A stretch of 57,986 nt of DNA from Desulfobacteraceae bacterium (GTDB lineage: Bacteria > Desulfobacterota > Desulfobacteria > Desulfobacterales > JAABSP01). The translations under genes and the position numbers were made by a program. A model generated the notes under the pieces. That model ran no database searches. It was not told the DNA's origin and saw only the letters and a program-made list of their open reading frames with translations. How positions within the stretch are numbered: the stretch's first letter is position 1; every line of letters starts with the position of its first letter. This document shows, one piece after another, positions 1-57,986 of this stretch. Where the stretch lies: the NCBI GenBank assembly GCA_011390135.1, contig JAABSZ010000005.1:1-57986 (forward strand). Reading direction: 5' to 3'.

Positions 1-888
1 GTAATGCTCCTGCGTCAGATACCGCGTGGATGCGCCTCCCGGAAGACATGCCTTGAACCGGCTCCCCTCCCGCATACCCCCAGCGACATCCTCGATGATC
101 TCCGAAAGGGGGATTCCGAGGGGCAGCTCATAACATCCCGGCTTTGCCACCTTTCCGCTGACGGCAAAGAGCTTCATTCCCGCGCCCGATTCACTTCGGG
201 CAAGGCCCTTGAACCAGTCTCCGCCGTTTCGCAGGATGTAGGGAACATAGGCCAGGGTCTCGGTGTTGTTGACCACCGTCGGCTTTCCCCAGAGCCCCTT
301 GACTGTGGGATAGGGGGGCGGACGGAATGGATTTGGCCGTTTTCCCATGAGCGCGTTGATCAGCGCGGTGGCCTCGCCGCAGATATAGCGGCCCCCGCTT
401 CGATGCACCTCGATGTGGAAGGAGTAGCCGGAATCCTGGATGTTGTCGCCCAACCATCCGGCCGCCTCGGCCTCGGCGATCGCGTCCTCCAGGATGCGGG
501 CCGTCCGTTCGTAGGATGGCCGGATAAAGACATAGCCCTGGTTCGATTCCACGGCATAGCCCGCGATGATAATTCCCTCGATGAGGGGATGGGGCCGCGT
601 GTGGATCAGCACCCGATCCTTGAAGGTTCCCGGCTCCATCTCATCGGTGTTTGCGATGATGTATCTCGGATATTCTGCATCTTCGGGCACGGTGAGCCAC
701 TTCTTTCCCGTGGGAAATCCCGCGCCGCCCAGCCCCCGGAGCCCGGCCTCATCCACCTTCTTGCGCACCTCCATCGGCTTTAAGGTCGAAAGGATCTCTC
801 CCAGGGCCTCGTAACCGCCCTCGTCCCGATACTCTTCCAGCCCGAAGGTGTGGCCTTGCCTGCGATCTTTAAGTAGGATCTGTGTCAC
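1..888 (-). CDS. nuoF: NADH-quinone oxidoreductase subunit F, 5' part (gene continues past the left edge)
   Basis: Absent from the ORF track (GTG start at 888, no stop in window). My minus-strand translation reads VTQILLKDRRQGHTFGLEEYRDEGGYEALGE..GLRGLGGAGFPTGKKW..NTDEMEPGTFKDR..RSGGRYICGEATALINALMGKR..WGKPTVVNNTETLA. These are the classic 51-kDa/NuoF FMN and NADH motifs. It overlaps the nuoE stop by 20 nt. The + strand ORF 4..783 is its antisense shadow. Confidence 0.9.
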   Translation of the reverse strand, partial: MTQILLKDRRQGHTFGLEEYRDEGGYEALGEILSTLKPMEVRKKVDEAGLRGLGGAGFPTGKKWLTVPEDAEYPRYIIANTDEMEPGTFKDRVLIHTRPHPLIEGIIIAGYAVESNQGYVFIRPSYERTARILEDAIAEAEAAGWLGDNIQDSGYSFHIEVHRSGGRYICGEATALINALMGKRPNPFRPPPYPTVKGLWGKPTVVNNTETLAYVPYILRNGGDWFKGLARSESGAGMKLFAVSGKVAKPGCYELPLGIPLSEIIEDVAGGMREGSRFKACLPGGASTRYLTQEHY

Positions 889-1456
889 GCTCTTTTGCCT
901 CTGTTCTTACAGCTTCCGTGGTGATCTCCCGGGCCATGTTCCGGTATCGCTCCAGCAGGCGGTCGATCTTGTCCGGCGTCAGATCTCCGTATGCCCGGTC
1001 ATTGATCAGCATGGCCGGCGCATGGTCGCAGTAGCCGATGCAGCAGACCGGCAGCAGGGTAAAAAGGCCATCTGCGGTGGTCTCCCCCGGGCTGATGGAG
1101 AGGCGGTTTGAAATGTGATCCATCACCGACTGGTGGTTCTCCAGCCAGCAGACCGCGCTGTCGCAGACCTGAAGGATGTATCTGCCGACCGGCTCTCTGA
1201 AGATCATGTTGTAGAAGGTGGCCAGCTCCTCCAACTGGGTCGGCGACATCCCCAGCAGGTCTGCGGCCTCGATCATGGCTGCATCGCTCATATATCCTAA
1301 ATGCTTCTGGATAATGAACATCACATCCACGGCCTTCTCCCGGGGATGCACCCCATGCGCGATCAGCTCGGCCAGCTCGTTTCTCAACTTCTCCGGCAGC
1401 ATCGAAGCCCTGTCGGCCCGTTCGTTCGATTCATGGTTCAACTCATGGTTCAACAT
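869..1456 (-). CDS. nuoE: NADH-quinone oxidoreductase subunit E (24-kDa [2Fe-2S] subunit)
   Basis: 195-aa ORF with VCDSAVCW..LLPVCCIGYCDHAPAMLIND, the NuoE four-Cys [2Fe-2S] pattern. It lies between nuoBCD and nuoF. Confidence 0.9.
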   Translation of the reverse strand: MLNHELNHESNERADRASMLPEKLRNELAELIAHGVHPREKAVDVMFIIQKHLGYMSDAAMIEAADLLGMSPTQLEELATFYNMIFREPVGRYILQVCDSAVCWLENHQSVMDHISNRLSISPGETTADGLFTLLPVCCIGYCDHAPAMLINDRAYGDLTPDKIDRLLERYRNMAREITTEAVRTEAKERDTDPT

Positions 1457-1489
1457 AGATTATCTGTCACTCATCGGTTGACATTTCCA

Positions 1490-3874
1490 TCAGCGGTCCG
1501 TATCCGGCATGATATAGTCCATCGAGCCCAGAATTGCGGCAAAATCGGGAATGTTTCCCCCAACCGCCATCAGGGGCAGGGCCTGAAGGTGGGCAAAATC
1601 TGGCCCTCTGATCCGCATCCGGTAGGCCGCGTTGATCCCGTCGCTGACCACATAGTAGCCCTGCTCGCCCCGGGAAACTTCGGTTGCGCCGTAGGCTTCC
1701 CCAGCAGGAATCTTGGGGCCCCGGGTCGCATTGATGAAATGGTGGACCATGCTTTCGATGTCCTCCAGTGTATCGGCCTTCTGAGGGATGCAGTACCGGT
1801 AATCCTCGCTTACATACCGGCCCGGCGGCATATTATCCGCGGCCTGTTGGATGATCTTCAGGCTCTGGCGCATCTCCTCCATCCGGACCAGATATCGGGC
1901 ATAGCAGTCACACCCATTCTCGGTCGGAATCTCGAAATCGAACGCGGGATAGGCTGAATAAGGGCCTTTTTTCCGAAGATCCCATTCCAGACCGCAGGCT
2001 CTGAGCATCGGACCAGAAATGCCCCACTCCATCGCATCTTTTAAAGAGATGATTCCGACACCCTTTGTCCGGGCCTTGATGATCGGGTTGCGGGTGATGA
2101 GCCGGTCATACTCTGCAAGGCGTTTGGGGAAGATTTTGACGAACTCGTCCACCATCGCCTTCCACCCATCGGGAAGGTCCATCGCGACGCCACCGATGCG
2201 GAACCAGCTCGGGTGAATCCGGCCCCCGGTGATGGTCTCCACGATGTCCATCACCATCTCCCGCTCCCGGAAGGTGTAGAAGGTGGCGCTCATCATTCCG
2301 ATGTCATGGACAAAGGTTCCCACCCAGAGGAGGTGGTTGCTCAGACGGAAGAACTCGGAGAGCATGACGCGGATATAGGCGGCCCGATCCGGCACTTTGA
2401 TCCCAGTCAATGTCTCCACGGCCGTAAGATAGGAGAGGTTGTTGGCAACCCCGGCAAGATAGTCGACCCGGTCCGTATAGGGGATGAACTGGTGCCAGGA
2501 CTGGCGCTCCCCGACCTTTTCCGCGGCCCGATGGTGGTACCCGATCTCGGTCTCCATGTCCAGAATCTGCTCGCCGCTGAGGGCAAGCATAAAGCGGATC
2601 AGGCCGTGGGTTCCGAAGTGGTGGGGGCCGTAGTTCAGGACAAAGGCATCCTTGTGGGTGGAGCGCTGCTCTAAAAACTCGGCCGCGTCATAGGGCTGAT
2701 TTCTTCGGGCATCGGTCAACGTATAGGGGGCCATCTCCGTTGCCCTGCCCGGATAGGATTTGCGCAGCGGGTGGCCCTGCCAGTTCTGCGGCATCAGAAT
2801 CCGCCGGAGGTCCGGGTGGCCTTCGAACCGAATGCCGAACATGTCGTAGACCTCCCGCTCGTACCAGTTTGCGGAGGGCCAGATATCGGTGATGGAATCG
2901 ACCGGCGGCTTCTCCTCGATCCTTTCCAGGGGAACCTTGAGCCGGATTCTTCCCGCACTTTCAAAGGAGAGGAGCTGATAGACCAGGGTATAGTCGGGCA
3001 AGTTTTTCCGGTTTCGCCGGGCCGACTCATCCACCGCGGTGAGATCGTTCAGGCGCAGATATTTCGGGCTGGCTTCGGTCTTTAGATACTTCAAGACCGA
3101 TTTGATCCGATGGGGCAGCACCGTAAAGACCGGCATGTCGGATGTGGGGCTCTCCATCTGCACATCAGTGCCGAACCGGAGCGACATCTCATGGGCTAAA
3201 GTCTTTTCCGAAGCCCGCAGCTCGATCTTTGCGGCCGGCGGGGTCCACATTAGATCGGATCTCGACCCCTCGAAGAGCGGCGGCGTCACCGAAGTTCCCC
3301 GGATCGTAATCCCTTCGTAGCCGGGCCCCCGAGGATCTCTCGATTTGGTCTTCCCCTCACGGAGAATCGGCGTGGTGGTTCCCTGGCTTCCGCCCGGAAG
3401 ATGAAAGACCGACCGGGCCGGCTTTTCCTCGTTCGCTATCTTCTCCTGCAGCATCATAAGCCCCTGGAGCAGGGCCTCGGGCCGGGGCGGACATCCGGGC
3501 ACATAGACATCGACCGGAAGGATCTGGTTGACCCCCTGCACCACGCTGTAGACATCGTACATCCCGCCGGAGTTGGAACAGGATCCCATGGAGATCACCC
3601 ACCGGGGCTCGGCCATCTGCTCGTAGAGGCGCAGGATGGCGGGCGCAATCTTTTTGAATACCGTTCCGGAGATGATGAGAAGATCGGCCTGCCGCGGAGA
3701 GCCCCGGAAGACCTCGGAGCCGAAGCGGCTGATATCATATCTTGAAGTAAATGCGGTCGACTGCTCGATAAAACAGCAGGAGAGGCCGAAAAACATGGGC
3801 CAGAGGCTGTTCTTGTGGGCCCAGTTGATGACGATATCTCCCAGGCGCAGCCCCGCATCGGTCAACCGGTTCAC
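1490..3874 (-). CDS. nuoBCD: Fused NADH-quinone oxidoreductase subunits B, C and D (NuoBCD)
   Basis: A single ORF carries three sets of motifs. NuoB: [37 protein letters not shown]. NuoC: [22 protein letters not shown]. NuoD: [11 protein letters not shown] .. ends [12 protein letters not shown]. The track start ATG 3976 would overlap nuoA by 105 nt. An in-frame GTG at 3874 overlaps the nuoA TGA as GTGA (translational coupling), so I prefer that start. Confidence 0.9.
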
Positions 3875-4290
3875 AGGTTCGGGCCGGTGGTGGGTCCCCA
3901 CTCGAGTCCTCCCTTCTTCCAGAGGTAAAAGAGGCTGATCATCAATACGATAATGAAAAAGGAGATCTGCAGCCATCCCTTGACCCCCAGGGGCTCGTAT
4001 GCCACGGCCCAGGAGAAGATGAACGCGGCCTCCACATCGAAAAGGAGAAAGAAGGTGGCTACGAGGTAGAAGGGGACCGGATAGGAGAAACGGGCATGGC
4101 CCGTAGGGATGATCCCGCTTTCATAGGCTCTTGCCTTTTCGGGATTCTCCCGCTTCTCTCCGATCCATGCGGTCAGGATCATTATGACGGCCATGAGGCC
4201 GACAACGATGAGCGCGAAGATCACCAGGCTGGCGAAGCCCGGGTCCCACGGGGAAAAGCTTAGACTGACAGGTTGAAGTGCAGGTTCCAT
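3871..4290 (-). CDS. nuoA: NADH-quinone oxidoreductase subunit A
   Basis: 139-aa three-TM protein with [25 protein letters not shown], the conserved NuoA/ND3 core. It is first in the nuo gene order. Confidence 0.9.
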
Positions 4291-4597
4291 GACATCCTTC
4301 GTAAACAGTCGAGATAAACGGTCGAGCGGTTTCCGGTTGCTTCTGCCTTCAATAAATCAGATGTCAGCATAACAGGATACTTTTCAGAAATCAATGGGGA
4401 AAATTATGTATTTGCACGGGTCGGGGCTCTTGCTCCGCTCATCTTCAATAAAGAATAGGGCAAATCCAGCCCATGAATAGGGTTTTTACCTTATTGCCCT
4501 GACATCTGTTCAATGGCAAAATTGCATTTCCAGACAGAATGGCCGTGTAAATTTCAAAAAATCTTTATACACTGGAAAACCCTTTTCGGAGTCGATC

Positions 4598-5920
4598 ATG
4601 AAAATCTGCATGTTTACAAATACCTATCTTCCCCATGTGGGGGGTGTGGCGCGTTCCGTCTCCTTCTTTACCGAAGACCTGCGGGCAATGGGTCATGATG
4701 TTCTGGTGGTGGCCCCCACCTTTCCAAATGAGGGGGACGAGGAGGAGAAGAGCGCTGAGATAAGCAATGATGAGGATATGGTGCTTAGGGTTCCGGCCCT
4801 TCAGAATTTCAACGGAAGCGACTTTTCGGTGAGGATTCCCCTTCCCTTCATCATCGACGAGAAGATCGACGAGTTCGCGCCCGATCTGATCCACAGCCAC
4901 CATCCTTTCCTGCTGGGAGATGCGGCCATGCGCGCGGCCAAATACCGGGATCTGCCGCTGGTTTTCACGCACCATACCCTCTATGAGAAATATACCCACT
5001 ATGTCTCCTCTAAATCAGACGCGATGAAAAGGTTTGCCATCAACCTCTCTACGGAATACGCCAACATGTGCTGCCGGGTGATCGCACCCAGCGAAAGTGT
5101 TGCCCGGATGCTCCGGAAACGGGGGGTGGAGACCCCGGTGGAGGAGCTGCCTACCGGGGTGGATATCCGCTTCTTTGCCAACGGCAGCGGCGACAATTTC
5201 CGGCAGGAGCTGTCGATTCCACAGGATGCCTTTCTGGTGGGCCACCTGGGACGCCTTGCCTTTGAAAAGAATCTCGATTACCTCACCCAAGCCGTGGTCG
5301 AATTTTTGAAAAACCATCCCAACGCCGGATTTCTGGTGGTGGGCAGCGGCCCCAGCGAGGAAGATATCCTTGAGATTTTTGAGGAGAACGGAGTGTCGGA
5401 TCGGCTCTTCATGGCCGGAAAACTGACGGGGCAGGCCCTGAGCGATGCCTACCATGCAATGGATCTTTTCGTCTTCTCATCCAGATCCGAGACCCAGGGG
5501 ATGGTGCTGGTGGAGGCTATGGCCGCGGGCAAGCCGGTGATCGCACTCGATGCATCCGGGGCAAGAGAGGTGGTTGAAGATGGGGAGAACGGAAGGCTTC
5601 TTCCGGCAGAAACCCCGGCAGAAGAATTTGCCGAAACCATAAAAGAGGCCGCAGAAGATCCGGATCTTTTAAAAAAATGGGCAGACAAGGCATTCGAGAC
5701 CTCCCGCCATTTCTCCAGAGAGGTCTGCGCGACCCGCCTGCTGGGGATTTACGTCGAGACCATCAAAGAGCATGACGCTTCCAAGGGGAAAGAGGATCTC
5801 GATATATGGGATGATCTTCTCCGGAGCATCAAAGTGGAATGGGAACTCTTGTCGGAAAAGGCGGCCGCGGTGGCCGGCATCATGAAGAGCGATGATGCCC
5901 AAGAGGTGGAACTTGATTAG
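4598..5920 (+). CDS. GT4-family glycosyltransferase (resembles diacylglycerol glucosyltransferase-type enzymes)
   Basis: N-terminus MKICMFTNTYLPHVGGVARSV and C-terminal ..FVFSSRSETQGMVLVEAMAAGKPVIA (E-x7-E GT-B/GT4 signature). GGAG lies 7 nt upstream of the ATG. Confidence 0.85.
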   Translation: MKICMFTNTYLPHVGGVARSVSFFTEDLRAMGHDVLVVAPTFPNEGDEEEKSAEISNDEDMVLRVPALQNFNGSDFSVRIPLPFIIDEKIDEFAPDLIHSHHPFLLGDAAMRAAKYRDLPLVFTHHTLYEKYTHYVSSKSDAMKRFAINLSTEYANMCCRVIAPSESVARMLRKRGVETPVEELPTGVDIRFFANGSGDNFRQELSIPQDAFLVGHLGRLAFEKNLDYLTQAVVEFLKNHPNAGFLVVGSGPSEEDILEIFEENGVSDRLFMAGKLTGQALSDAYHAMDLFVFSSRSETQGMVLVEAMAAGKPVIALDASGAREVVEDGENGRLLPAETPAEEFAETIKEAAEDPDLLKKWADKAFETSRHFSREVCATRLLGIYVETIKEHDASKGKEDLDIWDDLLRSIKVEWELLSEKAAAVAGIMKSDDAQEVELD

Positions 5921-8312
5921 AAAGATCGAAAAACTGATCCGGGGGCTTCGAAAGCGGCTGGCCCGAAGCGATCTGGCAGTGCGGATGCTGGGGCTTCCAT
6001 GCGTGGGCGACGGCAGCACCGAGCCGGGGCTGATCATGATCCAGATCGACGGCTTTTCCCACCAGCAGCTCATTCGGGCACTGGAGAAAGGGCGGATGCC
6101 CTTTTTAAAGAGCCTCATCGATGGGCAGGACTATAAGCTCAAACCCTTCTACTCGGGAATTCCCTCCAGCACACCTGCGGTTCAGGCCGAGCTTTTCTTC
6201 GGGGTGCAGGTCTCCATCCCGGGCTTTGAATACTACCAGCGCAAAGATGGCCGCCATATGGTTCTTTTTGATACTGCGGTCGTCAACCTGCTTGCGGATC
6301 GTTTCAAAAAGGAGGGGGAGCCGCTGCTGACCGGCGGAGCCGCATATGCCGACATCTACACGGCCGGGGCCAAAGAGGCCCGCTTCTGCATGGAGACCTT
6401 CAACATCGAAAGCTTTCTGCGCCAGGCCAAGCCGATCCGGATGGGCCTGATCCTGCTCTCGCACTCTGGCAAAATCCTTCGGATCATCGGTCTCTCGCTG
6501 GTGGAATTCGGCCTTGCGGTTTACGATTTCGTGCTGGGGATCTACAACCGGCGGGACTTCTTTCGGGAGCTGAAGTTCGTCCCCACCCGCATCGGGGTGA
6601 GCATAGTCTTCCGGGAGCTGGTTCGGATGCACGTCAAGATGGATATCGCCAGAGGCATCCGCATTGTCCATGCCAATTTCCTCGGCTATGACGAGCACGC
6701 GCACCGGCGAAGCCCCTCCTCCCTCTTTGCCCACTGGACCCTGAAGGGGATCGACGGCGCGATCAGAGACATCTACCATTCGGCACGGCGGAGCGAATGC
6801 CGGGATTACCATGTGGTGATCCATTCGGACCACGGCCAGGAGGATGCCGACCCATATGGAAGTCTCCACGGTAAAGAGGTGCAGACCGCAGTGGCCGAGG
6901 TCTTTTCCAAAGGGGTACTCGCAGAAGTTCCGTTTCACCCTTCCGCAGAGGAGTTGACCAAAGAGTATCTCTACCGCCGGGGCCGCACCCATATCCGGAA
7001 AAAAGGGCTCCACCCGGATGAGATTCAACTCGGCTCCGATGCCATTGAAAAGATCAAGGTCGCGCATATGGGACCTCTGGGCCATATCTATCTGCCGGTC
7101 TCCACCACCCATGAGGAACGGGAGCATCTGGCCAAACGGCTGGTAAAGGAGACATTCATCCCCCAGGTCTTCTTCATCTCCGGGGAGCGGATTCTTGTGG
7201 CCAACCCGGACGGGGTTTTCGATCTGGACAAAGATCGGAAACGGATCATCGGAGAGAACCACCCCTTTCTGGATGCGGTTACGGAAGATATGGAGCGGGT
7301 CTGCCGCCATCCGGATGCTGGAACGATGGTCATCTCCGGCTGGCTTCCGGGAAAGAAGACCGTCACCTTTGCCACGGAGAACGGCTCCCACGGGGGCCCG
7401 GGCATGGATGAAACAAAAGCGTTCGTCATACTGCCGCCGAGCCTGCAGAAAAATGCCGCTTTTCTCAGGCCATCAGAACTCCGGGAACGGATCTTCGATT
7501 TTTTCAAAAACCATCCCCGAACCCGGCGGATCTTTCCCATAGAGCCGGAAAAGGGAAAAAGCCCGGAAAAAGAGATCCGGGTGATGACCTACAACATCCA
7601 TAGCTGCGTCAACATGGATGGCCGGATCTTTCCGGAGAGGATCGCGCGGGTCATCGACGGGCTCAACCCGGACATCGTCGCGCTTCAGGAGGTGGACAAC
7701 GGGCAGGACAGAACCCGCTTTACAGATCAGGCCCGGATCATTGCCGAATACCTGGATATGGAACACATCTTTCTTCCCCTGGTGGTAGGCTCCGATAACG
7801 GTAAAAACCACGGCTACGGCATCGCTGTCTTGAGCCGCTTTCCCCTGGAGGCCGTCAAGATGGACCGGCTGCCCGGGATGGCCCCCAAAGAGCCCAGAGG
7901 TATCATCTGGGTCAAGGTCCAAACCCCTGCGGGCCCGGTTCATCTCTTCAACACCCACCTGAGCCTCTATCAGAAAGAGCGAAAGCTCCAGATCCAAGCC
8001 ATCACCGGGGAGGAATGGATCAAGGCTGTAGGAGAGAACGAGCCGGTGATCTTCTGCGGCGATCTCAATGCCGGCCCCAAATCGCCGGTTTACAAGGAAC
8101 TCTCAAGCTGCCTGCAGGATGCACAGATAGTCACCCCCAGCCCCCGAACGCCCCAGCCCACCTTCTTCTCCCGAAATCCCATCTTCCGGATCGACCATAT
8201 CTTCATATCCGATCACTTCAACGCGGTAGATCTCCAGGTTCCCAGAACCGATGATGCAAAGACGGCTTCGGATCATCTGCCCTTGATGGTGAAGCTGACT
8301 ATGAAAAGCTAA
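5892..8312 (+). CDS. Fusion protein: alkaline-phosphatase-superfamily (type I phosphodiesterase/NPP-like) domain plus C-terminal endonuclease/exonuclease/phosphatase (EEP) domain
   Basis: N-terminal part has IQIDGFSHQQL, PSSTPAVQAELF and VVIHSDHGQ (AlkP-superfamily metal/nucleophile motifs). C-terminal 240 aa reads IRVMTYNIHSC..DIVALQEVD..FNTHLS..GDLNA..SDHLPLMVKL, the EEP catalytic motifs. The start overlaps the GT4 stop by 29 nt, and a later start is possible. Confidence 0.8.
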   Translation: MMPKRWNLIRKIEKLIRGLRKRLARSDLAVRMLGLPCVGDGSTEPGLIMIQIDGFSHQQLIRALEKGRMPFLKSLIDGQDYKLKPFYSGIPSSTPAVQAELFFGVQVSIPGFEYYQRKDGRHMVLFDTAVVNLLADRFKKEGEPLLTGGAAYADIYTAGAKEARFCMETFNIESFLRQAKPIRMGLILLSHSGKILRIIGLSLVEFGLAVYDFVLGIYNRRDFFRELKFVPTRIGVSIVFRELVRMHVKMDIARGIRIVHANFLGYDEHAHRRSPSSLFAHWTLKGIDGAIRDIYHSARRSECRDYHVVIHSDHGQEDADPYGSLHGKEVQTAVAEVFSKGVLAEVPFHPSAEELTKEYLYRRGRTHIRKKGLHPDEIQLGSDAIEKIKVAHMGPLGHIYLPVSTTHEEREHLAKRLVKETFIPQVFFISGERILVANPDGVFDLDKDRKRIIGENHPFLDAVTEDMERVCRHPDAGTMVISGWLPGKKTVTFATENGSHGGPGMDETKAFVILPPSLQKNAAFLRPSELRERIFDFFKNHPRTRRIFPIEPEKGKSPEKEIRVMTYNIHSCVNMDGRIFPERIARVIDGLNPDIVALQEVDNGQDRTRFTDQARIIAEYLDMEHIFLPLVVGSDNGKNHGYGIAVLSRFPLEAVKMDRLPGMAPKEPRGIIWVKVQTPAGPVHLFNTHLSLYQKERKLQIQAITGEEWIKAVGENEPVIFCGDLNAGPKSPVYKELSSCLQDAQIVTPSPRTPQPTFFSRNPIFRIDHIFISDHFNAVDLQVPRTDDAKTASDHLPLMVKLTMKS

Positions 8313-8809
8313 CGCCACTTTGGCTTCTTTCCGCCGTCATAGGATTTGGCAAGCCCCTGTTTGACCAGCATCCGGCCCAGATCCCTCCGGTCGCAGAAGA
8401 CAGTGGCCAGTATCCGTCCGTATTTGTCTGCGGTACTGATGTTGTAGAGATCGATCCGCCTAGCGTTTTTAATCTTCGCTTCGGTAAATTCCTTTGCCTT
8501 CTGCGCCTTCTTCCGGACCCCCGGCCGGCTGTCCCTCAGCTCCGGTGTGTCGATTCCCCGGATCCGGATGCCGACGCTCTTTCCGTCGATCGGGTTGTGC
8601 CCCTTGATGTGGGCCTTGAAGGTATCGCCGTCGTAGACGCTCTCGACGCTCTTCACGGTGCTGTGCCAGACGCATTTCGGATCGGGCACCGGCAGAGGGT
8701 CCCGGCCCCGGAACCGCCAGAACAGAAATGCTCCGATCAGAACGAGTCCGACGGCCAGCCCCTTCAGCAGTTTCGGGTCCATACTCTGCAGCCGCTGCAT
8801 CAGTTCCAT
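8309..8809 (-). CDS. Membrane-anchored thermonuclease (SNase-like) family protein
   Basis: N-terminal TM helix followed by VYDGDTF..IRIRGIDTPE..DKYGRILATV..LVKQGLA, the staphylococcal-nuclease fold motifs. Confidence 0.8.
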   Translation of the reverse strand: MELMQRLQSMDPKLLKGLAVGLVLIGAFLFWRFRGRDPLPVPDPKCVWHSTVKSVESVYDGDTFKAHIKGHNPIDGKSVGIRIRGIDTPELRDSRPGVRKKAQKAKEFTEAKIKNARRIDLYNISTADKYGRILATVFCDRRDLGRMLVKQGLAKSYDGGKKPKWR

Positions 8810-8811
8810 CT

Positions 8812-9234
8812 TCAGCCCCCGATTCCCTTTTTGGTCTTGTGCCAGTAGAGATCACCGGTCTTGCCGATGAATCCGGGTACATTGGCCCCCTCCCGGATGG
8901 GTCCATCGGAACGTCCGGCCTTGTCATAGTTGAGCCTGCCCACGTCATCGATCACAAAGATGGTGTTCTGCCGCATCAGATTGATATACTTTTCATAGAT
9001 CCGGATCTTGACCGCGATCATGTTCCCTCCGCCCAGGGACTGGTTGATCACCTCGCCGATCTGATATCCCCTGGAATAGACCTTTTCATCGCTCATGTGC
9101 GGCTTCTCCTCGAAAAGGACGTAATAGACCTTGTCTCCGAAGACCGGAATATCTGCAATATCTCTTCCCTGGAGGGATGCGCATCCGCCTGAAAGAAGCG
9201 TTGCTGCAAAGAGTAAAAGGGCAAACTGTTTCAT
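8812..9234 (-). CDS. Lipoprotein, unknown function
   Basis: MKQFALLLFAATLLSGGC gives a signal peptide plus lipobox. AGGGAGG lies 6 nt upstream of the ATG at 9234. The longer track start (9267) lacks an RBS. Confidence 0.7.
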   Translation of the reverse strand: MKQFALLLFAATLLSGGCASLQGRDIADIPVFGDKVYYVLFEEKPHMSDEKVYSRGYQIGEVINQSLGGGNMIAVKIRIYEKYINLMRQNTIFVIDDVGRLNYDKAGRSDGPIREGANVPGFIGKTGDLYWHKTKKGIGG

Positions 9235-9311
9235 GAAAACCTCCCTGATTGGTATAAAAACCTTCACTGCGGCAATGCCGACATCTTCAGCCTACCACCT
9301 CGGCCGGTAAT

Positions 9312-9911
9312 TCACCATCTCTTTTTGGAAACTGTAAGCAGCGCATTCCGTGCTGCCAGAGCAAATTTTCCGCGGCAGAAGGAATCGTTCATCAGTGCCC
9401 GGCGCAGCCCGGCACTCAATTCCATCTGAACCCCTTTTCCGGATCTTCCCCGGTTGCAGATGTTTGCCCGATGTACCGCACCCATTCCAGAAGCCGGCGC
9501 GCGAACATCAAAGCCTGCTGTCCGGAGATTTTTCTCTATTCTTCTGCACAGCTCCGTATCGAGGCCCCCCAGCATGATGAATCGGTCATCCTTTTGCTTC
9601 TGCCCATGAATCGCCACCACGGTCTCCGCATCTTGAGCCGCAGAGAGCCCTGTCGGCTCATCGAACCGGTGGCTGGTGAGGTGGAGATCCCAGTTCTCTC
9701 CCCTTTTTTTTATACCGCTGAAGGTATAGCAGGAGAAGAGAGGCCCGGCAATCATCCGCGCGGCATGATCGGTATAGAATTCAATCCTGCCGCCGTGGGG
9801 AGCCATCAGCAGGATCTTTGACTCCCGGTTTCGATAGTCGATCCGGTAATCGAGTTCGGGGGTCTGCTCTTCTGATAGTTCGGCAAAGTTGCGGTATCGA
9901 TCCTGGCTCAT
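9312..9911 (-). CDS. Poly-gamma-glutamate hydrolase (PghP/DUF867) family protein
   Basis: APHGGRIE.., HLTSHRFDEP, AIHG and SGKGVQMELSAGLRRAL closely match the phage PghP/YjqB zinc-hydrolase family motifs as I remember them. Confidence 0.8.
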   Translation of the reverse strand: MSQDRYRNFAELSEEQTPELDYRIDYRNRESKILLMAPHGGRIEFYTDHAARMIAGPLFSCYTFSGIKKRGENWDLHLTSHRFDEPTGLSAAQDAETVVAIHGQKQKDDRFIMLGGLDTELCRRIEKNLRTAGFDVRAPASGMGAVHRANICNRGRSGKGVQMELSAGLRRALMNDSFCRGKFALAARNALLTVSKKRW

Positions 9912-10028
9912 CCATTCAGATTATCATTTTTTCAGTTGTCTGTCATCGATGGCTCTGGTATCCTCATCATTGTTGGGTCCATTGTGAAAAGTAAAGAATA
10001 ACTTGACATTCAAATGACATAGCCTTAT

Positions 10029-10631
10029 ATGAGATCACGAAAATCAAAGGGAAACCCGTGGGCTGATCATTACACCCGAAAGGCGAGAAAGGAGAACTTC
10101 CCGGCCCGCTCGGTCTATAAACTGGAGGAGATTCAAAAAAAACACCGGTTGATCCGTAAAGGACAGAAGATCCTCGATCTGGGGTGCGCGCCCGGATCAT
10201 GGCTGAAATATGCCGCAGAAATCACAGGCCCTTCGGGGAGGATTGTCGGGGTCGATCTGAAGCCGGTTACGATTGCTCTTCCGAATCAGGTGCAGGTGAT
10301 CGAAGCCGATGTCTTTTCTCTGGAGGGGCCATTTTTTGATGCCCAGGGAAGAGACTTCAACGGGGTGATCAGCGACATGGCCCCGACCACCACGGGCCAT
10401 GCCGGCACCGATGCAGCAAGATCAGCCGCGCTTTGCCAGGCCGCGCTTTCCATTGCAGAGAATGGACTTGCGCCGGGCGGATTCTTCATCTGCAAGATAT
10501 TTCAGGGGGAGGATTTCAACGCGTTTCTCAATAGGATAAAAGCCATTTTCAAAAAACAGAAGAATTTCAAACCCCAGAGCAGCCGAAAGGCCAGCCGGGA
10601 GATGTTTGTCATAGGAACCGATAAAAAATAA
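10029..10631 (+). CDS. rlmE: 23S rRNA (uridine2552-2'-O)-methyltransferase RlmE/FtsJ
   Basis: [45 protein letters not shown], the FtsJ SAM-methyltransferase motifs. Confidence 0.9.
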
Positions 10632-10647
10632 AAAGCAGGAGGAAGAT

Positions 10648-11388
10648 ATGTCCGGACACAGCAAATGGTCCACTATCCGCCACAAAAAGGGGGCGGCAGA
10701 CGCAAAACGGGGGAAGATCTTTACCAAACTGATCAAGGAGATCACGGTCGCGGCCCGGATGGGCGGCGGAGACCTGAACTCCAATCCCCGCCTTCGAACC
10801 GCGGTGATCGCGTGCAAGGCCGAAAATATGCCCAAAGACAATATTGAACGGGCCATCAAAAAGGGAACCGGCGAACTCGAAGGCGTCAATTACGAGGAGA
10901 GTACCTATGAGGGGTATGGCCCCGGGGGCGCGGCCATCTTCCTGGAGTCTCTCACCGACAACAAGAACCGCGCGGTGGCCGATATCCGTCACATCTTCAA
11001 CAAGAATGGGGGCAACCTCGGCGAGAACGGGTGCGTCTCGTGGATGTTCGACAAAAAGGGGTATATCGCCATTGAAAAGTCGGCCGCGAGCGAAGAGGCC
11101 GTGATGGAGGCCGCACTGGAGGCTGGTGCGGAGGATATCCGGGAGGATGAGGAGATCTTTGAGGTTATCACCGCGCCGGAGGATTTCGAGACCGTGAAAG
11201 AGGCCATCGATGGGGCCGAAATCCCCTATACCGAAGCCGAAGTGACACTGCTGCCCCAGACCACCACCGATCTTTCCGGCAAAGAGGCCGAGCAGATGAT
11301 TCGGCTCATGGAGGCGCTGGAGGATTGTGAAGATGTCCAGAAGGTATACACCAACGCGGACATCCCGGAAGAATATGCAGCCGCATGA
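10648..11388 (+). CDS. yebC: YebC/PmpR-family DNA-binding transcriptional regulator
   Basis: [32 protein letters not shown].. is the near-invariant YebC N-terminus. AGGAGG RBS present. Confidence 0.92.
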
Positions 11389-11420
11389 GGAGGAGCCGCC
11401 TTTAGAAGCGGGGCATCCAT

Positions 11421-11470
11421 CTGATTCGAACGGATTCGGGCGGATTCAGACGGATTTGAACTGATTCAAA
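11421..11470. repeat. Five tandem 10-bp units, cGGATTCnnn
   Basis: ctgattcgaa/cggattcggg/cggattcaga/cggatttgaa/ctgattcaaa, exactly 10-bp phased. It sits between the yebC stop and the terminator hairpin. Confidence 0.8.
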
Positions 11471-11507
11471 AACTCCGGCCCGGAGAAACCTGTGCCGGAG
11501 TTTTTTA
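11467..11507. terminator. Bidirectional intrinsic terminator between yebC (+) and nadA (-)
   Basis: A5-ACTCCGGC-(14-nt loop)-GCCGGAGT-T6: an 8-bp GC-rich stem flanked by an A-run and a T-run. Confidence 0.6.
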
Positions 11508-11545
11508 CGGCCCTTTTTGGGGAAAGCCGACGGGCAGCGGCAAAA

Positions 11546-12445
11546 TCAATCCCCGATCATCCGGCGCACCGCATCCAGAGCCGGAACCCGCACGGATTCG
11601 GGAACCTTCACCTCTCCGGAGAGGTTCTCAAGGCTGTTGGCCACATCCTCCAGGGTAATCTTTTTCATATCGGGGCAGATCATGGCAGAGGAGACCGGAT
11701 AGAAGATCTTGTCGGGCGCGGCCTTCCGGAGCGGATAGAGAATCCCGTTTTCCGTGCCGATGATAAAGGATTTCTCCTCAGCACTGGCCGCATGACGGAT
11801 CATGCCGGAGGTGCTCATGACCAGGTCCGCAAGTTCCAGCACTTCGGGCCGGCACTCGGGATGGGCCAGAAAGAGTGCGTCGGGATGGTCGGCCTTTGCC
11901 CGCTTCACCGCATCGGTACTGAGGCGGTCATGGATGGGGCAGTACCCCTCCCAGAAATGGATCTTCTTCTCCGTATGCCTGGCCGTGTACTTTGCCAGGT
12001 TCCGGTCAGGAGCCATTAGCACCTCATCCGCATCGAGCCGGTTGACCACCTCCACGGCATTGGCCGAGGTGCAGCAGACCGTAGAGAGGGCTTTGACCGC
12101 GGCCGGAGAATTGACATAGGTGACTACCGGCATGGGGCCCAGCCGGTCTAAGGCGGCCGTCAGTTTTTCAGGTGTGATCATATCGGCCATTGGGCATCCC
12201 GCATCCTTTTTCGGCAGAAGCACCACCTTCTCCGGAGAAAGGATGGACGCGGTCTCGGCCATGAAATGGACCCCGCAGAAGAGAATCACCTCGGCACGGG
12301 TCTCCGATGCTTTGATGCTCAACTCCAGAGAATCCCCGCAGAGATCTGCGATATCCTGGATCTCCGGGGGCTGGTAATTATGGGCAAGGATGACGGCCTT
12401 CCTTTTTTCGGCAAGTTCTTTGATCTTTTTCTGTAATACATCCAT
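11546..12445 (-). CDS. nadA: Quinolinate synthase NadA
   Basis: VILAHNYQPPEIQDIAD..GDSLELS..ILFCGVHFMAETA..C.M...HPECRPEV.., the NadA family motifs. Confidence 0.92.
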   Translation of the reverse strand: MDVLQKKIKELAEKRKAVILAHNYQPPEIQDIADLCGDSLELSIKASETRAEVILFCGVHFMAETASILSPEKVVLLPKKDAGCPMADMITPEKLTAALDRLGPMPVVTYVNSPAAVKALSTVCCTSANAVEVVNRLDADEVLMAPDRNLAKYTARHTEKKIHFWEGYCPIHDRLSTDAVKRAKADHPDALFLAHPECRPEVLELADLVMSTSGMIRHAASAEEKSFIIGTENGILYPLRKAAPDKIFYPVSSAMICPDMKKITLEDVANSLENLSGEVKVPESVRVPALDAVRRMIGD

Positions 12446-12504
12446 CTGATATCTTCTTTCTCATCTTTTTTGATCCCGCAAAAAAGAGCAGCGGCCCAAT
12501 GGAG

Positions 12505-13338
12505 CTATTCGTCGAGCTGCAGCAGATCTGCACCAGCGGGAATATCCAGCCGGAAAAGGGTGTCGTTTAAATCCTGGTGAAATTCGATCCGGCTGAAGAT
12601 GATCCGGGTTTCGTCTCCATAGGCATTGTAGGTGATGATCTCGGTAATATCGGCCTCCTTTTGAGAAACCAGCAGGAGGATGGAGGAGATATCGAACTTC
12701 TTCTCCCTGGGAATCAGATTGAGCCGGTAGAAATCCGGATCAGTCGAATCCTGAAGGTCAATATCGAACCTCTCCCGGATGACGCGGATATCCGATAGAA
12801 ATCCACCCCCTTTGCCCTCGCCGAAGTAGATGGCAGCATCTCCTACCATCACCTGATTGTCCAGGGGCCGATGCACCCAGAGGGTCTCTCCGTCCGTAAC
12901 GATCACCTGGGGCTCCGGGGAGTCATAGACCCATCGCATCTTCCCCGGAGGCTCCACCATAATCGTACCGTCGGCAGTATCGGTGATCTCCAAAGCCTCT
13001 ATGGTCGATTCCTGATCAAAATGGGCCGAAAATGGAGATTTTTGATATCGCTTCTCAATCCGATCCAGAATCACGTCCACAGAGGGGGGTTCTCTCTCGC
13101 CCATCTCTGCCGGAGCCGCTTCAGACTTTTCCGAAATATCGGATGGAAGCGGAAGCCCTTCATTCGCGGGCTTCTCCGATCCCGATCCAGGGGAATCTGT
13201 CGCAATTTCTTTTGCCGTTTCTATGGCAGGTTTTACCGCTTCCCTGACAGGTCCATTCCCTTCTTCCTGTGCCGGCACGCCAGCCTGCCCAATAAGCCAA
13301 AAGGCCAGGAAAAAGAGCATCCAATGCTTTATTTTCAT
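12505..13338 (-). CDS. lolA: Outer-membrane lipoprotein carrier LolA-like protein with extended low-complexity N-terminal region
   Basis: Signal peptide MKIKHWMLFFLAFWLIGQAG, then F..ESTIEALEITDTADGTIMVEPPGKMRWVY..PEPQVIVTDGETLWVH, the LolA fold pattern. Confidence 0.75.
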   Translation of the reverse strand: MKIKHWMLFFLAFWLIGQAGVPAQEEGNGPVREAVKPAIETAKEIATDSPGSGSEKPANEGLPLPSDISEKSEAAPAEMGEREPPSVDVILDRIEKRYQKSPFSAHFDQESTIEALEITDTADGTIMVEPPGKMRWVYDSPEPQVIVTDGETLWVHRPLDNQVMVGDAAIYFGEGKGGGFLSDIRVIRERFDIDLQDSTDPDFYRLNLIPREKKFDISSILLLVSQKEADITEIITYNAYGDETRIIFSRIEFHQDLNDTLFRLDIPAGADLLQLDE

Positions 13339-13356
13339 CTGGGATGTTCCTCTATG

Positions 13357-14769
13357 TTAAAAAGTGCGGATACCGAAGGCAACCAGCTTCCTGGGGAGGG
13401 TCTCGTCGAGGTTGTTGATCTCCTCTTCATAGAGTTCGATCATGTTGAGGCCGTACCTCCGGTAGATCTCTCTTCGGCTTTCCGCGAGGGAGGCCGCCTC
13501 CGGATTTCCGTAGTATTCGATATAGACATTTCCGTTGGGCAGATAAAAGGAAGAGAGCAGCTTCTCATCCACCGGAAGCCGTCTGCCATAAACATGGACA
13601 ATGCCGACCATATAGAGCCAGTTGTCCAAAAGAATCTCCTCCTTGGAACCGACCAGATGGCCATCTGCGGCCCGATACCGGGGCACAGAGGCCGGGACGG
13701 CCCGGCTTTCCGTATCGGTGGTGATCCGACGGCCACCTTCGTTGCGGGTCATCCGCCAGGTCCGCTCCCGTCCCTCCAGGCGAAAGACCTTGCCGTCGAT
13801 GGCCGATTTTTTTTCATGAAGAGAGGGGGCATCCAACGACTTCAATGACACCTTCTCCTTGCCATCCTCGCCGGTATTCCGGAACTCCCCTTCCAGAAAT
13901 CTTCCCTCTTTCCGGGTGCCGTCCGGATAGGTGATCGATCCGTATCCGTGAAACCGATCCGATTTGAACCCCCCCTCATACGCGGTTCCGTCCGGAAGAA
14001 AGAGACGGCCCCGGCCATTGTACTTGTCATCCTTGAAGGTTCCCTCATACCGGGTCCCGTCCGGATAGGTGATGATCCCGTGGCCATTGCACCGGTTTTC
14101 GGCAAACTGCCCCTCGTATCGGGTTCCATCGGGAAAGGTGAGGGTTCCCTGGCCGTTGGACCGGTTATCGGAAAACTGGCCGTCATATCGGAAGCCGCTC
14201 GGAAAGTTCATGGAGCCCTGGCCGTGCCGTTTGTCGCAAATAAACTGCCCTTCATACCGGGTTCCGTCCGGATAGACCATCCCACCCTGGCCGTGGAACT
14301 GGCCATTCCTGAAGCCGCCCTCATACCGGGTCCCGTCCGGATAGGTCAGGATGCCGTGGCCGTTGGATTTGTTGTCCGCGAACTGCCCCACATACCGGAA
14401 GCCGTTGGAGAAGGTCATCACCCCCTGGCCGTGTCGCCGGTTCTCCTTGAACCGTCCGATATACTTGGTCCCGCTGGGATAGGTCATGATCCCCTGACCG
14501 TGAAATCTTCCCTCCTTGAACTGCCCCTTGTACCGCCTTCCGTCCGGAAAGATGGCCATTCCATGTCCGTGAAGCTTATCGCCCTTGAATTGACCTCGAT
14601 ATTCAGTGCCCTCGGGCGTATGGCGGATCTCCTGGCTATGGAAGCCGAAATCCCTGAGCTGACCCGCAAAATTCTCCTCTTCCGTACCGTTTGAAGCGTT
14701 CGGCGCTTCTGAGCGAGCGATCTTTATCCGATTTTTGATATCCGTCCCTCTTTGAAATATGGATGTCAT
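13357..14769 (-). CDS. MORN-repeat protein (10 tandem repeats) with distinct C-terminal ~125-aa domain
   Basis: Ten consecutive 23-aa units of the form Y.G.F...(K/R).(H/N)G.G...(F/Y)P.G.. (e.g. YEGQFAENRCNGHGIITYPDGTR). GGGAGG RBS present. The C-terminal part (..HLVGSKEEILLDNWLY..FYLPNGNVYIEYYG..) is not MORN. Confidence 0.85.
   Translation of the reverse strand: MTSIFQRGTDIKNRIKIARSEAPNASNGTEEENFAGQLRDFGFHSQEIRHTPEGTEYRGQFKGDKLHGHGMAIFPDGRRYKGQFKEGRFHGQGIMTYPSGTKYIGRFKENRRHGQGVMTFSNGFRYVGQFADNKSNGHGILTYPDGTRYEGGFRNGQFHGQGGMVYPDGTRYEGQFICDKRHGQGSMNFPSGFRYDGQFSDNRSNGQGTLTFPDGTRYEGQFAENRCNGHGIITYPDGTRYEGTFKDDKYNGRGRLFLPDGTAYEGGFKSDRFHGYGSITYPDGTRKEGRFLEGEFRNTGEDGKEKVSLKSLDAPSLHEKKSAIDGKVFRLEGRERTWRMTRNEGGRRITTDTESRAVPASVPRYRAADGHLVGSKEEILLDNWLYMVGIVHVYGRRLPVDEKLLSSFYLPNGNVYIEYYGNPEAASLAESRREIYRRYGLNMIELYEEEINNLDETLPRKLVAFGIRTF
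13912..14601 (-). repeat. 69-bp periodic coding repeats (MORN units)
   Basis: A 10 x 23-codon periodicity is visible in the translation of 13357..14769. The repeat is coding, not a CRISPR or satellite. Confidence 0.85.
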
Positions 14770-14834
14770 GCCGCCTCCCGGGCAAAAGGGGTTACAGGAA
14801 CCTCTCTTTTTATTTCACATTGTGGCGGAATAAG

Positions 14835-15752
14835 TCAATAGGGGATGGAGCGGATCTCTTTGGCTGAGACCTCCATCCGCTCGACACCTTCTTGAGCCGG
14901 GATGAATTTGCGATAGATGGCCCAGGCCATATCATCGATCATCCCGATCTTTTGCCGGGTATCCGCGATATCGATATGCGGCATTCGCCCCCCCTGGAGG
15001 ATGAGGATCTCCATATTATATGCCTGCCGCTTCCGCTCGAAATCTTGTGCCCGGTTCAACAGATGGTTCAGATAATGCTTCCGCAGAACCAGTTCTTCAA
15101 AGATCGTCTCATCATCGGCATCCTGAGCAAGCTCTTGCAGAAAATCCAAAGAAAAAAGGATCGGCGCGGCATCCGCTTGGGTTGCCGGCGCGATGGCTGT
15201 GATCAGTCGGCAGAGAAAGGATAGACGGGATTCGGAAAAGAGGAGCCGGCTGTTGCGGATCTCCACCTTAAGAAAGGCTTTGATGAGTTCATCGGCATGT
15301 CCATCGATGGCCGCGATCAGCCGGGGATGGGGAGAATTTTGGATGTGGAGCCGGGGAACCATTGCGGCAGCGGCCGATCGATCCATCCGAAGGGAAAAGG
15401 TTCCCCCGTTTCCTCCGAAATCGATGCGAATGGAAGGCTCTCGCCGACCAATGGACTCGATGATCTCCGCCTCATCCGCCTCGGAAAAGCGGGCCTCGGC
15501 CAGAAAAGGCTCGATATGGATCTGCAAAGGGAGATCCGGGAAGAGGATCAACTCGATGAGCGAATCGACCTCGGCTCCTGCCTCTTCCTCTATGGTGGCA
15601 GATAGGATGGCAGATAATTCTTCGGCCGTTGAAACACCAAAGGTGGAATCGATATATTCGATCATCTCCGCATCGAGGATCAGCCCCTTTGCCAGATAGT
15701 CGCAGAGAAGGTCTGCAAACCTGCTGCAGAGATCAATTGGCTTTTTTTTCAT
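14835..15752 (-). CDS. Hypothetical protein (305 aa), translationally coupled to the upstream thioredoxin gene
   Basis: Long ORF whose ATG overlaps the trx stop as ATGA (15749..15752). I recognise no family. Confidence 0.65.
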   Translation of the reverse strand: MKKKPIDLCSRFADLLCDYLAKGLILDAEMIEYIDSTFGVSTAEELSAILSATIEEEAGAEVDSLIELILFPDLPLQIHIEPFLAEARFSEADEAEIIESIGRREPSIRIDFGGNGGTFSLRMDRSAAAAMVPRLHIQNSPHPRLIAAIDGHADELIKAFLKVEIRNSRLLFSESRLSFLCRLITAIAPATQADAAPILFSLDFLQELAQDADDETIFEELVLRKHYLNHLLNRAQDFERKRQAYNMEILILQGGRMPHIDIADTRQKIGMIDDMAWAIYRKFIPAQEGVERMEVSAKEIRSIPY

Positions 15753-16207
15753 CGATAGATATAGGGCCGCATCATCATCGCGATCTGTTCTTTCGGAATA
15801 GCGCCCGGCTGGGTGCGCTTCACCTGCCCCTTATCGAAGATCATCAGGGTCGGCACGCTCATCACCTGAAACCGGGAGGCCGTCATCTGATTCTTATCCA
15901 CATCGAGCTTTCCCACACGCACTTTTCCTTTCCATTCCGAAGCCAATTCTCCCATGGCCGGAATCACGGTCTTGCAGTTGGGGCACCAGGATGCCCAGAA
16001 GAGCAGCAGCACCGGCAGGGGGGATTTTATCACCTTCTCTTCAAAATCCCGGTCCGACACCATCAGAGGCCGACCGTTTTTGAGAACATCGGTCAGCACC
16101 TCAGAGCCGCACCGGCCGCATTTGGCCATCTGCCCCACCCGCGCCGTGGGAATCCGATTTTTTGTCCCGCAGATGGTACATCGCAAGAGATATCCGTCAC
16201 TGGCCAT
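15749..16207 (-). CDS. trxC: Thioredoxin-2-type thioredoxin (N-terminal CxxC..CxxC zinc finger plus Trx fold, active site WCPNC)
   Basis: CTICGTKNRIP..AKCGRCGS zinc finger followed by VLLLFWASWCPNCKTVIP..VPTLMIFDKG. GGAGGGG RBS present. Confidence 0.85.
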   Translation of the reverse strand: MASDGYLLRCTICGTKNRIPTARVGQMAKCGRCGSEVLTDVLKNGRPLMVSDRDFEEKVIKSPLPVLLLFWASWCPNCKTVIPAMGELASEWKGKVRVGKLDVDKNQMTASRFQVMSVPTLMIFDKGQVKRTQPGAIPKEQIAMMMRPYIYR

Positions 16208-16419
16208 ACATACCCCTCCATCTCAATTCCGTCTGTTGATCCTTCATTTCAGCAGAGAACCATTGAAGGTCAAGAGTGAACAATAGTCGCTTTTTTCCAA
16301 AGATTCAAGGCAGGAAGGCAAAAAAAACCGTCATGCCGGTTTTTTGGCACAACGGTTTTTTCTTTGCACTACAGGCCGGCCTTTTTTGATCCGGCATCGG
16401 AAAAAAAAGATGTTCGGCC

Positions 16420-16887
16420 TTATGTTTTTCGAAAAAAGGGACGCCGCACGGTTGCCTTCCGCGCTGGCTTATAGGGCGCTTTGCTCACCGGGTTTTTGGA
16501 AAAGAGGCTCGTTACAATTCGAAAGGCATCCGATGCAATGGCCGCATATCCGGCCAAGCCGCCTGTGGAGGAGCCTGAAGAGGAAACAATTTGCGTGAGG
16601 TTGTCCCCCAGGACACCCAGCATGGTCTCCACCTCCATGACGCTCGCCTTCAATCCAAGGCTCAGATCATTGATATTTTGGACCAGAATCGGAAGCAGCG
16701 CGATCCCTTCGGTGATGCTCTTCTCGTTCATATCCACCAGCATGTCGATGCGCTGGGTCAACATATTGAAATTTCTCAGGGTGATGATCAGATAGAGCGC
16801 TGCGGCCCCGATGAGCAGCACCACAATGAAGAGCGTGACAAAGAAAAAGAAAAGCCCGAGTTGGTATAATGAGACGGTGAATTCCAT
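16420..16887 (-). CDS. DUF948-like membrane protein
   Basis: Single N-terminal TM (LGLFFFFVTLFIVVLLIGAAALYLI) followed by a coiled region, like DUF948/YtxG-type proteins. I chose the start at MEFTV (16887) because the longer form overlaps the YtxH gene. Confidence 0.6.
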   Translation of the reverse strand: MEFTVSLYQLGLFFFFVTLFIVVLLIGAAALYLIITLRNFNMLTQRIDMLVDMNEKSITEGIALLPILVQNINDLSLGLKASVMEVETMLGVLGDNLTQIVSSSGSSTGGLAGYAAIASDAFRIVTSLFSKNPVSKAPYKPARKATVRRPFFRKT

Positions 16888-16891
16888 AACA

Positions 16892-17245
16892 TCAGCTTCG
16901 CCGGCTTCCGGTTCTCGAATCATCCCCCACATCCCGGACAGCGTCTGCGCATTTCTGCTTTGCATCCCAGATCTGCTCTCCTTTGTCTCGAGCGGTATCG
17001 ATCATCTGGAGCCTGGCCTCTTCGATCCGATTTTTGGCATCCTCAAAGCTGTCCCGGATGCGGTCGAATGCGCTTTCGGTTCTGCCGGCAATATCCTCGC
17101 GGGTCTTCTTTCCCGACTTGGGCGCAAAGAGCAATCCCACGGCAGCACCGATGGCAGCACCGATGGTCAGCCCCAATACAGCGTTCTTTGCAGCGTCTCT
17201 TCTTCGCTCTTCTCTGGCTCTTTCGGTCCATGATCTGAAAAACAT
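16892..17245 (-). CDS. YtxH-domain protein
   Basis: ..AVLGLTIGAAIGAAVGLLFAPKSGKKTREDI.. is the YtxH signature. GGAGG lies 5 nt upstream of the ATG at 17245. Confidence 0.8.
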   Translation of the reverse strand: MFFRSWTERAREERRRDAAKNAVLGLTIGAAIGAAVGLLFAPKSGKKTREDIAGRTESAFDRIRDSFEDAKNRIEEARLQMIDTARDKGEQIWDAKQKCADAVRDVGDDSRTGSRRS

Positions 17246-17520
17246 AAAACCTCCTCGATCCTCAGTAAGGTCATAATAAATGCCAAAATTCATTTTGATC
17301 AACATATCAACAGAATGGATGAATGTCTATAGGGGTTATGCTGTATTCTATCTGGATGAACACCCTATATCTCTTAAAAGCCGTTCATTTTTTCAAGGGA
17401 AAACCGATATTCCATGTAGACAAGCCGAAAAAATTCTGTTAAGGAAGCGATGGATTGAAACGGTAAAAGATTCGGGAGCAGCAACTTAATCGACAACACC
17501 AAACCCATCGAGGCCAGAGA

Positions 17521-18456
17521 ATGCAAGGAGAGCGGATCTTACTAGCTCGTAAGGAGCCCTTTTCCAGCAGAAAAAGCGGTTTATTTCATGATATCATTAT
17601 ATTTTGCATTGCCCTCTTTATTTTCATCTGGGGGTACAGCCTTTATGAGTACTGGCATCTTCAGGATGCGGTCGCGATCAAGGTAAAGCTGGAATCGGTC
17701 GTGGAAAACCAGCAGGATAAAATCTCCCTCCAGCAGCAGCGGATCAATAACCAGCAGAAATACCTCGAAGACTTTGCCGAACAGGTCAATTCCCTCAAAC
17801 TGAAGCTCATCGTTTTAAACCGAATGGAACAGGAGATCCGAAAGGTCTCCGAGTTCGTCAAAAACGAATCCCCCCAGTCCCTCGAAGGGATTGGCGGCTC
17901 CATCCCCCTCGATCTGGACGGCAGCATCGATCTGACCAAGGATCATCACCGGATCATCCGGGAGATCTACGACCAGATCGGCCAGCTCGACACCTCTCTT
18001 GCCGATCAGGAGGAGGGCTTCAAAGCCCTGCTGAATGCCTTGAACCGTCAGCGGGATCTTTTGAATGCCACCCCTTCCATCTCTCCTGTAACGGGCCGGG
18101 TCACCTCCACCTACGGCATGCGCACCTCTCCCTTCACCGGGGTGCGGGAGTTTCACGAGGGGTTCGATATCGCTACAGGCCAAGGTGCGCCGATCCGGGC
18201 CGCGGCCCACGGAAAGGTGGTCTTTGCCGCGTATGACGGCTCCTTCGGAAATGTGATCATCATCGACCACGGCTACGGAACCCGCACCCGATACGCGCAC
18301 ATCTCGAAATTCAAGAAGAAGCCGGGGGACCCGGTCAAAAAAGGAGAGATCATCGCGCTCGTGGGCAATACCGGCAGAAGCACGGGCCCCCATCTCCACT
18401 ATGAGGTCTCCGTCAACGGAAAGCGCGTCAATCCGAAAAAGTATATCGTTCACTGA
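17521..18456 (+). CDS. M23-family metallopeptidase (membrane anchor, coiled coil, LytM domain)
   Basis: FHEGFDIA..G.PI.A.A.G.V..A....FGN.IIIDHG.G..T.YAH...F..K.GD.V.KGE.I..VGNTGRSTGPHLHYEV, the complete M23 motif set. Confidence 0.9.
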   Translation: MQGERILLARKEPFSSRKSGLFHDIIIFCIALFIFIWGYSLYEYWHLQDAVAIKVKLESVVENQQDKISLQQQRINNQQKYLEDFAEQVNSLKLKLIVLNRMEQEIRKVSEFVKNESPQSLEGIGGSIPLDLDGSIDLTKDHHRIIREIYDQIGQLDTSLADQEEGFKALLNALNRQRDLLNATPSISPVTGRVTSTYGMRTSPFTGVREFHEGFDIATGQGAPIRAAAHGKVVFAAYDGSFGNVIIIDHGYGTRTRYAHISKFKKKPGDPVKKGEIIALVGNTGRSTGPHLHYEVSVNGKRVNPKKYIVH

Positions 18457-18471
18457 AGAAGGGAGAAAGAC

Positions 18472-18496
18472 GCGGGGCCGGGATGCCCGGCCCCGC
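18472..18496. terminator. GC-rich hairpin between convergent genes
   Basis: GCGGGGCCGGG-atg-CCCGGCCCCGC, an 11-bp perfect stem. There is no strong U-tract on either side, so its function as an intrinsic terminator is uncertain. Confidence 0.45.
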
Positions 18497-18555
18497 TCGG
18501 CGCCGCAGTAGGGTAAATCTCTTTTAAATCGGCCCCGCCCGATGGTAAACCCCTT

Positions 18556-19437
18556 TTAAAAATAGTAGTGGATGCCGATCCCGAGGCTTTCGATGTCCCG
18601 CTCGTAGAACTGCCCGTGAGGAGAGTTCCCGGTATAGTATTCGATCATGATCTGAAACCTGCCCCCGGCATCCCCTTCCTGCCCTTCGAACTGCAAGCCC
18701 CCCCGGATCGAGATATCCGAATCCCAGTCGTTCTCCTCCCACTTTTGGATATCTACCCCGATGAGGGGCCGGACATGGCCGCCAATCCAGGTCTGCGGGC
18801 TTCTCAACTCCAGGCCGTACTGGAGGGATGCCGGTTCCAGGTCATCGGGCTCATGGCGGATCAGGTATCCGCCGCCGCCGTACACCCGCAGCCATTTCCA
18901 AGGCTCATAGGAGAGCTTCAGATCGAGGGCCTCATAACTGAGATTGACCCGATCCACCCGGTTTCTCAGAAGATACTCATCTCCGAGATGGGAACTCTGA
19001 TGGAAGATCCGGAAGATGGTTGAAAAGCCGTCCCACCGGCAACTGAAGGGAAATCCGACCCAGTAGTCCGCATTGACCAGATCATTGGAGTCGGCATCGA
19101 GATTGAAGATGGCAAATACCCCGGCCTGGATGTTCAACTGCCACAGGCCGTTTAAAAAATTGTCTCCCCGAAAGATGCCGAAGGTCTCCCCGAAGCTCGT
19201 GGCCCCGACGCTCTCCAGTTCCTCGTCATCCATATAATATTGGTAGCTGGCCGAAAAATGGGGCCATCGGGGATCCGCTATCAGAGGGGAGAAGAGCCTT
19301 TTTCCCGGAATGACCGCGGACGGCTCCCCTCCCCTCCCTCTTTCAATCTCTTCGGTCTCCGCTCCGCTCGCTGCGGAAAATAACACCAGAAAAAACACCA
19401 ACATCCAGCATCCGCTCTTCAAGCTCAATCTCCTCAT
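18556..19437 (-). CDS. Outer-membrane beta-barrel protein, DUF1207-like
   Basis: Signal peptide, PLIADPRWPHF motif, alternating beta-strand pattern and C-terminal ..GIHYYF aromatic terminus. AGGAGAGAGG RBS present. Confidence 0.6.
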   Translation of the reverse strand: MRRLSLKSGCWMLVFFLVLFSAASGAETEEIERGRGGEPSAVIPGKRLFSPLIADPRWPHFSASYQYYMDDEELESVGATSFGETFGIFRGDNFLNGLWQLNIQAGVFAIFNLDADSNDLVNADYWVGFPFSCRWDGFSTIFRIFHQSSHLGDEYLLRNRVDRVNLSYEALDLKLSYEPWKWLRVYGGGGYLIRHEPDDLEPASLQYGLELRSPQTWIGGHVRPLIGVDIQKWEENDWDSDISIRGGLQFEGQEGDAGGRFQIMIEYYTGNSPHGQFYERDIESLGIGIHYYF

Positions 19438-19651
19438 AACCTCTCTCCTTTTTAAATATTTTTACGGTTCTGCCTTCACCTTCATCCTCTCTATTTTTAC
19501 GCCACTCGGCCCGGGAAAGCAAACATTTGCGGGATTCATCCGGTTTCGACACGCTTTCTTTTTCAGATAAAATATGTTTAAATAGGGGGAATGGCAGAGA
19601 AATGGAGAAATATCCACCAACACCATCCAAAAGGGAAGAAGGAGAGAAGCC

Positions 19652-20539
19652 ATGATCGTATCCATCGGAGAAATCCTCTTTGATCGGTTTCCGAATGGAA
19701 AACGGATGGGCGGGGCCCCCTTCAATTTTGCCTTCCATACCCATGCGCTTGGGTTTGAAACCCGATTTATCAGCCGCGTGGGCAAGGAGAGCAACGGAGA
19801 GGAGATCCTCTCATTTTTAAAGGCGAATGGATTCGACGCAGAGTACATTCAGATGGATGAGGATCACAAAACCGGCGAAGTGATCGTGACCGTAAAGCCC
19901 GACGGCAGCGCATCCTTCGACATCGTCCGGGATGTGGCCTATGATCACATCACTTACTCCCCGGATCTCTCCCGGATGCTTTCCCGGGCCGATCTCATAT
20001 ATTACGGCACATTGATCCAGCGAACCGATCACGGATTCCAAAACGTCCGGAAGATGCTGGCAGATCGGGGGGAGAAGACCCGGACCCTCTACGATGTCAA
20101 CCTGCGGCCCGATTGCTATAACCGCAAGATTATCGAAGCCTCCCTGGACCAGTGCCATATCCTCAAGCTCAACGATGAGGAGCTGCCGGTCATTCGTGGG
20201 CTGCTCTCCTTTGGCCGCGGGGATGACTCGTTTATCGAACATCTTTTTGGAAATTATCCCATCGAGATGATCTGTCTCACCCGCGGCGGGGCCGGCAGCC
20301 GCCTCTATACCGAAAGCGAGAGGGTCGAGGCCGAGCCGGAAAAGGATCTGAAGATTGTGGATACGGTGGGCGCGGGCGACGCATTTACCTCGGTTCTGGC
20401 CATCGGAATTCTAAAGGGGTGGCCCCCGAAAAAGACGCTGGAGACCGCCACCCGGTTCGCCGGCAAAATCTGCAGGATTCAGGGAGCGATTCCCGAGTCA
20501 CAGGATTTCTATCGGGATTTTTCCTCCATCTTTTCATAA
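19652..20539 (+). CDS. PfkB-family carbohydrate kinase, fructokinase-like
   Basis: IVSIGEILFDRFP..GGAPFNFA at the N-terminus and DTVGAGDAFTS near the C-terminus (PfkB signatures). It lies immediately upstream of sucrose synthase. Confidence 0.85.
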   Translation: MIVSIGEILFDRFPNGKRMGGAPFNFAFHTHALGFETRFISRVGKESNGEEILSFLKANGFDAEYIQMDEDHKTGEVIVTVKPDGSASFDIVRDVAYDHITYSPDLSRMLSRADLIYYGTLIQRTDHGFQNVRKMLADRGEKTRTLYDVNLRPDCYNRKIIEASLDQCHILKLNDEELPVIRGLLSFGRGDDSFIEHLFGNYPIEMICLTRGGAGSRLYTESERVEAEPEKDLKIVDTVGAGDAFTSVLAIGILKGWPPKKTLETATRFAGKICRIQGAIPESQDFYRDFSSIFS

Positions 20540-20567
20540 TCCAAAGAACGACAAAAAAGGGTTTTTT

Positions 20568-22973
20568 ATGCAAGGTCTTTTAGAGAGCATCATCCCCAAT
20601 GATGAGAAAAGGGATTTCAAAGAGTTCATCTCCATGCTCACCCAGCAGGAGAAGAAACTACTGCTGCGAAACGATATCATACTTGCATTTGAACGATTCT
20701 GCGACTCCCAGGGCAAGGAAGAATCCTATAAAACCGCATCCGCGACCGTTCGCTTTTTGAACAAGGTACAGGATCTTTTTATCCTGGAATCCTACACCGT
20801 CATCTCCTATCGACACGCGCTGGCGCGCTATCGGCTCCTGATGCTTCGAAATGACGCGGAATATATGGAGGAGATCTCGACGGATCAGTACCTCGAGTTC
20901 AAGGATCGCTATTTCGGCGGAGGATCTGCAGAGGATCGGATGCGCCATCTGCACCTCGACTTCAAGCCCTTTTACGATTTCTCCCCCTCCATCCGGGACC
21001 CGAAGAAGCTGGGCAACGGCATCCGTTTTTTAAGCCGCTATCTCTGCAGCAACATCTTCCAGCATCCCCGGGAGTGGAAGCGCAAAAGCTTCGACTTCAT
21101 CAAGCTCCACAAGTACAACGGGACACAATTGCTTATCAACGGGGAGATCATCGAAAATTTCAGGCACTGTCTGAACGAGATCGAGAAGATGATCGCCCGC
21201 CTCGAAACCCTGCCGGCCGAAACACCTTACAAGGAGGTGGCTTCGGACATGAAAAAAGCCGGGTTCGAGCCGGGCTGGGGAAACAGTGTGGGCCGGATCG
21301 TCGAGAGCATGGAGATGCTCAAGGAACTGATCGACGAGCCCACGGATGTGATGCTGGAAAGCTTCCTCTCCCGGGTGACGCTGCCGCTGATCTCCAAGAT
21401 AGCGATCCTCTCTCCCCACGGCTGGTTCGGCCAGGAGAACGTACTGGGAAAGCCGGATACCGGGGGGCAGGTGATCTATATCCTGGATCAGGTCCGGGCT
21501 CTGGAGAAGTATCTGGAAAAGGAGATCGCCCTAACGGGCCTCGACATCAAACCCCAGATCATCGTCCTGACCCGGCTCATTCCCGATGCCGGAAACACCT
21601 CCTGCGATCAGCGAAAGGAGAAGATCCACGGCACCGAGAATGCATGGATTGTCAGAATCCCGTTTAGGGATCAAAACCAGAACGTGATCCGCCACTGGAT
21701 CTCCCGCTTCAAGATATGGCCATACCTGGAGCGGTTTGCCGGCGATGCCGAGACCGAACTGATGCACACCTTTCAGGGAAGGCCCGATCTGATCATCGGC
21801 AACTATTCGGACGGCAATCTGGTGGCCACTCTCCTTTCCGACAAGATGAATGTGATCCAATGCACCATCGCCCACGCGCTGGAGAAATCGAAATACCTTT
21901 TTTCGGACCTCTACTGGCAGGATATGGAGAGGGAGTACAACTTTTCCATTCAGTTTACAGCAGACATGCTGGCCATGAACAAGTCCGACTTCATCATCAC
22001 CAGCACCACACAGGAGATTGTGGGAACCGAATACGAGATGGGGCAGTACGAGTCCTACCAGTTCTTCACCATGCCCCAGCTCTATCAGGTGGTGAGCGGC
22101 GTCAATCTCTTCGCGCCCAAGTTCAATGTCATTCCGCCTGGTGTGGATCAGCAGATCTATTTCCCCTATACGGCTGCGGATCAGCGGATTCAGCACCAGA
22201 CCCGGAAATGGGAGGGCCGCCTCTTTACGGAGAGTTCTGATGAGATCTACGGAGAACTGGATGCGCCCGAGAAGCCGCCGATCTTCACCATGGCCCGCTT
22301 TGACAAAATCAAAAACATCACCGGGCTCATCCAAGCCTTTGGCATGAGCCGGAAACTGCGGGAGAAGTACAACCTCGTCTTTGCGGCCGGAACCATCCAT
22401 CTGGATGAATCCCAGGACGAGGAGGAGCGGGAGCAGATCCGCCAGGCCTATGCTCTGATCGACCAGTATCAGCTTCAGGGAAGCCTCCGGTGGCTGCCGA
22501 GCATTCCCAAGCTGGAGACCGGAGAGGCCTATCGTGTAATTGCAGACCGCAAAGGCTTTTTTGTCCAGCCGGCTCTTTTCGAAGCCTTCGGCCTCACCAT
22601 TCTTGAGGCGATGGCCTCGGGGCTTGTCACCTTTGCCACCCATTTCGGCGGGCCCAGGGAGATCATCCGGGATGGTCAGGACGGCTTTCTGATCAATACC
22701 AGTGAACCCCAGCTCATCGCAGCGGCCATTGAAGGATTTGCCGACCGGGAGGAGAAAAATCCCGATCTCTGGAAGGAGATTTCAGAAAAGGGCATCGAGC
22801 GGGTCCGGGAGAGCTTCACCTGGAGCCTCTACAGCGAGCGGCTCATCAATCTGGCGAAACTGTATGGATTCTGGCGGTTTAGCGTCTCGGCAGAGGGAAA
22901 GAAGAAGATGGACAGGTACTGCGAATTCATCTATCATTTTCTCTACAAAGAGCGGGCCGAACAGCTTGAATAG
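20568..22973 (+). CDS. Sucrose synthase (GT4, EC 2.4.1.13-type)
   Basis: 801 aa with long colinear blocks typical of plant and cyanobacterial SuS: ILSPHGWFGQENVLGKPDTGGQVIYILDQVRALE, WISRFKIWPYLE, PDLIIGNYSDGNLVATLL, CTIAHALEKSKY, QFTADMLAMNKSDFIITST, FTMARFDKIKNITGL, QPALFEAFGLTILEAMASGL.TFAT..GGP.EII. Confidence 0.93.
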   Translation: MQGLLESIIPNDEKRDFKEFISMLTQQEKKLLLRNDIILAFERFCDSQGKEESYKTASATVRFLNKVQDLFILESYTVISYRHALARYRLLMLRNDAEYMEEISTDQYLEFKDRYFGGGSAEDRMRHLHLDFKPFYDFSPSIRDPKKLGNGIRFLSRYLCSNIFQHPREWKRKSFDFIKLHKYNGTQLLINGEIIENFRHCLNEIEKMIARLETLPAETPYKEVASDMKKAGFEPGWGNSVGRIVESMEMLKELIDEPTDVMLESFLSRVTLPLISKIAILSPHGWFGQENVLGKPDTGGQVIYILDQVRALEKYLEKEIALTGLDIKPQIIVLTRLIPDAGNTSCDQRKEKIHGTENAWIVRIPFRDQNQNVIRHWISRFKIWPYLERFAGDAETELMHTFQGRPDLIIGNYSDGNLVATLLSDKMNVIQCTIAHALEKSKYLFSDLYWQDMEREYNFSIQFTADMLAMNKSDFIITSTTQEIVGTEYEMGQYESYQFFTMPQLYQVVSGVNLFAPKFNVIPPGVDQQIYFPYTAADQRIQHQTRKWEGRLFTESSDEIYGELDAPEKPPIFTMARFDKIKNITGLIQAFGMSRKLREKYNLVFAAGTIHLDESQDEEEREQIRQAYALIDQYQLQGSLRWLPSIPKLETGEAYRVIADRKGFFVQPALFEAFGLTILEAMASGLVTFATHFGGPREIIRDGQDGFLINTSEPQLIAAAIEGFADREEKNPDLWKEISEKGIERVRESFTWSLYSERLINLAKLYGFWRFSVSAEGKKKMDRYCEFIYHFLYKERAEQLE

Positions 22974-23153
22974 ATCTGAATATTAGTGAACAGAATGGGG
23001 TCTCCACTCTTCTAAAATAGGGTCTTTACCCAATTTCAAAAGAGGCTCTTTATGCCTTATGATAGGATTGCATTTTCAGGCTTTTTCCTTTTTGAATCCT
23101 ATTCGGGGAAAATGGGAAATGGCTTGAAACAGACCCGACGGACAGGAGGAATC

Positions 23154-23348
23154 ATGTTAAAAGAGAATACCGAAGAGAAGCAAAATCAGAAGAAGCGAGA
23201 CCAAGAGGTCACCGATAAGGCCGACAAGAAATCGACCGAAGGGATCGACTACTGCATCAACCCCGGAAACCCCGAAGCGATCCGGAACGACCAGGATGAG
23301 GAAGCCTGCGACCAGGGGCGGGGGGGAACATTTGACGAAAAGCTATAA
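23154..23348 (+). CDS. Small highly charged protein (64 aa), unknown function
   Basis: AGGAGG lies 5 nt upstream of the ATG at 23154 and the start is in frame with track ORF 23052..23348. No family recognised. Confidence 0.5.
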   Translation: MLKENTEEKQNQKKRDQEVTDKADKKSTEGIDYCINPGNPEAIRNDQDEEACDQGRGGTFDEKL

Positions 23349-23380
23349 GCCGTTTCAACCCAAACCATGAGGAGGACCCG

Positions 23381-23608
23381 ATGAACAGCCCACAGAAGAC
23401 CATCGTAACCCGGGAGCTGATGAGCAGCATGAATGAAGGGTGTGCCGCCTGTGGAAAGCCGTTTGAAATGGGCGAGACCGTTGTCATGGCCTGCGGCGCA
23501 TGGGGGGATAATCCCAAGTTCGTTCATGAGAAAGAGGCTGTCTATGATAAGGGTCAGGGCCGGTATGTGGAGCAGGGATGCCATGAGGCCGGCCGGGGCG
23601 GAATCTGA
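23381..23608 (+). CDS. Small Cys-containing protein (75 aa), unknown function
   Basis: GAGGAGG RBS upstream. Contains a CAACG..MACG.. motif. It is co-directional with the flanking genes. Confidence 0.6.
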   Translation: MNSPQKTIVTRELMSSMNEGCAACGKPFEMGETVVMACGAWGDNPKFVHEKEAVYDKGQGRYVEQGCHEAGRGGI

Positions 23609-23619
23609 TTCCGCCGGCC

Positions 23620-24588
23620 ATGCCATTTCCACCTGATGCATTTCCATCCGGCAGGCTTCTGCTGGAGACCGATCAGATCGACTGTTATGACAGTTCCGGC
23701 CTTCCCGTCCCCTGTCCGGGGACGGGTCAGGACGGTGAAACAAAAAGGCAGGATCAGAAGAGCCCGGAGAAAAGCTCCCGTTTTAGACCGGCCGGCCAGG
23801 CCGTTCTGGATCGACACACGGGCCTGATCTGGAGCCGAAATGCTTCGCCGGCCGAATTTCCCCTCTCATGGAGCGAATCCTTTGCCTATATCGAAGAGAT
23901 GAACCGCTCGGAAGCATCCGATTTGGAAGCATCCGATTATGAGGACTGGCGTCTTCCCACCCGGCCGGAACTCTTCTCCTTGGTCAGCCACAGTTGTATC
24001 AATCCCAGCCTTCGGCTCGATCATCCCTTTGAAGAGGTCTTCACCGGATACTACTGGACCGCAACGTCCTGTGCGAGATTGCCGGATCAGGCCTGGTATG
24101 TCCATTTCGGCGGCGGGAGGGTCTTCAAGGGAATGAAGCACGGCTCCTATATGCTCTGGCCCGTGCGGGGAAAAGGCTTTCCCTCTCGGGAGATCTCCTT
24201 TCGATTTACGATTTCGGAAAATGAAGATACCGCGGCCGATCAGTATACGGGGCTGGTCTGGGCAAGGGATGGGGATCTTGCAAAGGGCGAAGTCGATTGG
24301 CAGGATGCCCTCGATTATGTCTTGGAGATGAACCGGCAAAACGCGATGGGCCATTCGGACTGGCGACTGCCCAACATCCGGGAGATGGAGAGCATCACCG
24401 ATCTTCGATACCATTCCCCGGCCATCTCCGAAGGCCATCCATTCCAAAATGTCCGGGAGGATTACTGGTCATCCACCACAAGCTTCTACGATCCCGCGTA
24501 TGCATGGGTTATCTATCTGAGAGACGGCCCCGTTGGCGTGGGATACAAGCCGAATGCGCAGTTTCATCTCTGGCCCGTGCGGGGATAG
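23620..24588 (+). CDS. DUF1566 (Lcl C-terminal/lectin-like) domain protein, two domain copies
   Basis: TDQIDCYDSSGLPVPCPGTGQDG N-terminal motif. Two copies of DWRLP...E(L/M)..(L/I).. ..YW(T/S).T......AW.V......V......K......LWPVRG. Confidence 0.8.
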   Translation: MPFPPDAFPSGRLLLETDQIDCYDSSGLPVPCPGTGQDGETKRQDQKSPEKSSRFRPAGQAVLDRHTGLIWSRNASPAEFPLSWSESFAYIEEMNRSEASDLEASDYEDWRLPTRPELFSLVSHSCINPSLRLDHPFEEVFTGYYWTATSCARLPDQAWYVHFGGGRVFKGMKHGSYMLWPVRGKGFPSREISFRFTISENEDTAADQYTGLVWARDGDLAKGEVDWQDALDYVLEMNRQNAMGHSDWRLPNIREMESITDLRYHSPAISEGHPFQNVREDYWSSTTSFYDPAYAWVIYLRDGPVGVGYKPNAQFHLWPVRG

Positions 24589-24609
24589 ATTGAGAGCAAA
24601 ATGGAGGCA

Positions 24610-24647
24610 AAGGGACATAAAGGACAAAAAGGACGTAAAGGACCGAA
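24610..24647 (+). repeat. Four tandem ~9-bp units, (a/t)AAAGGAC(n)
   Basis: aaagggacat/aaaggacaa/aaaggacgt/aaaggaccg begins 22 nt after the DUF1566 stop. Further GGA motifs occur at 24603 and 24672. Confidence 0.8.
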
Positions 24648-24997
24648 TAAACGTCAGAGGCAAAAGCGTCCGGAAGGTATGCGCTGTAGATCAGTTCAAA
24701 AGTATAAACAGGTTTTATCTGTTTAAATGTTAGTCGCTTATAGAACAATTTCTGTTTTTGAACTCACCGGATTCAAAATTTTGAACCATAGGGTTGCCGA
24801 TTTAACCATTTGATATTTGATATTTAAAATCCGATGCGGCCATTTCCCGTTAAAATTAATGAACTATTCCCCTTCTCAGTTTCAGGATATTTCCAGAAAA
24901 TGGGAGGGCATCTGCAACGATTAAAATTCATTAACTCATTTATATCTTTAGCATATACCATCTATCCCGCAAATAATTTCCATCTGCAGAGAATAAC

Positions 24998-25013
24998 TGG
25001 CAAGGCTCTTGCA
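24998..25013 (+). promoter_or_regulatory. Sigma-54 (-24/-12) promoter
   Basis: TGGCAAGGCTCTTGCA against the consensus TGGCACG-N4-TTGCW: correct GG/GC spacing with one mismatch. It lies in an AT-rich intergenic island next to a sigma-54 enhancer-binding protein gene. Confidence 0.6.
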
Positions 25014-25023
25014 TATTGTAAGA

Positions 25024-25097
25024 GCAGACCTAATAATTTCTTCATCTTTTTTCCTTCTTTTTAAGGCCAGTCGGAGCGGTTCCGGCTGGCCTTAAAT
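25024..25097 (+). ncRNA. Candidate sigma-54-dependent small RNA (~75 nt)
   Basis: The region between the predicted TSS (~12 nt after the -12 GC) and the strong hairpin at 25063..25093 has no ORF or RBS. It contains a CU-rich stretch (uucuucaucuuuuuuccuucuuuuu). This is purely predicted. Confidence 0.35.
25063..25093. terminator. Hairpin shared by the candidate sRNA (+) and the convergent regulator gene (-)
   Basis: AAGGCCAGTCGG-agcggtt-CCGGCTGGCCTT, a 12-bp stem with one G-U pair. It lies 9 nt beyond the regulator stop codon. The U-tracts are weak (UUAAAUGAUUU on +, UUAAAAAG on -). Confidence 0.5.
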
Positions 25098-25101
25098 GAT
25101 T

Positions 25102-26496
25102 TCAGGCCTTAAATTCCTCCTTGTGGAGATCGTACCGGAGCATCAGCTTGTGGAGCTGTCGGGTGCTGATCCCGGCCTCCTGCGCGGATTTATTGACCCT
25201 TCCCCGGTTCCGGGCCAGAACATCCTTCAGATACTGCCGCTCAAAGGCTTCGACCGCGATCCGCCGGGCCTCGGAGAGAGGGAGATCCGAATCTACCGGC
25301 AGCACAGCCCTTCCCGATTCCCCCTCGAAGATCTCGGCCGGAAAGCTGTCCGGCGTCAGCACCGTATCATCCTCCAGAATACAGGCCCGCTCCAGCAGAT
25401 TCTCCAGCTCCCGGATGTTGCCGGGCCAGGAATACTGGCGCATGGCCTCCATCACATCAGGATGGACTCCTTTGAATTTCTTCCGGAATTTTGCCTTCAT
25501 CTTGTTGAGGAGCACATCGAGGAGAAAGGGGAGATCCTCGATCCGGTCCCGCAACGGCGGAAGTTCAATGGGAAAAATGTTGAGCCTGTAATAGAGATCC
25601 TTCCGGAAGAGCCCCTCCCGACTCATCTCCTTGAGATCGGTATTGGTGGCCGCGATGATCCTCGCATCGGTCTCGATGGGCTCATCTCCGCCCACCCGGT
25701 AGAAGATGCTGTCCTGGAGCACCTGGAGGAGTTTGATCTGGGCCGACGGCGGAACCGTTCCGATCTCGTCCAGGAAAATGGTCCCGCTTTTGGCGATCTC
25801 AAATTTGCCCGGCTTTCTCCGGATCGCGCCCGTAAAAGCCCCCTTTTCATGGCCGAAGAGTTCGCTCTCCAGAAGGGTCTCGGGAACTGCGCCGCAGTGG
25901 ACGCTGATGAACTGTGCATTCTCCCGACGGCTGTGACGATGGATCAGCCGGGCCATCACCCCTTTGCCGGTTCCGGTCTCGCCGACAAGAAGCACCGTGC
26001 TGTCGGTAGGCGCTACGGACCGGATCTTCTCAAAGACCTTCTGCATGGCTCGGTTCCGGGTATGCACCACATCATCCGCGTCCGACTTCCAGAAATGATC
26101 CCGGAGATAGTCGAGTTCCGAGCGGAGGATATGGTTGGCCATGACGCTTTCAGAGACATGGGAGATCTCGTCCGGCTGCAGGGGGTAGAGGAGATAGCCG
26201 CTCGCACCGGCATTTACCGTCATCAGCGCATCTTTGGTCTTGTCCCTCGGCGCCATCACGATGATCCGCAGTGTGGGATAGAGATCCAAAAAGGGCTGGA
26301 TCGCCTTCCCGTGCTGATGGCTCTCCCGCAGACAGGCTTCGATATCCACGAAAAGCAGATCGAACCTCCGCTTATGAAGGATCTCCAGTGCATTCTCGAT
26401 ATTCTGGGCATGGGCTATACGATCCTTTTTGGCAAAAGCGGATCGCAGGGTCCCAAAGGCCTCATCTTTATCTGAAATGATCAGAACAGACTTCAT
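25102..26496 (-). CDS. Sigma-54-dependent response regulator (REC + AAA+ + Fis-type HTH; NtrC family)
   Basis: REC domain (VLIISDKDE..DLLFVDIE). AAA+ domain with GETGTGKG, ESELFGHEKGAFTGA (GAFTGA loop) and GTIFLDEI. C-terminal HTH AQEAGISTRQLHKLM. No cognate kinase is adjacent. Confidence 0.93.
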   Translation of the reverse strand: MKSVLIISDKDEAFGTLRSAFAKKDRIAHAQNIENALEILHKRRFDLLFVDIEACLRESHQHGKAIQPFLDLYPTLRIIVMAPRDKTKDALMTVNAGASGYLLYPLQPDEISHVSESVMANHILRSELDYLRDHFWKSDADDVVHTRNRAMQKVFEKIRSVAPTDSTVLLVGETGTGKGVMARLIHRHSRRENAQFISVHCGAVPETLLESELFGHEKGAFTGAIRRKPGKFEIAKSGTIFLDEIGTVPPSAQIKLLQVLQDSIFYRVGGDEPIETDARIIAATNTDLKEMSREGLFRKDLYYRLNIFPIELPPLRDRIEDLPFLLDVLLNKMKAKFRKKFKGVHPDVMEAMRQYSWPGNIRELENLLERACILEDDTVLTPDSFPAEIFEGESGRAVLPVDSDLPLSEARRIAVEAFERQYLKDVLARNRGRVNKSAQEAGISTRQLHKLMLRYDLHKEEFKA

Positions 26497-26694
26497 TCAA
26501 CCTCTCAAATCATTATAAAAAACTCTCTGGCTTCTATACCAACTTGCCGCTCTGGGCAAGTCTTAAAATCCAAATCCCATGGGGGCTGTCATCTTTTGCC
26601 TTTCCATGATAGAGTCTGTACCGGAAAGCGTAGATCAGAACAGGCCCCCTTTTCAAACTAAAATTAAACAGAAACGAAAGAAATCAAAATAAAG

Positions 26695-28089
26695 ATGAGC
26701 ATTAAAAAAGGACAGGAGATCGAACTGGCGGTAACAGAGATCGCATTCGGCGGCAGAGGGATCGCCAAAATCGACGGATACACCCTGTTTGTGGATGGCG
26801 CGGTGCCCGGAGACCGGGTGAAGGCAAGGATTTTTAAAAAAAAGAAGAACTATGCCGAGGCCCGGACTCAGGAGATTCTGACACCTTCCCCGGACCGAAT
26901 TCAACCGCCCTGCCCCTACAGCGGCTATTGCGGAGGCTGCAAATGGCAGTTTTTGGACTATGACCGTCAGATCGAATACAAGCGGCGTCATGTGGCCGAA
27001 TCATTAGAGCATATCGCGCTGCTGAAGGGGGTGACGGTGCATGAGACCCTGCCGTCGGAGAGGATCTTCGAATACCGGAACAAGATGGAGTTCTCCTGCT
27101 CGGACCGGCGGTGGCTGCTGCCGTCGGAGATGGGAGAGGAGGGGCTGGAAACGGACTTTGCACTGGGGCTGCATGTGCCCGGAACCTTTCACAAGGTCAT
27201 CGACACCAAGCGCTGTCTCCTCCATCCGGCGCTGGGCAATCTCATCATGGAGGATGTGCGGGCATTCATGAAGAATTCAGGCGCACCGCCCTACGGTCTG
27301 AAGAGCCAGGAGGGGTTCTGGCGGTTTCTGATGCTGCGCCATTCGGCTGCCGGGGATCAGTGGATGGTCAACCTGATTACTTCAGCGGAAAACCGGGAGC
27401 TGCTCAGACCTTTGGCGGATATGCTCATGGAGAAATATCCCCAGGTGGTATCAGTGGTGAACAATATCACCGCCAGAAAGGCCGGGATCGCGGTGGGGGA
27501 GTATGAGATTCAACTGGCCGGCGCGCCCGTTCTGACGGATAAGATCGGCCCCTACACCTTCGAGATCTCGGCAAACTCCTTTTTCCAGACTAACAGCCGC
27601 GGGGCCCAAAAGCTCTACGCCTGCGTGCGGGAATATGCGGGGCTGACCGGGGTGGAGACGGTCTTCGATCTCTACTGCGGAACCGGAACCATCGGCATCA
27701 CCCTGTCGGACATGGCCGCATCGGTGGTCGGCATGGAGATCGTTGAGAGTGCGGTGGCCGACGCGGAGAAGAACTGCCGGATCAACGGGACCGAAAACTG
27801 CCGGTATGTCCTCGGAGACATCCGGGCAAACCTCAAAGAGATGGATACCGCGCCCGATGTGATGATCATCGACCCGCCCAGAGACGGAATGCACAAGGAT
27901 GTGGTCAAAGGGGTGATGGAGGCGGAACCCGGGAGGATCGTCTATGTCTCCTGCAATCCCTCGACTCTGGCAAGGGATCTTTTGACTTTAAAGGAGATGT
28001 ACGAGGTCATGGAGGTGCAGCCGGTGGATATGTTCCCCCATACCTTTCACATCGAGTCGGTGGCGCGTCTAGTTCGGAAGATCGGATAA
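26695..28089 (+). CDS. rlmD: 23S rRNA (uracil-5-)-methyltransferase RlmD/RumA family (TRAM + [4Fe-4S] + SAM MTase)
   Basis: TRAM-like N-terminus (GGRGIAKIDGYTLFVDGAVPGD), Cys cluster CPYSGYCGGCKWQ, FFQTN, DLYCGTGTIG and YVSCNP. Confidence 0.85.
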   Translation: MSIKKGQEIELAVTEIAFGGRGIAKIDGYTLFVDGAVPGDRVKARIFKKKKNYAEARTQEILTPSPDRIQPPCPYSGYCGGCKWQFLDYDRQIEYKRRHVAESLEHIALLKGVTVHETLPSERIFEYRNKMEFSCSDRRWLLPSEMGEEGLETDFALGLHVPGTFHKVIDTKRCLLHPALGNLIMEDVRAFMKNSGAPPYGLKSQEGFWRFLMLRHSAAGDQWMVNLITSAENRELLRPLADMLMEKYPQVVSVVNNITARKAGIAVGEYEIQLAGAPVLTDKIGPYTFEISANSFFQTNSRGAQKLYACVREYAGLTGVETVFDLYCGTGTIGITLSDMAASVVGMEIVESAVADAEKNCRINGTENCRYVLGDIRANLKEMDTAPDVMIIDPPRDGMHKDVVKGVMEAEPGRIVYVSCNPSTLARDLLTLKEMYEVMEVQPVDMFPHTFHIESVARLVRKIG

Positions 28090-28167
28090 AATCCTAGTGG
28101 ATCTTCTTCACCCCTTCATCAGGATCTCCTGAAGCCGATCTCGATCGGCGCAGACAGGATCGAGAAT

Positions 28168-28740
28168 CTAAAACAGCTTCTTCATCAACCAGGCCATATT
28201 CTCCCCCAGTCTCCGCATGGTCCCCATCCCCTCCGCATCCTTTTCCACATCGCCCTTGTTCAAACCGAATCCCATATTCCAGTAGTCGGCTCCGGGAATG
28301 ATCATCTGGCTGATGGTGAAGAAGTGGTTGATGGAATCAAAGGCATGGATGCTGCCCCCTCTGCGGGCCACGACCACGGCTGCGCCCACCTTGCGTTTGA
28401 ACATGTCGCTGTTGGCCTTGGCCACCAGGCCGGAACGGTCGATCAAGGCCTTCAGCTCGGTGCTGATATCGGCAAAATAGGTGGGAGAGGCCAGAAGGAT
28501 TCCCTCTGCCGCAACCATCTTTTCAATGCACTCGTTGGCAAAGTCATTGGTGACCGCACACCGTTGATCTTTGTTCTCCATGCACTTGTAGCAGGCGATG
28601 CAGCCGTGGATCTTCTTTCCGGAGAGCTGGATGAATTCGGTTTCAATGCCGGCCTTTTCGATCTCGGCCAGGGCTGTTCTCACCATCGATGCGGTATTTC
28701 CGTCTTTGCGGGCACTGCCGCTGAATGCCACAACCTTCAT
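28168..28740 (-). CDS. Iron-sulfur flavoprotein / NADPH-dependent FMN reductase family protein
   Basis: MKVVAFSGSARKDGNT flavodoxin-like start plus the compact CIACYKCMENKDQRC (CX2CX2CX7C) motif typical of Isf proteins. AGGAGG RBS present. Confidence 0.8.
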   Translation of the reverse strand: MKVVAFSGSARKDGNTASMVRTALAEIEKAGIETEFIQLSGKKIHGCIACYKCMENKDQRCAVTNDFANECIEKMVAAEGILLASPTYFADISTELKALIDRSGLVAKANSDMFKRKVGAAVVVARRGGSIHAFDSINHFFTISQMIIPGADYWNMGFGLNKGDVEKDAEGMGTMRRLGENMAWLMKKLF

Positions 28741-28866
28741 GGATGTACCTCCTTTTTTTTTGGATTATTGTCCATCTTTTCACCGATAGATAACATGGCT
28801 GGCGCAGAACTTCAACCCATTGAGAAAATCCGGAGGAGGGTTATCAAACCGGAGGAGGGGCATGGA

Positions 28867-28901
28867 AAAGGTCTCCGGCATCAATTGCCGGAGACCTTTT
28901 T
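28867..28901. terminator. Bidirectional intrinsic terminator
   Basis: AAAA-GGTCTCCGGCA-tcaat-TGCCGGAGACC-TTTTT, an 11-bp perfect stem with A and T runs on both sides. It is downstream of the FmdB-like gene. Confidence 0.75.
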
Positions 28902-28988
28902 GCAGGCGAGACGCTTTTACAGGCGAGGCGCTGTCATTACCAGCACCGGAATGAACCCAAATCGTTTCCGCTGACAAAGGGTTCCGTG

Positions 28989-29243
28989 TTAGTGCGGTCC
29001 TTTCCCGCAGCAACTGCCGGGCCCCGCGCATCCGGCATGGCTCGGTGTGCTGCCGCAGCAGGCCGAATCCCCCGGCCCTGGCATACCCTGGCGGGTGCTG
29101 CCGGTCAGGGAAGAGGTCGCGGATAGCATCTTCTTGAGTTTGTCACTCCCGCAGGAAGTGCAGATCTGGGTCGAAGCCGATGATGTGACCAGGATCTCGC
29201 AGGTATTTCCGCACTCTGCACAGAGAAAATCGTAGAGCGGCAT
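28989..29243 (-). CDS. FmdB-family zinc-ribbon protein with Cys/Gly-rich tail
   Basis: MPLYDFLCAECGNTCEILV..CTSCGS is the FmdB regulatory zinc-ribbon pattern. AGGAGGG RBS present. Confidence 0.8.
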   Translation of the reverse strand: MPLYDFLCAECGNTCEILVTSSASTQICTSCGSDKLKKMLSATSSLTGSTRQGMPGPGDSACCGSTPSHAGCAGPGSCCGKGPH

Positions 29244-29264
29244 CTTTCCCTCCTTTGGGTTGCC

Positions 29265-29642
29265 CTAGTGGGCGCATTCTCCGCCGCTGTGGCCGGCGCA
29301 GGTATGTTCCGGATCGAATTTCGGCAGCTTTCCGGCTGCGATCAGTTCCAGATTCTCGGAAACGGTTCCCTCCACGGCCCGGTAGACCGAGACACCGCCA
29401 TTGTTGAGCTTCATGAGAGCCCCTCTTCCAATGCCGCCGGCCGCAATCGCGTCCGTCTTGACGCCGTTCAATGCGGCCATGGGATTGCACTGTCCGTGGG
29501 TATGATGGAGATCTTTATTGGTGATAGTCTCCGATGCCCGGGTCTCGGTCTCCACGATCACAAAAAAGGGGGCCGATCCGAAGTGGCTGAATACAGGGCT
29601 TTCCATGCCCTGGTCATTCTGTGTTGGAAATGCGATCTTCAT
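29265..29642 (-). CDS. NifX/NifB-C-terminal-like (dinitrogenase FeMo-cofactor biosynthesis domain, PF02579-type) protein
   Basis: MKIAFPT..SHFGSAPFFVIVETE..AIAAGGIG.GA...L...G..VY is the typical fold signature. AAGGAG RBS present. Confidence 0.75.
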   Translation of the reverse strand: MKIAFPTQNDQGMESPVFSHFGSAPFFVIVETETRASETITNKDLHHTHGQCNPMAALNGVKTDAIAAGGIGRGALMKLNNGGVSVYRAVEGTVSENLELIAAGKLPKFDPEHTCAGHSGGECAH

Positions 29643-29924
29643 AAGCTTCTCACTCCTTTGATAAAAATCTGATCTTCTTCTGTTCTGGTTTTGTTCTATA
29701 ACGCATTACGGGCTCCGATTCAAGGCTAAAAAGCATTCTCCCATAAAAAAAATCGGGCTCTTCCCGATTGAAACAAGTGAACCCGAAAGGAAGAACGGCC
29801 CGATTTTTGAGAGCCGTCACTATTGGCTTGAAATATAATGCGGCAGTGATATAAAGGCAAGGTGTATGCTGGAAGAATCTGTACAAAGTGGAAAAACCAG
29901 GATGTCGAAGAGGATGTGCCCAAG

Positions 29925-30185
29925 ATGAAAGCCAGAAAGGTTAAAAAAGAGCATGGGAAGGTGTTGGCCGAACTGGAGGAGAAGATTGCGCTTCAAGAAC
30001 GGGCGCTCGCGCTTCAGACCCGGCAGGCTGCGGAATACCGGGAGAAGAGCATGAAGCTGATCCACGAACTTCTGCGGGGGCTGGAGGCCATCAATGAGAA
30101 CAACTATCGGTTTCTCACTGACATCCTCTCGGAACGGGTCCGCTCGTTTTTGACCGAGGAAAAAGAATCGACGAAATCGGATTGA
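29925..30185 (+). CDS. Small coiled-coil protein, unknown function
   Basis: MKARKVKKEHGKVLAELEEKIALQERALALQ.. The start was chosen inside track ORF 29862..30185. The RBS is only moderate, so this is a weak call. Confidence 0.4.
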   Translation: MKARKVKKEHGKVLAELEEKIALQERALALQTRQAAEYREKSMKLIHELLRGLEAINENNYRFLTDILSERVRSFLTEEKESTKSD

Positions 30186-30335
30186 TTCCTTCCGGATCAT
30201 CCTTATGCTTATAGAGCCGGATTTTGAAAAGATGATCCGCACCGTATATTTTACCCATCTTATTTAACCCATCCAACAGGATCGCATGGGAAGGGCTTTA
30301 CCGCGCCCTGCGGTCGAAAATCAGGAGAAGAAATT

Positions 30336-31007
30336 ATGCCGATCGAAACCAGAGATGAATTCTGTGAGCGCGTCATGGCGATGGATAAGCCTTTATGCCC
30401 CCACTGCAGCCAGGAGATGAGCCTGTGGGAGGTGCCGCCCATCTCCTTCAGCGACGGCCTCGGCTGGGGAGTTCCCTATATCTTTGTCTGCTTCAATGAC
30501 GAGTGCTCCCTCTTTACCGAAGGGTGGTCCAACATGGAGGAGAACTTCGGGCAGACCGCCTCGTACCGGTGCATGTGCTATCCCGGGGAGGAGAAGTTCG
30601 AATGCATGCCGGTCTTCAGCCCCGAGGGTGCAAAGGGCCAGGTGATCGACGACCAAATCCTCATGCAGCAGGAGGTGCTGAAGGAGAACACCAAGCGGGG
30701 GTTTTCCGTGCTGGCGGAGTGCTATGTGCAGAAGGACGGGGTTACGGTCTTGAATATCCTGACTGATGGGGCCGAGCCCCCCAAGGTGCGGCTCAAGGCT
30801 GCGGAGATGATCGGCGACATCGGAGAGCTTGAGGCCATCGATCCGCTGCGCAATTTCAAGTTAGGCAATCCGCTGATCCAGGAGAAGGTGGAGGAATCCA
30901 TCAAAAAGATCCATGCCCGCTACTTCACCCGGGAGTGCCCCTTCTGCGCGGAGATCATCAAGCAGCAGGCCAAGGTCTGCAAACACTGCAGCAAAGAGCT
31001 GGAGTAG
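30336..31007 (+). CDS. Uncharacterised zinc-ribbon / HEAT-like / zinc-ribbon protein (paralogue A)
   Basis: CPHCSQEMSLWEVPP..GLGWGVPYIFVCFNDEC..ASYRCMCYP, then RLKAAEMIGDIGELEAIDPL (HEAT/PBS-lyase-like), then C-terminal CPFCAEIIKQQAKVCKHCSKE. AGGAG RBS present. About 55% identical to 56950..57627. Confidence 0.8.
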   Translation: MPIETRDEFCERVMAMDKPLCPHCSQEMSLWEVPPISFSDGLGWGVPYIFVCFNDECSLFTEGWSNMEENFGQTASYRCMCYPGEEKFECMPVFSPEGAKGQVIDDQILMQQEVLKENTKRGFSVLAECYVQKDGVTVLNILTDGAEPPKVRLKAAEMIGDIGELEAIDPLRNFKLGNPLIQEKVEESIKKIHARYFTRECPFCAEIIKQQAKVCKHCSKELE

Positions 31008-31015
31008 CTGACCTT

Positions 31016-34000
31016 CTAGTTCCTCTGGGCGCCGAGCATCTGCCGATGAAGCCGCTCGGCCCTGAGGCAGAAGGTCTCCAGTTTCGCGTTGACCAGTTGC
31101 GGAAAGGGCGATCCGTCGGTTTCGATGGCGAAAAAGGGCAGATCGTCGAAATGGGTCAGGGTGGCGCGAAGCCGATCATCCCCGGGATCGGTGGAGAGTT
31201 TCCGCTCCTTGACCATCGAGGTTGCCAGAATCGATTCCGACAGCCGGTTGGGCATACAGCCAAAAGGGCCGATAGCGATCACGCCGCAGACATCTGTTGC
31301 GATCTCCGCAAGGGATGCACCCACCGTCAGCACCGCCTCCCCTGTCAGATTCACGCCGATGTCCGGGCTGGCATTTTGGATGATCTTTTCGATATCCACG
31401 GGATGGAAATCGATCAATCCTGATTCGGCCAGAATCGACTTCAACCGCCGCTCACTTCTGGACATATACCGCTTTTTCAGAATGCCTTTGAGCGCCTTCA
31501 ACGGCGTGACCTTCCCCCCGCAGATCCCGTTGTAGTAGAGATAATCGCAGTAGAGCACCCACTCCGCGATGGGGGAACAGGTCACTGCAAACCCCTTCTC
31601 CGCAAGCTTTTCCGTGAGATACTGTCGGGAAAGGCCATCTCTTCTCACATAGATCTCTCCGGTGAGCGCAACCTTGGGAACCGCGTCCACGGGCCGGCTC
31701 AGAGGAATCTCCTTCAGGCGGGCAGCGGATTTCCTGGCAATGGCCGAGATCTCCTCAAAGCCGCCGTACTGAATGCCGAAGAGGATCTCCTCCCACTCCT
31801 GGTCCAGAAGCGAAACAGCGCCACCCGGATCGACAGCATTGGCCAGCAGCATCGCGCGCATGTCCTCCATCGCATCCGACAGAAGGACGGCCCACCAGGC
31901 CCGCCGCTCGAACGCGGCGCTCATCCCGGAGTAGGAGTCTTCTCCGCTCAAGGAGAAGAAGGCCACATCCGGGATCTGGTGCCGCTTGATCAGCTCCTGC
32001 ATGAAGATGGAGTACTGGCCGAAGCGGCAGGGGCCCGAGGCCGTGGCCATGAAATATACCAGCACCTCATCCGGCTTTTTCCGGTTCCGGATGAAGTCGA
32101 GGAGTCCTCCCGTGGTGAGCTGCAGCGGGAGGCACTCCTTGCAGGTGGTGTTGGCCCGGCCCAGCTTCAGCACGGCCTCATCCGCAGGGGCCAGATGCAC
32201 CGCATTGACCCCTTCCGCGCGGAAGACCGCGGTGATGGCCTCTGTGGAATAGCGGCCCATAGAGGGGGTGAGAAAGACCACCCGCGGGTCCGTAAAGGCC
32301 AGTTTCTCACCGGAGGAGGCGATCACCTTGATTCTGCCATCTTCCCGAACCGTCTCTGCCGGAACAAAGCCGTTCTCCCGGACCGGGGGAAGCCGGTCTG
32401 CGGCCTGCTGCTGCCGGTATGCGGCCACCACATCGAGAAATGCCTCGATTCTCGTCTCCAGACCCGCGTCCGCGGTGTGGCTGTCCAGCTCCAGGGTCAG
32501 GGCAGGCTTTCTGCCCATCAGATTTCTGAAATAGGTGATGATAAATGAGTCAGGGCCGCAGGAAAAGTTTGTGATATAGACCCCGAATAGCTGGGGATGG
32601 CGTTCGGCCAGGGCCGCGGCCTTCATGATGGTCTGCCCCAGGCCCCAGTACATGTGGCCCATGAGTGGTTCCTCTTCATAGGGAAGGAAATCCATGGGGA
32701 TCACCATCACCCCCCGGGAGGCGAGCTTTCTCGGGATGCCCATGTGGGCCTCCTCGGCAAAGCCGCTGTAAGGCCGGGCAAAGATCACGGCCGCGATCCG
32801 CTCCGGATCGGCCTCAAGCTCTGCCAGCGCCTCTTTTCCCATCCTCTTCATCCGTTCGACAGCCTCGGCCTGCGCGGCAATGGCCTTATCGACCGCGGCA
32901 TTGGCCTTTTGGGCATCCACCCCCATCTCGGCCGCAGCCGAAACCAAGGGCTTTCGGATCGTGTGCAGCCCCTTTGTCAGATCAATGAGGGGCGAGATCA
33001 CCGCAGTCCCAACTCCTTTTAACCGGTCCAGTTCCGCCTTGAAGGTGGTCTTGAGATAGAAGGTCTCCCCCTGCACAAGAGGACAGACCTGTGCGTTGCA
33101 ATCTTCAATCTGGGTGGGAACCGCCTTGAAATGGGGCAGGAAGAGATACTCGGGGGGGCTCTCTTCTGCGATCAGTGCATGGAAAAAGCCGTGGGCCAGC
33201 TCTGCGGGAAAGCAAAAAGGCGCGTTGCGCCGGTCAATACCCGCTTCGGAAGGCTCGTCCGGAATCACCGGTTCAAAGCCGATCTCGGAGAAGAAGGTCG
33301 CATACAGGGGAAAGTAGGTGTTGACCAGAAAGCTCCGGTTGAAGCCGATCCGGGGCCGCGGACTCTTCTCCGGAAGCTTTTCCGAAAGGATTTTCGGTAG
33401 GCTTTCCGGCTTTTTCGCCTCCGCTTCGAAGACGATCCGCTGGCGGGCCCCCACCAGATCGAGCTTGATGATGTCGTACCGGATGTTCCGGCGGAGGTTG
33501 TAATACCGATTGCATGCGCCGCCAAAGGGGTACTTCTTCCCTTCCAGGTCGATGACCGCGATCTCGCAGTGGCGGTCGCACCGCTCCTTTCCGCCCTTGC
33601 AGGTGAAGGATTTCCCGTACTTCACATCCCGGTCGATAAGGGTCTGCAGGTCGAAGCGTCCGGCCTCCATCAGCCCCGCGTCGATCCGCTTCTCCACTTC
33701 GAGTGCCACCCCGAACGCGCCCATCAGCCCCGGCTCCGGCGGCACCACAATGGGCTTTCCGAGGATCGAGGCCATGGCCAGGGGAACGGCCCGGTTGTAG
33801 CATACCCCGCCCTGCATGAAGATCTTCTCCCCCACGGGACGGTTCCCCTTGACCCGGTTGCAGTAGTTCATGGATATGGAGTAGACCAATCCTGCCACCA
33901 CGTCGTTCTGTCGCACCCCGTCATGGATCGCGGTCTTGATGTCCGAAGAGATGAAGGCCGCGCACTGGTCGTTGAAGTTGGGAGGACGCTCCCCTTTGAC

Positions 34001-35413
34001 CGCGATCTCCGCGATCCCCTCCATGGGAATGCCGAGGGTCTCCAGGGCCGACTCCTCCAGAAAGGAGCCCGTGCCGGCCGAGCAGGCCTCGTTCATGGCA
34101 TAGTCCGACGGAACCCCGTTGGTGATGTAGGTATATTTGGCATCCTGCCCCCCGATCTCCAGGATCGTATCCACCTCGGGATCAAAATAGACCGCTGCGG
34201 CCGCGTGCGCGATGATCTCGTTAATGACGCCGTCGGTGAGCCCGTGGAGCCCCGCGATCTGCCGCCCCGATCCGCAGACCCCCAGCCCGATGATTTCGAT
34301 CGTCTCCGGATCGATTTTCTCCTTCACCTGATCGAGGATGCTCCGGTAGCACTCCCGGGATGCCCCCACCGGGTTGCCGTTGGTCTTGAGATAGACCGAC
34401 GCGAGGATCGCACTCTCTTTCGTTCGCATCAGCACGGCCTTTGTGGTGGTGGAGCCGACATCGAGCCCCAGGATGCAGACGTCTCCTTCTGCGACCTCCC
34501 CTTTTGCGATATCCTTGAACGCGACCGCGTCCTCGAAGTCGGAGAGGCGGGGCAGAGTGTCGAAGGTGGCAGCGTCCGGCAGGAAGAGTTTTGCGCTGTC
34601 GTCCGAGGTAAAAGGCCGGGTCTCGTTGGTGAGAGCCCAGAGCGCTGCCCCGAGTGCCTCGAAATAGGGCGCCTCCGCGGGAACGATCAGCCCCGGGATC
34701 TCCTCTTCGAGATAGCGGACCATCACCGGGTTGCGCACCGTACCGCCGGTGATCATGACATTTCGCTTCTCCACATTCTTCAACAGCTCTAAAATCTTGT
34801 TGGACATCATCCGGCAGAGGCCCGCGGTGACCCGCTCGATGGGAACCCCTTTATTGGTTGCATGGGTGCAGTCCGACTTGCAGAAGACCGAACAGCGGCC
34901 CGAGAGCCGGTAGGGCGAATCGGTATCTGCAAGATCCCCCACAGCCTCCACCGGCACATTGAGGCGCCGGAGCTGCTGGAGAAAGAACTCTCCGGTTCCG
35001 GATGCGCACTTGTTTCCGGTAAGCACATTTGCGATCTGGCCTGCGCCGTTGAGAACATAGGCCATGAAGGTTTCCCCGCCGGCCGAGACCACGGCCGGGC
35101 AGTCCACCCCTTCGGGCTTCACATGGCGGTAGGCATACTCCACGGCCTCGGGCTCGGAGATCTGGGAGAGGTTGACAAAATGGCGGAACCGCCGGCCCGT
35201 GACCGCGATCCGGTCGAACTGATCCGGGTTGATCTCCGCGAGTGCGTCGCTCAGGGTCTGCCGGGGATCGCCGCCGTGGGGATGGAGGGAGTGGCGGATC
35301 ACCCGAGGCCTGCCCTCTGCGGAGGGTTCGGCTCCTGCAATCCAGGGCTGCGGGGTTTCCAGTTGTACGGTTGAAATGGTCGATGCGCCGATGCAAATAC
35401 CCAATACCTTCAT
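31016..35413 (-). CDS. Giant CoA-substrate-specific enzyme activase-type protein: two BcrAD/BadFG/HgdC-like ATPase domains plus two DUF2229-like domains
   Basis: 1465 aa. Domain 1 has GICIGASTIS..CASGTGEFF..CSVFCKSDCTH. Domain 2 has LGLDVGSTTTKAVL..ACSAGTGSFLE..QCAAFISSDI (ASKHA-fold activase motifs with cluster Cys). The remainder resembles the conserved C-terminal extensions of the ~1400-aa acyl-CoA dehydratase activase-related proteins. Confidence 0.85.
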   Translation of the reverse strand: MKVLGICIGASTISTVQLETPQPWIAGAEPSAEGRPRVIRHSLHPHGGDPRQTLSDALAEINPDQFDRIAVTGRRFRHFVNLSQISEPEAVEYAYRHVKPEGVDCPAVVSAGGETFMAYVLNGAGQIANVLTGNKCASGTGEFFLQQLRRLNVPVEAVGDLADTDSPYRLSGRCSVFCKSDCTHATNKGVPIERVTAGLCRMMSNKILELLKNVEKRNVMITGGTVRNPVMVRYLEEEIPGLIVPAEAPYFEALGAALWALTNETRPFTSDDSAKLFLPDAATFDTLPRLSDFEDAVAFKDIAKGEVAEGDVCILGLDVGSTTTKAVLMRTKESAILASVYLKTNGNPVGASRECYRSILDQVKEKIDPETIEIIGLGVCGSGRQIAGLHGLTDGVINEIIAHAAAAVYFDPEVDTILEIGGQDAKYTYITNGVPSDYAMNEACSAGTGSFLEESALETLGIPMEGIAEIAVKGERPPNFNDQCAAFISSDIKTAIHDGVRQNDVVAGLVYSISMNYCNRVKGNRPVGEKIFMQGGVCYNRAVPLAMASILGKPIVVPPEPGLMGAFGVALEVEKRIDAGLMEAGRFDLQTLIDRDVKYGKSFTCKGGKERCDRHCEIAVIDLEGKKYPFGGACNRYYNLRRNIRYDIIKLDLVGARQRIVFEAEAKKPESLPKILSEKLPEKSPRPRIGFNRSFLVNTYFPLYATFFSEIGFEPVIPDEPSEAGIDRRNAPFCFPAELAHGFFHALIAEESPPEYLFLPHFKAVPTQIEDCNAQVCPLVQGETFYLKTTFKAELDRLKGVGTAVISPLIDLTKGLHTIRKPLVSAAAEMGVDAQKANAAVDKAIAAQAEAVERMKRMGKEALAELEADPERIAAVIFARPYSGFAEEAHMGIPRKLASRGVMVIPMDFLPYEEEPLMGHMYWGLGQTIMKAAALAERHPQLFGVYITNFSCGPDSFIITYFRNLMGRKPALTLELDSHTADAGLETRIEAFLDVVAAYRQQQAADRLPPVRENGFVPAETVREDGRIKVIASSGEKLAFTDPRVVFLTPSMGRYSTEAITAVFRAEGVNAVHLAPADEAVLKLGRANTTCKECLPLQLTTGGLLDFIRNRKKPDEVLVYFMATASGPCRFGQYSIFMQELIKRHQIPDVAFFSLSGEDSYSGMSAAFERRAWWAVLLSDAMEDMRAMLLANAVDPGGAVSLLDQEWEEILFGIQYGGFEEISAIARKSAARLKEIPLSRPVDAVPKVALTGEIYVRRDGLSRQYLTEKLAEKGFAVTCSPIAEWVLYCDYLYYNGICGGKVTPLKALKGILKKRYMSRSERRLKSILAESGLIDFHPVDIEKIIQNASPDIGVNLTGEAVLTVGASLAEIATDVCGVIAIGPFGCMPNRLSESILATSMVKERKLSTDPGDDRLRATLTHFDDLPFFAIETDGSPFPQLVNAKLETFCLRAERLHRQMLGAQRN

Positions 35414-35666
35414 CTTCTTCCCCTCAGTACTCTCTTTCTTATCGATAATGGCTCACAGGGCCATTTCCTTTTTACAGGAGAGAACGGTTTCGTCCCATTC
35501 ATTTCTTCTTGGGCCTCTTCTCCCGATCCGCCGATCTTCTGAAGCCGGAAGACAGGAGGAGAGATTATAGCAGATTCGGGCGGATTCGTCTGTTAAAATC
35601 CGAGCCTCTGTGATAATATCACTCCTTTACCGGTTATGCATCCGAAAACTGAAATTTTGGGGCTTA

Positions 35667-37196
35667 ATGGAAAAAAGCAAAATCTACATCATCCTCGCCA
35701 CCCTCCTCGCGCTCTTTCTGGGGGCTCTGGACACCCTGATCATGTCGGCTGCAATGCCCACAATCATCGCGGATCTCGGGGGGCTCCATCTCTACAGTTG
35801 GGCGTTCTCCTCCTATATGCTGAGCCGGGCCGTCTCTCTGCCGATCTTCGGTAAACTCTGCGATCTTTTCGAAAACCGCATTCTCTACGGAATTGCCATC
35901 GGGATCTTCCTTTTGGGATCTGTCCTTTCGGGTACATCCACAAGCATGACCCAGCTCATCTTCTGGCGGACCATCCAGGGGATCGGCGCGGGGGGAAATT
36001 TCGCGCTGGCCTATATCGTTCTTTCAGACATCTCTCCGCCCGGAAAGCGGGGGAAGATGATGTCTCTGGCAAGCTTTGTCTGGGGGCTCGCGAGCGTGCT
36101 GGGGCCCACCATCGGCGGCCTGATCGTCACCTATGTCTCCTGGCGCTGGATCTTCTACATCAATCTGCCCCTGGGCGGCTTCTCCCTGGCCGGCATCCTC
36201 ATCTTTTTACAGGAAACCAGAGAAAAACGAAAGGCCGTAAGTCTCGATCTTCTTGGGGCTCTCACCCTTTCCGTATCGATCCTCTCCCTGCTGGGGGCTT
36301 TTCTGATGGGGGGACGGGAGGCCCGATGGCTCTCCCCGGAGATCATGGGTCTGGTGCTCCTCTTCCTCATCTCCTCCGCCTTCTTCTACATTGCGGAAAA
36401 GCGGGCACCGGAGCCGATTCTCCCCCTCCCCTTCTTCCGGATTCCGGGATTTTCTATGGGCAACCTCTGCGTCTTTTGCAGCAGCTTTGCCATCTTCCCC
36501 CTGTCGGCCTATATTCCGCTCTTCATCCAGGGGGCCATGGGAAAGAGCCCGGCGCAGCTCGGACTGGCCATGATCTCATTGAGCCTCGGATGGTCTTTGG
36601 GGGCACTGCTCTGCGGCCAGATCGTGGAGAGGACCGGAAACCGGGCGGCCGCACGATTCGGAGGACTCTGTCTGATGGGGGGATGCGGCATGACCCTTTT
36701 TTTCACCCCCGCCACATCCCTGATCCTCTGTTCCGCTGCTGTGGGCCTGGCCGGAACCGGGATGGGATTCATCTCCATCAGCACCCTGCTAATCGTTCAG
36801 GAGAGCATCGATGCCTCGAATCTCGGCGTGGCCACCTCCTCCCACCAGTTCACCCGGACCCTGGGTGGAACCGTGGGCATCGGGATCGCGGGCAGCTTTC
36901 TGACGGCCGCATTCATGAGAAGCATGGAGGGGATCATGGGCCGAGACTGGCGGGAAAAATTTCCCCCTCAACTGCAGGAGAAGATCGGCGGAAGCCTGGA
37001 GCATCTCTTCTCCCCGGAGATTCAGGAGGGGTTGAGCCAGACCGTACAGAACGCTCTCCGGACCGCGATGTCCCAAGGCATCCAAATTGTCTTCCGGGCC
37101 GCTTTCTGCGCTGCGATCCTCTGTCTTCTCTTTGGATGGCTGCTGCCGAAAGAGGTTCGAGATCCGAAAGCATCCACGCCAATCGGTAAACATTGA
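35667..37196 (+). CDS. MFS transporter, DHA2 (EmrB/QacA, 14-TMS) type
   Basis: LGALDTLIMSAAMPTI..DLGG, GKLCDLFENR, and many TM helices over ~510 aa. The start is set at MEKSKIY (35667). Confidence 0.85.
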   Translation: MEKSKIYIILATLLALFLGALDTLIMSAAMPTIIADLGGLHLYSWAFSSYMLSRAVSLPIFGKLCDLFENRILYGIAIGIFLLGSVLSGTSTSMTQLIFWRTIQGIGAGGNFALAYIVLSDISPPGKRGKMMSLASFVWGLASVLGPTIGGLIVTYVSWRWIFYINLPLGGFSLAGILIFLQETREKRKAVSLDLLGALTLSVSILSLLGAFLMGGREARWLSPEIMGLVLLFLISSAFFYIAEKRAPEPILPLPFFRIPGFSMGNLCVFCSSFAIFPLSAYIPLFIQGAMGKSPAQLGLAMISLSLGWSLGALLCGQIVERTGNRAAARFGGLCLMGGCGMTLFFTPATSLILCSAAVGLAGTGMGFISISTLLIVQESIDASNLGVATSSHQFTRTLGGTVGIGIAGSFLTAAFMRSMEGIMGRDWREKFPPQLQEKIGGSLEHLFSPEIQEGLSQTVQNALRTAMSQGIQIVFRAAFCAAILCLLFGWLLPKEVRDPKASTPIGKH

Positions 37197-37209
37197 AAGG
37201 AGAAAGATC

Positions 37210-38010
37210 ATGAAATACGGCGCGATGAACTCCCCGCTGGAGCCGATCAAAGATGAGATCAAGGCCATTGCGGAACTGGGGTTCGACTATCTGGAGCTGA
37301 CCCTGGATGCCCCCAATGCCCATTACACACTGGTGCTGAAGGAAAAGAACGAGATCCGGAGTCTGCTTGCAGACCAGAATCTCGATCTTGTCTGCCATCT
37401 GCCCACCTTTGTATATACGGCCGATCTGACCCCATCGATCCGGAAGGCATCGGTGGAGGAGATGATCCGCTCCATCGAGACGGCTGCCGACATCGGTGCG
37501 AATAAGGCCGTACTCCATCCTCCCTACCTGAGCGGCCTTGGCGGATTTGTGCCCGAGCTTTCCATGGAGTACGCCTATGAGAGCCTGGAAAAGATCACAG
37601 CGGCCGGAAGCAGTGCCGGCATCACCCTGTGCGCGGAGAACATGCCCCCGGACTGCGGCATCTTTTACAAGCCGGAGGAGTTCGAGGGACTCTTCCGCCG
37701 ATTCCCCGAGCTGCGCTTCACCTTTGACACGGGCCATGCCAACATCGGCGGGGACCCGAAGAGCCAAAAGGCCATCGGATTTATCGAACGGTACGGGGAC
37801 CGGCTGGAGCATCTCCATGTGAGCGACAACCGGGGCCGAAGCGACGATCACCTGCCCCCGGGCGCGGGCCGGATCGACTTCAAGGCCATCATAAAGGCGC
37901 TGAAAAAGATCGGCTTCGACGGCACTGCAACCTTCGAGATATTCACCCCGGACAGAAACTATCTCCGGTGGGGCCGGGACCGGTTCAAATCGCTCTGGGA
38001 GAAGTATTAA
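37210..38010 (+). CDS. Sugar-phosphate isomerase/epimerase (xylose-isomerase-like TIM barrel) family protein
   Basis: LGFDYLELTLD.., VLHPP.., CAENMP.., FTFDTGHANI.., LEHLHVSDN.G..DDHL are AP-endonuclease-2/TIM-barrel family motifs. AGGAG lies upstream of the ATG at 37210. Confidence 0.85.
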   Translation: MKYGAMNSPLEPIKDEIKAIAELGFDYLELTLDAPNAHYTLVLKEKNEIRSLLADQNLDLVCHLPTFVYTADLTPSIRKASVEEMIRSIETAADIGANKAVLHPPYLSGLGGFVPELSMEYAYESLEKITAAGSSAGITLCAENMPPDCGIFYKPEEFEGLFRRFPELRFTFDTGHANIGGDPKSQKAIGFIERYGDRLEHLHVSDNRGRSDDHLPPGAGRIDFKAIIKALKKIGFDGTATFEIFTPDRNYLRWGRDRFKSLWEKY

Positions 38011-39512
38011 CCCCCTTTGTTCTCGCCCTTCTCCCGAATCCGGCTCTCCTTTCCCCGGAAGGCGCTGGCCAACATCCCCAGGGCCACGACAACGGCTCCT
38101 GCCAGCATCGCATATTCGAACGCTGTCATGAAGGTCGATCCGATCTCAGGGCTGTAGGTCGTAAATTCCTTTCCACCGCTGAGATGGTGGAAGATGGTGT
38201 TGAAAAGGGTGCCGGCCAGGGTGACGCCGAAGACCATCCCCAGATTCCGGGATGAAGCAAGGGTTGCCGAGGCCACCCCCACTCGGGGCCGGGGAACGGC
38301 GCTCATAATGGCCGCGTTGTTGGGGGGAACAAAGATCGCAGTGCCGATACCGGCCAGCGCCATCCGCCATCCGATATCGATATATCCGGCATCCGGGGTG
38401 AGGCGGGAGAGAAAGAAGAGCGCCGCGCTCAATCCGCCGAGGCCGGCGGTGCAGAGAACCCGGGAGCCGATCCGGTCCGAAAGGCTTCCCGAGATCGGAG
38501 AGAGGAGAAAGAGAAAGAAGAAGGGAATCACCATCACATACCCGGCATGCTGCACCGGAACCCCCATCGGGTGGATCATGAAGAAGGGCATCAGAAAGAT
38601 CAGGACAAAGAGCCCCACAAAGAGGATCATGGCCGAGATGAGCGGCAGGGTGAACATCCGGATCTTTAATATGGCCGGGTCGATGAGGGGCGGGTCGATA
38701 TGTCGCTCCGCGATGACCAGCCCGATCAGTGCGGCAGCCGAGAGGCCGCAGAGCATCAGAAAGGAGAGGGAGCCGTAGCCCCAGTCATAGCCCCGGGAGA
38801 CCGCATAGATGAACGGGGCCAGGGAGAAGGTGAGCAGGAGCGCGCCGGCCCAGTCAAAGGGCTCGGGACGGATCTCGTCGGCTGCACTCCCCTTTAGAAT
38901 CCGAGACACGATCCACGCGGCCACGATCCCGATGGGGACGTTGATGTAGAAGATGAACTGCCAGGAGAGGATACTCACGATCCAGCCGCCCAGTGCCGGC
39001 CCCAGAGTCAGCCCCGAGGCCACAACGGTTCCCATCATCCCCAGAGCCTTTCCCCGCTCTGCAGCCGGAAACGCATCGGCCACCAGCGCGGGGGTGCAGG
39101 CCATGATCATGGCCGCGCCCACCCCCTGGAACGCGCGCGCGGCAATGAGCCAGCGCGCGGTCGAGGCCATCCCGCAGAAGAGGGAACCGGCCGCAAAGAT
39201 GAGCAGCCCCCGGCTGTAGACCCAGCGCCGGCCCCGGATGTCACTGAGCCGGCCGAAGCTCAGCAGCAGCGAGGAGACCGTTAGCAGGTAGATCATCATG
39301 ACCCACTCGATCACCGACAGGGAGGAGTCGAGATCCTCCATGATGACCGGCAGCGCGATGTTGACGATGCTGCCGTCCAGGGTGGACATGAAGATGCCGA
39401 TGGAGACCAGCGCGAAGACGACCCAGCGGTTGGGATCTGTGGCCTCCTCTGAAGGGCCGTCCGTTTTGAAGGGCTTCAATAGGGAGGCTCCGCAGGGCCC
39501 CCATATCCGCAC
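38007..39512 (-). CDS. MFS transporter, DHA2 type (second copy, convergent)
   Basis: STLDGSIVNIALPVI..DL, GRLSDIRGRR, ~14 TM segments. The start is uncertain because it overlaps the upstream gene by 37 nt. Confidence 0.85.
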   Translation of the reverse strand: MRIWGPCGASLLKPFKTDGPSEEATDPNRWVVFALVSIGIFMSTLDGSIVNIALPVIMEDLDSSLSVIEWVMMIYLLTVSSLLLSFGRLSDIRGRRWVYSRGLLIFAAGSLFCGMASTARWLIAARAFQGVGAAMIMACTPALVADAFPAAERGKALGMMGTVVASGLTLGPALGGWIVSILSWQFIFYINVPIGIVAAWIVSRILKGSAADEIRPEPFDWAGALLLTFSLAPFIYAVSRGYDWGYGSLSFLMLCGLSAAALIGLVIAERHIDPPLIDPAILKIRMFTLPLISAMILFVGLFVLIFLMPFFMIHPMGVPVQHAGYVMVIPFFFLFLLSPISGSLSDRIGSRVLCTAGLGGLSAALFFLSRLTPDAGYIDIGWRMALAGIGTAIFVPPNNAAIMSAVPRPRVGVASATLASSRNLGMVFGVTLAGTLFNTIFHHLSGGKEFTTYSPEIGSTFMTAFEYAMLAGAVVVALGMLASAFRGKESRIREKGENKGG

Positions 39513-40159
39513 ACCCCCACCCGCGGGGAGTTGACCACCGGCAAGGGTCCGCCGTAGTTATTATGAGGATGTTTTTTTACATGTCGATCACACAGGCCTC
39601 CCATCCTCCCCTCATCGTTGCATTCAATGCAGAGCCATTTCGACTGCTCGCCGCACACCTGGCACGGAGCATTCGGGATCTGGTTTCTGGCCATCAGAAA
39701 GATCGGATGTCCGGTCAAAGGCTTTCCCTCTCTCTCCTCGATCACCTTGATGAGGGTTTCGGTGGTCGAGCCGAAATCATAAAGATGGATCAGTTCGGTT
39801 CCCGGGGAGAAGACCTCGTCGGCCGGGGTCTCCATCGAGACGGTTTTCTGCTCGTTCCATGCCTCGAAGGTGAACTCGCTCAGATGGCCGCAGCACTCGA
39901 GCCATATCGCTTTCAAGTAGGCATCCAGATATTCCATGGCTGCACTCCCCTTCATCTCAAGGTGCAGCCAGAAATCCTTCATATAGGCATTCTCGACCAG
40001 CAGATGGTAGATGTTCTGTCCCCTCTCCTTTTTTTCATCGGCCTTCTTTATGGCCTCTTCCCGTGCTTCGCACGATTTGAGATGACGGATCATCCAACCC
40101 TTTGCCGTCTCCTTCCCGCAGAATTCGCATTTTCCCCGGATCTGTTTTTTTGCCGCCAT
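39476..40159 (-). CDS. Plasmid pRiA4b ORF-3-like domain protein with N- and C-terminal Cys-rich zinc-binding segments (tentative family call)
   Basis: The central ..WLECCGHLSEF..ELIHLYDFGSTTETLIKV resembles the YDFGD.W.H core of the PRiA4_ORF3 family. The C-terminus reads CQVCGE..CIEC..LCDRHVKKH..VVNSPRVGVCGY. Family recalled from memory only. Confidence 0.5.
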   Translation of the reverse strand: MAAKKQIRGKCEFCGKETAKGWMIRHLKSCEAREEAIKKADEKKERGQNIYHLLVENAYMKDFWLHLEMKGSAAMEYLDAYLKAIWLECCGHLSEFTFEAWNEQKTVSMETPADEVFSPGTELIHLYDFGSTTETLIKVIEEREGKPLTGHPIFLMARNQIPNAPCQVCGEQSKWLCIECNDEGRMGGLCDRHVKKHPHNNYGGPLPVVNSPRVGVCGYGGPAEPPY

Positions 40160-40390
40160 CGATTCCTGCTCCTTCCTCTGTTCTTAATTGATCTTTTTTC
40201 TACGATCCCAATGAACACCCATGAAAAACCTACTGATCTCCCCTGCTGAAGTCAAGGAAATTGTCTGGAAGGAGAGCTTTAAGCTGTGGGATCTTTGCAA
40301 AAACGGTTGAAGTTTTATATCGCTTGTTGTAAGCCTTTCTAATGGAGAATTTTCAAACCCTCAAACCCAAATGAAAGCAGAGGGGATCGA

Positions 40391-40939
40391 ATGAGCATTG
40401 ATAACCTGAATGAAGAAGAGAAGCGTTTTTTGACCGCGCTCTGGGATGCGGTTGGCAAAGATCCGGCCGGAAAGGCATCCATGTATGATGTCGGGGCCGC
40501 GGTCGGCATGGACAGGGACGCGGCCTCTCATGCGGCCCAGGAGCTGATGGGATGGAATTTTGCCGAAGTCCGGACCCTTTCCGGCGATATCGGGGTCACC
40601 GCGGAGGGCGCTGCCGCGATGGATTCGGCCGGCAGGGGAAAACCAGCGGAAGGGGGCGGGGTTGCCTTGGGAAATGATCCGGTTCCGGATCAAAATGTGC
40701 AGGAGGGGATCGAGGAACTGGCTGCGAAATTGAAGGCCGGCGCGGCTCAATCGGGCCTCGACTACGAGCGGCTTTCGGAGCTGATGGCCGACATCCGGAC
40801 CCTGGATGCACAGATCTCCTCCCCCCGCCCGAAAACCTCCATCATTCGGGAGTGCTTTCGTTCCATCCAAAAGGTACTGGAAAAGACAGATGCAGCCGAT
40901 CTTGCGGCACGGGTCGCGGCAGTATTGAAAGAATCCTAA
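40391..40939 (+). CDS. Hypothetical protein (182 aa)
   Basis: Clean ORF with typical codon usage, directly upstream of the PilZ gene. No family recognised. Confidence 0.6.
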   Translation: MSIDNLNEEEKRFLTALWDAVGKDPAGKASMYDVGAAVGMDRDAASHAAQELMGWNFAEVRTLSGDIGVTAEGAAAMDSAGRGKPAEGGGVALGNDPVPDQNVQEGIEELAAKLKAGAAQSGLDYERLSELMADIRTLDAQISSPRPKTSIIRECFRSIQKVLEKTDAADLAARVAAVLKES

Positions 40940-40957
40940 CCATCAGGGGCTTTGCAA

Positions 40958-41449
40958 ATGACAGTAAGAAAAGCCTTTATCAAAAATGACAAAGCGACAT
41001 TCGTCTGCCCCAACTGCGGAGAGGCCAAGGCCGCGGATGTTTCCAAATTCAAGGATCTGAAAAGAGCCATCCGGGTCAAGCGGCGCTGTGCCTGCGGATA
41101 CACCAGCAGTTTTCTGCTGGAACGGCGGCAGTTCTTTCGAAAGGATGTCAACATCCCCGGAACTTTCCGCCTCGGCAAAGGAACGGTTCAGCACAAAATG
41201 GCGGTTCAGGACCTCTCCCGCTCCGGGGTCAAAATGGAGGTGGAGAATGGCGAGCTTCTCCGGGTGGGGGACCATCTCTTTCTGGAGTTCCATCTCGACA
41301 ACAAGCAGAAGACCCTGATCCAGAAAGAGGTGATCGTCAAAAGCATCTCCGGCAAGGAACTGGGGACCGAATTCACCTCCAGAGATCCTAACAACCCCAT
41401 TGACAAGGCGTATGACCTGGCCATCGGATTCTACACCTTTATCCGGTGA
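40958..41449 (+). CDS. PilZ-domain (c-di-GMP-binding) protein with N-terminal CxxC..CxC zinc ribbon
   Basis: RRQFFRKDV (RxxxR) and DLSRSGVKM (D/NxSxxG) are the PilZ signatures. N-terminal CPNCGE..CACG. I prefer the ATG at 40958 to the TTG at 40952. Confidence 0.8.
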   Translation: MTVRKAFIKNDKATFVCPNCGEAKAADVSKFKDLKRAIRVKRRCACGYTSSFLLERRQFFRKDVNIPGTFRLGKGTVQHKMAVQDLSRSGVKMEVENGELLRVGDHLFLEFHLDNKQKTLIQKEVIVKSISGKELGTEFTSRDPNNPIDKAYDLAIGFYTFIR

Positions 41450-41492
41450 GCCATTTTTTATTTTATCCCCCCGACCCAAAAGGAGACAGAGA

Positions 41493-43139
41493 ATGACGGT
41501 TGACCTTATCCAACGGACCCCATCGGCATACAACTACCCGCTGCTGATCAAGAACCTCCTCACCACACCGCTGATCTACTCCCCGGAGCAGGAGATCGTC
41601 TATCGGGATCTGAAGCGGTATAACTATCGCACCTTGAACGAGCGGATTCACCGCCTGGCCAACGCCCTGGAGAAGATCGGCGTGAAACAGGGGGACACGG
41701 TCGCGGTGATGGACTGGGACAGCAACCGGTATCTGGAGTGCTTTTTCGCGGTTCCGATGACGGGCGCGGTACTTCACACCATCAACATCCGCCTCTCCCC
41801 GGAGCAGCTCATCTACACCATAAACCATGCAGAAGATGATGTGATCCTGGTCAATGCCGATTTTCTGCCCCTGCTGGAGGCGGTCAAGGATCAGTTCACC
41901 ACCGTGAAGAAGCTGGTGCTGATGACTGACGGGGAGAAGTCCCCCAAGACGACACTGGAATTTGCGGCAGAATACGAGGATCTGCTGGCAGAATCGGACA
42001 CATCCTATGATTTCCCCGACTTTGACGAGAATGCCCGGGCCACCACCTTCTACACCACCGGAACCACCGGCATGCCCAAGGGGGTCTATTTCAGCCACCG
42101 GCAGCTCGTCCTCCACACCTTCGGCGTTGCCACCGCGCTGGGGATCTTCAAATCGATGTTCAGCATCGGCTCCGACGACATCTACATGCCCCTGACCCCA
42201 ATGTTCCACGTCCATGCCTGGGGGGTCCCCTATCTCTGTACCATGATGGGAACCAAACAGGTCTATCCGGGCCGGTACGAGCCGGATACGATCCTCTCCC
42301 TCATTCAAAATGAGGGCGTCACCTTCTCCCACTGCGTGCCCACGATCCTGCATATGCTCTTGACCAGCCCCAAGGCAAAGGAAGTTGATCTTAACGGCTG
42401 GAAGGTGATCATCGGCGGATCGGCCCTCTCCCGGGGGCTCTGCAAGGCCGCGATGGAGCGGGGGATCAATCTCACCACCGGCTACGGGATGTCCGAGACC
42501 TGCCCTATTCTGACCATCGCCAATTTAAAGCCGGATATGCTCGACTGGGAGGCCGACGCACAGGCCGAGATCCGGTGCCGCACGGGCCTTCCCATCCCGC
42601 TGGTCGATCTGGAGATTCTGGATCTGGATGGAAATCCGGTCCCCCACGACGCGAAGAGTACCGGCGAGGTGACGGCCCGAACCCCGTGGCTCACCCAGGG
42701 GTATCTCAAGGAGCCGGAGATGAGCGAGCAGCTCTGGCAGGGGGGCCGCCTCCACACCGGCGACATCGGCTGGATCGACCCGGACGGATATCTGCAGATC
42801 ACGGACCGTCTCAAGGATGTGATCAAGACCGGCGGGGAATGGGTGTCATCGCTGCAGGTGGAGGACATCGTCAGCCAGCATGAGGCCGTGAGCGAGGTCG
42901 CGGTCATCGGCGTTCCGGACGAGAAGTGGGGAGAGCGGCCCCTGGCGCTGGTTGTTCTCAGAGAAGAATACAAGGGAAAGGTTTCAGAGGCCGATATCAA
43001 GAATTTCTGCATGAAGTATTACGAGGACGGAATCATTCCCAAATATGGCGTGCCGGAGCGGGTTGCCATTGTGGATACCATCGCGAAGACGAGTGTTGGA
43101 AAAATCAACAAGAAGGTGCTGCGGAAGGAGTTTTTGTAA
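41493..43139 (+). CDS. AMP-dependent acyl-CoA synthetase (fatty-acid--CoA ligase family)
   Basis: FYTTGTTGMPKGVYFSH (AMP-binding P-loop), TGYGMSET, HTGDIG..DPDGYL.ITDR.KD.IK.GGE and GKI.KK. AAGGAG lies upstream of the ATG at 41493. Confidence 0.9.
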   Translation: MTVDLIQRTPSAYNYPLLIKNLLTTPLIYSPEQEIVYRDLKRYNYRTLNERIHRLANALEKIGVKQGDTVAVMDWDSNRYLECFFAVPMTGAVLHTINIRLSPEQLIYTINHAEDDVILVNADFLPLLEAVKDQFTTVKKLVLMTDGEKSPKTTLEFAAEYEDLLAESDTSYDFPDFDENARATTFYTTGTTGMPKGVYFSHRQLVLHTFGVATALGIFKSMFSIGSDDIYMPLTPMFHVHAWGVPYLCTMMGTKQVYPGRYEPDTILSLIQNEGVTFSHCVPTILHMLLTSPKAKEVDLNGWKVIIGGSALSRGLCKAAMERGINLTTGYGMSETCPILTIANLKPDMLDWEADAQAEIRCRTGLPIPLVDLEILDLDGNPVPHDAKSTGEVTARTPWLTQGYLKEPEMSEQLWQGGRLHTGDIGWIDPDGYLQITDRLKDVIKTGGEWVSSLQVEDIVSQHEAVSEVAVIGVPDEKWGERPLALVVLREEYKGKVSEADIKNFCMKYYEDGIIPKYGVPERVAIVDTIAKTSVGKINKKVLRKEFL

Positions 43140-43150
43140 GACTCCGGTGA

Positions 43151-43184
43151 AACGGGATCAGAAAGATTCATTCCTGATCCCGTT
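43151..43184 (+). terminator. Hairpin downstream of the acyl-CoA ligase gene
   Basis: AACGGGATCAG-(12-nt loop)-CTGATCCCGTT, an 11-bp perfect stem 12 nt after the stop. The U-tract is poor (GUUGAAG). Confidence 0.5.
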
Positions 43185-43335
43185 GTTGAAGTGCGCCGGC
43201 GGGGAAGTCATATCGTGATGCAAAAGCAGCTTGCAGATACAACGATTACAATACCGGTTCCAAATCATATGGAATTACAGCGGCGAGTTCAAAAGGTTAT
43301 CGTAAATTCCAAATAGCCTTCAGCGCAGACCATTA

Positions 43336-44250
43336 TCAGGGGATCGGCACTTCCAAAAAAAGCGAAAGCAGTCGATCCCTCGGAATCTCGGTTCGATCCT
43401 CCGCAGATCGGAGCCTGTGCCCCACCACCCAGGGAAGCACCGTCTGGAGATCTTCGGGTATGGCATAGTCTCTGCCGTGGATGTAGGCCCAGGAGCGGAC
43501 CGCGCGCAACAGCGCTATGCCGGCTCTGGGAGAGAGGCCCACATAAAAATGGGGCGATGTGCGGGTAAAGATAATAAGATCCTGGAGATACTCCAGAAAA
43601 GCATCCGAGACATGAACCTCTCCGATCTTCTTCTGGATATCCACAACCTGCTCCCGGAGGATGCAGGGCTTCATGTCTCCAACAAGCTGCTGGGTTCCCT
43701 CCTCCCGTAATAGCCGGTTTTCAGCCTCCCGTCCCGGATAGCCGATTTCGATGCGCATGAGAAAACGGTCCAACTGGGATTCGGGCAGGGGAAAGGTTCC
43801 GGACTGCTCCAAAGGATTCTGGGTCGCAATCACGAAAAAGGGCTTCTCCAGAGCGCGGGTATTCCCCTCCATAGTCACCTGTCCCTCCTCCATCGCCTCG
43901 AGCAATGCACTCTGGGTCTTGGGGGTGGCCCGGTTGATCTCGTCGGCCAGGAGTACCTGGGTGAAGATGGGCCCTGGATGAAAGACAAAGGAGCCGGTCT
44001 TCTGCTCAAAGATGGAGATCCCAAGAATATCCCCCGGCAGCATGTCGCTGGTAAACTGGATGCGCCGAAAATTGAGCCCCAGACAGACCGACAGCACCTT
44101 GGCCAGTGTTGTCTTGCCGATCCCCGGCAGGTCCTCGATGAGAAGATGCCCTTTTGCAAAGAGGCAGGCCAGCGCCAGCCTAATCTCCTGATCCTTTCCC
44201 AGAACCACATGGCCGATCTGATCGACGATTTTTTCGAATATCGGATTCAT
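43336..44250 (-). CDS. MoxR-family AAA+ ATPase
   Basis: VLGKDQEIRLALACLFAKGHLLIEDLPGIGKTTLAK, VLLADEINRATPKTQSALLEAMEE and FFVIATQNP are MoxR/RavA-type motifs. The start is set at MNPIFEK (44250). Confidence 0.9.
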   Translation of the reverse strand: MNPIFEKIVDQIGHVVLGKDQEIRLALACLFAKGHLLIEDLPGIGKTTLAKVLSVCLGLNFRRIQFTSDMLPGDILGISIFEQKTGSFVFHPGPIFTQVLLADEINRATPKTQSALLEAMEEGQVTMEGNTRALEKPFFVIATQNPLEQSGTFPLPESQLDRFLMRIEIGYPGREAENRLLREEGTQQLVGDMKPCILREQVVDIQKKIGEVHVSDAFLEYLQDLIIFTRTSPHFYVGLSPRAGIALLRAVRSWAYIHGRDYAIPEDLQTVLPWVVGHRLRSAEDRTEIPRDRLLSLFLEVPIP

Positions 44251-44895
44251 ACCGCTTTCATCACCTGAAAGGGGCGGGATCTCTCCTGCCCCATAAGTTA
44301 CTTGTCCTCTTCTGCCATCCGGTAGAGCGCGGGCCGATGACGAACATGAAGCCGAGGATAGCACCAATCCCAGAGGATCAACCCCATCCAGCCCTTTTTC
44401 AGATCCGTACCAGCACCCTTTGCTCCGGTATCGGCATAGACATGGCCATTATTATTACTGCCATCCTTTTGCCGGAAATGCAACACTGTAGAGAAAAAAG
44501 ATCGTATTCACACTCTTTTTGGATAAAAATCTGACCGGCCTGTCAAGATCCGCTCCCGGCATCTCCTTTTCTTTTCTCCATTATCTTTTTTCTTCCTTTA
44601 CAGAAACTATCCCCAGAATAAAGCGATCGATCCGTTAGAAAAATGGGCCGCAAGGTGTATTTAATAGCGATCAAGAGAGTAATACTGTTTCTGAGCTTGC
44701 GCCCGGCATCAGGACAACGGAATAAGGGGCCGGAGCCTAAGCGGATAAGTGCAAAGCGTTTTTTGAAAAATAGGGTAGGAACCGAGGGAGGATTAGAGTA
44801 TCCGGATCGCTGAAATACAGACTTTACCTACTTATTTTCCCAATGCAAAGGGTTTAGAGTTAGAGCCAACATTGAAAGAACCAAGGAGTGATATT

Positions 44896-45816
44896 TTGAC
44901 AACGGCAAAAGAACAATATGACATCGTGATTATCGGATCGGGGCCCGCAGGACTTCAGGCCGCCATCCACGGCGCAAGAGCCAAAACGGACGTGGCTGTG
45001 CTGGGCAGGCTGAAGCGAAGCTCCCTGCACAAGGCTCATGTGGAAAACTACTGCTGCACCAGCAACCTCTCCAGCGGCGAGGAGATGCTGGCGCAGGGAA
45101 AAGATCAGGCCGAGCGGTTCGGTGCGGATTTCTTTGACGAGGATGTACTGGATATCGAAGAGAATGCAGACGGGGGGTTTGTCATTACTCTGGAATCCAG
45201 GACCATTATCCGCACCTGGACCGTTATTCTTGCCATGGGAATCTCCAGAAACCGGCTCAAGGTTCCCGGAGAAAAGGAGCTGCAGGCCAAAGGCGTGAGC
45301 TACTGTGTGGACTGCGATGGCAACTTCTACAAGAATCAGCCGGTCGCGGTGGTGGGGGAAGGGAGCGCGGCCGCAGCAGGCGCGCTCACTCTTCTGATGA
45401 TCGCGGGCGAAGTTCACCTGATCTACCGGAACCTGGATGTGGATGAGCGACTCGTTGATCATATCCAGAGCAGCAGCATCATTACCCATCCGGGCAGATG
45501 GATCTCGGCCATCCAGGGCGAGGAGGCGGTGGAGGCGGTTCTTCTGGACAATGATGAGACCGTGAAGGTCAGTGCGGTCTTTGTGGAACTCGGGGCCAAA
45601 GGCGCACTGGAGATCGCCACTAAGATCGGCGTGGCACTGGATATGGAGGATATCCGCTTTATCCAGGTGGACCGAAAACAGCAGACGAATATTCCCGGTG
45701 CTTACGCGGCCGGTGATATCTGCGGCCCTCCCTGGCAGATGGCAAAGGCCATCGGAGAAGGATGTGTTGCCGGACTGGAGGCCGCAGCCTATGCAAAGAA
45801 GAGACGCAGAAAATAA
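44896..45816 (+). CDS. Thioredoxin-reductase-like FAD/NAD(P)-dependent oxidoreductase
   Basis: YDIVIIGSGPAGLQAAI (FAD GxGxxG), SYCVDCDG (CxxC redox centre at the TrxB position), VAVVGEGSAAA and AAGDI. I prefer the TTG at 44896, 7 nt after AAGGAG, over the track TTG at 44872. Confidence 0.85.
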   Translation: MTTAKEQYDIVIIGSGPAGLQAAIHGARAKTDVAVLGRLKRSSLHKAHVENYCCTSNLSSGEEMLAQGKDQAERFGADFFDEDVLDIEENADGGFVITLESRTIIRTWTVILAMGISRNRLKVPGEKELQAKGVSYCVDCDGNFYKNQPVAVVGEGSAAAAGALTLLMIAGEVHLIYRNLDVDERLVDHIQSSSIITHPGRWISAIQGEEAVEAVLLDNDETVKVSAVFVELGAKGALEIATKIGVALDMEDIRFIQVDRKQQTNIPGAYAAGDICGPPWQMAKAIGEGCVAGLEAAAYAKKRRRK

Positions 45817-45843
45817 AAAAGCTATTCTGAAGGAGGTGATCCC

Positions 45844-46008
45844 ATGACTGGCAAGAGCGTAGAAAAGTATTGTCCGACATGTAAGAAAAAAACCCGCTGG
45901 GTAGAGATGCAGCGCTGGATCAAATCTTTTGCCGCGCCCAACATCTCACCGGCCAAGAGATCCGATGGTTGGAAGTGTATGGCATGTCACGGCCATCAGT
46001 CGATATAA
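45844..46008 (+). CDS. 54-aa zinc-ribbon mini-protein (below the ORF-track cutoff)
   Basis: My translation: MTGKSVEKYCPTCKKKTRWVEMQRWIKSFAAPNISPAKRSDGWKCMACHGHQSI. It has CxxC..CxxC, GAAGGAGG 6 nt upstream of the ATG, and sits 27 nt after the TrxR-like stop. Confidence 0.6.
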   Translation: MTGKSVEKYCPTCKKKTRWVEMQRWIKSFAAPNISPAKRSDGWKCMACHGHQSI

Positions 46009-46161
46009 ATGAATGAAATGCAGATGAATAATGAAGATTGCATATACTGTGGTTATCCCTCGGAAATGGGGGTTTGACTGTATTTACCCCTACACCGGAA
46101 TCGTTTAGTGATAGTGAAAACTCAAATTTTATCACAACCCTTATTAGGGAGGATTCAGATC

Positions 46162-46443
46162 ATGGCAGGCAACTTCGGAATATACATACATAAGAACAGT
46201 GACAATCTTCACCTGAAACTGACGGGAGATTTCGACGGCAGCTCCGCACACGAGCTTATCAATGTGCTGCAGCGGTACTCCGGCAACACCACAAAGGTCT
46301 TCATTCATACCGATGCGCTCAAAGATGTCCACCCGTTTGGCCGCAATGTTTTTCACAAAAATCTTCAGATTCTCAACGGAAGCCGTCCAACCATGTTGTT
46401 TACCGGGGAGAACGCCGCACAGCTCGATCCGACGACACACTAG
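46162..46443 (+). CDS. Small STAS-like (anti-sigma-antagonist-fold?) protein
   Basis: MAGNFGIYIHKNSDNLHLKLTGDFDGSSAHELINVLQ.. AGGGAGG RBS present. The fold assignment is tentative. Confidence 0.6.
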   Translation: MAGNFGIYIHKNSDNLHLKLTGDFDGSSAHELINVLQRYSGNTTKVFIHTDALKDVHPFGRNVFHKNLQILNGSRPTMLFTGENAAQLDPTTH

Positions 46444-46495
46444 AATCCGACTGACCCAGCCGCTGCGGAGGCATCCCATTCCAACGGAGACGAAG

Positions 46496-46747
46496 ATGCA
46501 ACCTACAAGGAGAAAAAAGATGGCGATCAAGACGAACCCGGTCCGGAAATCCGGCATGAGAAACATCTACTGTCCCCATTACGAGGGATGTCTCGATTAC
46601 TCTGCAAAGCGGAACTGGCAGTTCTGGGACTGTTCCCAGTGCTCCCATAAGGCCATTCAAAGACCCATTGTAGAGGATCATGTCCTGGTAAAGGATGCCT
46701 CTCCCTGCTATGAGCTGCCCGCCAACATCAGCTCGTATATCAATTGA
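46496..46747 (+). CDS. Small Cys-rich protein, unknown function
   Basis: ..YCPHYEGCLDYSAKRNWQFWDCSQCSHK.. Two candidate starts each have an SD: ATG 46496 (GGAGA) and ATG 46520 (AGGAG). Confidence 0.55.
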   Translation: MQPTRRKKMAIKTNPVRKSGMRNIYCPHYEGCLDYSAKRNWQFWDCSQCSHKAIQRPIVEDHVLVKDASPCYELPANISSYIN

Positions 46748-46944
46748 AGGCCGGTTTTGTGCGATTCTGAAATGAAAGGGAGGACCCCGTTTTTGCAAGA
46801 TCACCGAGATCTCCGGAATCGGAGAAGAAAAAAGAACGACAGGCAGATAAACCGCGCAGGCGAACGTCATCGATTCTTCTCGTAACCCTCGTCCTTACAC
46901 TGGTAATCGCCGGGGTCATCTATCTGCTCTCCCGGTACGGTGCA

Positions 46945-47505
46945 GTGGGGGGTATAGAGACCATCATCAATTTTATCAAGGATGAGAAGACCCACCCTGC
47001 GCTGTTTATCTCCCTGATGACCTTTCTGCCGCTGTTTGGCTTTCCCATCAGCCTATTTCTGATCACGGCAGGGGTCAAATTCGGGATCATTTGGGGGCTT
47101 CTGGTCAGTGCGCTGACCATGCTGTTCCATGTTATCGCCTCTTTTGCCATCGCCCGATATCTCTTCAAGCAGCATATCGAGGCATTGGTGGCAAAGACCA
47201 AATACACCATTCCCCAAGTGCCGGAGGAGAAGATTCTTCTATTTGCCCTGATCTTCACAGCGGTTCCCGGCCTTCCCTACACCTTGAAAAACTATGTACT
47301 CGCTGTTGCCGGGGTTCCGTTCCGCTATTTTCTTCCCATTGCCTGGGGGGTGCAGTGGATCATGGGGGTCGTCTTTTTAGGCATCGGCAGCGGAGCGGCT
47401 GAAATGGACTGGAAACTGCTGTCGATCTTCGGGGGCATTTTGGTGGCAGGCTATTTTTTTATCCGCCGGCTCAACAGACGGTACGGCCATATTGTCCAGG
47501 GATAG
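46945..47505 (+). CDS. TVP38/TMEM64 (SNARE-associated, DedA-related) family membrane protein; N-terminus probably incomplete as called
   Basis: ..LFISLMTFLPLFGFPISLFLITAGVKFGIIWG.. is the family core. The same frame upstream encodes a further TM helix (ILLVTLVLTLVIAGVIYLL) with no canonical start codon (see finding). Confidence 0.75.
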   Translation: MGGIETIINFIKDEKTHPALFISLMTFLPLFGFPISLFLITAGVKFGIIWGLLVSALTMLFHVIASFAIARYLFKQHIEALVAKTKYTIPQVPEEKILLFALIFTAVPGLPYTLKNYVLAVAGVPFRYFLPIAWGVQWIMGVVFLGIGSGAAEMDWKLLSIFGGILVAGYFFIRRLNRRYGHIVQG

Positions 47506-47642
47506 CTGAAGACTATCGAAGGGTCTGCGGCCTGAGTTATCTTTTTTTACATTATAATCTGACCCCTATACTTATCCTTCCTACTTCTCTTTAAGCTTTG
47601 GATGCAGCAACAACCACTGACTTGAAAAACCTCATGTGCCTC

Positions 47643-48632
47643 TTAGCTATATCGTTCATCCATGTAGAAACTGAGGAATAAGTCCAGTTTTAGAATTCTG
47701 TCTAACACCTCATTATTTTCAATTGGTATTTGCCGAAAGGCTGCTTGACGGATCATTGTAGTGATATAGAAAGGATTGCCGCCACACCGGTCTGCAACAA
47801 CTGGGGCCATTTTTTCGGAAAGCTCCGCATCGTAATAGGCCGCCACTTTTTTGGCCAGTTCTGCGCCCCAATAGCCGGTCATGGCATCAAGGGTACGAAT
47901 CTTAAATTTTCCACATGCATGCCAACTAAATTTCTCCTGTACCGAATCATTTATTTCTGAGCCGGTGACGAAATGAGGGCAGTTCGGCGATTCCACGGCC
48001 TCCTGCATGAAGCCGGTCAGTTCGAAATTGTGCCGGGGCAGGCGGATGTTCTGGAACTCGTCTAAAAAGACGACAATGGTGGAATCGTCGGAATCGGCCA
48101 CCCGCCGCGCGGCATCCAGCGCATCCCGCTGGGGAAAAGGGGTATCCTTCCGGCAGATCGCATCATGCCAGTCGAGCATCCAGTCCAGGCGCCCGGTAAA
48201 AGGAAAGCGTTCTTTGGCTTCATGAACCGTCCGGATCAGCGCATCCCCGGTGATCCGTTTTTCGACGATCCAGGGCTGGCGGGTGTAAAAACCGACATAA
48301 TAGCGGATCAGGTTCTCCAGATAATCGACGACAAACGCGGTGACATCCATCGGCTGATCCGGAAAGCTGTAGTAGACGGGAACCACCGCGTTTGGATCTT
48401 CCGGGTGCTGCTCGAAAAAGAGCCGGTTGACCACCCGCTTGAAGATCTCGGTCTTGCCCATCCGGCGCTGACCCAGCAGCACCGTGGACATGGTGCGCCG
48501 GCGAGCCGCCTCTGTCGCGGCATGGTAAAGGTATTCCAGATGCTCCTCCCGGTCCGTATAGACCGGCTCCGGAACCAGGGGTTTGATCACCCAGGGAACG
48601 GACTTTGGCAAAATAGCACTTTCAGGACTCAT
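47643..48632 (-). CDS. AAA-type ATP-binding protein (archaeal-ATPase/DUF234-associated family), apparently lacking the usual C-terminal domain
   Basis: LLGQRRMGKTEIF (Walker A) and IVVFLDEFQNI (Walker B). The last ~30 codons become AT-rich and run into an AT-rich gap. Confidence 0.7.
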   Translation of the reverse strand: MSPESAILPKSVPWVIKPLVPEPVYTDREEHLEYLYHAATEAARRRTMSTVLLGQRRMGKTEIFKRVVNRLFFEQHPEDPNAVVPVYYSFPDQPMDVTAFVVDYLENLIRYYVGFYTRQPWIVEKRITGDALIRTVHEAKERFPFTGRLDWMLDWHDAICRKDTPFPQRDALDAARRVADSDDSTIVVFLDEFQNIRLPRHNFELTGFMQEAVESPNCPHFVTGSEINDSVQEKFSWHACGKFKIRTLDAMTGYWGAELAKKVAAYYDAELSEKMAPVVADRCGGNPFYITTMIRQAAFRQIPIENNEVLDRILKLDLFLSFYMDERYS

Positions 48633-48647
48633 TCCAAGCCATTCTCC

Positions 48648-48911
48648 TCATTTTTCCGCAGGATCATCGGCCTCCTGCTCCTGCACCACCCCCATCTGGC
48701 GCACCACTTCCCGGACATGCTCCTCATCTCCGGTTTGGCCCCTTTTCCGCTCGTCGAGCTTCTGCACCGCAGATGTCCGGCCGTAGAGCATTATCGTATC
48801 ATAGGGAAGCAGCTTCGTATTTCCCATGGGCCCGCCGATATAGGTTCCGTCCTTCCGGGTGACGAGAATCGAAAGAACCATTATTGTCAGCAGCGTAATA
48901 AGAGAAAGCAT
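48648..48911 (-). CDS. 87-aa protein with one TM helix and a TrkA-C/RCK_C-like segment (possible remnant)
   Basis: MLSLITLLTIMVLSILV, then TRKDGTYIGGPMGNTKLLPYDTIMLYGRTSAVQKLDE, which resembles RCK C-terminal domains. It sits 15 nt from both neighbours. Confidence 0.45.
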   Translation of the reverse strand: MLSLITLLTIMVLSILVTRKDGTYIGGPMGNTKLLPYDTIMLYGRTSAVQKLDERKRGQTGDEEHVREVVRQMGVVQEQEADDPAEK

Positions 48912-48926
48912 AATCCCAACTGATCG

Positions 48927-50282
48927 TCAGATCTCTTTGACGGCCTTGCGGGCCGCGACCACAACCGGGTCCCAGACCGGAGAGAAGGGCGGCGCGTAGC
49001 TCAGATCGAGAAAGACCATCTGCTCCACCGTAAATCCGGCATGAAGGCAGGTGGCAATGGTGTCGATCCGCTTGCCGGACTCCTGTTTGCCCACGATCTG
49101 GCCTCCCAAGAGCCTTCCGCTCCCCTTTTCCGCATGGATCTTGACCGTGATCTCCGCGGCCCCGGGATAGTAGCCCGGCTTGTTCCTGGTCTTGACCTTT
49201 CCGGTGATGAACTCCCACCCCAGATCCTCGATCTCCTTTTGGCTCAATCCGGTGCGGGAGATCTCGGTCTCCATGAACTTTGTGATGGCCGTTCCGATCG
49301 CACCCGGAAAGACCGCATCGTCGCCGCCGATGTTGATCCCGGCCACCATCCCCTGCTTGTTGGCAACGGTTCCCAGTGCCACATAGAAGGGCTTTTTGCT
49401 GATCAGGTGATGGGTCTGGACGCAGTCTCCCGCGGACCAGACGCCCTCGATCCCGGTCTGCTGCCGCTCGTTTACGATGATGCCGTCCCGGACGCCTACG
49501 GGAATCCCGGCCGCCTTGGCCAGATCCGAGTTGGGCCTCACCCCGGTCCCGAGAACCACGATGTCTGCCGGCAGCACCCGGTTTTCCGTGATCACGGCCG
49601 TGACTTTTCCGTCCTTGAGTTCGATGCCGGTGAGCGCCTCCTCCCGGTAGAGGTGAATCTTGTGATCGATGAGTGACTGGGAGACGATCGCGCCCATATC
49701 CGGGTCCAGCGTCCCCATCACCTCGGGAGCCATCTCCACCAGCGAGACCTCCATCCCCCGCATCAGCATGGCCTCGGCCATCTCCAGGCCGATGTATCCG
49801 CCGCCGATCACCACGCCCCGCCTCGGCTTCTCCCGATCGACCACCCCCTTGAAGATCATCCCGCTCTTCAGGGTCGTGAGCGCGTAGATCCCCTCCGCAT
49901 CGATGTTTTCGATGGGTGGGCGGAGCGCGACCGCGCCTGTCGCGACCATCAGTTGATCAAAGGGCTCCCACCACTCCTTTCCGGTATCGAGATTTTCGAC
50001 CCGGACCCTTCTGGCGGAAAGATCGATCTCCGTCACCTCATGGCGAACATATGCGTCGATGTCCTGATTCTTCTTGAAGGCTTCCGGGGTTCTTGCCACC
50101 AGATCGTTTTCGTCATCGACAAGACTGCCGATGTAATAGGGAACCCCTCAGGCCGAATAGGATGTGTGCGGACTCTTTTCAAAGGCTATGATCTCCATCT
50201 CCGGCTTCCGCCGACGGGCCTGGGAGGCCGCGCTCATCCCGGCCGCGTCTCCGCCGATTACTACCAGTCGCTCTTTTTTCAT
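48927..50282 (-). CDS. FAD-dependent pyridine-nucleotide-disulfide oxidoreductase of the CoA-disulfide reductase/NADH oxidase family, with in-frame TGA (predicted selenocysteine) at codon 45
   Basis: Track ORF 48927..50099 lacks the FAD-binding N-terminus. The same frame continues upstream: ATG 50282 (AGGAGG 8 nt upstream), MKKERLVVIGGDAAGMSAASQARR..SPHTSYSA-TGA(50148..50150)-GVPYYIGSLV.. The TGA aligns with the family's catalytic Cys (S-[FY]-x-x-C-G-[LIV]-P-Y). Confidence 0.75.
50114..50133 (-). promoter_or_regulatory. Candidate bacterial SECIS hairpin
   Basis: mRNA 5'-CAUCGGC[AGUCUU]GUCGAUG-3' forms a 7-bp stem starting 14 nt after the UGA, with a G at the second loop position. An outer helix GGGGUUC (50141..50147) / GAACCCC (50086..50092) encloses it. 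Confidence 0.45.
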
Positions 50283-51250
50283 CTGAATTCCCTCCTTGTC
50301 TGAAGGCTGATATGTTCAGGGTTCTCTTCGATTCCGTCTCCGCTTTTCAACACCCTCTCCGCTTCTCGACACCCTCTCCGCTTCTCGACACCCTCTCCGC
50401 TTCTCGACAAATGCTGGGAAGAATCTGCGGTCGAATGAGGAGCATGTCCCAGATCCCATCCCCTTTCATCATCATGGTGAAACCGCTGTTTCCGATAATG
50501 GCCGAAACCGCGGCCCTCCCACATCCGAACCTCCAGTTCGATCTGATCTCCCTCCACCGAGATGGTATTGTAGGCGTTCTTCTCCTTCCGGACCCGGTTG
50601 GAGGTGGCTGTCCCCGCCTGGATTACCAGCACGGAGCGGGCCAGAGTCCGGTAGACGGAATGGGAGCCGCCAGCGTAGCTCATATGAAAGTGGCCGGCCA
50701 GGAGCAGATCGAGGTTGCAGCTCTCCAGGGTCGTAAGAACCTTTCCAGCGCTGCCCATCAGCCGCCTTTTCAGGTCGTCCGGTGGCGGCAGAAAGGGATG
50801 GTGGGTGACCAGGATCTTCCGGATCTCCCGGGGAATCCCGCAGAAATGCTCCCGGATGATCTCCACCTGCTTTGCAGAGATGCTGCCGTTCGTGAAGGTG
50901 AAGGATCTCGCGGTGTTGACCCCGAGTACAGCGATCTCGTCATCGGCATAAAACGGGCTGAAATCGTTAGTGATATACCGCTCAAACCGCTTCAATGGCC
51001 GCAGAAACCGCCGGCCCACATCATACAGGGGAACATCATGGTTTCCCGGAACCACGATCTTTTGAAAGGGAATCCGCCTTAAAAAATCCCTTGCCGCTCG
51101 ATACTGCCACGGCCGGGCCCGCTGGGTCAGATCCCCGCTCACCGCCACCAGATCGGGATTCAGCGATTTCAAATCCGCCACCAGAGCCTCTGCGATTTCC
51201 GGGACCACCCTGCCGAAATGGATGTCTGAGATATGTGCGATCCGCTTCAT
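50279..51250 (-). CDS. Calcineurin-like metallophosphoesterase
   Basis: IAHISDIHFG, VSGDLT, VPGNHD, and GHFH later on are the MPE motifs. ATGA overlaps occur at both ends (with the lipid-kinase gene and the Sec-flavoprotein gene). The C-terminal ~45 aa are low-complexity and encoded by a 19-bp tandem repeat. Confidence 0.85.
   Translation of the reverse strand: MKRIAHISDIHFGRVVPEIAEALVADLKSLNPDLVAVSGDLTQRARPWQYRAARDFLRRIPFQKIVVPGNHDVPLYDVGRRFLRPLKRFERYITNDFSPFYADDEIAVLGVNTARSFTFTNGSISAKQVEIIREHFCGIPREIRKILVTHHPFLPPPDDLKRRLMGSAGKVLTTLESCNLDLLLAGHFHMSYAGGSHSVYRTLARSVLVIQAGTATSNRVRKEKNAYNTISVEGDQIELEVRMWEGRGFGHYRKQRFHHDDERGWDLGHAPHSTADSSQHLSRSGEGVEKRRGCREAERVLKSGDGIEENPEHISLQTRREFR
50332..50407. 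repeat. 19-bp tandem repeat: 3 perfect copies plus 1 degenerate copy
   Basis: caccctctccgcttctcga occurs at 50351..50369, 50370..50388 and 50389..50407. It is preceded by ttccgtctccgcttttcaa (14/19 match). Confidence 0.9.
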
Positions 51251-52155
51251 TCTTCAAGCTTTGGGATCATCATCCGCAGATATCGGGGCCGGATTCGGAA
51301 GTTCAAGGGCGTTCGAAACCGGACGAACTCGCCGTCGGCCAGGGCCTTGAGCCTCTTCTTCCGGCTGTGGATCGTAAATTCCTGGGTCAGAATCGACTTG
51401 AGTTCCGGAACCTCCTTGAACCGGCGCTTGAAGATCGCATAGAGCCCCAATTTGAACATGAAGAGCCGGGCCGGGGGCTTGACCTGGGGAGAATAGAGAA
51501 CGCTCAGGTTCCCGTCCGTCAGGGAGAGACGCTGCATCAGAGAGAAGATATCGGTCTCGAACCGGTTGACCCCCACAAATACAAAGGGGGCACGGATGAA
51601 TTCGGCATCATCCACAGATTCCAGATAGCCCGACATCAGGGGCGGCTGGAGTGCAGCCTTGAACGCGGCAAACGCGACCGCGGCAATCTTCCCGATATTC
51701 ATCTTTTTCCGATACACCTCCCGCATCTCCACGGCCTTCCGATGGATGCCCAATGAGATATTGTGGACAAAGATATAGCCGTTGATCTCCCCCACATCGA
51801 TCTCTTCGATCCGGCCCGCCGTCAGGGTTTTGACCGCGGTCTCCACATCCAGCGGTATGTGAAGATCCCTTGCGATCAGGTTGAAGGTACCCAGGGGAAG
51901 CACGCCGATGGGCTTTTCGGTTCCCGCGAGCGCGTTGACGGTTCGGTTGATGGTTCCGTCGCCTCCGCCCACGATCAGGATCTCCGAAGAACTCTCTGCG
52001 GCTTTCAATATCTCCTTTCCCATGTCATCGGGAGGGGCCCAGACCAAGCGGGAATTGGGGCAGCAGGTTTCAAAGAGCTGAACCAGATGGGATCTCCGCT
52101 GTCGGCCTCCGGCTCCGGAAAAATAACCGGCTCCGAGGTTGAGAACCACGACCAT
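51247..52155 (-). CDS. Diacylglycerol-kinase-catalytic-domain lipid kinase (YegS/BmrU family)
   Basis: ILIVGGGDGTINRTVNAL..PIGVLPLGTFNLIARDL is the DAGK_cat signature. The start is set at MVVVLNLG (52155) because the track start 52338 would overlap the upstream gene by 116 nt. Confidence 0.8.
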   Translation of the reverse strand: MVVVLNLGAGYFSGAGGRQRRSHLVQLFETCCPNSRLVWAPPDDMGKEILKAAESSSEILIVGGGDGTINRTVNALAGTEKPIGVLPLGTFNLIARDLHIPLDVETAVKTLTAGRIEEIDVGEINGYIFVHNISLGIHRKAVEMREVYRKKMNIGKIAAVAFAAFKAALQPPLMSGYLESVDDAEFIRAPFVFVGVNRFETDIFSLMQRLSLTDGNLSVLYSPQVKPPARLFMFKLGLYAIFKRRFKEVPELKSILTQEFTIHSRKKRLKALADGEFVRFRTPLNFRIRPRYLRMMIPKLEE

Positions 52156-52222
52156 CGACTTCCGGGACAAGCCATGGTCCTGTTCCAGGTTTTCATCGGG
52201 AACGGATGAATTCAATGAAGGA

Positions 52223-52597
52223 TTACCTCCGCTCCTTTGCCGCAAAATCTTTGAAATAATCGAGGATCGTCTTCTCCTTGTAATCGGTGAACTCCCCGGC
52301 ATCGAAGAAGACGCCGTAGCAGACCCCGCAGGATTCATACCAGATATGGGGCTGATCCTTGTCCACCATCCGGATCATCTGAGCCCGGCAGACCGGGCAG
52401 TTGACCTCATCGATCTCATTGTATTTTCTGCCGGTCTCCGGATCACCGGAATCGATGATCTCAGAGCCGGGAATCCCTTTGAGCTTTTCATGCTCGAGCA
52501 TGTCGAACCAGAGCCCTTTACAGCCAAGGCAGCGGTCAACAGTCACCTCATCGTATTCGATCTTCTCCATATCCGTTTGGCACTTGGGGCATTTCAT
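52223..52597 (-). CDS. TFIIB-type zinc-ribbon (zf-TFIIB, PF13453-like) protein, two ribbon units
   Basis: MKCPKCQTDMEKIEYDEVTVDRCLGCKGLWFDMLEHEKL and CPVCRAQM..ESCGVCYGVFFDAGEF. AGGAGAG lies upstream of the ATG at 52597. Confidence 0.75.
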   Translation of the reverse strand: MKCPKCQTDMEKIEYDEVTVDRCLGCKGLWFDMLEHEKLKGIPGSEIIDSGDPETGRKYNEIDEVNCPVCRAQMIRMVDKDQPHIWYESCGVCYGVFFDAGEFTDYKEKTILDYFKDFAAKERR

Positions 52598-52613
52598 GGT
52601 GATCTCTCCTTCT

Positions 52614-53447
52614 TTACCGTCTCGCATGAGTATTCTTTTCGATATCAAAGATGACCAGCAGGATCTCGGCATAGACCCGGATGCTCAGCAGATAGAGGAA
52701 TAAGACCAGGATTCCGAGCAGGGGTCTTATGATCTGCCCCTGCATAAAACCCATGACAATGGCAATGATCATCAGAATGGCTCCGACGACCATTCCCACG
52801 GCATAGAGGATCTTGATGAGCGGCGGGGTGAAATAGCGGGTAAAGGAGAAATCGATCAATCCCTTCAGAGCATCCACCGGCGATCGACTTCTCGGCTTTC
52901 CCACCTCAGATTCCGACTCGGAAGGCTCCAGTCTTTCCTGGCAATGTTTACACTTGATCGCCTTTTTTCGGATGCGCTCATCACAATAGGGGCAGCGGAC
53001 AAGCTCTGCATCGTTCTCCTCTGCATCGGCCTCTTTTTCACGATCCATCAGCGGCGATTTTACGGTAGTGCTGGATCGATGCAAAGCTTCGGTGATCTTC
53101 GGCTCTCCGCTTGGGGCCGGAGGAGATGGGGCAGATTCCGGTTCCGACCGCGGAACATAGTCGGGAAAAGGGGTTCCGCAATAGACACAGGCCGCTCTCG
53201 GATGCTGCTTATGTCTGCACTTGGAACATTGAACCATCTCCTCCCCGTCCTTGTTTTGGGAAGAGGGTTTTGAAGAATCCTTCTGCGGTTTTGGGGGTCG
53301 CTTTTTCGGCGCGATCGGGGGATCTCCCCCTTTTTGGATCGGAAAACGGGTGCTGCACTTGGGACACCGGATCTTGACCTCCTTATCCGGAACCTTTGCA
53401 TCATCGATCTGGGAGGTGAAACTGCAGTTGGGGCATTGAACTTTCAT
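52614..53447 (-). CDS. Multi-zinc-ribbon protein (MJ0042-type finger) with C-terminal DUF4282-like membrane domain
   Basis: MKVQCPNCSF..IRCPKCSTRF (MJ0042-type), CSKC..CVYCG, and CPYCDERIRKKAIKCKHCQERLE. Then DFSFTRYFTPPLIKILY plus two TM helices (DUF4282 pattern). An alternative ATG lies at 53459. Confidence 0.7.
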   Translation of the reverse strand: MKVQCPNCSFTSQIDDAKVPDKEVKIRCPKCSTRFPIQKGGDPPIAPKKRPPKPQKDSSKPSSQNKDGEEMVQCSKCRHKQHPRAACVYCGTPFPDYVPRSEPESAPSPPAPSGEPKITEALHRSSTTVKSPLMDREKEADAEENDAELVRCPYCDERIRKKAIKCKHCQERLEPSESESEVGKPRSRSPVDALKGLIDFSFTRYFTPPLIKILYAVGMVVGAILMIIAIVMGFMQGQIIRPLLGILVLFLYLLSIRVYAEILLVIFDIEKNTHARR

Positions 53448-53473
53448 CCGCTCTACCATCTCCTCTGTGATGA

Positions 53474-54001
53474 TTATTCGTAGATGAACTCCCTGACTTT
53501 CAACACACCGCCGCCGGGAACCGGGATCTCCCGTTCGATCACGCGCACCGGCTGATCATCGGCATCGTCCGAATCAGAGCCGGGCAGCGCCGCCTTCACC
53601 CCGGCGATCTTGCGTTTTCCGGCATGGGCCGCCACCGGCGCCTCCGGGGCTTTACCGGAGGCAGCCGCAGCCTCCTCCTCGGGCCCCAAGAGCCAGATCA
53701 CTTTTCCCTGTGCCGCGCTTTCGGGCACAGCCCTCTCCGGAGGGGAAGCGGACAATTCAGGGGCCGGGGCCGGCGGGGCAATGGCTTTCACCCCCTCTTT
53801 GAGACATCTGTTGAACTGGCGCTCATCTTTTGCAACCGAACGGCAATCCTTCCATCGGGAGATCATAACCCGGTATTCGGCCTCCGAGAGGGGATTTCCT
53901 TCAGGATCGAAAAATCGGGTATCCTGCGCCCACAGGGAAGGAGCAAACAGCAGATGCAATCCAGCGGCAATGATCCAGCCGGCAGCCCAAAATCCTCTCA
54001 T
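53474..54001 (-). CDS. Secreted protein, unknown function (175 aa)
   Basis: MRGFWAAGWIIAAGLHLLFAPSLWAQ is a signal peptide. GGAGGAGGGGG lies upstream of the ATG at 54001. The longer track ORF (to 54586) overlaps the SBP gene and is rejected. Confidence 0.6.
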   Translation of the reverse strand: MRGFWAAGWIIAAGLHLLFAPSLWAQDTRFFDPEGNPLSEAEYRVMISRWKDCRSVAKDERQFNRCLKEGVKAIAPPAPAPELSASPPERAVPESAAQGKVIWLLGPEEEAAAASGKAPEAPVAAHAGKRKIAGVKAALPGSDSDDADDQPVRVIEREIPVPGGGVLKVREFIYE

Positions 54002-54135
54002 GCCCCCTCCTCTTCTGGTTCCATAGAGATTCCATACATTATCCAAGGGTACGTGAATCGAGGAAAAAATGCAACTCCCTTCCCCATGTTGGAGACGATT
54101 CGAAGATAAAGCGGCAAGGGTCCGGAAATCTCCTG

Positions 54136-55347
54136 TCACCGCTTGCTGATCCGGTCGATATAGCTGAAGGTGTAGTCGAATTTCCCATCGGGGCCCGGAA
54201 CCGCTTCGATCTCCGTCAGATAGACCGTATCCGATCCCCGGTGGTCCGCCGGGCCAAAGGATACAAAATAGCCCCCGAGATCCGCGTTTGACATGGATTC
54301 GATGGCCCGTTTCAGCCGGGAGAAGTCGGGCGCGTCCCCCGCAGCCCCGAGGGCCATGTCCATCGCCTTGGCCGCAAGAAAGCCCTCGAGGCTGACAAAG
54401 CCGAAGTCGCTGCCGCCGATGGCATCCTGATACTCCCGCACCACAGGGACTCCCGCATCCCAAGGGTCCGGGACCACCTGGCTGATGAAAACATTTGCGG
54501 TGTTTCCCCGCAGGGATCTGGCCAGGGCATGGGAGCCCACAAAGGAGATGTTCATGAAGACCGCATCGAAATCGAGCCTTCGCCACATATTGATCGCGGC
54601 CGCACAGGGGAGATAGGCGCCGACCATGATCACCGCATCCACCCGGTTTCCCGCGATCTGGCGCACACTCTGCCCCACCTGAAGGCTGTTCCGTTTATAG
54701 TTGGGAACGAATCTCCAGAACTTCTCCCATTCGGCGTCCGTTGCCCCATCTGGGGGTATGGAGGGAAGGGCCGGAATGATCTCGATGCCTTCGATTTGGG
54801 AGACGGCCTTGCGTGCGCCCGATACTCCGGCAAGGCCGAATGCATCCCGCTGGACAAACAGGGAGATCTTTTTGACCCCGACATCCTCTTTGAGTCGGCG
54901 GATCATGTTCTCGATCTCCGCATCATAGCTCGCGCGCAGGCTGAAGGAATGGGGATTGGCTCTGGGGTCGCTGAGAAAATCCGCGCCTGTAAACGCACCG
55001 AAGAAGATGGTGTTCGCGGCTTTGGCAAGGGGAACCGCCACCTTGGAAGTGGGGGTTCCCACATAGCCGAAAAGGGCATGAACCGGTTCTGCAACAAAGG
55101 CTTCGGTGTTTTGGATGCACCGATCCGGCTCATACCCGTCATCCTTTACGAGCAGGCGGATGTTCTGGGCGTTACGATCGAAATAGGCCGTTGCCCCCCG
55201 GTGCATCTGGGTCCCCAGAAAGGCCGTGGGTCCTATGAGTGCGCAGGATTGCCCCAGAACCGTCTCTGAAAAGGCTGGGGACGCGCAAGTCAGTCCACCG
55301 ATAATCAAAATCGCAATTGCCGAAATTCCCAAAGCTTTTTGTCGCAT
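54136..55347 (-). CDS. Periplasmic substrate-binding protein (Leu/Ile/Val-binding, Peripla_BP_6-like); no permease or ATPase genes adjacent
   Basis: Signal peptide plus LGQSCALIGPTAFLGTQMHRGA..YF.. and overall type-I SBP architecture. GGGGAGG RBS present. Confidence 0.75.
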   Translation of the reverse strand: MRQKALGISAIAILIIGGLTCASPAFSETVLGQSCALIGPTAFLGTQMHRGATAYFDRNAQNIRLLVKDDGYEPDRCIQNTEAFVAEPVHALFGYVGTPTSKVAVPLAKAANTIFFGAFTGADFLSDPRANPHSFSLRASYDAEIENMIRRLKEDVGVKKISLFVQRDAFGLAGVSGARKAVSQIEGIEIIPALPSIPPDGATDAEWEKFWRFVPNYKRNSLQVGQSVRQIAGNRVDAVIMVGAYLPCAAAINMWRRLDFDAVFMNISFVGSHALARSLRGNTANVFISQVVPDPWDAGVPVVREYQDAIGGSDFGFVSLEGFLAAKAMDMALGAAGDAPDFSRLKRAIESMSNADLGGYFVSFGPADHRGSDTVYLTEIEAVPGPDGKFDYTFSYIDRISKR

Positions 55348-55473
55348 GCTGAACCTCCCCGGATATCATTCATAGCGGATCATTGGGACAGGGATGCTCG
55401 ATTCTCCCCATCCTGTTATGGATACAGCAGCAGCGCTTCAGGATCAAGAAAAAAAGCCCGAAACCAAAGGTTT

Positions 55474-56535
55474 TCAGCTTTGGGCGTCCGCGATGGCCAC
55501 CTCTTCAAAGGTTTTGATCTCGCAAAGGATTCGGGTCGCGGCATCCATCAGCTCCATTGCCAGAGCCGCACCGGTTCCCTCTCCGAGCCGGAACCGGAGA
55601 TCGAGCAGCGGCTGAAGATCGAGGCGCTCCAGCATATACCGATGCCCCACCTCCACCGAGTTGTGCCCGGCAAAGAGATAGGCCCTTGCAGCCGGGGCCA
55701 GCTCACACGCAACCAGTGCCCCGGCCGTGGAGATCAACCCATCACAGATCACCGGAATCCCTTTTCCGGCCGCACCGATCACCAGACCCGCAAGACCTCC
55801 GATCTCACATCCCCCCACCTTTGCCAGCACGTCGATGGGATCGCGTGGATCTGGACGGTTCCGCGCCAGCCCGGTTTCGATAGCCCGGATCTTCCGCGTA
55901 AGCCCCGCATCATCCACGCCTGTCCCTCTGCCGGTCAACCGCTCCACAGGAATGCCGGAAAAGGCCGCGATGATCGCAGTGGAGGGAGTCGTGTTGCCGA
56001 TGCCCATATCTCCGGTTCCCAGAAGATGAAGCGGCTCCTTTTCCATCAGTTCGTTGACGATCTCGATGCCGGCCTCGATACTTTGGACCGCCTCCTCCCG
56101 GGTCATGGCAGGCCCCTTGGCAAAGTTTCGGGTCCCTTTGCAGACCTTTTTGTGAAAGATCGGCAGATCCGCGGGGAAATCTCCGCACACCCCCAGGTCG
56201 GCAACCCTCACCTCGGCCCCGGCATGACGGGCCAGCACATTGATGGACGCGCCGCCATTGACGAAGTTCATCACCATCTGCCGCGTCACCTCCGAGGGGA
56301 AGAGGCTCACCCCCTCCTCGCAGATGCCGTGATCTCCGGCGCAGGTGACAATCGCTTTCTTCTCCAGACGCACATCCAGGGTCTTGAAGATTCCGGCAAG
56401 TCTTGCAGAGATCTCCTCCAGCATCCCGAGGCTTCCCGCGGGCCGGGCATGATTCCGGAGGCGATCTTTTGCGGCCTCATAGATTTGGGCATCCGGGGAT
56501 TGAATTCCATCGACGGTCTTTTTCAGAAGCTCCAT
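55474..56535 (-). CDS. cobT: Nicotinate-nucleotide--dimethylbenzimidazole phosphoribosyltransferase
   Basis: GDHGI..EGVS..P..VT.QM..NF..GGA.IN, GDMGIGNTT and LGEGTGAALAM are CobT motifs. GGAGG lies 5 nt upstream of the ATG at 56535. The track start (TTG 56571) lies inside the riboswitch terminator. Confidence 0.92.
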   Translation of the reverse strand: MELLKKTVDGIQSPDAQIYEAAKDRLRNHARPAGSLGMLEEISARLAGIFKTLDVRLEKKAIVTCAGDHGICEEGVSLFPSEVTRQMVMNFVNGGASINVLARHAGAEVRVADLGVCGDFPADLPIFHKKVCKGTRNFAKGPAMTREEAVQSIEAGIEIVNELMEKEPLHLLGTGDMGIGNTTPSTAIIAAFSGIPVERLTGRGTGVDDAGLTRKIRAIETGLARNRPDPRDPIDVLAKVGGCEIGGLAGLVIGAAGKGIPVICDGLISTAGALVACELAPAARAYLFAGHNSVEVGHRYMLERLDLQPLLDLRFRLGEGTGAALAMELMDAATRILCEIKTFEEVAIADAQS

Positions 56536-56569
56536 TCTTACCTCCATCTCTTTGTCATGATTTTCAGGC

Positions 56570-56850
56570 AAAAAAAAACCGTGCTACAGGATTTATATCT
56601 GTAGCACGGAATCTGTCGGACGCATCTTCCTGCGGTTATGGCAGGTCTTCTGGCTTGCAGATCTTTCCGTGGCCCGCGCCTTCCCGCACTATAAAACATC
56701 GGGGATTTTGAAAATCCATATCCGATGCTTTAAAAAAGCAGTGGCAATATGCGGGGCCGGTCCCTGCTTACAGCGCCGGTCCAACGCTGCGGATTCTCAC
56801 CGCATTCCCTTTTCACCGCCCAAAAAGGCGACACCACAACCGGTCAAGAG
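56570..56850 (-). promoter_or_regulatory. Cobalamin (B12) riboswitch with intrinsic-terminator expression platform, upstream of cobT
   Basis: The minus strand reads ..GGTGAAAAGGGAATGCGGTGAGAATCCGCAGC..GGACCGGCGCTGTAA..GCCACTG..(variable hairpin)..GGGAAGGCG..AAGCCAGAAGACCTGCC (B12 box, 56640..56656). Then CCGTGCTACAG-atataaatc-CTGTAGCACGG-T9 follows (56570..56609). Confidence 0.85.
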
Positions 56851-56867
56851 AGTACACCATCGGACGG

Positions 56868-56901
56868 AAAAATCAACCTGATTTAAAAAGCAACCTGATT
56901 T
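56868..56901. repeat. Two tandem 17-bp units, AAAAA(T/G)CAACCTGATTT
   Basis: 56868..56884 and 56885..56901 differ at one position. They lie between the paralogue-B stop and the riboswitch. Confidence 0.85.
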
Positions 56902-56949
56902 TTGAGGAAAAACGCCATGCACTTCGGATCGCTCTTGACCGCCCGGAAA

Positions 56950-57627
56950 TTACTGGCCAGCCACCTCTTTGGAGCAGTGCTTGCAGATCTTGGCCCGGCT
57001 CTTGATGATCTCGGCGCAGAAGGGACATTCCCGGGTGAAGTTGCGCTCATGGATCTTCTTGACGGCCGCCTCGACCTTCTTGCGGATGATGTCGTTGCCG
57101 AAATCCTTCTCCCGCAGGGGGTCGATCTCGGCCGGGGTTCCGATATCCCGGATCATCTCCGCAGCCCGGACCCGAACCCGTGCCGGTTCATTGGCTTCCA
57201 CCAGGATCGTCAGCACCCCGGCCGCGTCCTTTCGGGCTTCCATCTCATCGAGTACCGCAAAACCCTTCTCGACCTTCTCCTTCATGGCCTCCTGCTCTGC
57301 CAGGACCTCCTCATCGATGATCTGTCCCTTCCCGCCAAATGGCCCGAAAACCGACATATATTCGAAATTCCGGCCTTCGGGATAGCAGATGCACCGGTAG
57401 GATGCGGTCCGCCCATAGGTTCCCTCGATGTGATCCCAGCCCTGGACATAGGTGGGACATTCATCGTTGAAACACATATAAAGGTATGGGGTTCCCCACC
57501 CGAGACCATCGTCGCAGGGGACCGGCGGAACCTCCCAGAGGTTCATCTCGACACTGCAATGGGGACACTGGGGACGATCCGCAGACATGATCTTGGCAAA
57601 AACCTCTTCTTTGGTGATTATATGCAC
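56950..57627 (-). CDS. Uncharacterised zinc-ribbon / HEAT-like / zinc-ribbon protein (paralogue B)
   Basis: CPHCSVEMNLWEVPP..GLGWGTPYLYMCFNDEC..ASYRCICYP, RVRAAEMIRDIGTPAEIDPL, and CPFCAEIIKSRAKICKHCSKE. GTG start at 57627 with GGAGGA 7 nt upstream. Confidence 0.8.
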   Translation of the reverse strand: MHIITKEEVFAKIMSADRPQCPHCSVEMNLWEVPPVPCDDGLGWGTPYLYMCFNDECPTYVQGWDHIEGTYGRTASYRCICYPEGRNFEYMSVFGPFGGKGQIIDEEVLAEQEAMKEKVEKGFAVLDEMEARKDAAGVLTILVEANEPARVRVRAAEMIRDIGTPAEIDPLREKDFGNDIIRKKVEAAVKKIHERNFTRECPFCAEIIKSRAKICKHCSKEVAGQ

Positions 57628-57803
57628 TGGATATTCCTCCGTGAGCGATTTTGGATATCGAACAGATTTTGATCAATGGCTTGAAAATTCGTGCTGATGC
57701 GGAAACAATGTAAGAAATTTACAGGGTTTGTCAAATACTTTCAGACTTTTTCATCGCCCTGCGCCGCCCCGGCCGAATCGTTGCAAATCAATTCGGGAAA
57801 GGA

Positions 57804-57832
57804 TTGACAAGCCGAAAGAAGAATCATAAAAT
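57804..57832 (+). promoter_or_regulatory. Sigma-70-type promoter upstream of ppiD
   Basis: TTGACA-(17 nt)-TAAAAT, i.e. a perfect -35, a 5/6 -10 and optimal spacing, about 90 nt upstream of the ppiD ATG. Confidence 0.55.
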
Positions 57833-57921
57833 ACAAAGTTTATAGATAGGGTTTTGCTGTAAAATGGAGGAGGACTCTCCATTTGCTGCTTCCAAATTCT
57901 TTTAGCATCAGAGGTGAATGA

Positions 57922-57986
57922 ATGCTCAGGTTAATGCGGGATTATGCCACAAGCTGGTTTATCAAGATCATTTTAGGGGCCATTGT
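57922..57986 (+). CDS. ppiD: Peptidylprolyl isomerase PpiD-like periplasmic chaperone, first 21 codons only (runs off the right edge)
   Basis: MLRLMRDYATSWFIKIILGAI.. is the characteristic PpiD/SurA-N N-terminus followed by a TM anchor. GAGGTGA lies upstream. Confidence 0.6.
   Translation, partial: MLRLMRDYATSWFIKIILGAI

What the first reader, a model, noticed from the sequence alone, without database searches (positions are those of the whole stretch)
24998..25097. Near-consensus sigma-54 promoter driving only a ~75-nt non-coding stretch that ends in a strong hairpin, next to an orphan sigma-54 activator
TGGCAAGGCTCTTGCA (24998..25013) matches TGGCACG-N4-TTGCW with correct -24/-12 spacing. 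By rough estimate, fewer than one such match is expected by chance in both strands of 58 kb. It points toward the 3' end of the convergent NtrC-family response-regulator gene (25102..26496), which has an intact GAFTGA loop.

Between the predicted TSS (~25024) and that gene there is no ORF or RBS. There is only a CU-rich tract (UUCUUCAUCUUUUUUCCUUCUUUUU, complementary to purine-rich SD sequences) and a 12-bp hairpin (25063..25093). Regulator-adjacent sigma-54-dependent sRNAs are known elsewhere, for example the Vibrio Qrr sRNAs with LuxO and Myxococcus Pxr. This locus therefore looks like a candidate EBP-plus-sRNA pair. If the hairpin does not terminate, the transcript would instead be antisense to the regulator's 3' end.
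Basis: partly seen in the sequence, partly recalled or inferred. Interest (0 to 1): 0.65.

Follow-up and report, generated by a model that had tools for sequence, protein, structure and literature searches.

The report
Candidate sigma-54-driven small RNA
An uncultured sulfate-reducer relative probably makes a short sigma-54-dependent non-coding RNA whose unpaired, pyrimidine-rich front end matches the ribosome-binding region of a gene 10 kb away; this is a known kind of regulator, it is not proven here, and it is probably not controlled by the activator gene beside it.

Summary
TGGCAAGGCTCTTGCA (24998-25013, +) is the only near-consensus sigma-54 promoter motif in the window. It has P≈0.001 by chance in this 513-bp AT-rich spacer. 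No + strand ORF follows it. A CU-rich tract and a 16-bp hairpin (25060-25096) lie 5 nt from the stop of an intact NtrC-type activator gene (25102-26496, -).

New support:
- The unpaired stretch 25024-25057 can form 31 pairs (-38.3 kcal/mol) with the SD-to-codon-7 region of gene 31016-35413 (-), a BcrAD/DUF2229 "CoA enzyme activase". No shuffled control reached this value, and pairing stops at the predicted start site and at the hairpin base.
- A metatranscriptome contig covers 25029-25122 and begins 5 nt after the predicted start.

Against or unresolved:
- The hairpin has no U-tract, and the RNA contig continues at least 85 nt past it.
- The activator's relatives share a binding-site motif (TCGGAAN-N5-NTTCCGA) that is absent here.
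- A sister lineage has deleted most of the activator gene yet keeps the RNA locus unchanged.
- Conservation is uninformative because identity between the lineages is mosaic.
- No strand-specific RNA data exist.

Verdict: a plausible new member of the known sigma-54-dependent sRNA class. The "EBP-plus-sRNA pair" reading is weakly supported.

The parts
24998..25013 (+). Sigma-54 promoter-like element (-24 TGGCA, -12 TTGCA)
   Evidence: Read directly. It is the only match in the window. P = 0.0013 in the shuffled 513-bp spacer. It is identical in the sister lineage. The one population SNP, 25005 G>C, falls in the unconstrained N4 spacer.
25022..25029 (+). Predicted transcription start zone (11-13 nt after the -12 GC gives about 25024)
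   Evidence: Inferred from the usual sigma-54 spacing. The RNA contig of run X13 begins at 25029. Contiguous complementarity to the target ends at 25022-25024.
25024..25058 (+). Unstructured pyrimidine-rich 5' region, the proposed seed
   Evidence: Unpaired in both the MFE and the centroid structures. It forms 25 Watson-Crick and 6 G-U pairs with 35393-35425.
25060..25096 (.). 16-bp GC-rich stem-loop (5-nt loop, one G-U on the + strand)
   Evidence: There is no U-tract on either strand. It lies 5 nt from the regulator's stop codon, so it could serve either transcript.
25097..25122 (+). 3' extension present in the RNA contig; it contains a second CU-rich motif (AUUCCUCCUU) and a repeat of GGCCTTAAAT that could pair with 25060-25068 instead
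   Evidence: The X13 contig matches through 25122 and then diverges. This stretch overlaps the regulator's last 6 codons and its stop.
25102..26496 (-). NtrC-family sigma-54 activator (REC-AAA+-HTH), convergent with the candidate RNA
   Evidence: Pfam hits and translation showing GAFTGA. Positions 25148-26210 are deleted in the sister lineage.
35393..35425 (-). Predicted trans target site: SD (GAGGGG), AUG and codons 2-7 of gene 31016-35413
   Evidence: Duplex energy -38.3 kcal/mol, covering -12 to +21 relative to the AUG. It is identical in the sister lineage.
31016..35413 (-). Candidate target gene: 1465-aa BcrAD_BadFG ATPase + DUF2229 'CoA enzyme activase' fusion
   Evidence: Pfam.
24962..25045 (-). 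Rival feature: 27-aa minus-strand ORF (MKKLLGLLLQYARALPVILCRWKLFAG) with an AAGGA SD. The 'CU-rich tract' is the reverse complement of its SD and first codons.
   Evidence: In the sister lineage it carries only non-synonymous changes (C20F, K23N, L24F) plus a frameshift that adds about 10 codons. Coding is therefore not supported.

Best explanation
A sigma-54-dependent promoter at 24998-25013 most likely starts a non-coding RNA near 25024.

**Proposed anatomy and action.**
- The RNA has a roughly 35-nt unstructured, pyrimidine-rich 5' arm, followed by a stable 16-bp stem-loop.
- The 5' arm is proposed to pair with the Shine-Dalgarno sequence, start codon and first seven codons of the mRNA of gene 31016-35413. 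That gene lies 10 kb away and encodes a large BcrAD/DUF2229 'CoA enzyme activase'. Pairing would block ribosome loading, and so translation, whenever some enhancer-binding protein switches the promoter on.
- The stem-loop probably stabilises the RNA and terminates it only partly. Some transcripts continue past it. In this genome, those transcripts run antisense into the 3' end of the neighbouring activator gene.
- The neighbouring activator is probably not the dedicated activator of this promoter.

**Shown:** the motif, the lack of an ORF, the fold, the complementarity with its statistics, one RNA contig, and the absence of the activator family's binding-site motif.

**Inferred:** sigma-54 dependence, the strand and ends of the RNA, the repression mechanism, and the identity of the activator.
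For: 1. **Motif.** It is near-consensus and unique in the window. It has P = 0.0013 in this spacer, and it sits in a genome that clearly uses sigma-54 activators.
2. **No coding frame.** No + strand ORF or RBS follows the motif.
3. **Fold.** The 5' arm is unpaired and the terminal hairpin has z = -4.7.
4. **Complementarity to the target.**
   - The duplex with the 35413 start region is -38.3 kcal/mol, against -24.7 for the next-best of 53 start regions.
   - None of 400 dinucleotide shuffles reached it across the start regions.
   - None of 31 shuffles reached it across the whole window on both strands, where the shuffle mean was -30.9 with sd 2.0.
   - Its composition-normalised z is -4.9. 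The most extreme value among 53 control seeds, made from reverse complements of real start regions, is -3.0.
   - In a co-fold, the intermolecular helix survives with a net ΔΔG of -26 kcal/mol.
5. **Boundaries.** Pairing spans 25024-25057. That runs from the independently predicted start site to 2 nt before the hairpin.
6. **Wobble pattern.** All six non-Watson-Crick positions are transitions in the G-U-compatible direction. There are no A-C mismatches and no transversions.
7. **RNA evidence.** Metatranscriptome run X13 holds a 153-nt contig matching 25029-25122 at 96% identity. It begins 5 nt after the predicted start and contains no promoter sequence.
8. **Persistence of the module.** The block is kept in three contexts: this window, the sister lineage with the regulator deleted (junction at 25147), and the X13 organism with unrelated sequence after 25122.
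9. **Precedent.** Sigma-54-dependent ncRNAs are documented in Desulfovibrio vulgaris (4; PMC4641369) and D. alaskensis G20 (2; PMC4045070).
Against: - The hairpin has no U-tract.
- The RNA contig runs at least 85 nt beyond the hairpin, so a discrete ~75-nt species is not shown.
- Logan contigs carry no strand. The contig depth is only 3.5, DNA carry-over is possible, and the positions of its 4 mismatches are unknown.
- A second metatranscriptome (X9) has contigs on neighbouring genes but none on 24560-25260. This is uninformative for a short RNA, but it gives no support either.
- No activator binding site was recognised upstream. The -60 to -250 region is the least conserved part of the spacer, at 72-78% identity.
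- The promoter has A where C or T is usual after TGGCA.
- Conservation cannot be used as evidence. Identity between the two lineages is mosaic, with perfect runs up to 504 nt, and the 110-nt perfect run here ranks only 20th.
- Both pairing partners are invariant in the sister lineage, so there is no covariation.
- No homologue exists in Rfam or in the 179 fetched loci other than the sister lineage.
- U-rich seeds pair promiscuously with purine-rich tracts. In a whole genome, about 100 times larger than this window, comparable energies would arise by chance.
Confidence: 0.5

Rival explanations
1. The element is a cis-antisense RNA. The same sigma-54 promoter fires, but the relevant product is the read-through transcript. 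That transcript pairs with the 3' end of the convergent activator mRNA (or with its 3' UTR and the minus-strand small ORF) and modulates its stability. It could also act by transcriptional interference.
For: - The hairpin lacks a U-tract.
- The RNA contig extends past the hairpin through the regulator's last codons.
- The geometry is convergent, with only 5 nt between the hairpin and the stop codon.
Against: - The sister lineage keeps the promoter-to-hairpin stretch (24988-25097) identical although the regulator gene is destroyed.
- In the X13 organism, the sequence after 25122 is unrelated to the regulator.
- This reading does not explain the 31-pair match to a distant start region.
Confidence: 0.15
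2. There is no dedicated RNA. The motif is a chance or non-productive sigma-54 binding site, and the hairpin is simply the 3' stem-loop of the activator mRNA. Many sigma-54 sites mapped in E. coli and Salmonella are intragenic or oddly oriented, with no known product.
For: - Window-wide, 14% of shuffles contain such a motif.
- No UAS was found and the upstream region is poorly conserved.
- There is no canonical terminator.
- Widespread orphan sigma-54 sites have been reported (PMC4591121, PMC3844500).
- Conservation is uninformative.
Against: - The chance of the motif in this particular spacer is 0.0013.
- An RNA contig begins 5 nt after the predicted start.
- The complementarity is bounded exactly by the predicted start site and the hairpin, with z = -4.9.
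- Three independent coincidences would be needed for this reading.
Confidence: 0.2
3. The minus strand is the functional one. A 27-aa peptide (24962-25045) with a good SD is translated from the regulator's read-through transcript. It could be a small membrane peptide or type I toxin-like peptide. The + strand features are then just its mirror image, or an antitoxin-like antisense RNA. Alternatively, the stretch is a decayed copy of the 5' end of a BcrAD-type gene.
For: - An AAGGA lies 6 nt before the ATG, and the N-terminus MKKLLGLLL is hydrophobic.
- A 45-aa ORF follows directly, at a TAGATG junction.
- The SD and first codons resemble those of gene 31016-35413 (MK-LG), which is the same similarity that produces the duplex.
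Against: - In the sister lineage, all four substitutions are non-synonymous, and a 1-nt deletion changes and lengthens the C-terminus.
- The population SNP at 25005 is also non-synonymous (Ala to Gly).
- An Arg in the middle of the hydrophobic stretch is atypical for type I toxins.
- Similarity to the BcrAD gene stops after about 7 codons and is not collinear in frame. At the DNA level it is not significant (score 21 against a shuffle maximum of 26), whereas the RNA-level pairing is significant.
- All mismatches are G-U compatible in the + strand RNA orientation.
Confidence: 0.1
4. The adjacent orphan activator binds upstream of 24998 and is the dedicated activator of this RNA, in the manner of LuxO/Qrr1 or GlrR/GlmY.
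For: - The two genes are adjacent, which is the arrangement seen for qrr1-luxO and for glmY-glrK-glrR (PMC8043402, PMC3045617).
- Members of this regulator family do activate promoters next to their own genes.
Against: - The family's UAS (TCGGAAN-N5-NTTCCGA) is conserved across relatives at 48-62% identity, and the recognition helix (S/T)TRQLHKLM is also conserved.
- That UAS is absent from the spacer, and across the whole window its matches are at chance level.
- The orientation is opposite to that in all family loci examined.
- The regulator is deleted in a sister lineage that keeps the promoter-to-hairpin stretch identical.
Confidence: 0.2

Closest known systems
Qrr1-5 sRNAs with LuxO (Vibrio)
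   Same: Both involve a sigma-54 promoter, an NtrC-type activator gene next to an sRNA gene (qrr1-luxO), a short RNA ending in a terminal hairpin, and a proposed action by pairing at translation initiation regions (PMC8043402; bioRxiv 10.1101/2021.07.01.450815).
   Different: - There is no sequence or structure match to Rfam Qrr.
- Here the geometry is convergent, not divergent.
- No activator binding sites were found.
- The predicted pairing is one long 31-pair duplex, not a short conserved seed.
- There is a single copy and no U-tract terminator.
GlmY (and GlmZ) with GlrK/GlrR (QseE/QseF) in Enterobacteriaceae
   Same: In both cases a sigma-54-dependent sRNA gene lies directly beside the genes of its two-component activator (PMC3045617, PMC8745638).
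   Different: - GlmY has three well-defined GlrR sites and an IHF site upstream, and acts as a protein decoy rather than by base pairing.
- Here no UAS was found and base pairing is predicted.
- There is no Rfam match.
Sigma-54-dependent non-coding RNAs of Desulfovibrio (D. vulgaris Hildenborough regulome; D. alaskensis G20 5' RNA-seq)
   Same: They occur in the same phylum-level group (sulfate reducers rich in EBPs). They are unannotated short RNAs with RpoN-type promoters, and their regulators tend to occur in free-living species (PMC4641369, PMC4045070).
   Different: - Those RNAs have mapped 5' ends and conserved UAS-plus-promoter pairs across genomes.
- This one has neither, and no detectable homology to them was tested beyond Rfam.
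Orphan or intragenic sigma-54 binding sites (E. coli, Salmonella)
   Same: These are also strong motif matches in positions that drive no annotated gene, sometimes antisense to a gene's 3' end (PMC4591121, PMC3844500).
   Different: This site is intergenic. It is followed by an RNA-like anatomy and a specific complementarity, and there is a matching RNA contig.

Membership tests
Sigma-54 (RpoN) dependent promoter | GG at -24 and GC at -12 with fixed spacing, in the context TGGCAC-N5-TTGCW | tested here: met
   TGGCAAG-GCTC-TTGCA; 11 of the 12 specified positions match; it is unique in the window.
Sigma-54 (RpoN) dependent promoter | Enhancer (UAS) for an EBP about 70-200 bp upstream | tested here: inconclusive
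   The neighbouring regulator's family motif is absent. Only a weak palindrome, TTCAGGA-N4-TCCAGAA, lies near -136, and it is degraded in the sister lineage. Sites for another EBP cannot be recognised.
Sigma-54 (RpoN) dependent promoter | Transcript 5' end 11-13 nt downstream of the -12 GC, dependent on rpoN and an EBP | tested here: inconclusive
   An unstranded RNA contig begins at 25029, 17 nt after the C of the GC. Dependence on rpoN or an EBP is not testable with these tools.
Trans-acting base-pairing sRNA | Non-coding: no ORF or RBS on the transcribed strand | tested here: met
Trans-acting base-pairing sRNA | Discrete short transcript with a defined 3' end (intrinsic terminator) | tested here: not met
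   A strong stem is present but there is no U-tract. The RNA contig continues at least 85 nt past the stem.
Trans-acting base-pairing sRNA | Accessible seed complementary to a target mRNA beyond chance | tested here: met
   31 pairs at -38.3 kcal/mol with the start region at 35413. None of 400 shuffles (start regions) and none of 31 shuffles (whole window) reached it. z = -4.9, against -3.0 at the most extreme for real start-region controls. This is computational evidence only.
Trans-acting base-pairing sRNA | Conservation or covariation of the RNA and its target site across species | tested here: inconclusive
   Only near-identical relatives exist. Both sites are invariant, and the identity background is mosaic. 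Intermediate relatives are not syntenic.
EBP-adjacent sRNA pair (LuxO/Qrr1, GlrR/GlmY type) | The adjacent EBP binds upstream of the sRNA promoter and is required for its activity | tested here: not met
   - The family UAS is absent.
- The EBP is deleted in the sister lineage while the RNA locus is kept.
- In most of the family loci examined, the regulator instead sits next to same-strand small protein genes.
EBP-adjacent sRNA pair (LuxO/Qrr1, GlrR/GlmY type) | Homology to Qrr, GlmY or another curated RNA family | tested here: not met
   The Rfam gathering and E-value scans gave only spurious hairpin hits.
Type I toxin-antitoxin (small hydrophobic peptide + antisense RNA over its start region) | Conserved small hydrophobic ORF whose SD and AUG are covered by an antisense RNA | tested here: not met
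   The ORF 24962-25045 is covered by the candidate RNA. However, it is not conserved as a reading frame in the sister lineage, and it has a charged residue in the middle of its hydrophobic stretch.

The most novel reading that the evidence does not exclude
The RNA is an autonomous sigma-54-driven regulatory module. Under this reading, it arose by capturing an antisense copy of its own target's ribosome-binding region (SD plus the first seven codons of the BcrAD/DUF2229 activase gene) between a promoter and a stem-loop. It has since been kept, with G-U-compatible drift only, independently of the neighbouring activator gene. That activator gene has been deleted at least once (junction at 25147) and possibly a second time (homology ends at 25122 in the X13 organism). 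This would be a bacterial example of sRNA birth by inverted partial duplication of the target.
Probability: 0.15. Interest if true: 0.65.

Novelty: new member of a known kind. Interest (0 to 1): 0.45.

Why it matters
If it is real, this would add an sRNA with a named candidate target to the poorly charted sigma-54 regulons of Desulfobacterales. These are major carbon and sulfur cyclers in sediments that carry dozens of orphan enhancer-binding proteins. It would also link sigma-54 signalling to a widespread but uncharacterised 'CoA enzyme activase' fusion protein, giving a handle on when that enzyme is needed.

The case also carries a methodological caution. Adjacency of a sigma-54 promoter to an activator gene does not make them a pair. 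Here, the binding-site motif and gene neighbourhood conserved across the activator's family point elsewhere.

Tried and rejected
- **Rfam.** The gathering and permissive scans found no family for the locus.
- **Regulator orthologues by collection scan.** Scans of genome and metagenome collections gave only relatives at 54% identity or less, because the scans rely on exact peptide words. An exact-protein look-up found nothing.
- **Comparative test of promoter and hairpin.** The family loci are not syntenic. In most of those examined (L001, L002, L081, L164, L167, L169, L171), UAS palindromes and small protein genes lie downstream on the same strand, and none has a convergent promoter-plus-hairpin. 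RlmD-based intermediate relatives (71-76% identity) have a hydrolase gene where the regulator sits here.
- **Conservation in the sister lineage.** This was rejected as evidence once the mosaic identity pattern was quantified.
- **The family's small genes.** HMMs of the two small-protein families found nothing in a six-frame translation of the window.
- **UAS search.** Window-wide matches to the family motif are at chance level, 53 observed against 43 expected.
- **Paralogous copies of the RNA.** None were found in the window or in the 179 loci, apart from the sister lineage.
- **Minus-strand 27-aa ORF and + strand 76-aa ORF.** Both were rejected as coding because of frameshifts and non-synonymous-only changes in the sister lineage.
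- **RNA run X9.** It has no contig over the locus, which is uninformative for a short RNA.
- **The 59-nt tail of the X13 RNA contig.** It matches nothing in the window or the loci.
- **An 11-nt seed match to the start region of gene 30336.** This is at chance level, with an expected count of 1.2.
Full report
**1. What is in the sequence**

The 513-bp spacer 24589-25101 lies between a DUF1566/Lcl_C gene (23620-24588, +) and a convergent NtrC-family gene (25102-26496, -). It is AT-rich, 35-37% G+C against about 57% in the flanks.

TGGCAAGGCTCTTGCA sits at 24998-25013 on the + strand. It has the sigma-54 GG and GC doublets at the canonical spacing, and it matches 11 of the 12 specified consensus positions.

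It is the only match in the 58-kb window to TGGCA-N6-TTGCW. The expected count is 0.16, and 14 of 100 shuffles gave at least one match. It is also the only match to the full consensus with at most 1 mismatch, where 0.43 are expected. For the spacer alone, 200,000 shuffles give P = 0.0013 on either strand.

Downstream there is no + strand start codon until the ATG at 25096. That ATG opens only a shadow ORF antisense to the regulator.

An RNA starting at about 25024 would fold into a 35-nt unpaired pyrimidine-rich arm and a 16-bp stem-loop at 25060-25096. The MFE is -27.7 kcal/mol, z = -4.7, and 0 of 200 shuffles fold as well.

The regulator has REC, Sigma54_activat, AAA_lid_14 and HTH_8 domains, with GAFTGA and Walker A intact. 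Its neighbours are not kinases.

One correction is needed. The stem-loop is not a canonical terminator on either strand. The T-run precedes it on the + strand, and the 3' tails are UUAAAUGAUUU (+) and UUAAAAAGAAGG (-). A textbook A4-stem-T4 terminator does occur in this genome, at 28866-28900.

**2. Which organism, and what the regulator's relatives look like**

The regulator and the RlmD neighbour both have their best named hits in Desulfobacterales, including Desulfonema magnum and D. ishimotonii.

The regulator belongs to a very large family at 56-62% identity. I fetched a number of family loci.

In most of them (L001, L002, L081, L164, L167, L169, L171), the regulator gene is followed on the same strand by three things:
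- palindromes of the form TCGGAAN-N5-NTTCCGA (absent from the short spacer of L167);
- a TGGCAC-N5-TTGC promoter (none matched the scan in L002 or L081);
- a small gene of 82-120 aa from one of two unannotated families, with motifs 'G-IIP--WD--GN' or 'KNPDWVW'.

The recognition helix (S/T)TRQLHKLM is conserved in the window's protein, so the same palindrome is the expected binding site.

The window contains no homologue of either small-protein family. It has no palindrome in the spacer, and window-wide matches are at chance level, 53 observed against 43 expected. No family locus that was examined shows a convergent promoter-plus-hairpin.

Adjacency is therefore the only link between this regulator and this promoter.

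**3. A sister lineage**

DNA runs from two sediment studies hold the region. Runs X5-X8 carry a lineage at about 93-94% identity. That lineage is also a minority form in X2 and X4. In it, 1063 bp of the regulator gene (25148-26210) are deleted, which shifts the frame.

I recovered that lineage's contigs as L172-L175, through its Lcl_C protein. I then aligned them to the window.

The results by segment:
- 24988-25097, which covers promoter, arm and hairpin, is identical.
- 25098 is G>T, and the rest is identical up to the deletion junction at 25147.
- 24771-24987 is only 72-78% identical.

This looks like selective conservation, but it is not. Across 12 kb, the two lineages are a mosaic of perfect runs (up to 504 nt) and 64-80% identical blocks. 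The 110-nt run here ranks only 20th. I therefore do not count conservation as evidence.

What the comparison does show:
- The RNA locus persists unchanged where the neighbouring regulator is dead.
- The minus-strand 27-aa ORF (24962-25045) is not maintained as a reading frame. The 'CU tract' is the mirror image of its SD and first codons. In the sister lineage it has C20F, K23N and L24F, no synonymous change, and a 1-nt deletion that rewrites and lengthens its end.
- The one SNP inside the motif in the window's own population (25005 G>C) falls in the unconstrained N4 spacer of the promoter. In the minus-strand ORF it would be Ala to Gly.

**4. A specific complementarity**

I scanned the unpaired arm (25024-25062) against the whole window with RNAduplex. 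Apart from its own antisense, the best site is 35393-35425 on the minus strand.

That site is the SD (GAGGGG), the AUG and codons 2-7 of gene 31016-35413. The gene encodes a 1465-aa BcrAD_BadFG + DUF2229 'CoA enzyme activase' fusion.

The duplex has 25 Watson-Crick and 6 G-U pairs, with one 3-nt and one 2-nt bulge. Its energy is -38.3 kcal/mol, and it covers -12 to +21 relative to the AUG.

Controls:
- The next-best of 53 start regions is -24.7 kcal/mol. None of 400 dinucleotide-preserving shuffles of the arm reached -38.3 on any start region; the shuffle mean was -25.5 with sd 2.5.
- None of 31 shuffles reached it anywhere in the window on either strand; the mean was -30.9, sd 2.0 and minimum -36.1.
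- The arm is the mirror image of an SD-ATG-like sequence, so I also built 53 control seeds from the reverse complements of real start regions. After normalising each by its own shuffles, their z-scores average -0.25 with sd 0.94, and the most extreme is -3.0. The candidate scores -4.9.
- In a co-fold of the 78-nt RNA with 121 nt of the mRNA, the intermolecular helix and the terminal hairpin both form, with a net ΔΔG of -26 kcal/mol.

Two further features fit a designed seed:
- Contiguous pairing stops at 25022-25024, the start site predicted independently from the promoter. At the other end it stops at 25057, 2 nt before the hairpin.
- All six non-Watson-Crick positions are transitions in the direction that gives G-U rather than A-C.

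At the DNA level, the similarity of the minus strand to the gene's 5' end is not significant. This argues against a merely decayed duplicate. A duplicative origin of the seed nevertheless remains possible.

The target site is invariant in the sister lineage, so there is no covariation.

Two caveats apply. U-rich arms pair easily with purine-rich tracts, and a whole genome would offer about 100 times more chances for such a match.

**5. RNA evidence**

A first search found no RNA run. Later searches found two metatranscriptomes.

Run X9 has contigs at 99-100% identity on neighbouring genes (18218-23749) but none over 24560-25260. For a short RNA in assembled contigs, this says little.

Run X13 (marine) holds a 153-nt contig, at depth 3.5, whose first 94 nt match 25029-25122 with 4 mismatches. 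The remaining 59 nt are unrelated to the window or to any fetched locus.

The contig starts 5 nt after the predicted start site and contains no promoter sequence. That is what a primary transcript from this promoter would give.

The contig also runs through the hairpin and at least 85 nt beyond it. Termination there is therefore at best partial. In the X13 organism the regulator gene is not what follows.

Limits of this evidence: the contig has no strand information, its depth is low, DNA carry-over is possible, and the mismatch positions were not reported.

**6. Interpretation**

Three independent coincidences point the same way:
- a rare motif in exactly this spacer;
- a complementarity bounded by the predicted start site and the hairpin;
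- an RNA contig starting at the predicted start.

Together they favour a sigma-54-dependent non-coding RNA that represses translation of the BcrAD/DUF2229 gene. I put this at about 0.5, and lower for the specific target.

The 'pair with the neighbouring orphan regulator' reading gets about 0.2. The rival readings are:
- a read-through cis-antisense role against the regulator's 3' end (0.15);
- a non-productive sigma-54 site plus an ordinary 3' stem-loop (0.2);
- a minus-strand peptide or a gene-fragment relic (0.1).

These readings are not all mutually exclusive.

**7. Comparison with what is known**

Sigma-54-dependent sRNAs next to their activators are well known:
- Qrr1 with LuxO (PMC8043402; 10.1101/2021.07.01.450815);
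- GlmY with GlrK/GlrR (PMC3045617, PMC8745638).

Sigma-54-dependent ncRNAs have also been mapped in Desulfovibrio (PMC4641369, PMC4045070).

The present locus works like these in outline, but it is not a member of any curated RNA family. It fails the defining 'activated by the adjacent EBP through upstream sites' test, and it lacks a canonical terminator.

Orphan sigma-54 sites with no product are also common (PMC4591121, PMC3844500).

If real, this locus is a new member of a known kind. Interest is moderate: it offers a concrete, testable sRNA-target hypothesis in an uncultured sediment sulfate reducer, but no surprise in principle.

Noticed in passing
window 25148-26210: A sister lineage (contigs L172-L175; runs X5-X8, and a minority form in X2 and X4) carries a 1063-bp frameshifting internal deletion of the sigma-54 activator gene. 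Intact and deleted alleles therefore coexist in the same sediments.
   Followed up: yes
window 28092-28987: The sister lineage has only about 80 nt where the window has about 900 nt, including the FMN reductase gene 28168-28740 (-). This is a second presence/absence difference within 4 kb.
   Followed up: partly
window 24601-24726 (repeat at 24609-24644): - A 41-aa, extremely basic ORF (MEAKGHKGQKGRKGPNKRQRQKRPEG...) contains four 9-nt tandem units AAAGGACNN.
- Depth is raised 3-4 fold in the DNA runs, and contigs differ in copy number.
- Very abundant short contigs over the repeat appear in RNA run X13.
- Between the lineages, the ORF differs by one synonymous change and one Val>Ile change.
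- It may be a real small basic protein or a dispersed repeat.
   Followed up: partly
loci L001, L002, L081, L164, L167, L169, L171 (downstream of the regulator homologues): In most of the family loci examined, the regulator gene is followed on the same strand by TCGGAAN-N5-NTTCCGA palindromes, a sigma-54 promoter and small proteins without Pfam hits. There are two small-protein families, with motifs 'G-IIP--WD--GN' (82-112 aa) and 'KNPDWVW...ELILF-GW-DK' (112-120 aa). This appears to be an uncharacterised, widespread regulon.
   Followed up: partly
window 25088-25097 and 25105-25114: The 10-nt direct repeat GGCCTTAAAT occurs once as the 3' arm of the hairpin and once inside the regulator's last codons. 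The second copy can pair with 25060-25068 instead, which gives a possible alternative structure in a read-through RNA.
   Followed up: no
window 23200-24000 versus 24353-24686: Identity between the two lineages is strongly mosaic. It is 64-82% over the N-terminal half of the Lcl_C/DUF1566 gene and 100% over the next 334 nt. This suggests frequent recombination or diversifying selection on that surface-protein-like gene.
   Followed up: partly
window 56623-56853 (-): A cobalamin riboswitch (RF00174, 104.5 bits) lies upstream of minus-strand genes.
   Followed up: no
window 19652-22973: A PfkB sugar kinase gene and a full-length sucrose synthase gene (SUS_N, EPBD and GT-B domains) lie together in what is otherwise a Desulfobacterales-like genome. 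The pair is conserved in the sister lineage.
   Followed up: no
window 28866-28900 and 18472-18496: There are two other strong hairpins. The first is a canonical bidirectional terminator (AAAA-stem-TTTT). The second is an 11-bp all-GC stem between convergent genes, with no U-tract. This shows that U-less 3' stem-loops do occur in this genome.
   Followed up: partly

Follow-up and report, generated by a model that had tools for sequence, protein, structure and literature searches.

A 57,986-nt (58-kb) stretch of Desulfobacteraceae DNA, referred to here as the window, carries a gene that, with a probability of about 0.9, encodes one functional FAD/NAD(P)H-dependent oxidoreductase of 451 residues in which selenocysteine (Sec) takes the place of the catalytic Cys. 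The selenoprotein family to which it belongs is already catalogued, with the motif UGxP (PMC9312934, PMC13188914), and according to reviews was first reported in a 2004 study of the prokaryotic selenoproteome. PMC1794560 lists it for Geobacter metallireducens under the name “NADH oxidase”, and PMC1976440 for the delta-1 symbiont of Olavius; PMC9312934 and PMC13188914 also tabulate it, with WP_011365774.1 of G. metallireducens as representative. The window gene is a new, mis-annotated member of this family.

The complete coding sequence comprises 451 codons, with the predicted Sec at position 45 (U45) and a TGA terminator, and a single in-frame TGA is the sole interruption of its translation (Table 1). 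The 44 sense codons before this TGA encode MKKERLVVIGGDAAGMSAASQARRRKPEMEIIAFEKSPHTSYSA; the codons after it encode GVPYYIGSLVDDENDLVARTPEAF..., and the frame remains open to the terminator at 48929..48927. The original prediction held that the ORF caller had reported just the 3′ part of the gene, a protein beginning MARTPEAF that lacks an FAD-binding N-terminus, and that an upstream start restores the remainder. The sequence bears this out at each point: the ORF list holds only 48927..50099, ATG 50282 is present with AGGAGG 8 nt upstream, the 44 additional codons supply the Rossmann GxGxxG motif as GGDAAG, and the frame is intact on both sides of the TGA.

Table 1. Coordinates of the predicted selenoprotein gene, its elements, and its upstream neighbors in the window
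Feature	Coordinates	Strand	Basis or remark
Selenoprotein CDS (predicted), CoADR/Nox-type class I pyridine-nucleotide-disulfide oxidoreductase	48927..50282	-	Translation; Pfam, NCBIfam, and PDB matches
Start codon ATG	50282..50280	-	Read in sequence
Shine-Dalgarno AGGAGG, 8 nt 5′ of ATG	50291..50296	-	Read in sequence
In-frame UGA, predicted Sec codon (U45) at the redox-active Cys site	50148..50150	-	Translation; alignments; 105 species genomes
FAD-binding GxGxxG motif GGDAAG, residues 10-15	50238..50255	-	Encoded solely 5′ of TGA
Second GxGxxG motif GGGYIG, residues 160-165, NAD(P)H-binding Rossmann	49788..49805	-	Within Pyr_redox match
ORF as called: GTG start, 390 aa, “MARTPEAF”	48927..50099	-	Lacks FAD-binding N-terminus and catalytic residue
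SECIS-type hairpin CAUCGGCA-GUCU-UGUCGAUG, 8-bp stem	50114..50133	-	Fold; conservation in TGA forms
GUCU apical loop, starting 22 nt after UGA	50122..50125	-	Fold
ATGA overlap of Metallophos stop and selenoprotein start	50279..50282	-	Read in sequence
Calcineurin-like metallophosphoesterase gene, upstream	50279..51250	-	Pfam PF00149
Diacylglycerol/lipid kinase catalytic domain gene, further upstream	51247..52338	-	Pfam PF00781

Homology over the full length of the product, taken with Cys at residue 45 for profile searches, indicates that the enzyme is a single-redox-center class I pyridine-nucleotide-disulfide oxidoreductase of the CoA-disulfide reductase (CoADR)/NADH oxidase (Nox) group. Pfam assigns Pyr_redox_2 to residues 5-293 (E = 3e-55), Pyr_redox to residues 156-233 (E = 3e-21; the GGGYIG motif falls within it), and the C-terminal dimerization domain Pyr_redox_dim to residues 332-436 (E = 2e-15). 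The top NCBIfam model is TIGR03385 (CoA-disulfide reductase), in which model positions 1-439 align with residues 5-444. Its score of 448.1 bits lies below the equivalog cutoff of 578.8, as does that of NF007123 (421, cutoff 458), and the strict CoADR name is therefore withheld.

The in-frame TGA fills the single redox-active Cys slot of the S-[FY]-x-x-C-G-x-P-Y loop (near residues 42-45). Identity to the product is 58-63% among the 120 best database homologues, nearly all of which are 450-455 residues long, and in 117 of the 120 a Cys aligns exactly with the TGA within the consensus active-site motif SYSA-C-G[ILVM]PYY. PDB matches run from residue 3 to approximately residue 447, and the active-site Cys of their “S..xCG.PY” loop faces residue 45. 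The placement of the TGA at the catalytic-Cys position, as originally predicted, is thus borne out by the 117 homologues together with structures 6RUZ, 4FX9, and 5L1N, and the proposed alignment of the 451-residue U45 product with Cys orthologues gave an end-to-end match with U45 opposite Cys.

In public data, the NCBI/Logan protein (P0001) is the 390-residue tail, and Logan contig L001 carries separate 44- and 390-residue calls. JGI translations of two homologues place W at the Sec codon, where the underlying DNA reads TGA. The expectation that standard pipelines would truncate or split the gene is realized in all of these forms. The 390-residue product of the window itself has no exact match on record. 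That the locus might instead encode a 44-residue peptide that stops at the TGA plus a separate 390-residue protein initiated at GTG 50099 agrees with what the gene callers annotated but is extremely unlikely, since the longer protein would have neither the FAD-binding GxGxxG nor the catalytic residue, no Shine-Dalgarno-like sequence lies 5′ of GTG 50099, and the 17 codons separating TGA from GTG continue the frame and are conserved at the protein level (GVPYYIG..VD) across all homologues.

The close relative used for comparison was contig JAABSP010000008.1 of Desulfobacteraceae bacterium S15.Bin039 (L042). This contig is 100% identical to Logan contig L001; the two are one sequence and therefore count as a single independent close relative. 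S15.Bin039 shares 96-97% nucleotide identity with the window DNA and about 96% over this gene, keeps the TGA and both flanks, and is a different strain of the same species. Presence of the same TGA and flanks in this separately assembled relative, and in 104 other species, leaves a negligible chance that positions 50148..50150 reflect a sequencing or assembly error.

The coding sequences of the window and S15.Bin039 differ at 58 sites, 45 synonymous and 13 nonsynonymous, which for this one relative gives a dS of 0.154, a dN of 0.0128, and an omega of 0.08 (binomial p = 2e-17 versus neutrality). A gene ending at codon 45 would not keep its remaining 406 codons under such selection. A clearly decayed copy in close relatives had been put forward as a sign of a nonsense-mutated pseudogene; the S15.Bin039 copy is instead intact and under purifying selection. 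The first 234 nt of the coding sequence show no difference from the sister strain (P of ~7e-5 under uniform dS). An extra RNA-level constraint on these 234 nt was considered and rejected, as divergence over the 8.9-kb comparison is patchy and identical runs of 423, 333, 282, and 268 nt occur elsewhere in it.

TGA forms of the gene are widespread. One genome per species (185,579 species) was scanned with the back-translated motif T-S-[YF]-[SA]-A-TGA-G-x-P-Y-Y, and 105 species genomes matched, versus ~0.4 expected from the information content of the pattern. Each of the 105 matches lies in a homologue that shares 46-66% identity with the window protein, and in each the TGA occupies the same position. 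The frame is complete, at 430-470 codons, in 84 of these loci; most of the others run off the end of the retrieved sequence, and in a few an internal stop shortens the frame. Several of the shortened loci come from long-read metagenome-assembled genomes (MAGs), in which frameshift errors are plausible.

Most carriers belong to Desulfobacterota (Geobacteraceae, Desulfuromonadales, Desulfobulbaceae, Desulfobacteraceae, and Syntrophobacteria). The TGA form is also found in Chloroflexota (Anaerolineae, Chloroflexia, and Thermomicrobiales) and in single MAGs labeled Rokubacteria, Nitrospinota, and Acidobacteriota. Cultured strains that have it include Geobacter hydrogenophilus DSM 13691, Pelotalea chapellei DSM 13688, Geomobilimonas luticola JCM 17780, Desulfoprunum benzoelyticum DSM 28570, Desulfoferrobacter suflitae DRH4, two Desulfacinum type strains, and Thermalbibacter longus. 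Sister strain aside, the nearest neighbors of the window protein by identity distance are other Desulfobacteraceae TGA forms at 64-66%, by a narrow margin over Cys forms at 63%. Cys-containing homologues coexist with TGA-containing orthologues (117 among the best 120 protein matches versus 105 genomes), and a rough count on a crude tree of 276 sequences (identity distances, UPGMA, and Fitch) gives ~20-23 Sec/Cys switches.

A short hairpin lies just downstream of the TGA. Counted from the U of the UGA, it occupies nt 18-37, with nt 4-25 forming the spacing between the UGA and the loop. It folds with a minimum free energy (MFE) of -10.1 kcal/mol and a z of -4.07, and 200 shuffled sequences included none of equal stability; a longer, 76-nt fold has a z of only -1.27, which places the signal in the 20-nt hairpin. 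The bacterial SECIS model specifies a loop of 3-9 nt, a stem of 4-16 bp, a UGA-loop distance of 16-37 nt, an MFE of ≤-7.5 kcal/mol, and a G at loop position 1 or 2, with G or U as the usual next base (PMC13188914). The window hairpin has a 4-nt loop opening with G and then U, 8 bp, a distance of 22 nt, and an energy within the model's limit.

Conservation of the hairpin was assessed in a gapless alignment of 96 distinct TGA-form sequences, with pairs counted on a 7-pair stem. The hairpin is kept in register across all 96. Bases pair in 91.7% of cells; shifting the partner by 1-3 columns lowers this to 15-65%. Double changes are seen at two of the seven pairs (UA/CG and GC/AU). Pair 18-37 alternates between UA (39 sequences) and CG (31). 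Pair 19-36 is GC in 80-81 sequences, AU in 12-13, GU in 3, and AC in none (Fisher 1e-13); in coding terms, the first base of an Ile/Val codon covaries with the synonymous third position of the Asp codon that lies five codons further on. In counts that, like the entropies given below, ignore phylogeny, double-change cells number 43, compared with 21.2 ± 3.5 after shuffling, a value reached in 0 of 500 shuffles. Of the 96 sequences, 85 have G and 11 have A at loop column 26. The loop of the window gene, AGUCUU, is unique among them.

A control set of 108 distinct Cys forms, which match the motif with TGY in place of TGA, lacks these features. In the TGA forms, codons 7 and 8 both have a third-codon-position entropy of 0.00, and codons 11 and 12 have entropies of 0.51 and 0.65; the Cys forms have 1.52 and 1.38 at codons 7 and 8 and 1.4-1.8 over those four codons. 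RNAalifold gives a consensus energy of -6.01 kcal/mol for the TGA forms versus -0.12 kcal/mol for the Cys forms, and finds no consensus hairpin in the latter (108 sequences). Sixteen Cys forms encode the same [IV]..VD peptide, and among these A-C combinations and GTG/GTA valine codons occur. The stem constraints are therefore absent from the control even where the peptide is the same, which ties the hairpin to the TGA and not to the peptide. The downstream hairpin noted in the original prediction is thus SECIS-like, with covariation support from 96 TGA-form genes.

Rfam SECIS families had no match in the whole window at the gathering threshold or in 49950..50350 under permissive settings, where only noise at an E of ~1-7 appeared. 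Rfam holds few, narrow bacterial SECIS models, so this null result is weak and uninformative.

The window contains no tRNA genes, including tRNA-Sec, and Pfam scans of ~50 of its ORFs detected no SelA, SelB, or SelD. Every TGA flanked by open frame in the window was listed, and no other looked coding on both sides, leaving no second selenoprotein candidate. Deltaproteobacteria are the richest Sec users, with 22 selenoprotein families (PMC1794560). Sec machinery is expected for this reason, and lineage is the basis on which we infer that the host genome has the Sec-decoding trait.

The failure to see Sec machinery in 58 kb would also suit a gene that is dead or dying after a nonsense mutation of TGC or TGT to TGA, possibly following recent loss of the Sec trait. 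A single base change turns TGY into TGA, and a few of the 105 TGA-form loci (e.g., L011, L044, and L066) have shortened frames. Such a pseudogene is nevertheless very unlikely: the TGA is kept, with mostly intact frames, in 105 species at 46-66% protein identity, the conserved hairpin with its compensatory changes is specific to the TGA, and the low omega over the 406 codons past the TGA is not expected for a protein lacking its FAD-binding N-terminus. The 105 TGA forms, the TGA-specific hairpin, and the omega of 0.08 support the original reading of the locus as a classical Sec-recoding signature.

Reading of the UGA as an amino acid other than Sec, through a near-cognate tRNA inserting Trp or Cys or through a genetic code that gives UGA a sense meaning, is a further explanation with a very small probability. 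Low-level Trp or Cys insertion at UGA occurs in bacteria, and the JGI gene caller put W at this position in two homologues, although the W represents TGA at the DNA level. TGA is, however, the commonest ordinary stop in the window, terminating 15 of 33 Pfam-supported genes, including the selenoprotein gene and the gene upstream of it, and UGA is therefore not reassigned in the organism. In addition, Trp in place of the catalytic Cys would inactivate the enzyme, and a conserved hairpin at the bSECIS distance is a feature specific to SelB-dependent decoding. We infer that Sec is inserted at UGA45.

By the established bacterial Sec pathway, a ribosome reaching UGA45 would encounter the hairpin at 50133..50114, whose loop, 22 nt downstream, would offer a G-first apical loop to SelB-GTP-Sec-tRNA(Sec). 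The SelB complex would then insert Sec in place of termination by release factor 2. The final UGA of the gene has no such hairpin and would direct ordinary termination. By analogy with CoADR and with NADH oxidases and peroxidases (Nox/Npx), U45 may be the only redox-active nucleophile, positioned above the flavin. It would alternate between the selenolate and either a selenenic acid or, with CoA or a sulfane-sulfur substrate, a selenenyl-sulfide, and FADH2 would re-reduce it with electrons from NAD(P)H. Candidate substrates are CoA disulfide, a persulfide or polysulfide, peroxide, and O2.

Comparison with the catalogued family places the window gene within it. The window protein shares with the G. 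metallireducens member the TIGR03385 family, the position of Sec, the U-G-V-P motif (U45-G-V-P in the window), and a hairpin in the coding region, and also the lineage bias to Deltaproteobacteria/Desulfobacterota. Carriers of the Geobacter group, e.g., G. hydrogenophilus DSM 13691 (L099), are ~61% identical to the window protein. The latter comes from an uncultured Desulfobacteraceae species and has ≤66% identity to the other TGA forms found in the genome scan. The literature searched contained neither protein-level evidence for any member of the family nor a biochemical characterization of a Sec-containing one.

Among solved structures, the Thermus “NADH oxidase” (6RUZ; E = 5e-107) and the CoA-disulfide/polysulfide reductase of Pyrococcus horikoshii (5L1N, 4FX9, and 3KD9; E of ~1e-96, 2e-96 for 4FX9) are homologous to the window protein over its full length. 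These enzymes share its GG.AAGMSAA FAD motif, its S..xCG.PY loop, and its C-terminal LDL.YAPPF.PVWDP dimer-interface motif, but they have Cys where the window protein has Sec, identity is only moderate, and the substrate may differ. The E. coli fdhF-type SECIS is likewise a stem-loop in the coding region just 3′ of the UGA, with G and then U opening the loop. The window hairpin has no sequence similarity to it, and no bulged U is evident in its stem.

The selenoprotein gene closes a run of three co-oriented genes, an order also found in the sister strain (L001). Its ATGA overlap with the metallophosphoesterase gene implies translational coupling in a probable operon. The order diacylglycerol kinase-Metallophos-selenoprotein is found in a few close Desulfobacteraceae only, and no neighbor family is shared by more than six of the 105 TGA-form loci. 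With no widely shared neighbor, gene context provides no clue to function.

A more speculative and rather doubtful reading is that the Sec form is a widespread, horizontally exchanged unit of gene plus built-in SECIS, whose substrate may be a sulfane-sulfur or selenium species, with Sec suiting that chemistry. This reading draws on the occurrence of the same hairpin, encoded by YY[VI][GA]xx VD, in at least four phyla and on the ~20 Sec/Cys switches of the crude tree. The sulfane-sulfur candidates it names are CoA persulfide and polysulfide rather than CoA disulfide or O2.

The finding leaves the general picture of selenoproteins unchanged. Annotation of the locus should show a single selenoprotein of 451 residues (U45) in place of a 390-residue fragment. 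Truncation, splitting, and W translation cause protein databases to undercount the family and lose its active site. The 105 species, the covarying 20-nt hairpin, and the Cys-form control together provide a SECIS signature that can be used to re-annotate the family, and the cultured carriers, Desulfacinum spp. among them, offer hosts in which Sec insertion and the substrate can be tested.

The terminator of the selenoprotein gene (48927-48929) is UGA, and UGA therefore serves as both a selenocysteine (Sec) codon and a stop signal within one mRNA. At the other end of the gene, its start is overlapped by the stop codon of the upstream metallophosphoesterase gene in an ATGA at 50279-50282. TGA is the commonest stop codon in the window, terminating 15 of 33 Pfam-supported genes.

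Comparison with the Logan contig of the sister strain (L001) revealed perfect identity over 252 nt (50047-50298), a segment including the Shine-Dalgarno sequence, start codon, TGA and hairpin of the selenoprotein gene. Over the rest of the 8.9 kb compared, the two strains have similar or longer identical runs, of 423, 333, 282, and 268 nt; inter-strain divergence is therefore mosaic, and the 252-nt run is not special. Both neighboring genes differ in length between strains. The metallophosphoesterase gene contains a 19-nt tandem repeat at its 3' end (see the table), and the gene of the S15.Bin039 relative is 57 nt shorter than the window copy, equivalent to three repeat units and in frame, giving products of 304 and 323 residues, respectively. 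Repeat copy number thus varies between strains, and the C terminus is 19 residues longer in the window. Directly downstream of the selenoprotein gene, an in-frame segment of 498 bp (166 codons) that is present in the sister strain is missing from the TrkA_C-domain gene of the window, leaving a remnant ORF. The 9-bp overlap at the junction of this gap (window ~48854-48862) suggests a deletion between repeated segments.

Features of the window, with coordinates
Feature	Position	Strand	Details
19-nt tandem repeat	50337-50409	+ (consensus)	TCTCCGCTTCTCGACACCC; 3.8 copies, 96% matches
Metallophosphoesterase gene	50279-51250	-	
Remnant TrkA_C-domain gene ORF	48648-48911	-	~80 codons; compared with L001:8083-8823
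Cobalamin riboswitch	56623-56853	-	Rfam RF00174, 104.5 bits
cobT-type phosphoribosyltransferase gene	55474-56571		DBI_PRT
Periplasmic binding protein gene	54136-55347		
NuoB-NuoC-NuoD fusion ORF	1490-3976	-	828 residues; Oxidored_q6, 30 kDa, 49 kDa
NuoE-like ferredoxin	869-1456		2Fe-2S, thioredoxin-like
BcrAD/BadFG-DUF2229 protein	31016-35413	-	1465 residues
Sucrose synthase and PfkB sugar kinase	19652-22973	+	801 aa (synthase), GT-B_Sucrose_synth
GT4 glycosyltransferase	4598-5920	+	

Elsewhere in the window, the cobT-type and periplasmic binding protein genes lie downstream of the cobalamin riboswitch, and three complex I domains are fused in one ORF adjoining the NuoE-like ferredoxin. The 1465-residue protein, with two BcrAD/BadFG ATPase domains and a DUF2229 “CoA enzyme activase” domain, resembles a fused 2-hydroxyacyl-CoA dehydratase activator. 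Sucrose synthase, a gene of plant/cyanobacterial-type sucrose metabolism found here in a Desulfobacteraceae genome, adjoins the PfkB kinase gene, and the GT4 glycosyltransferase is encoded apart from this pair.

One locus with TGA at the catalytic-Cys codon, L032 (DATNCC010000134.1), belongs to a MAG that carries an alphaproteobacterial label (Dongiaceae). At the N terminus its protein sequence is identical to that of L071, a TGA-form locus from a Geobacteraceae MAG, and the two loci also share the same 60 nt starting at the TGA. L032 probably reflects contamination during binning, not genuine carriage of the TGA form by an alphaproteobacterium.

Two JGI database proteins of the selenoprotein family, P0059 (L227:74-1429) and P0076, have tryptophan at the Sec position. 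In L227 DNA, the codon at this position of P0059 reads TGA, and the hairpin seen in the window gene follows it, indicating that the gene caller translated this short contig with a table in which UGA=Trp. Tryptophan in place of Sec is a third mode of mis-annotation in this selenoprotein family, in addition to truncation and splitting.
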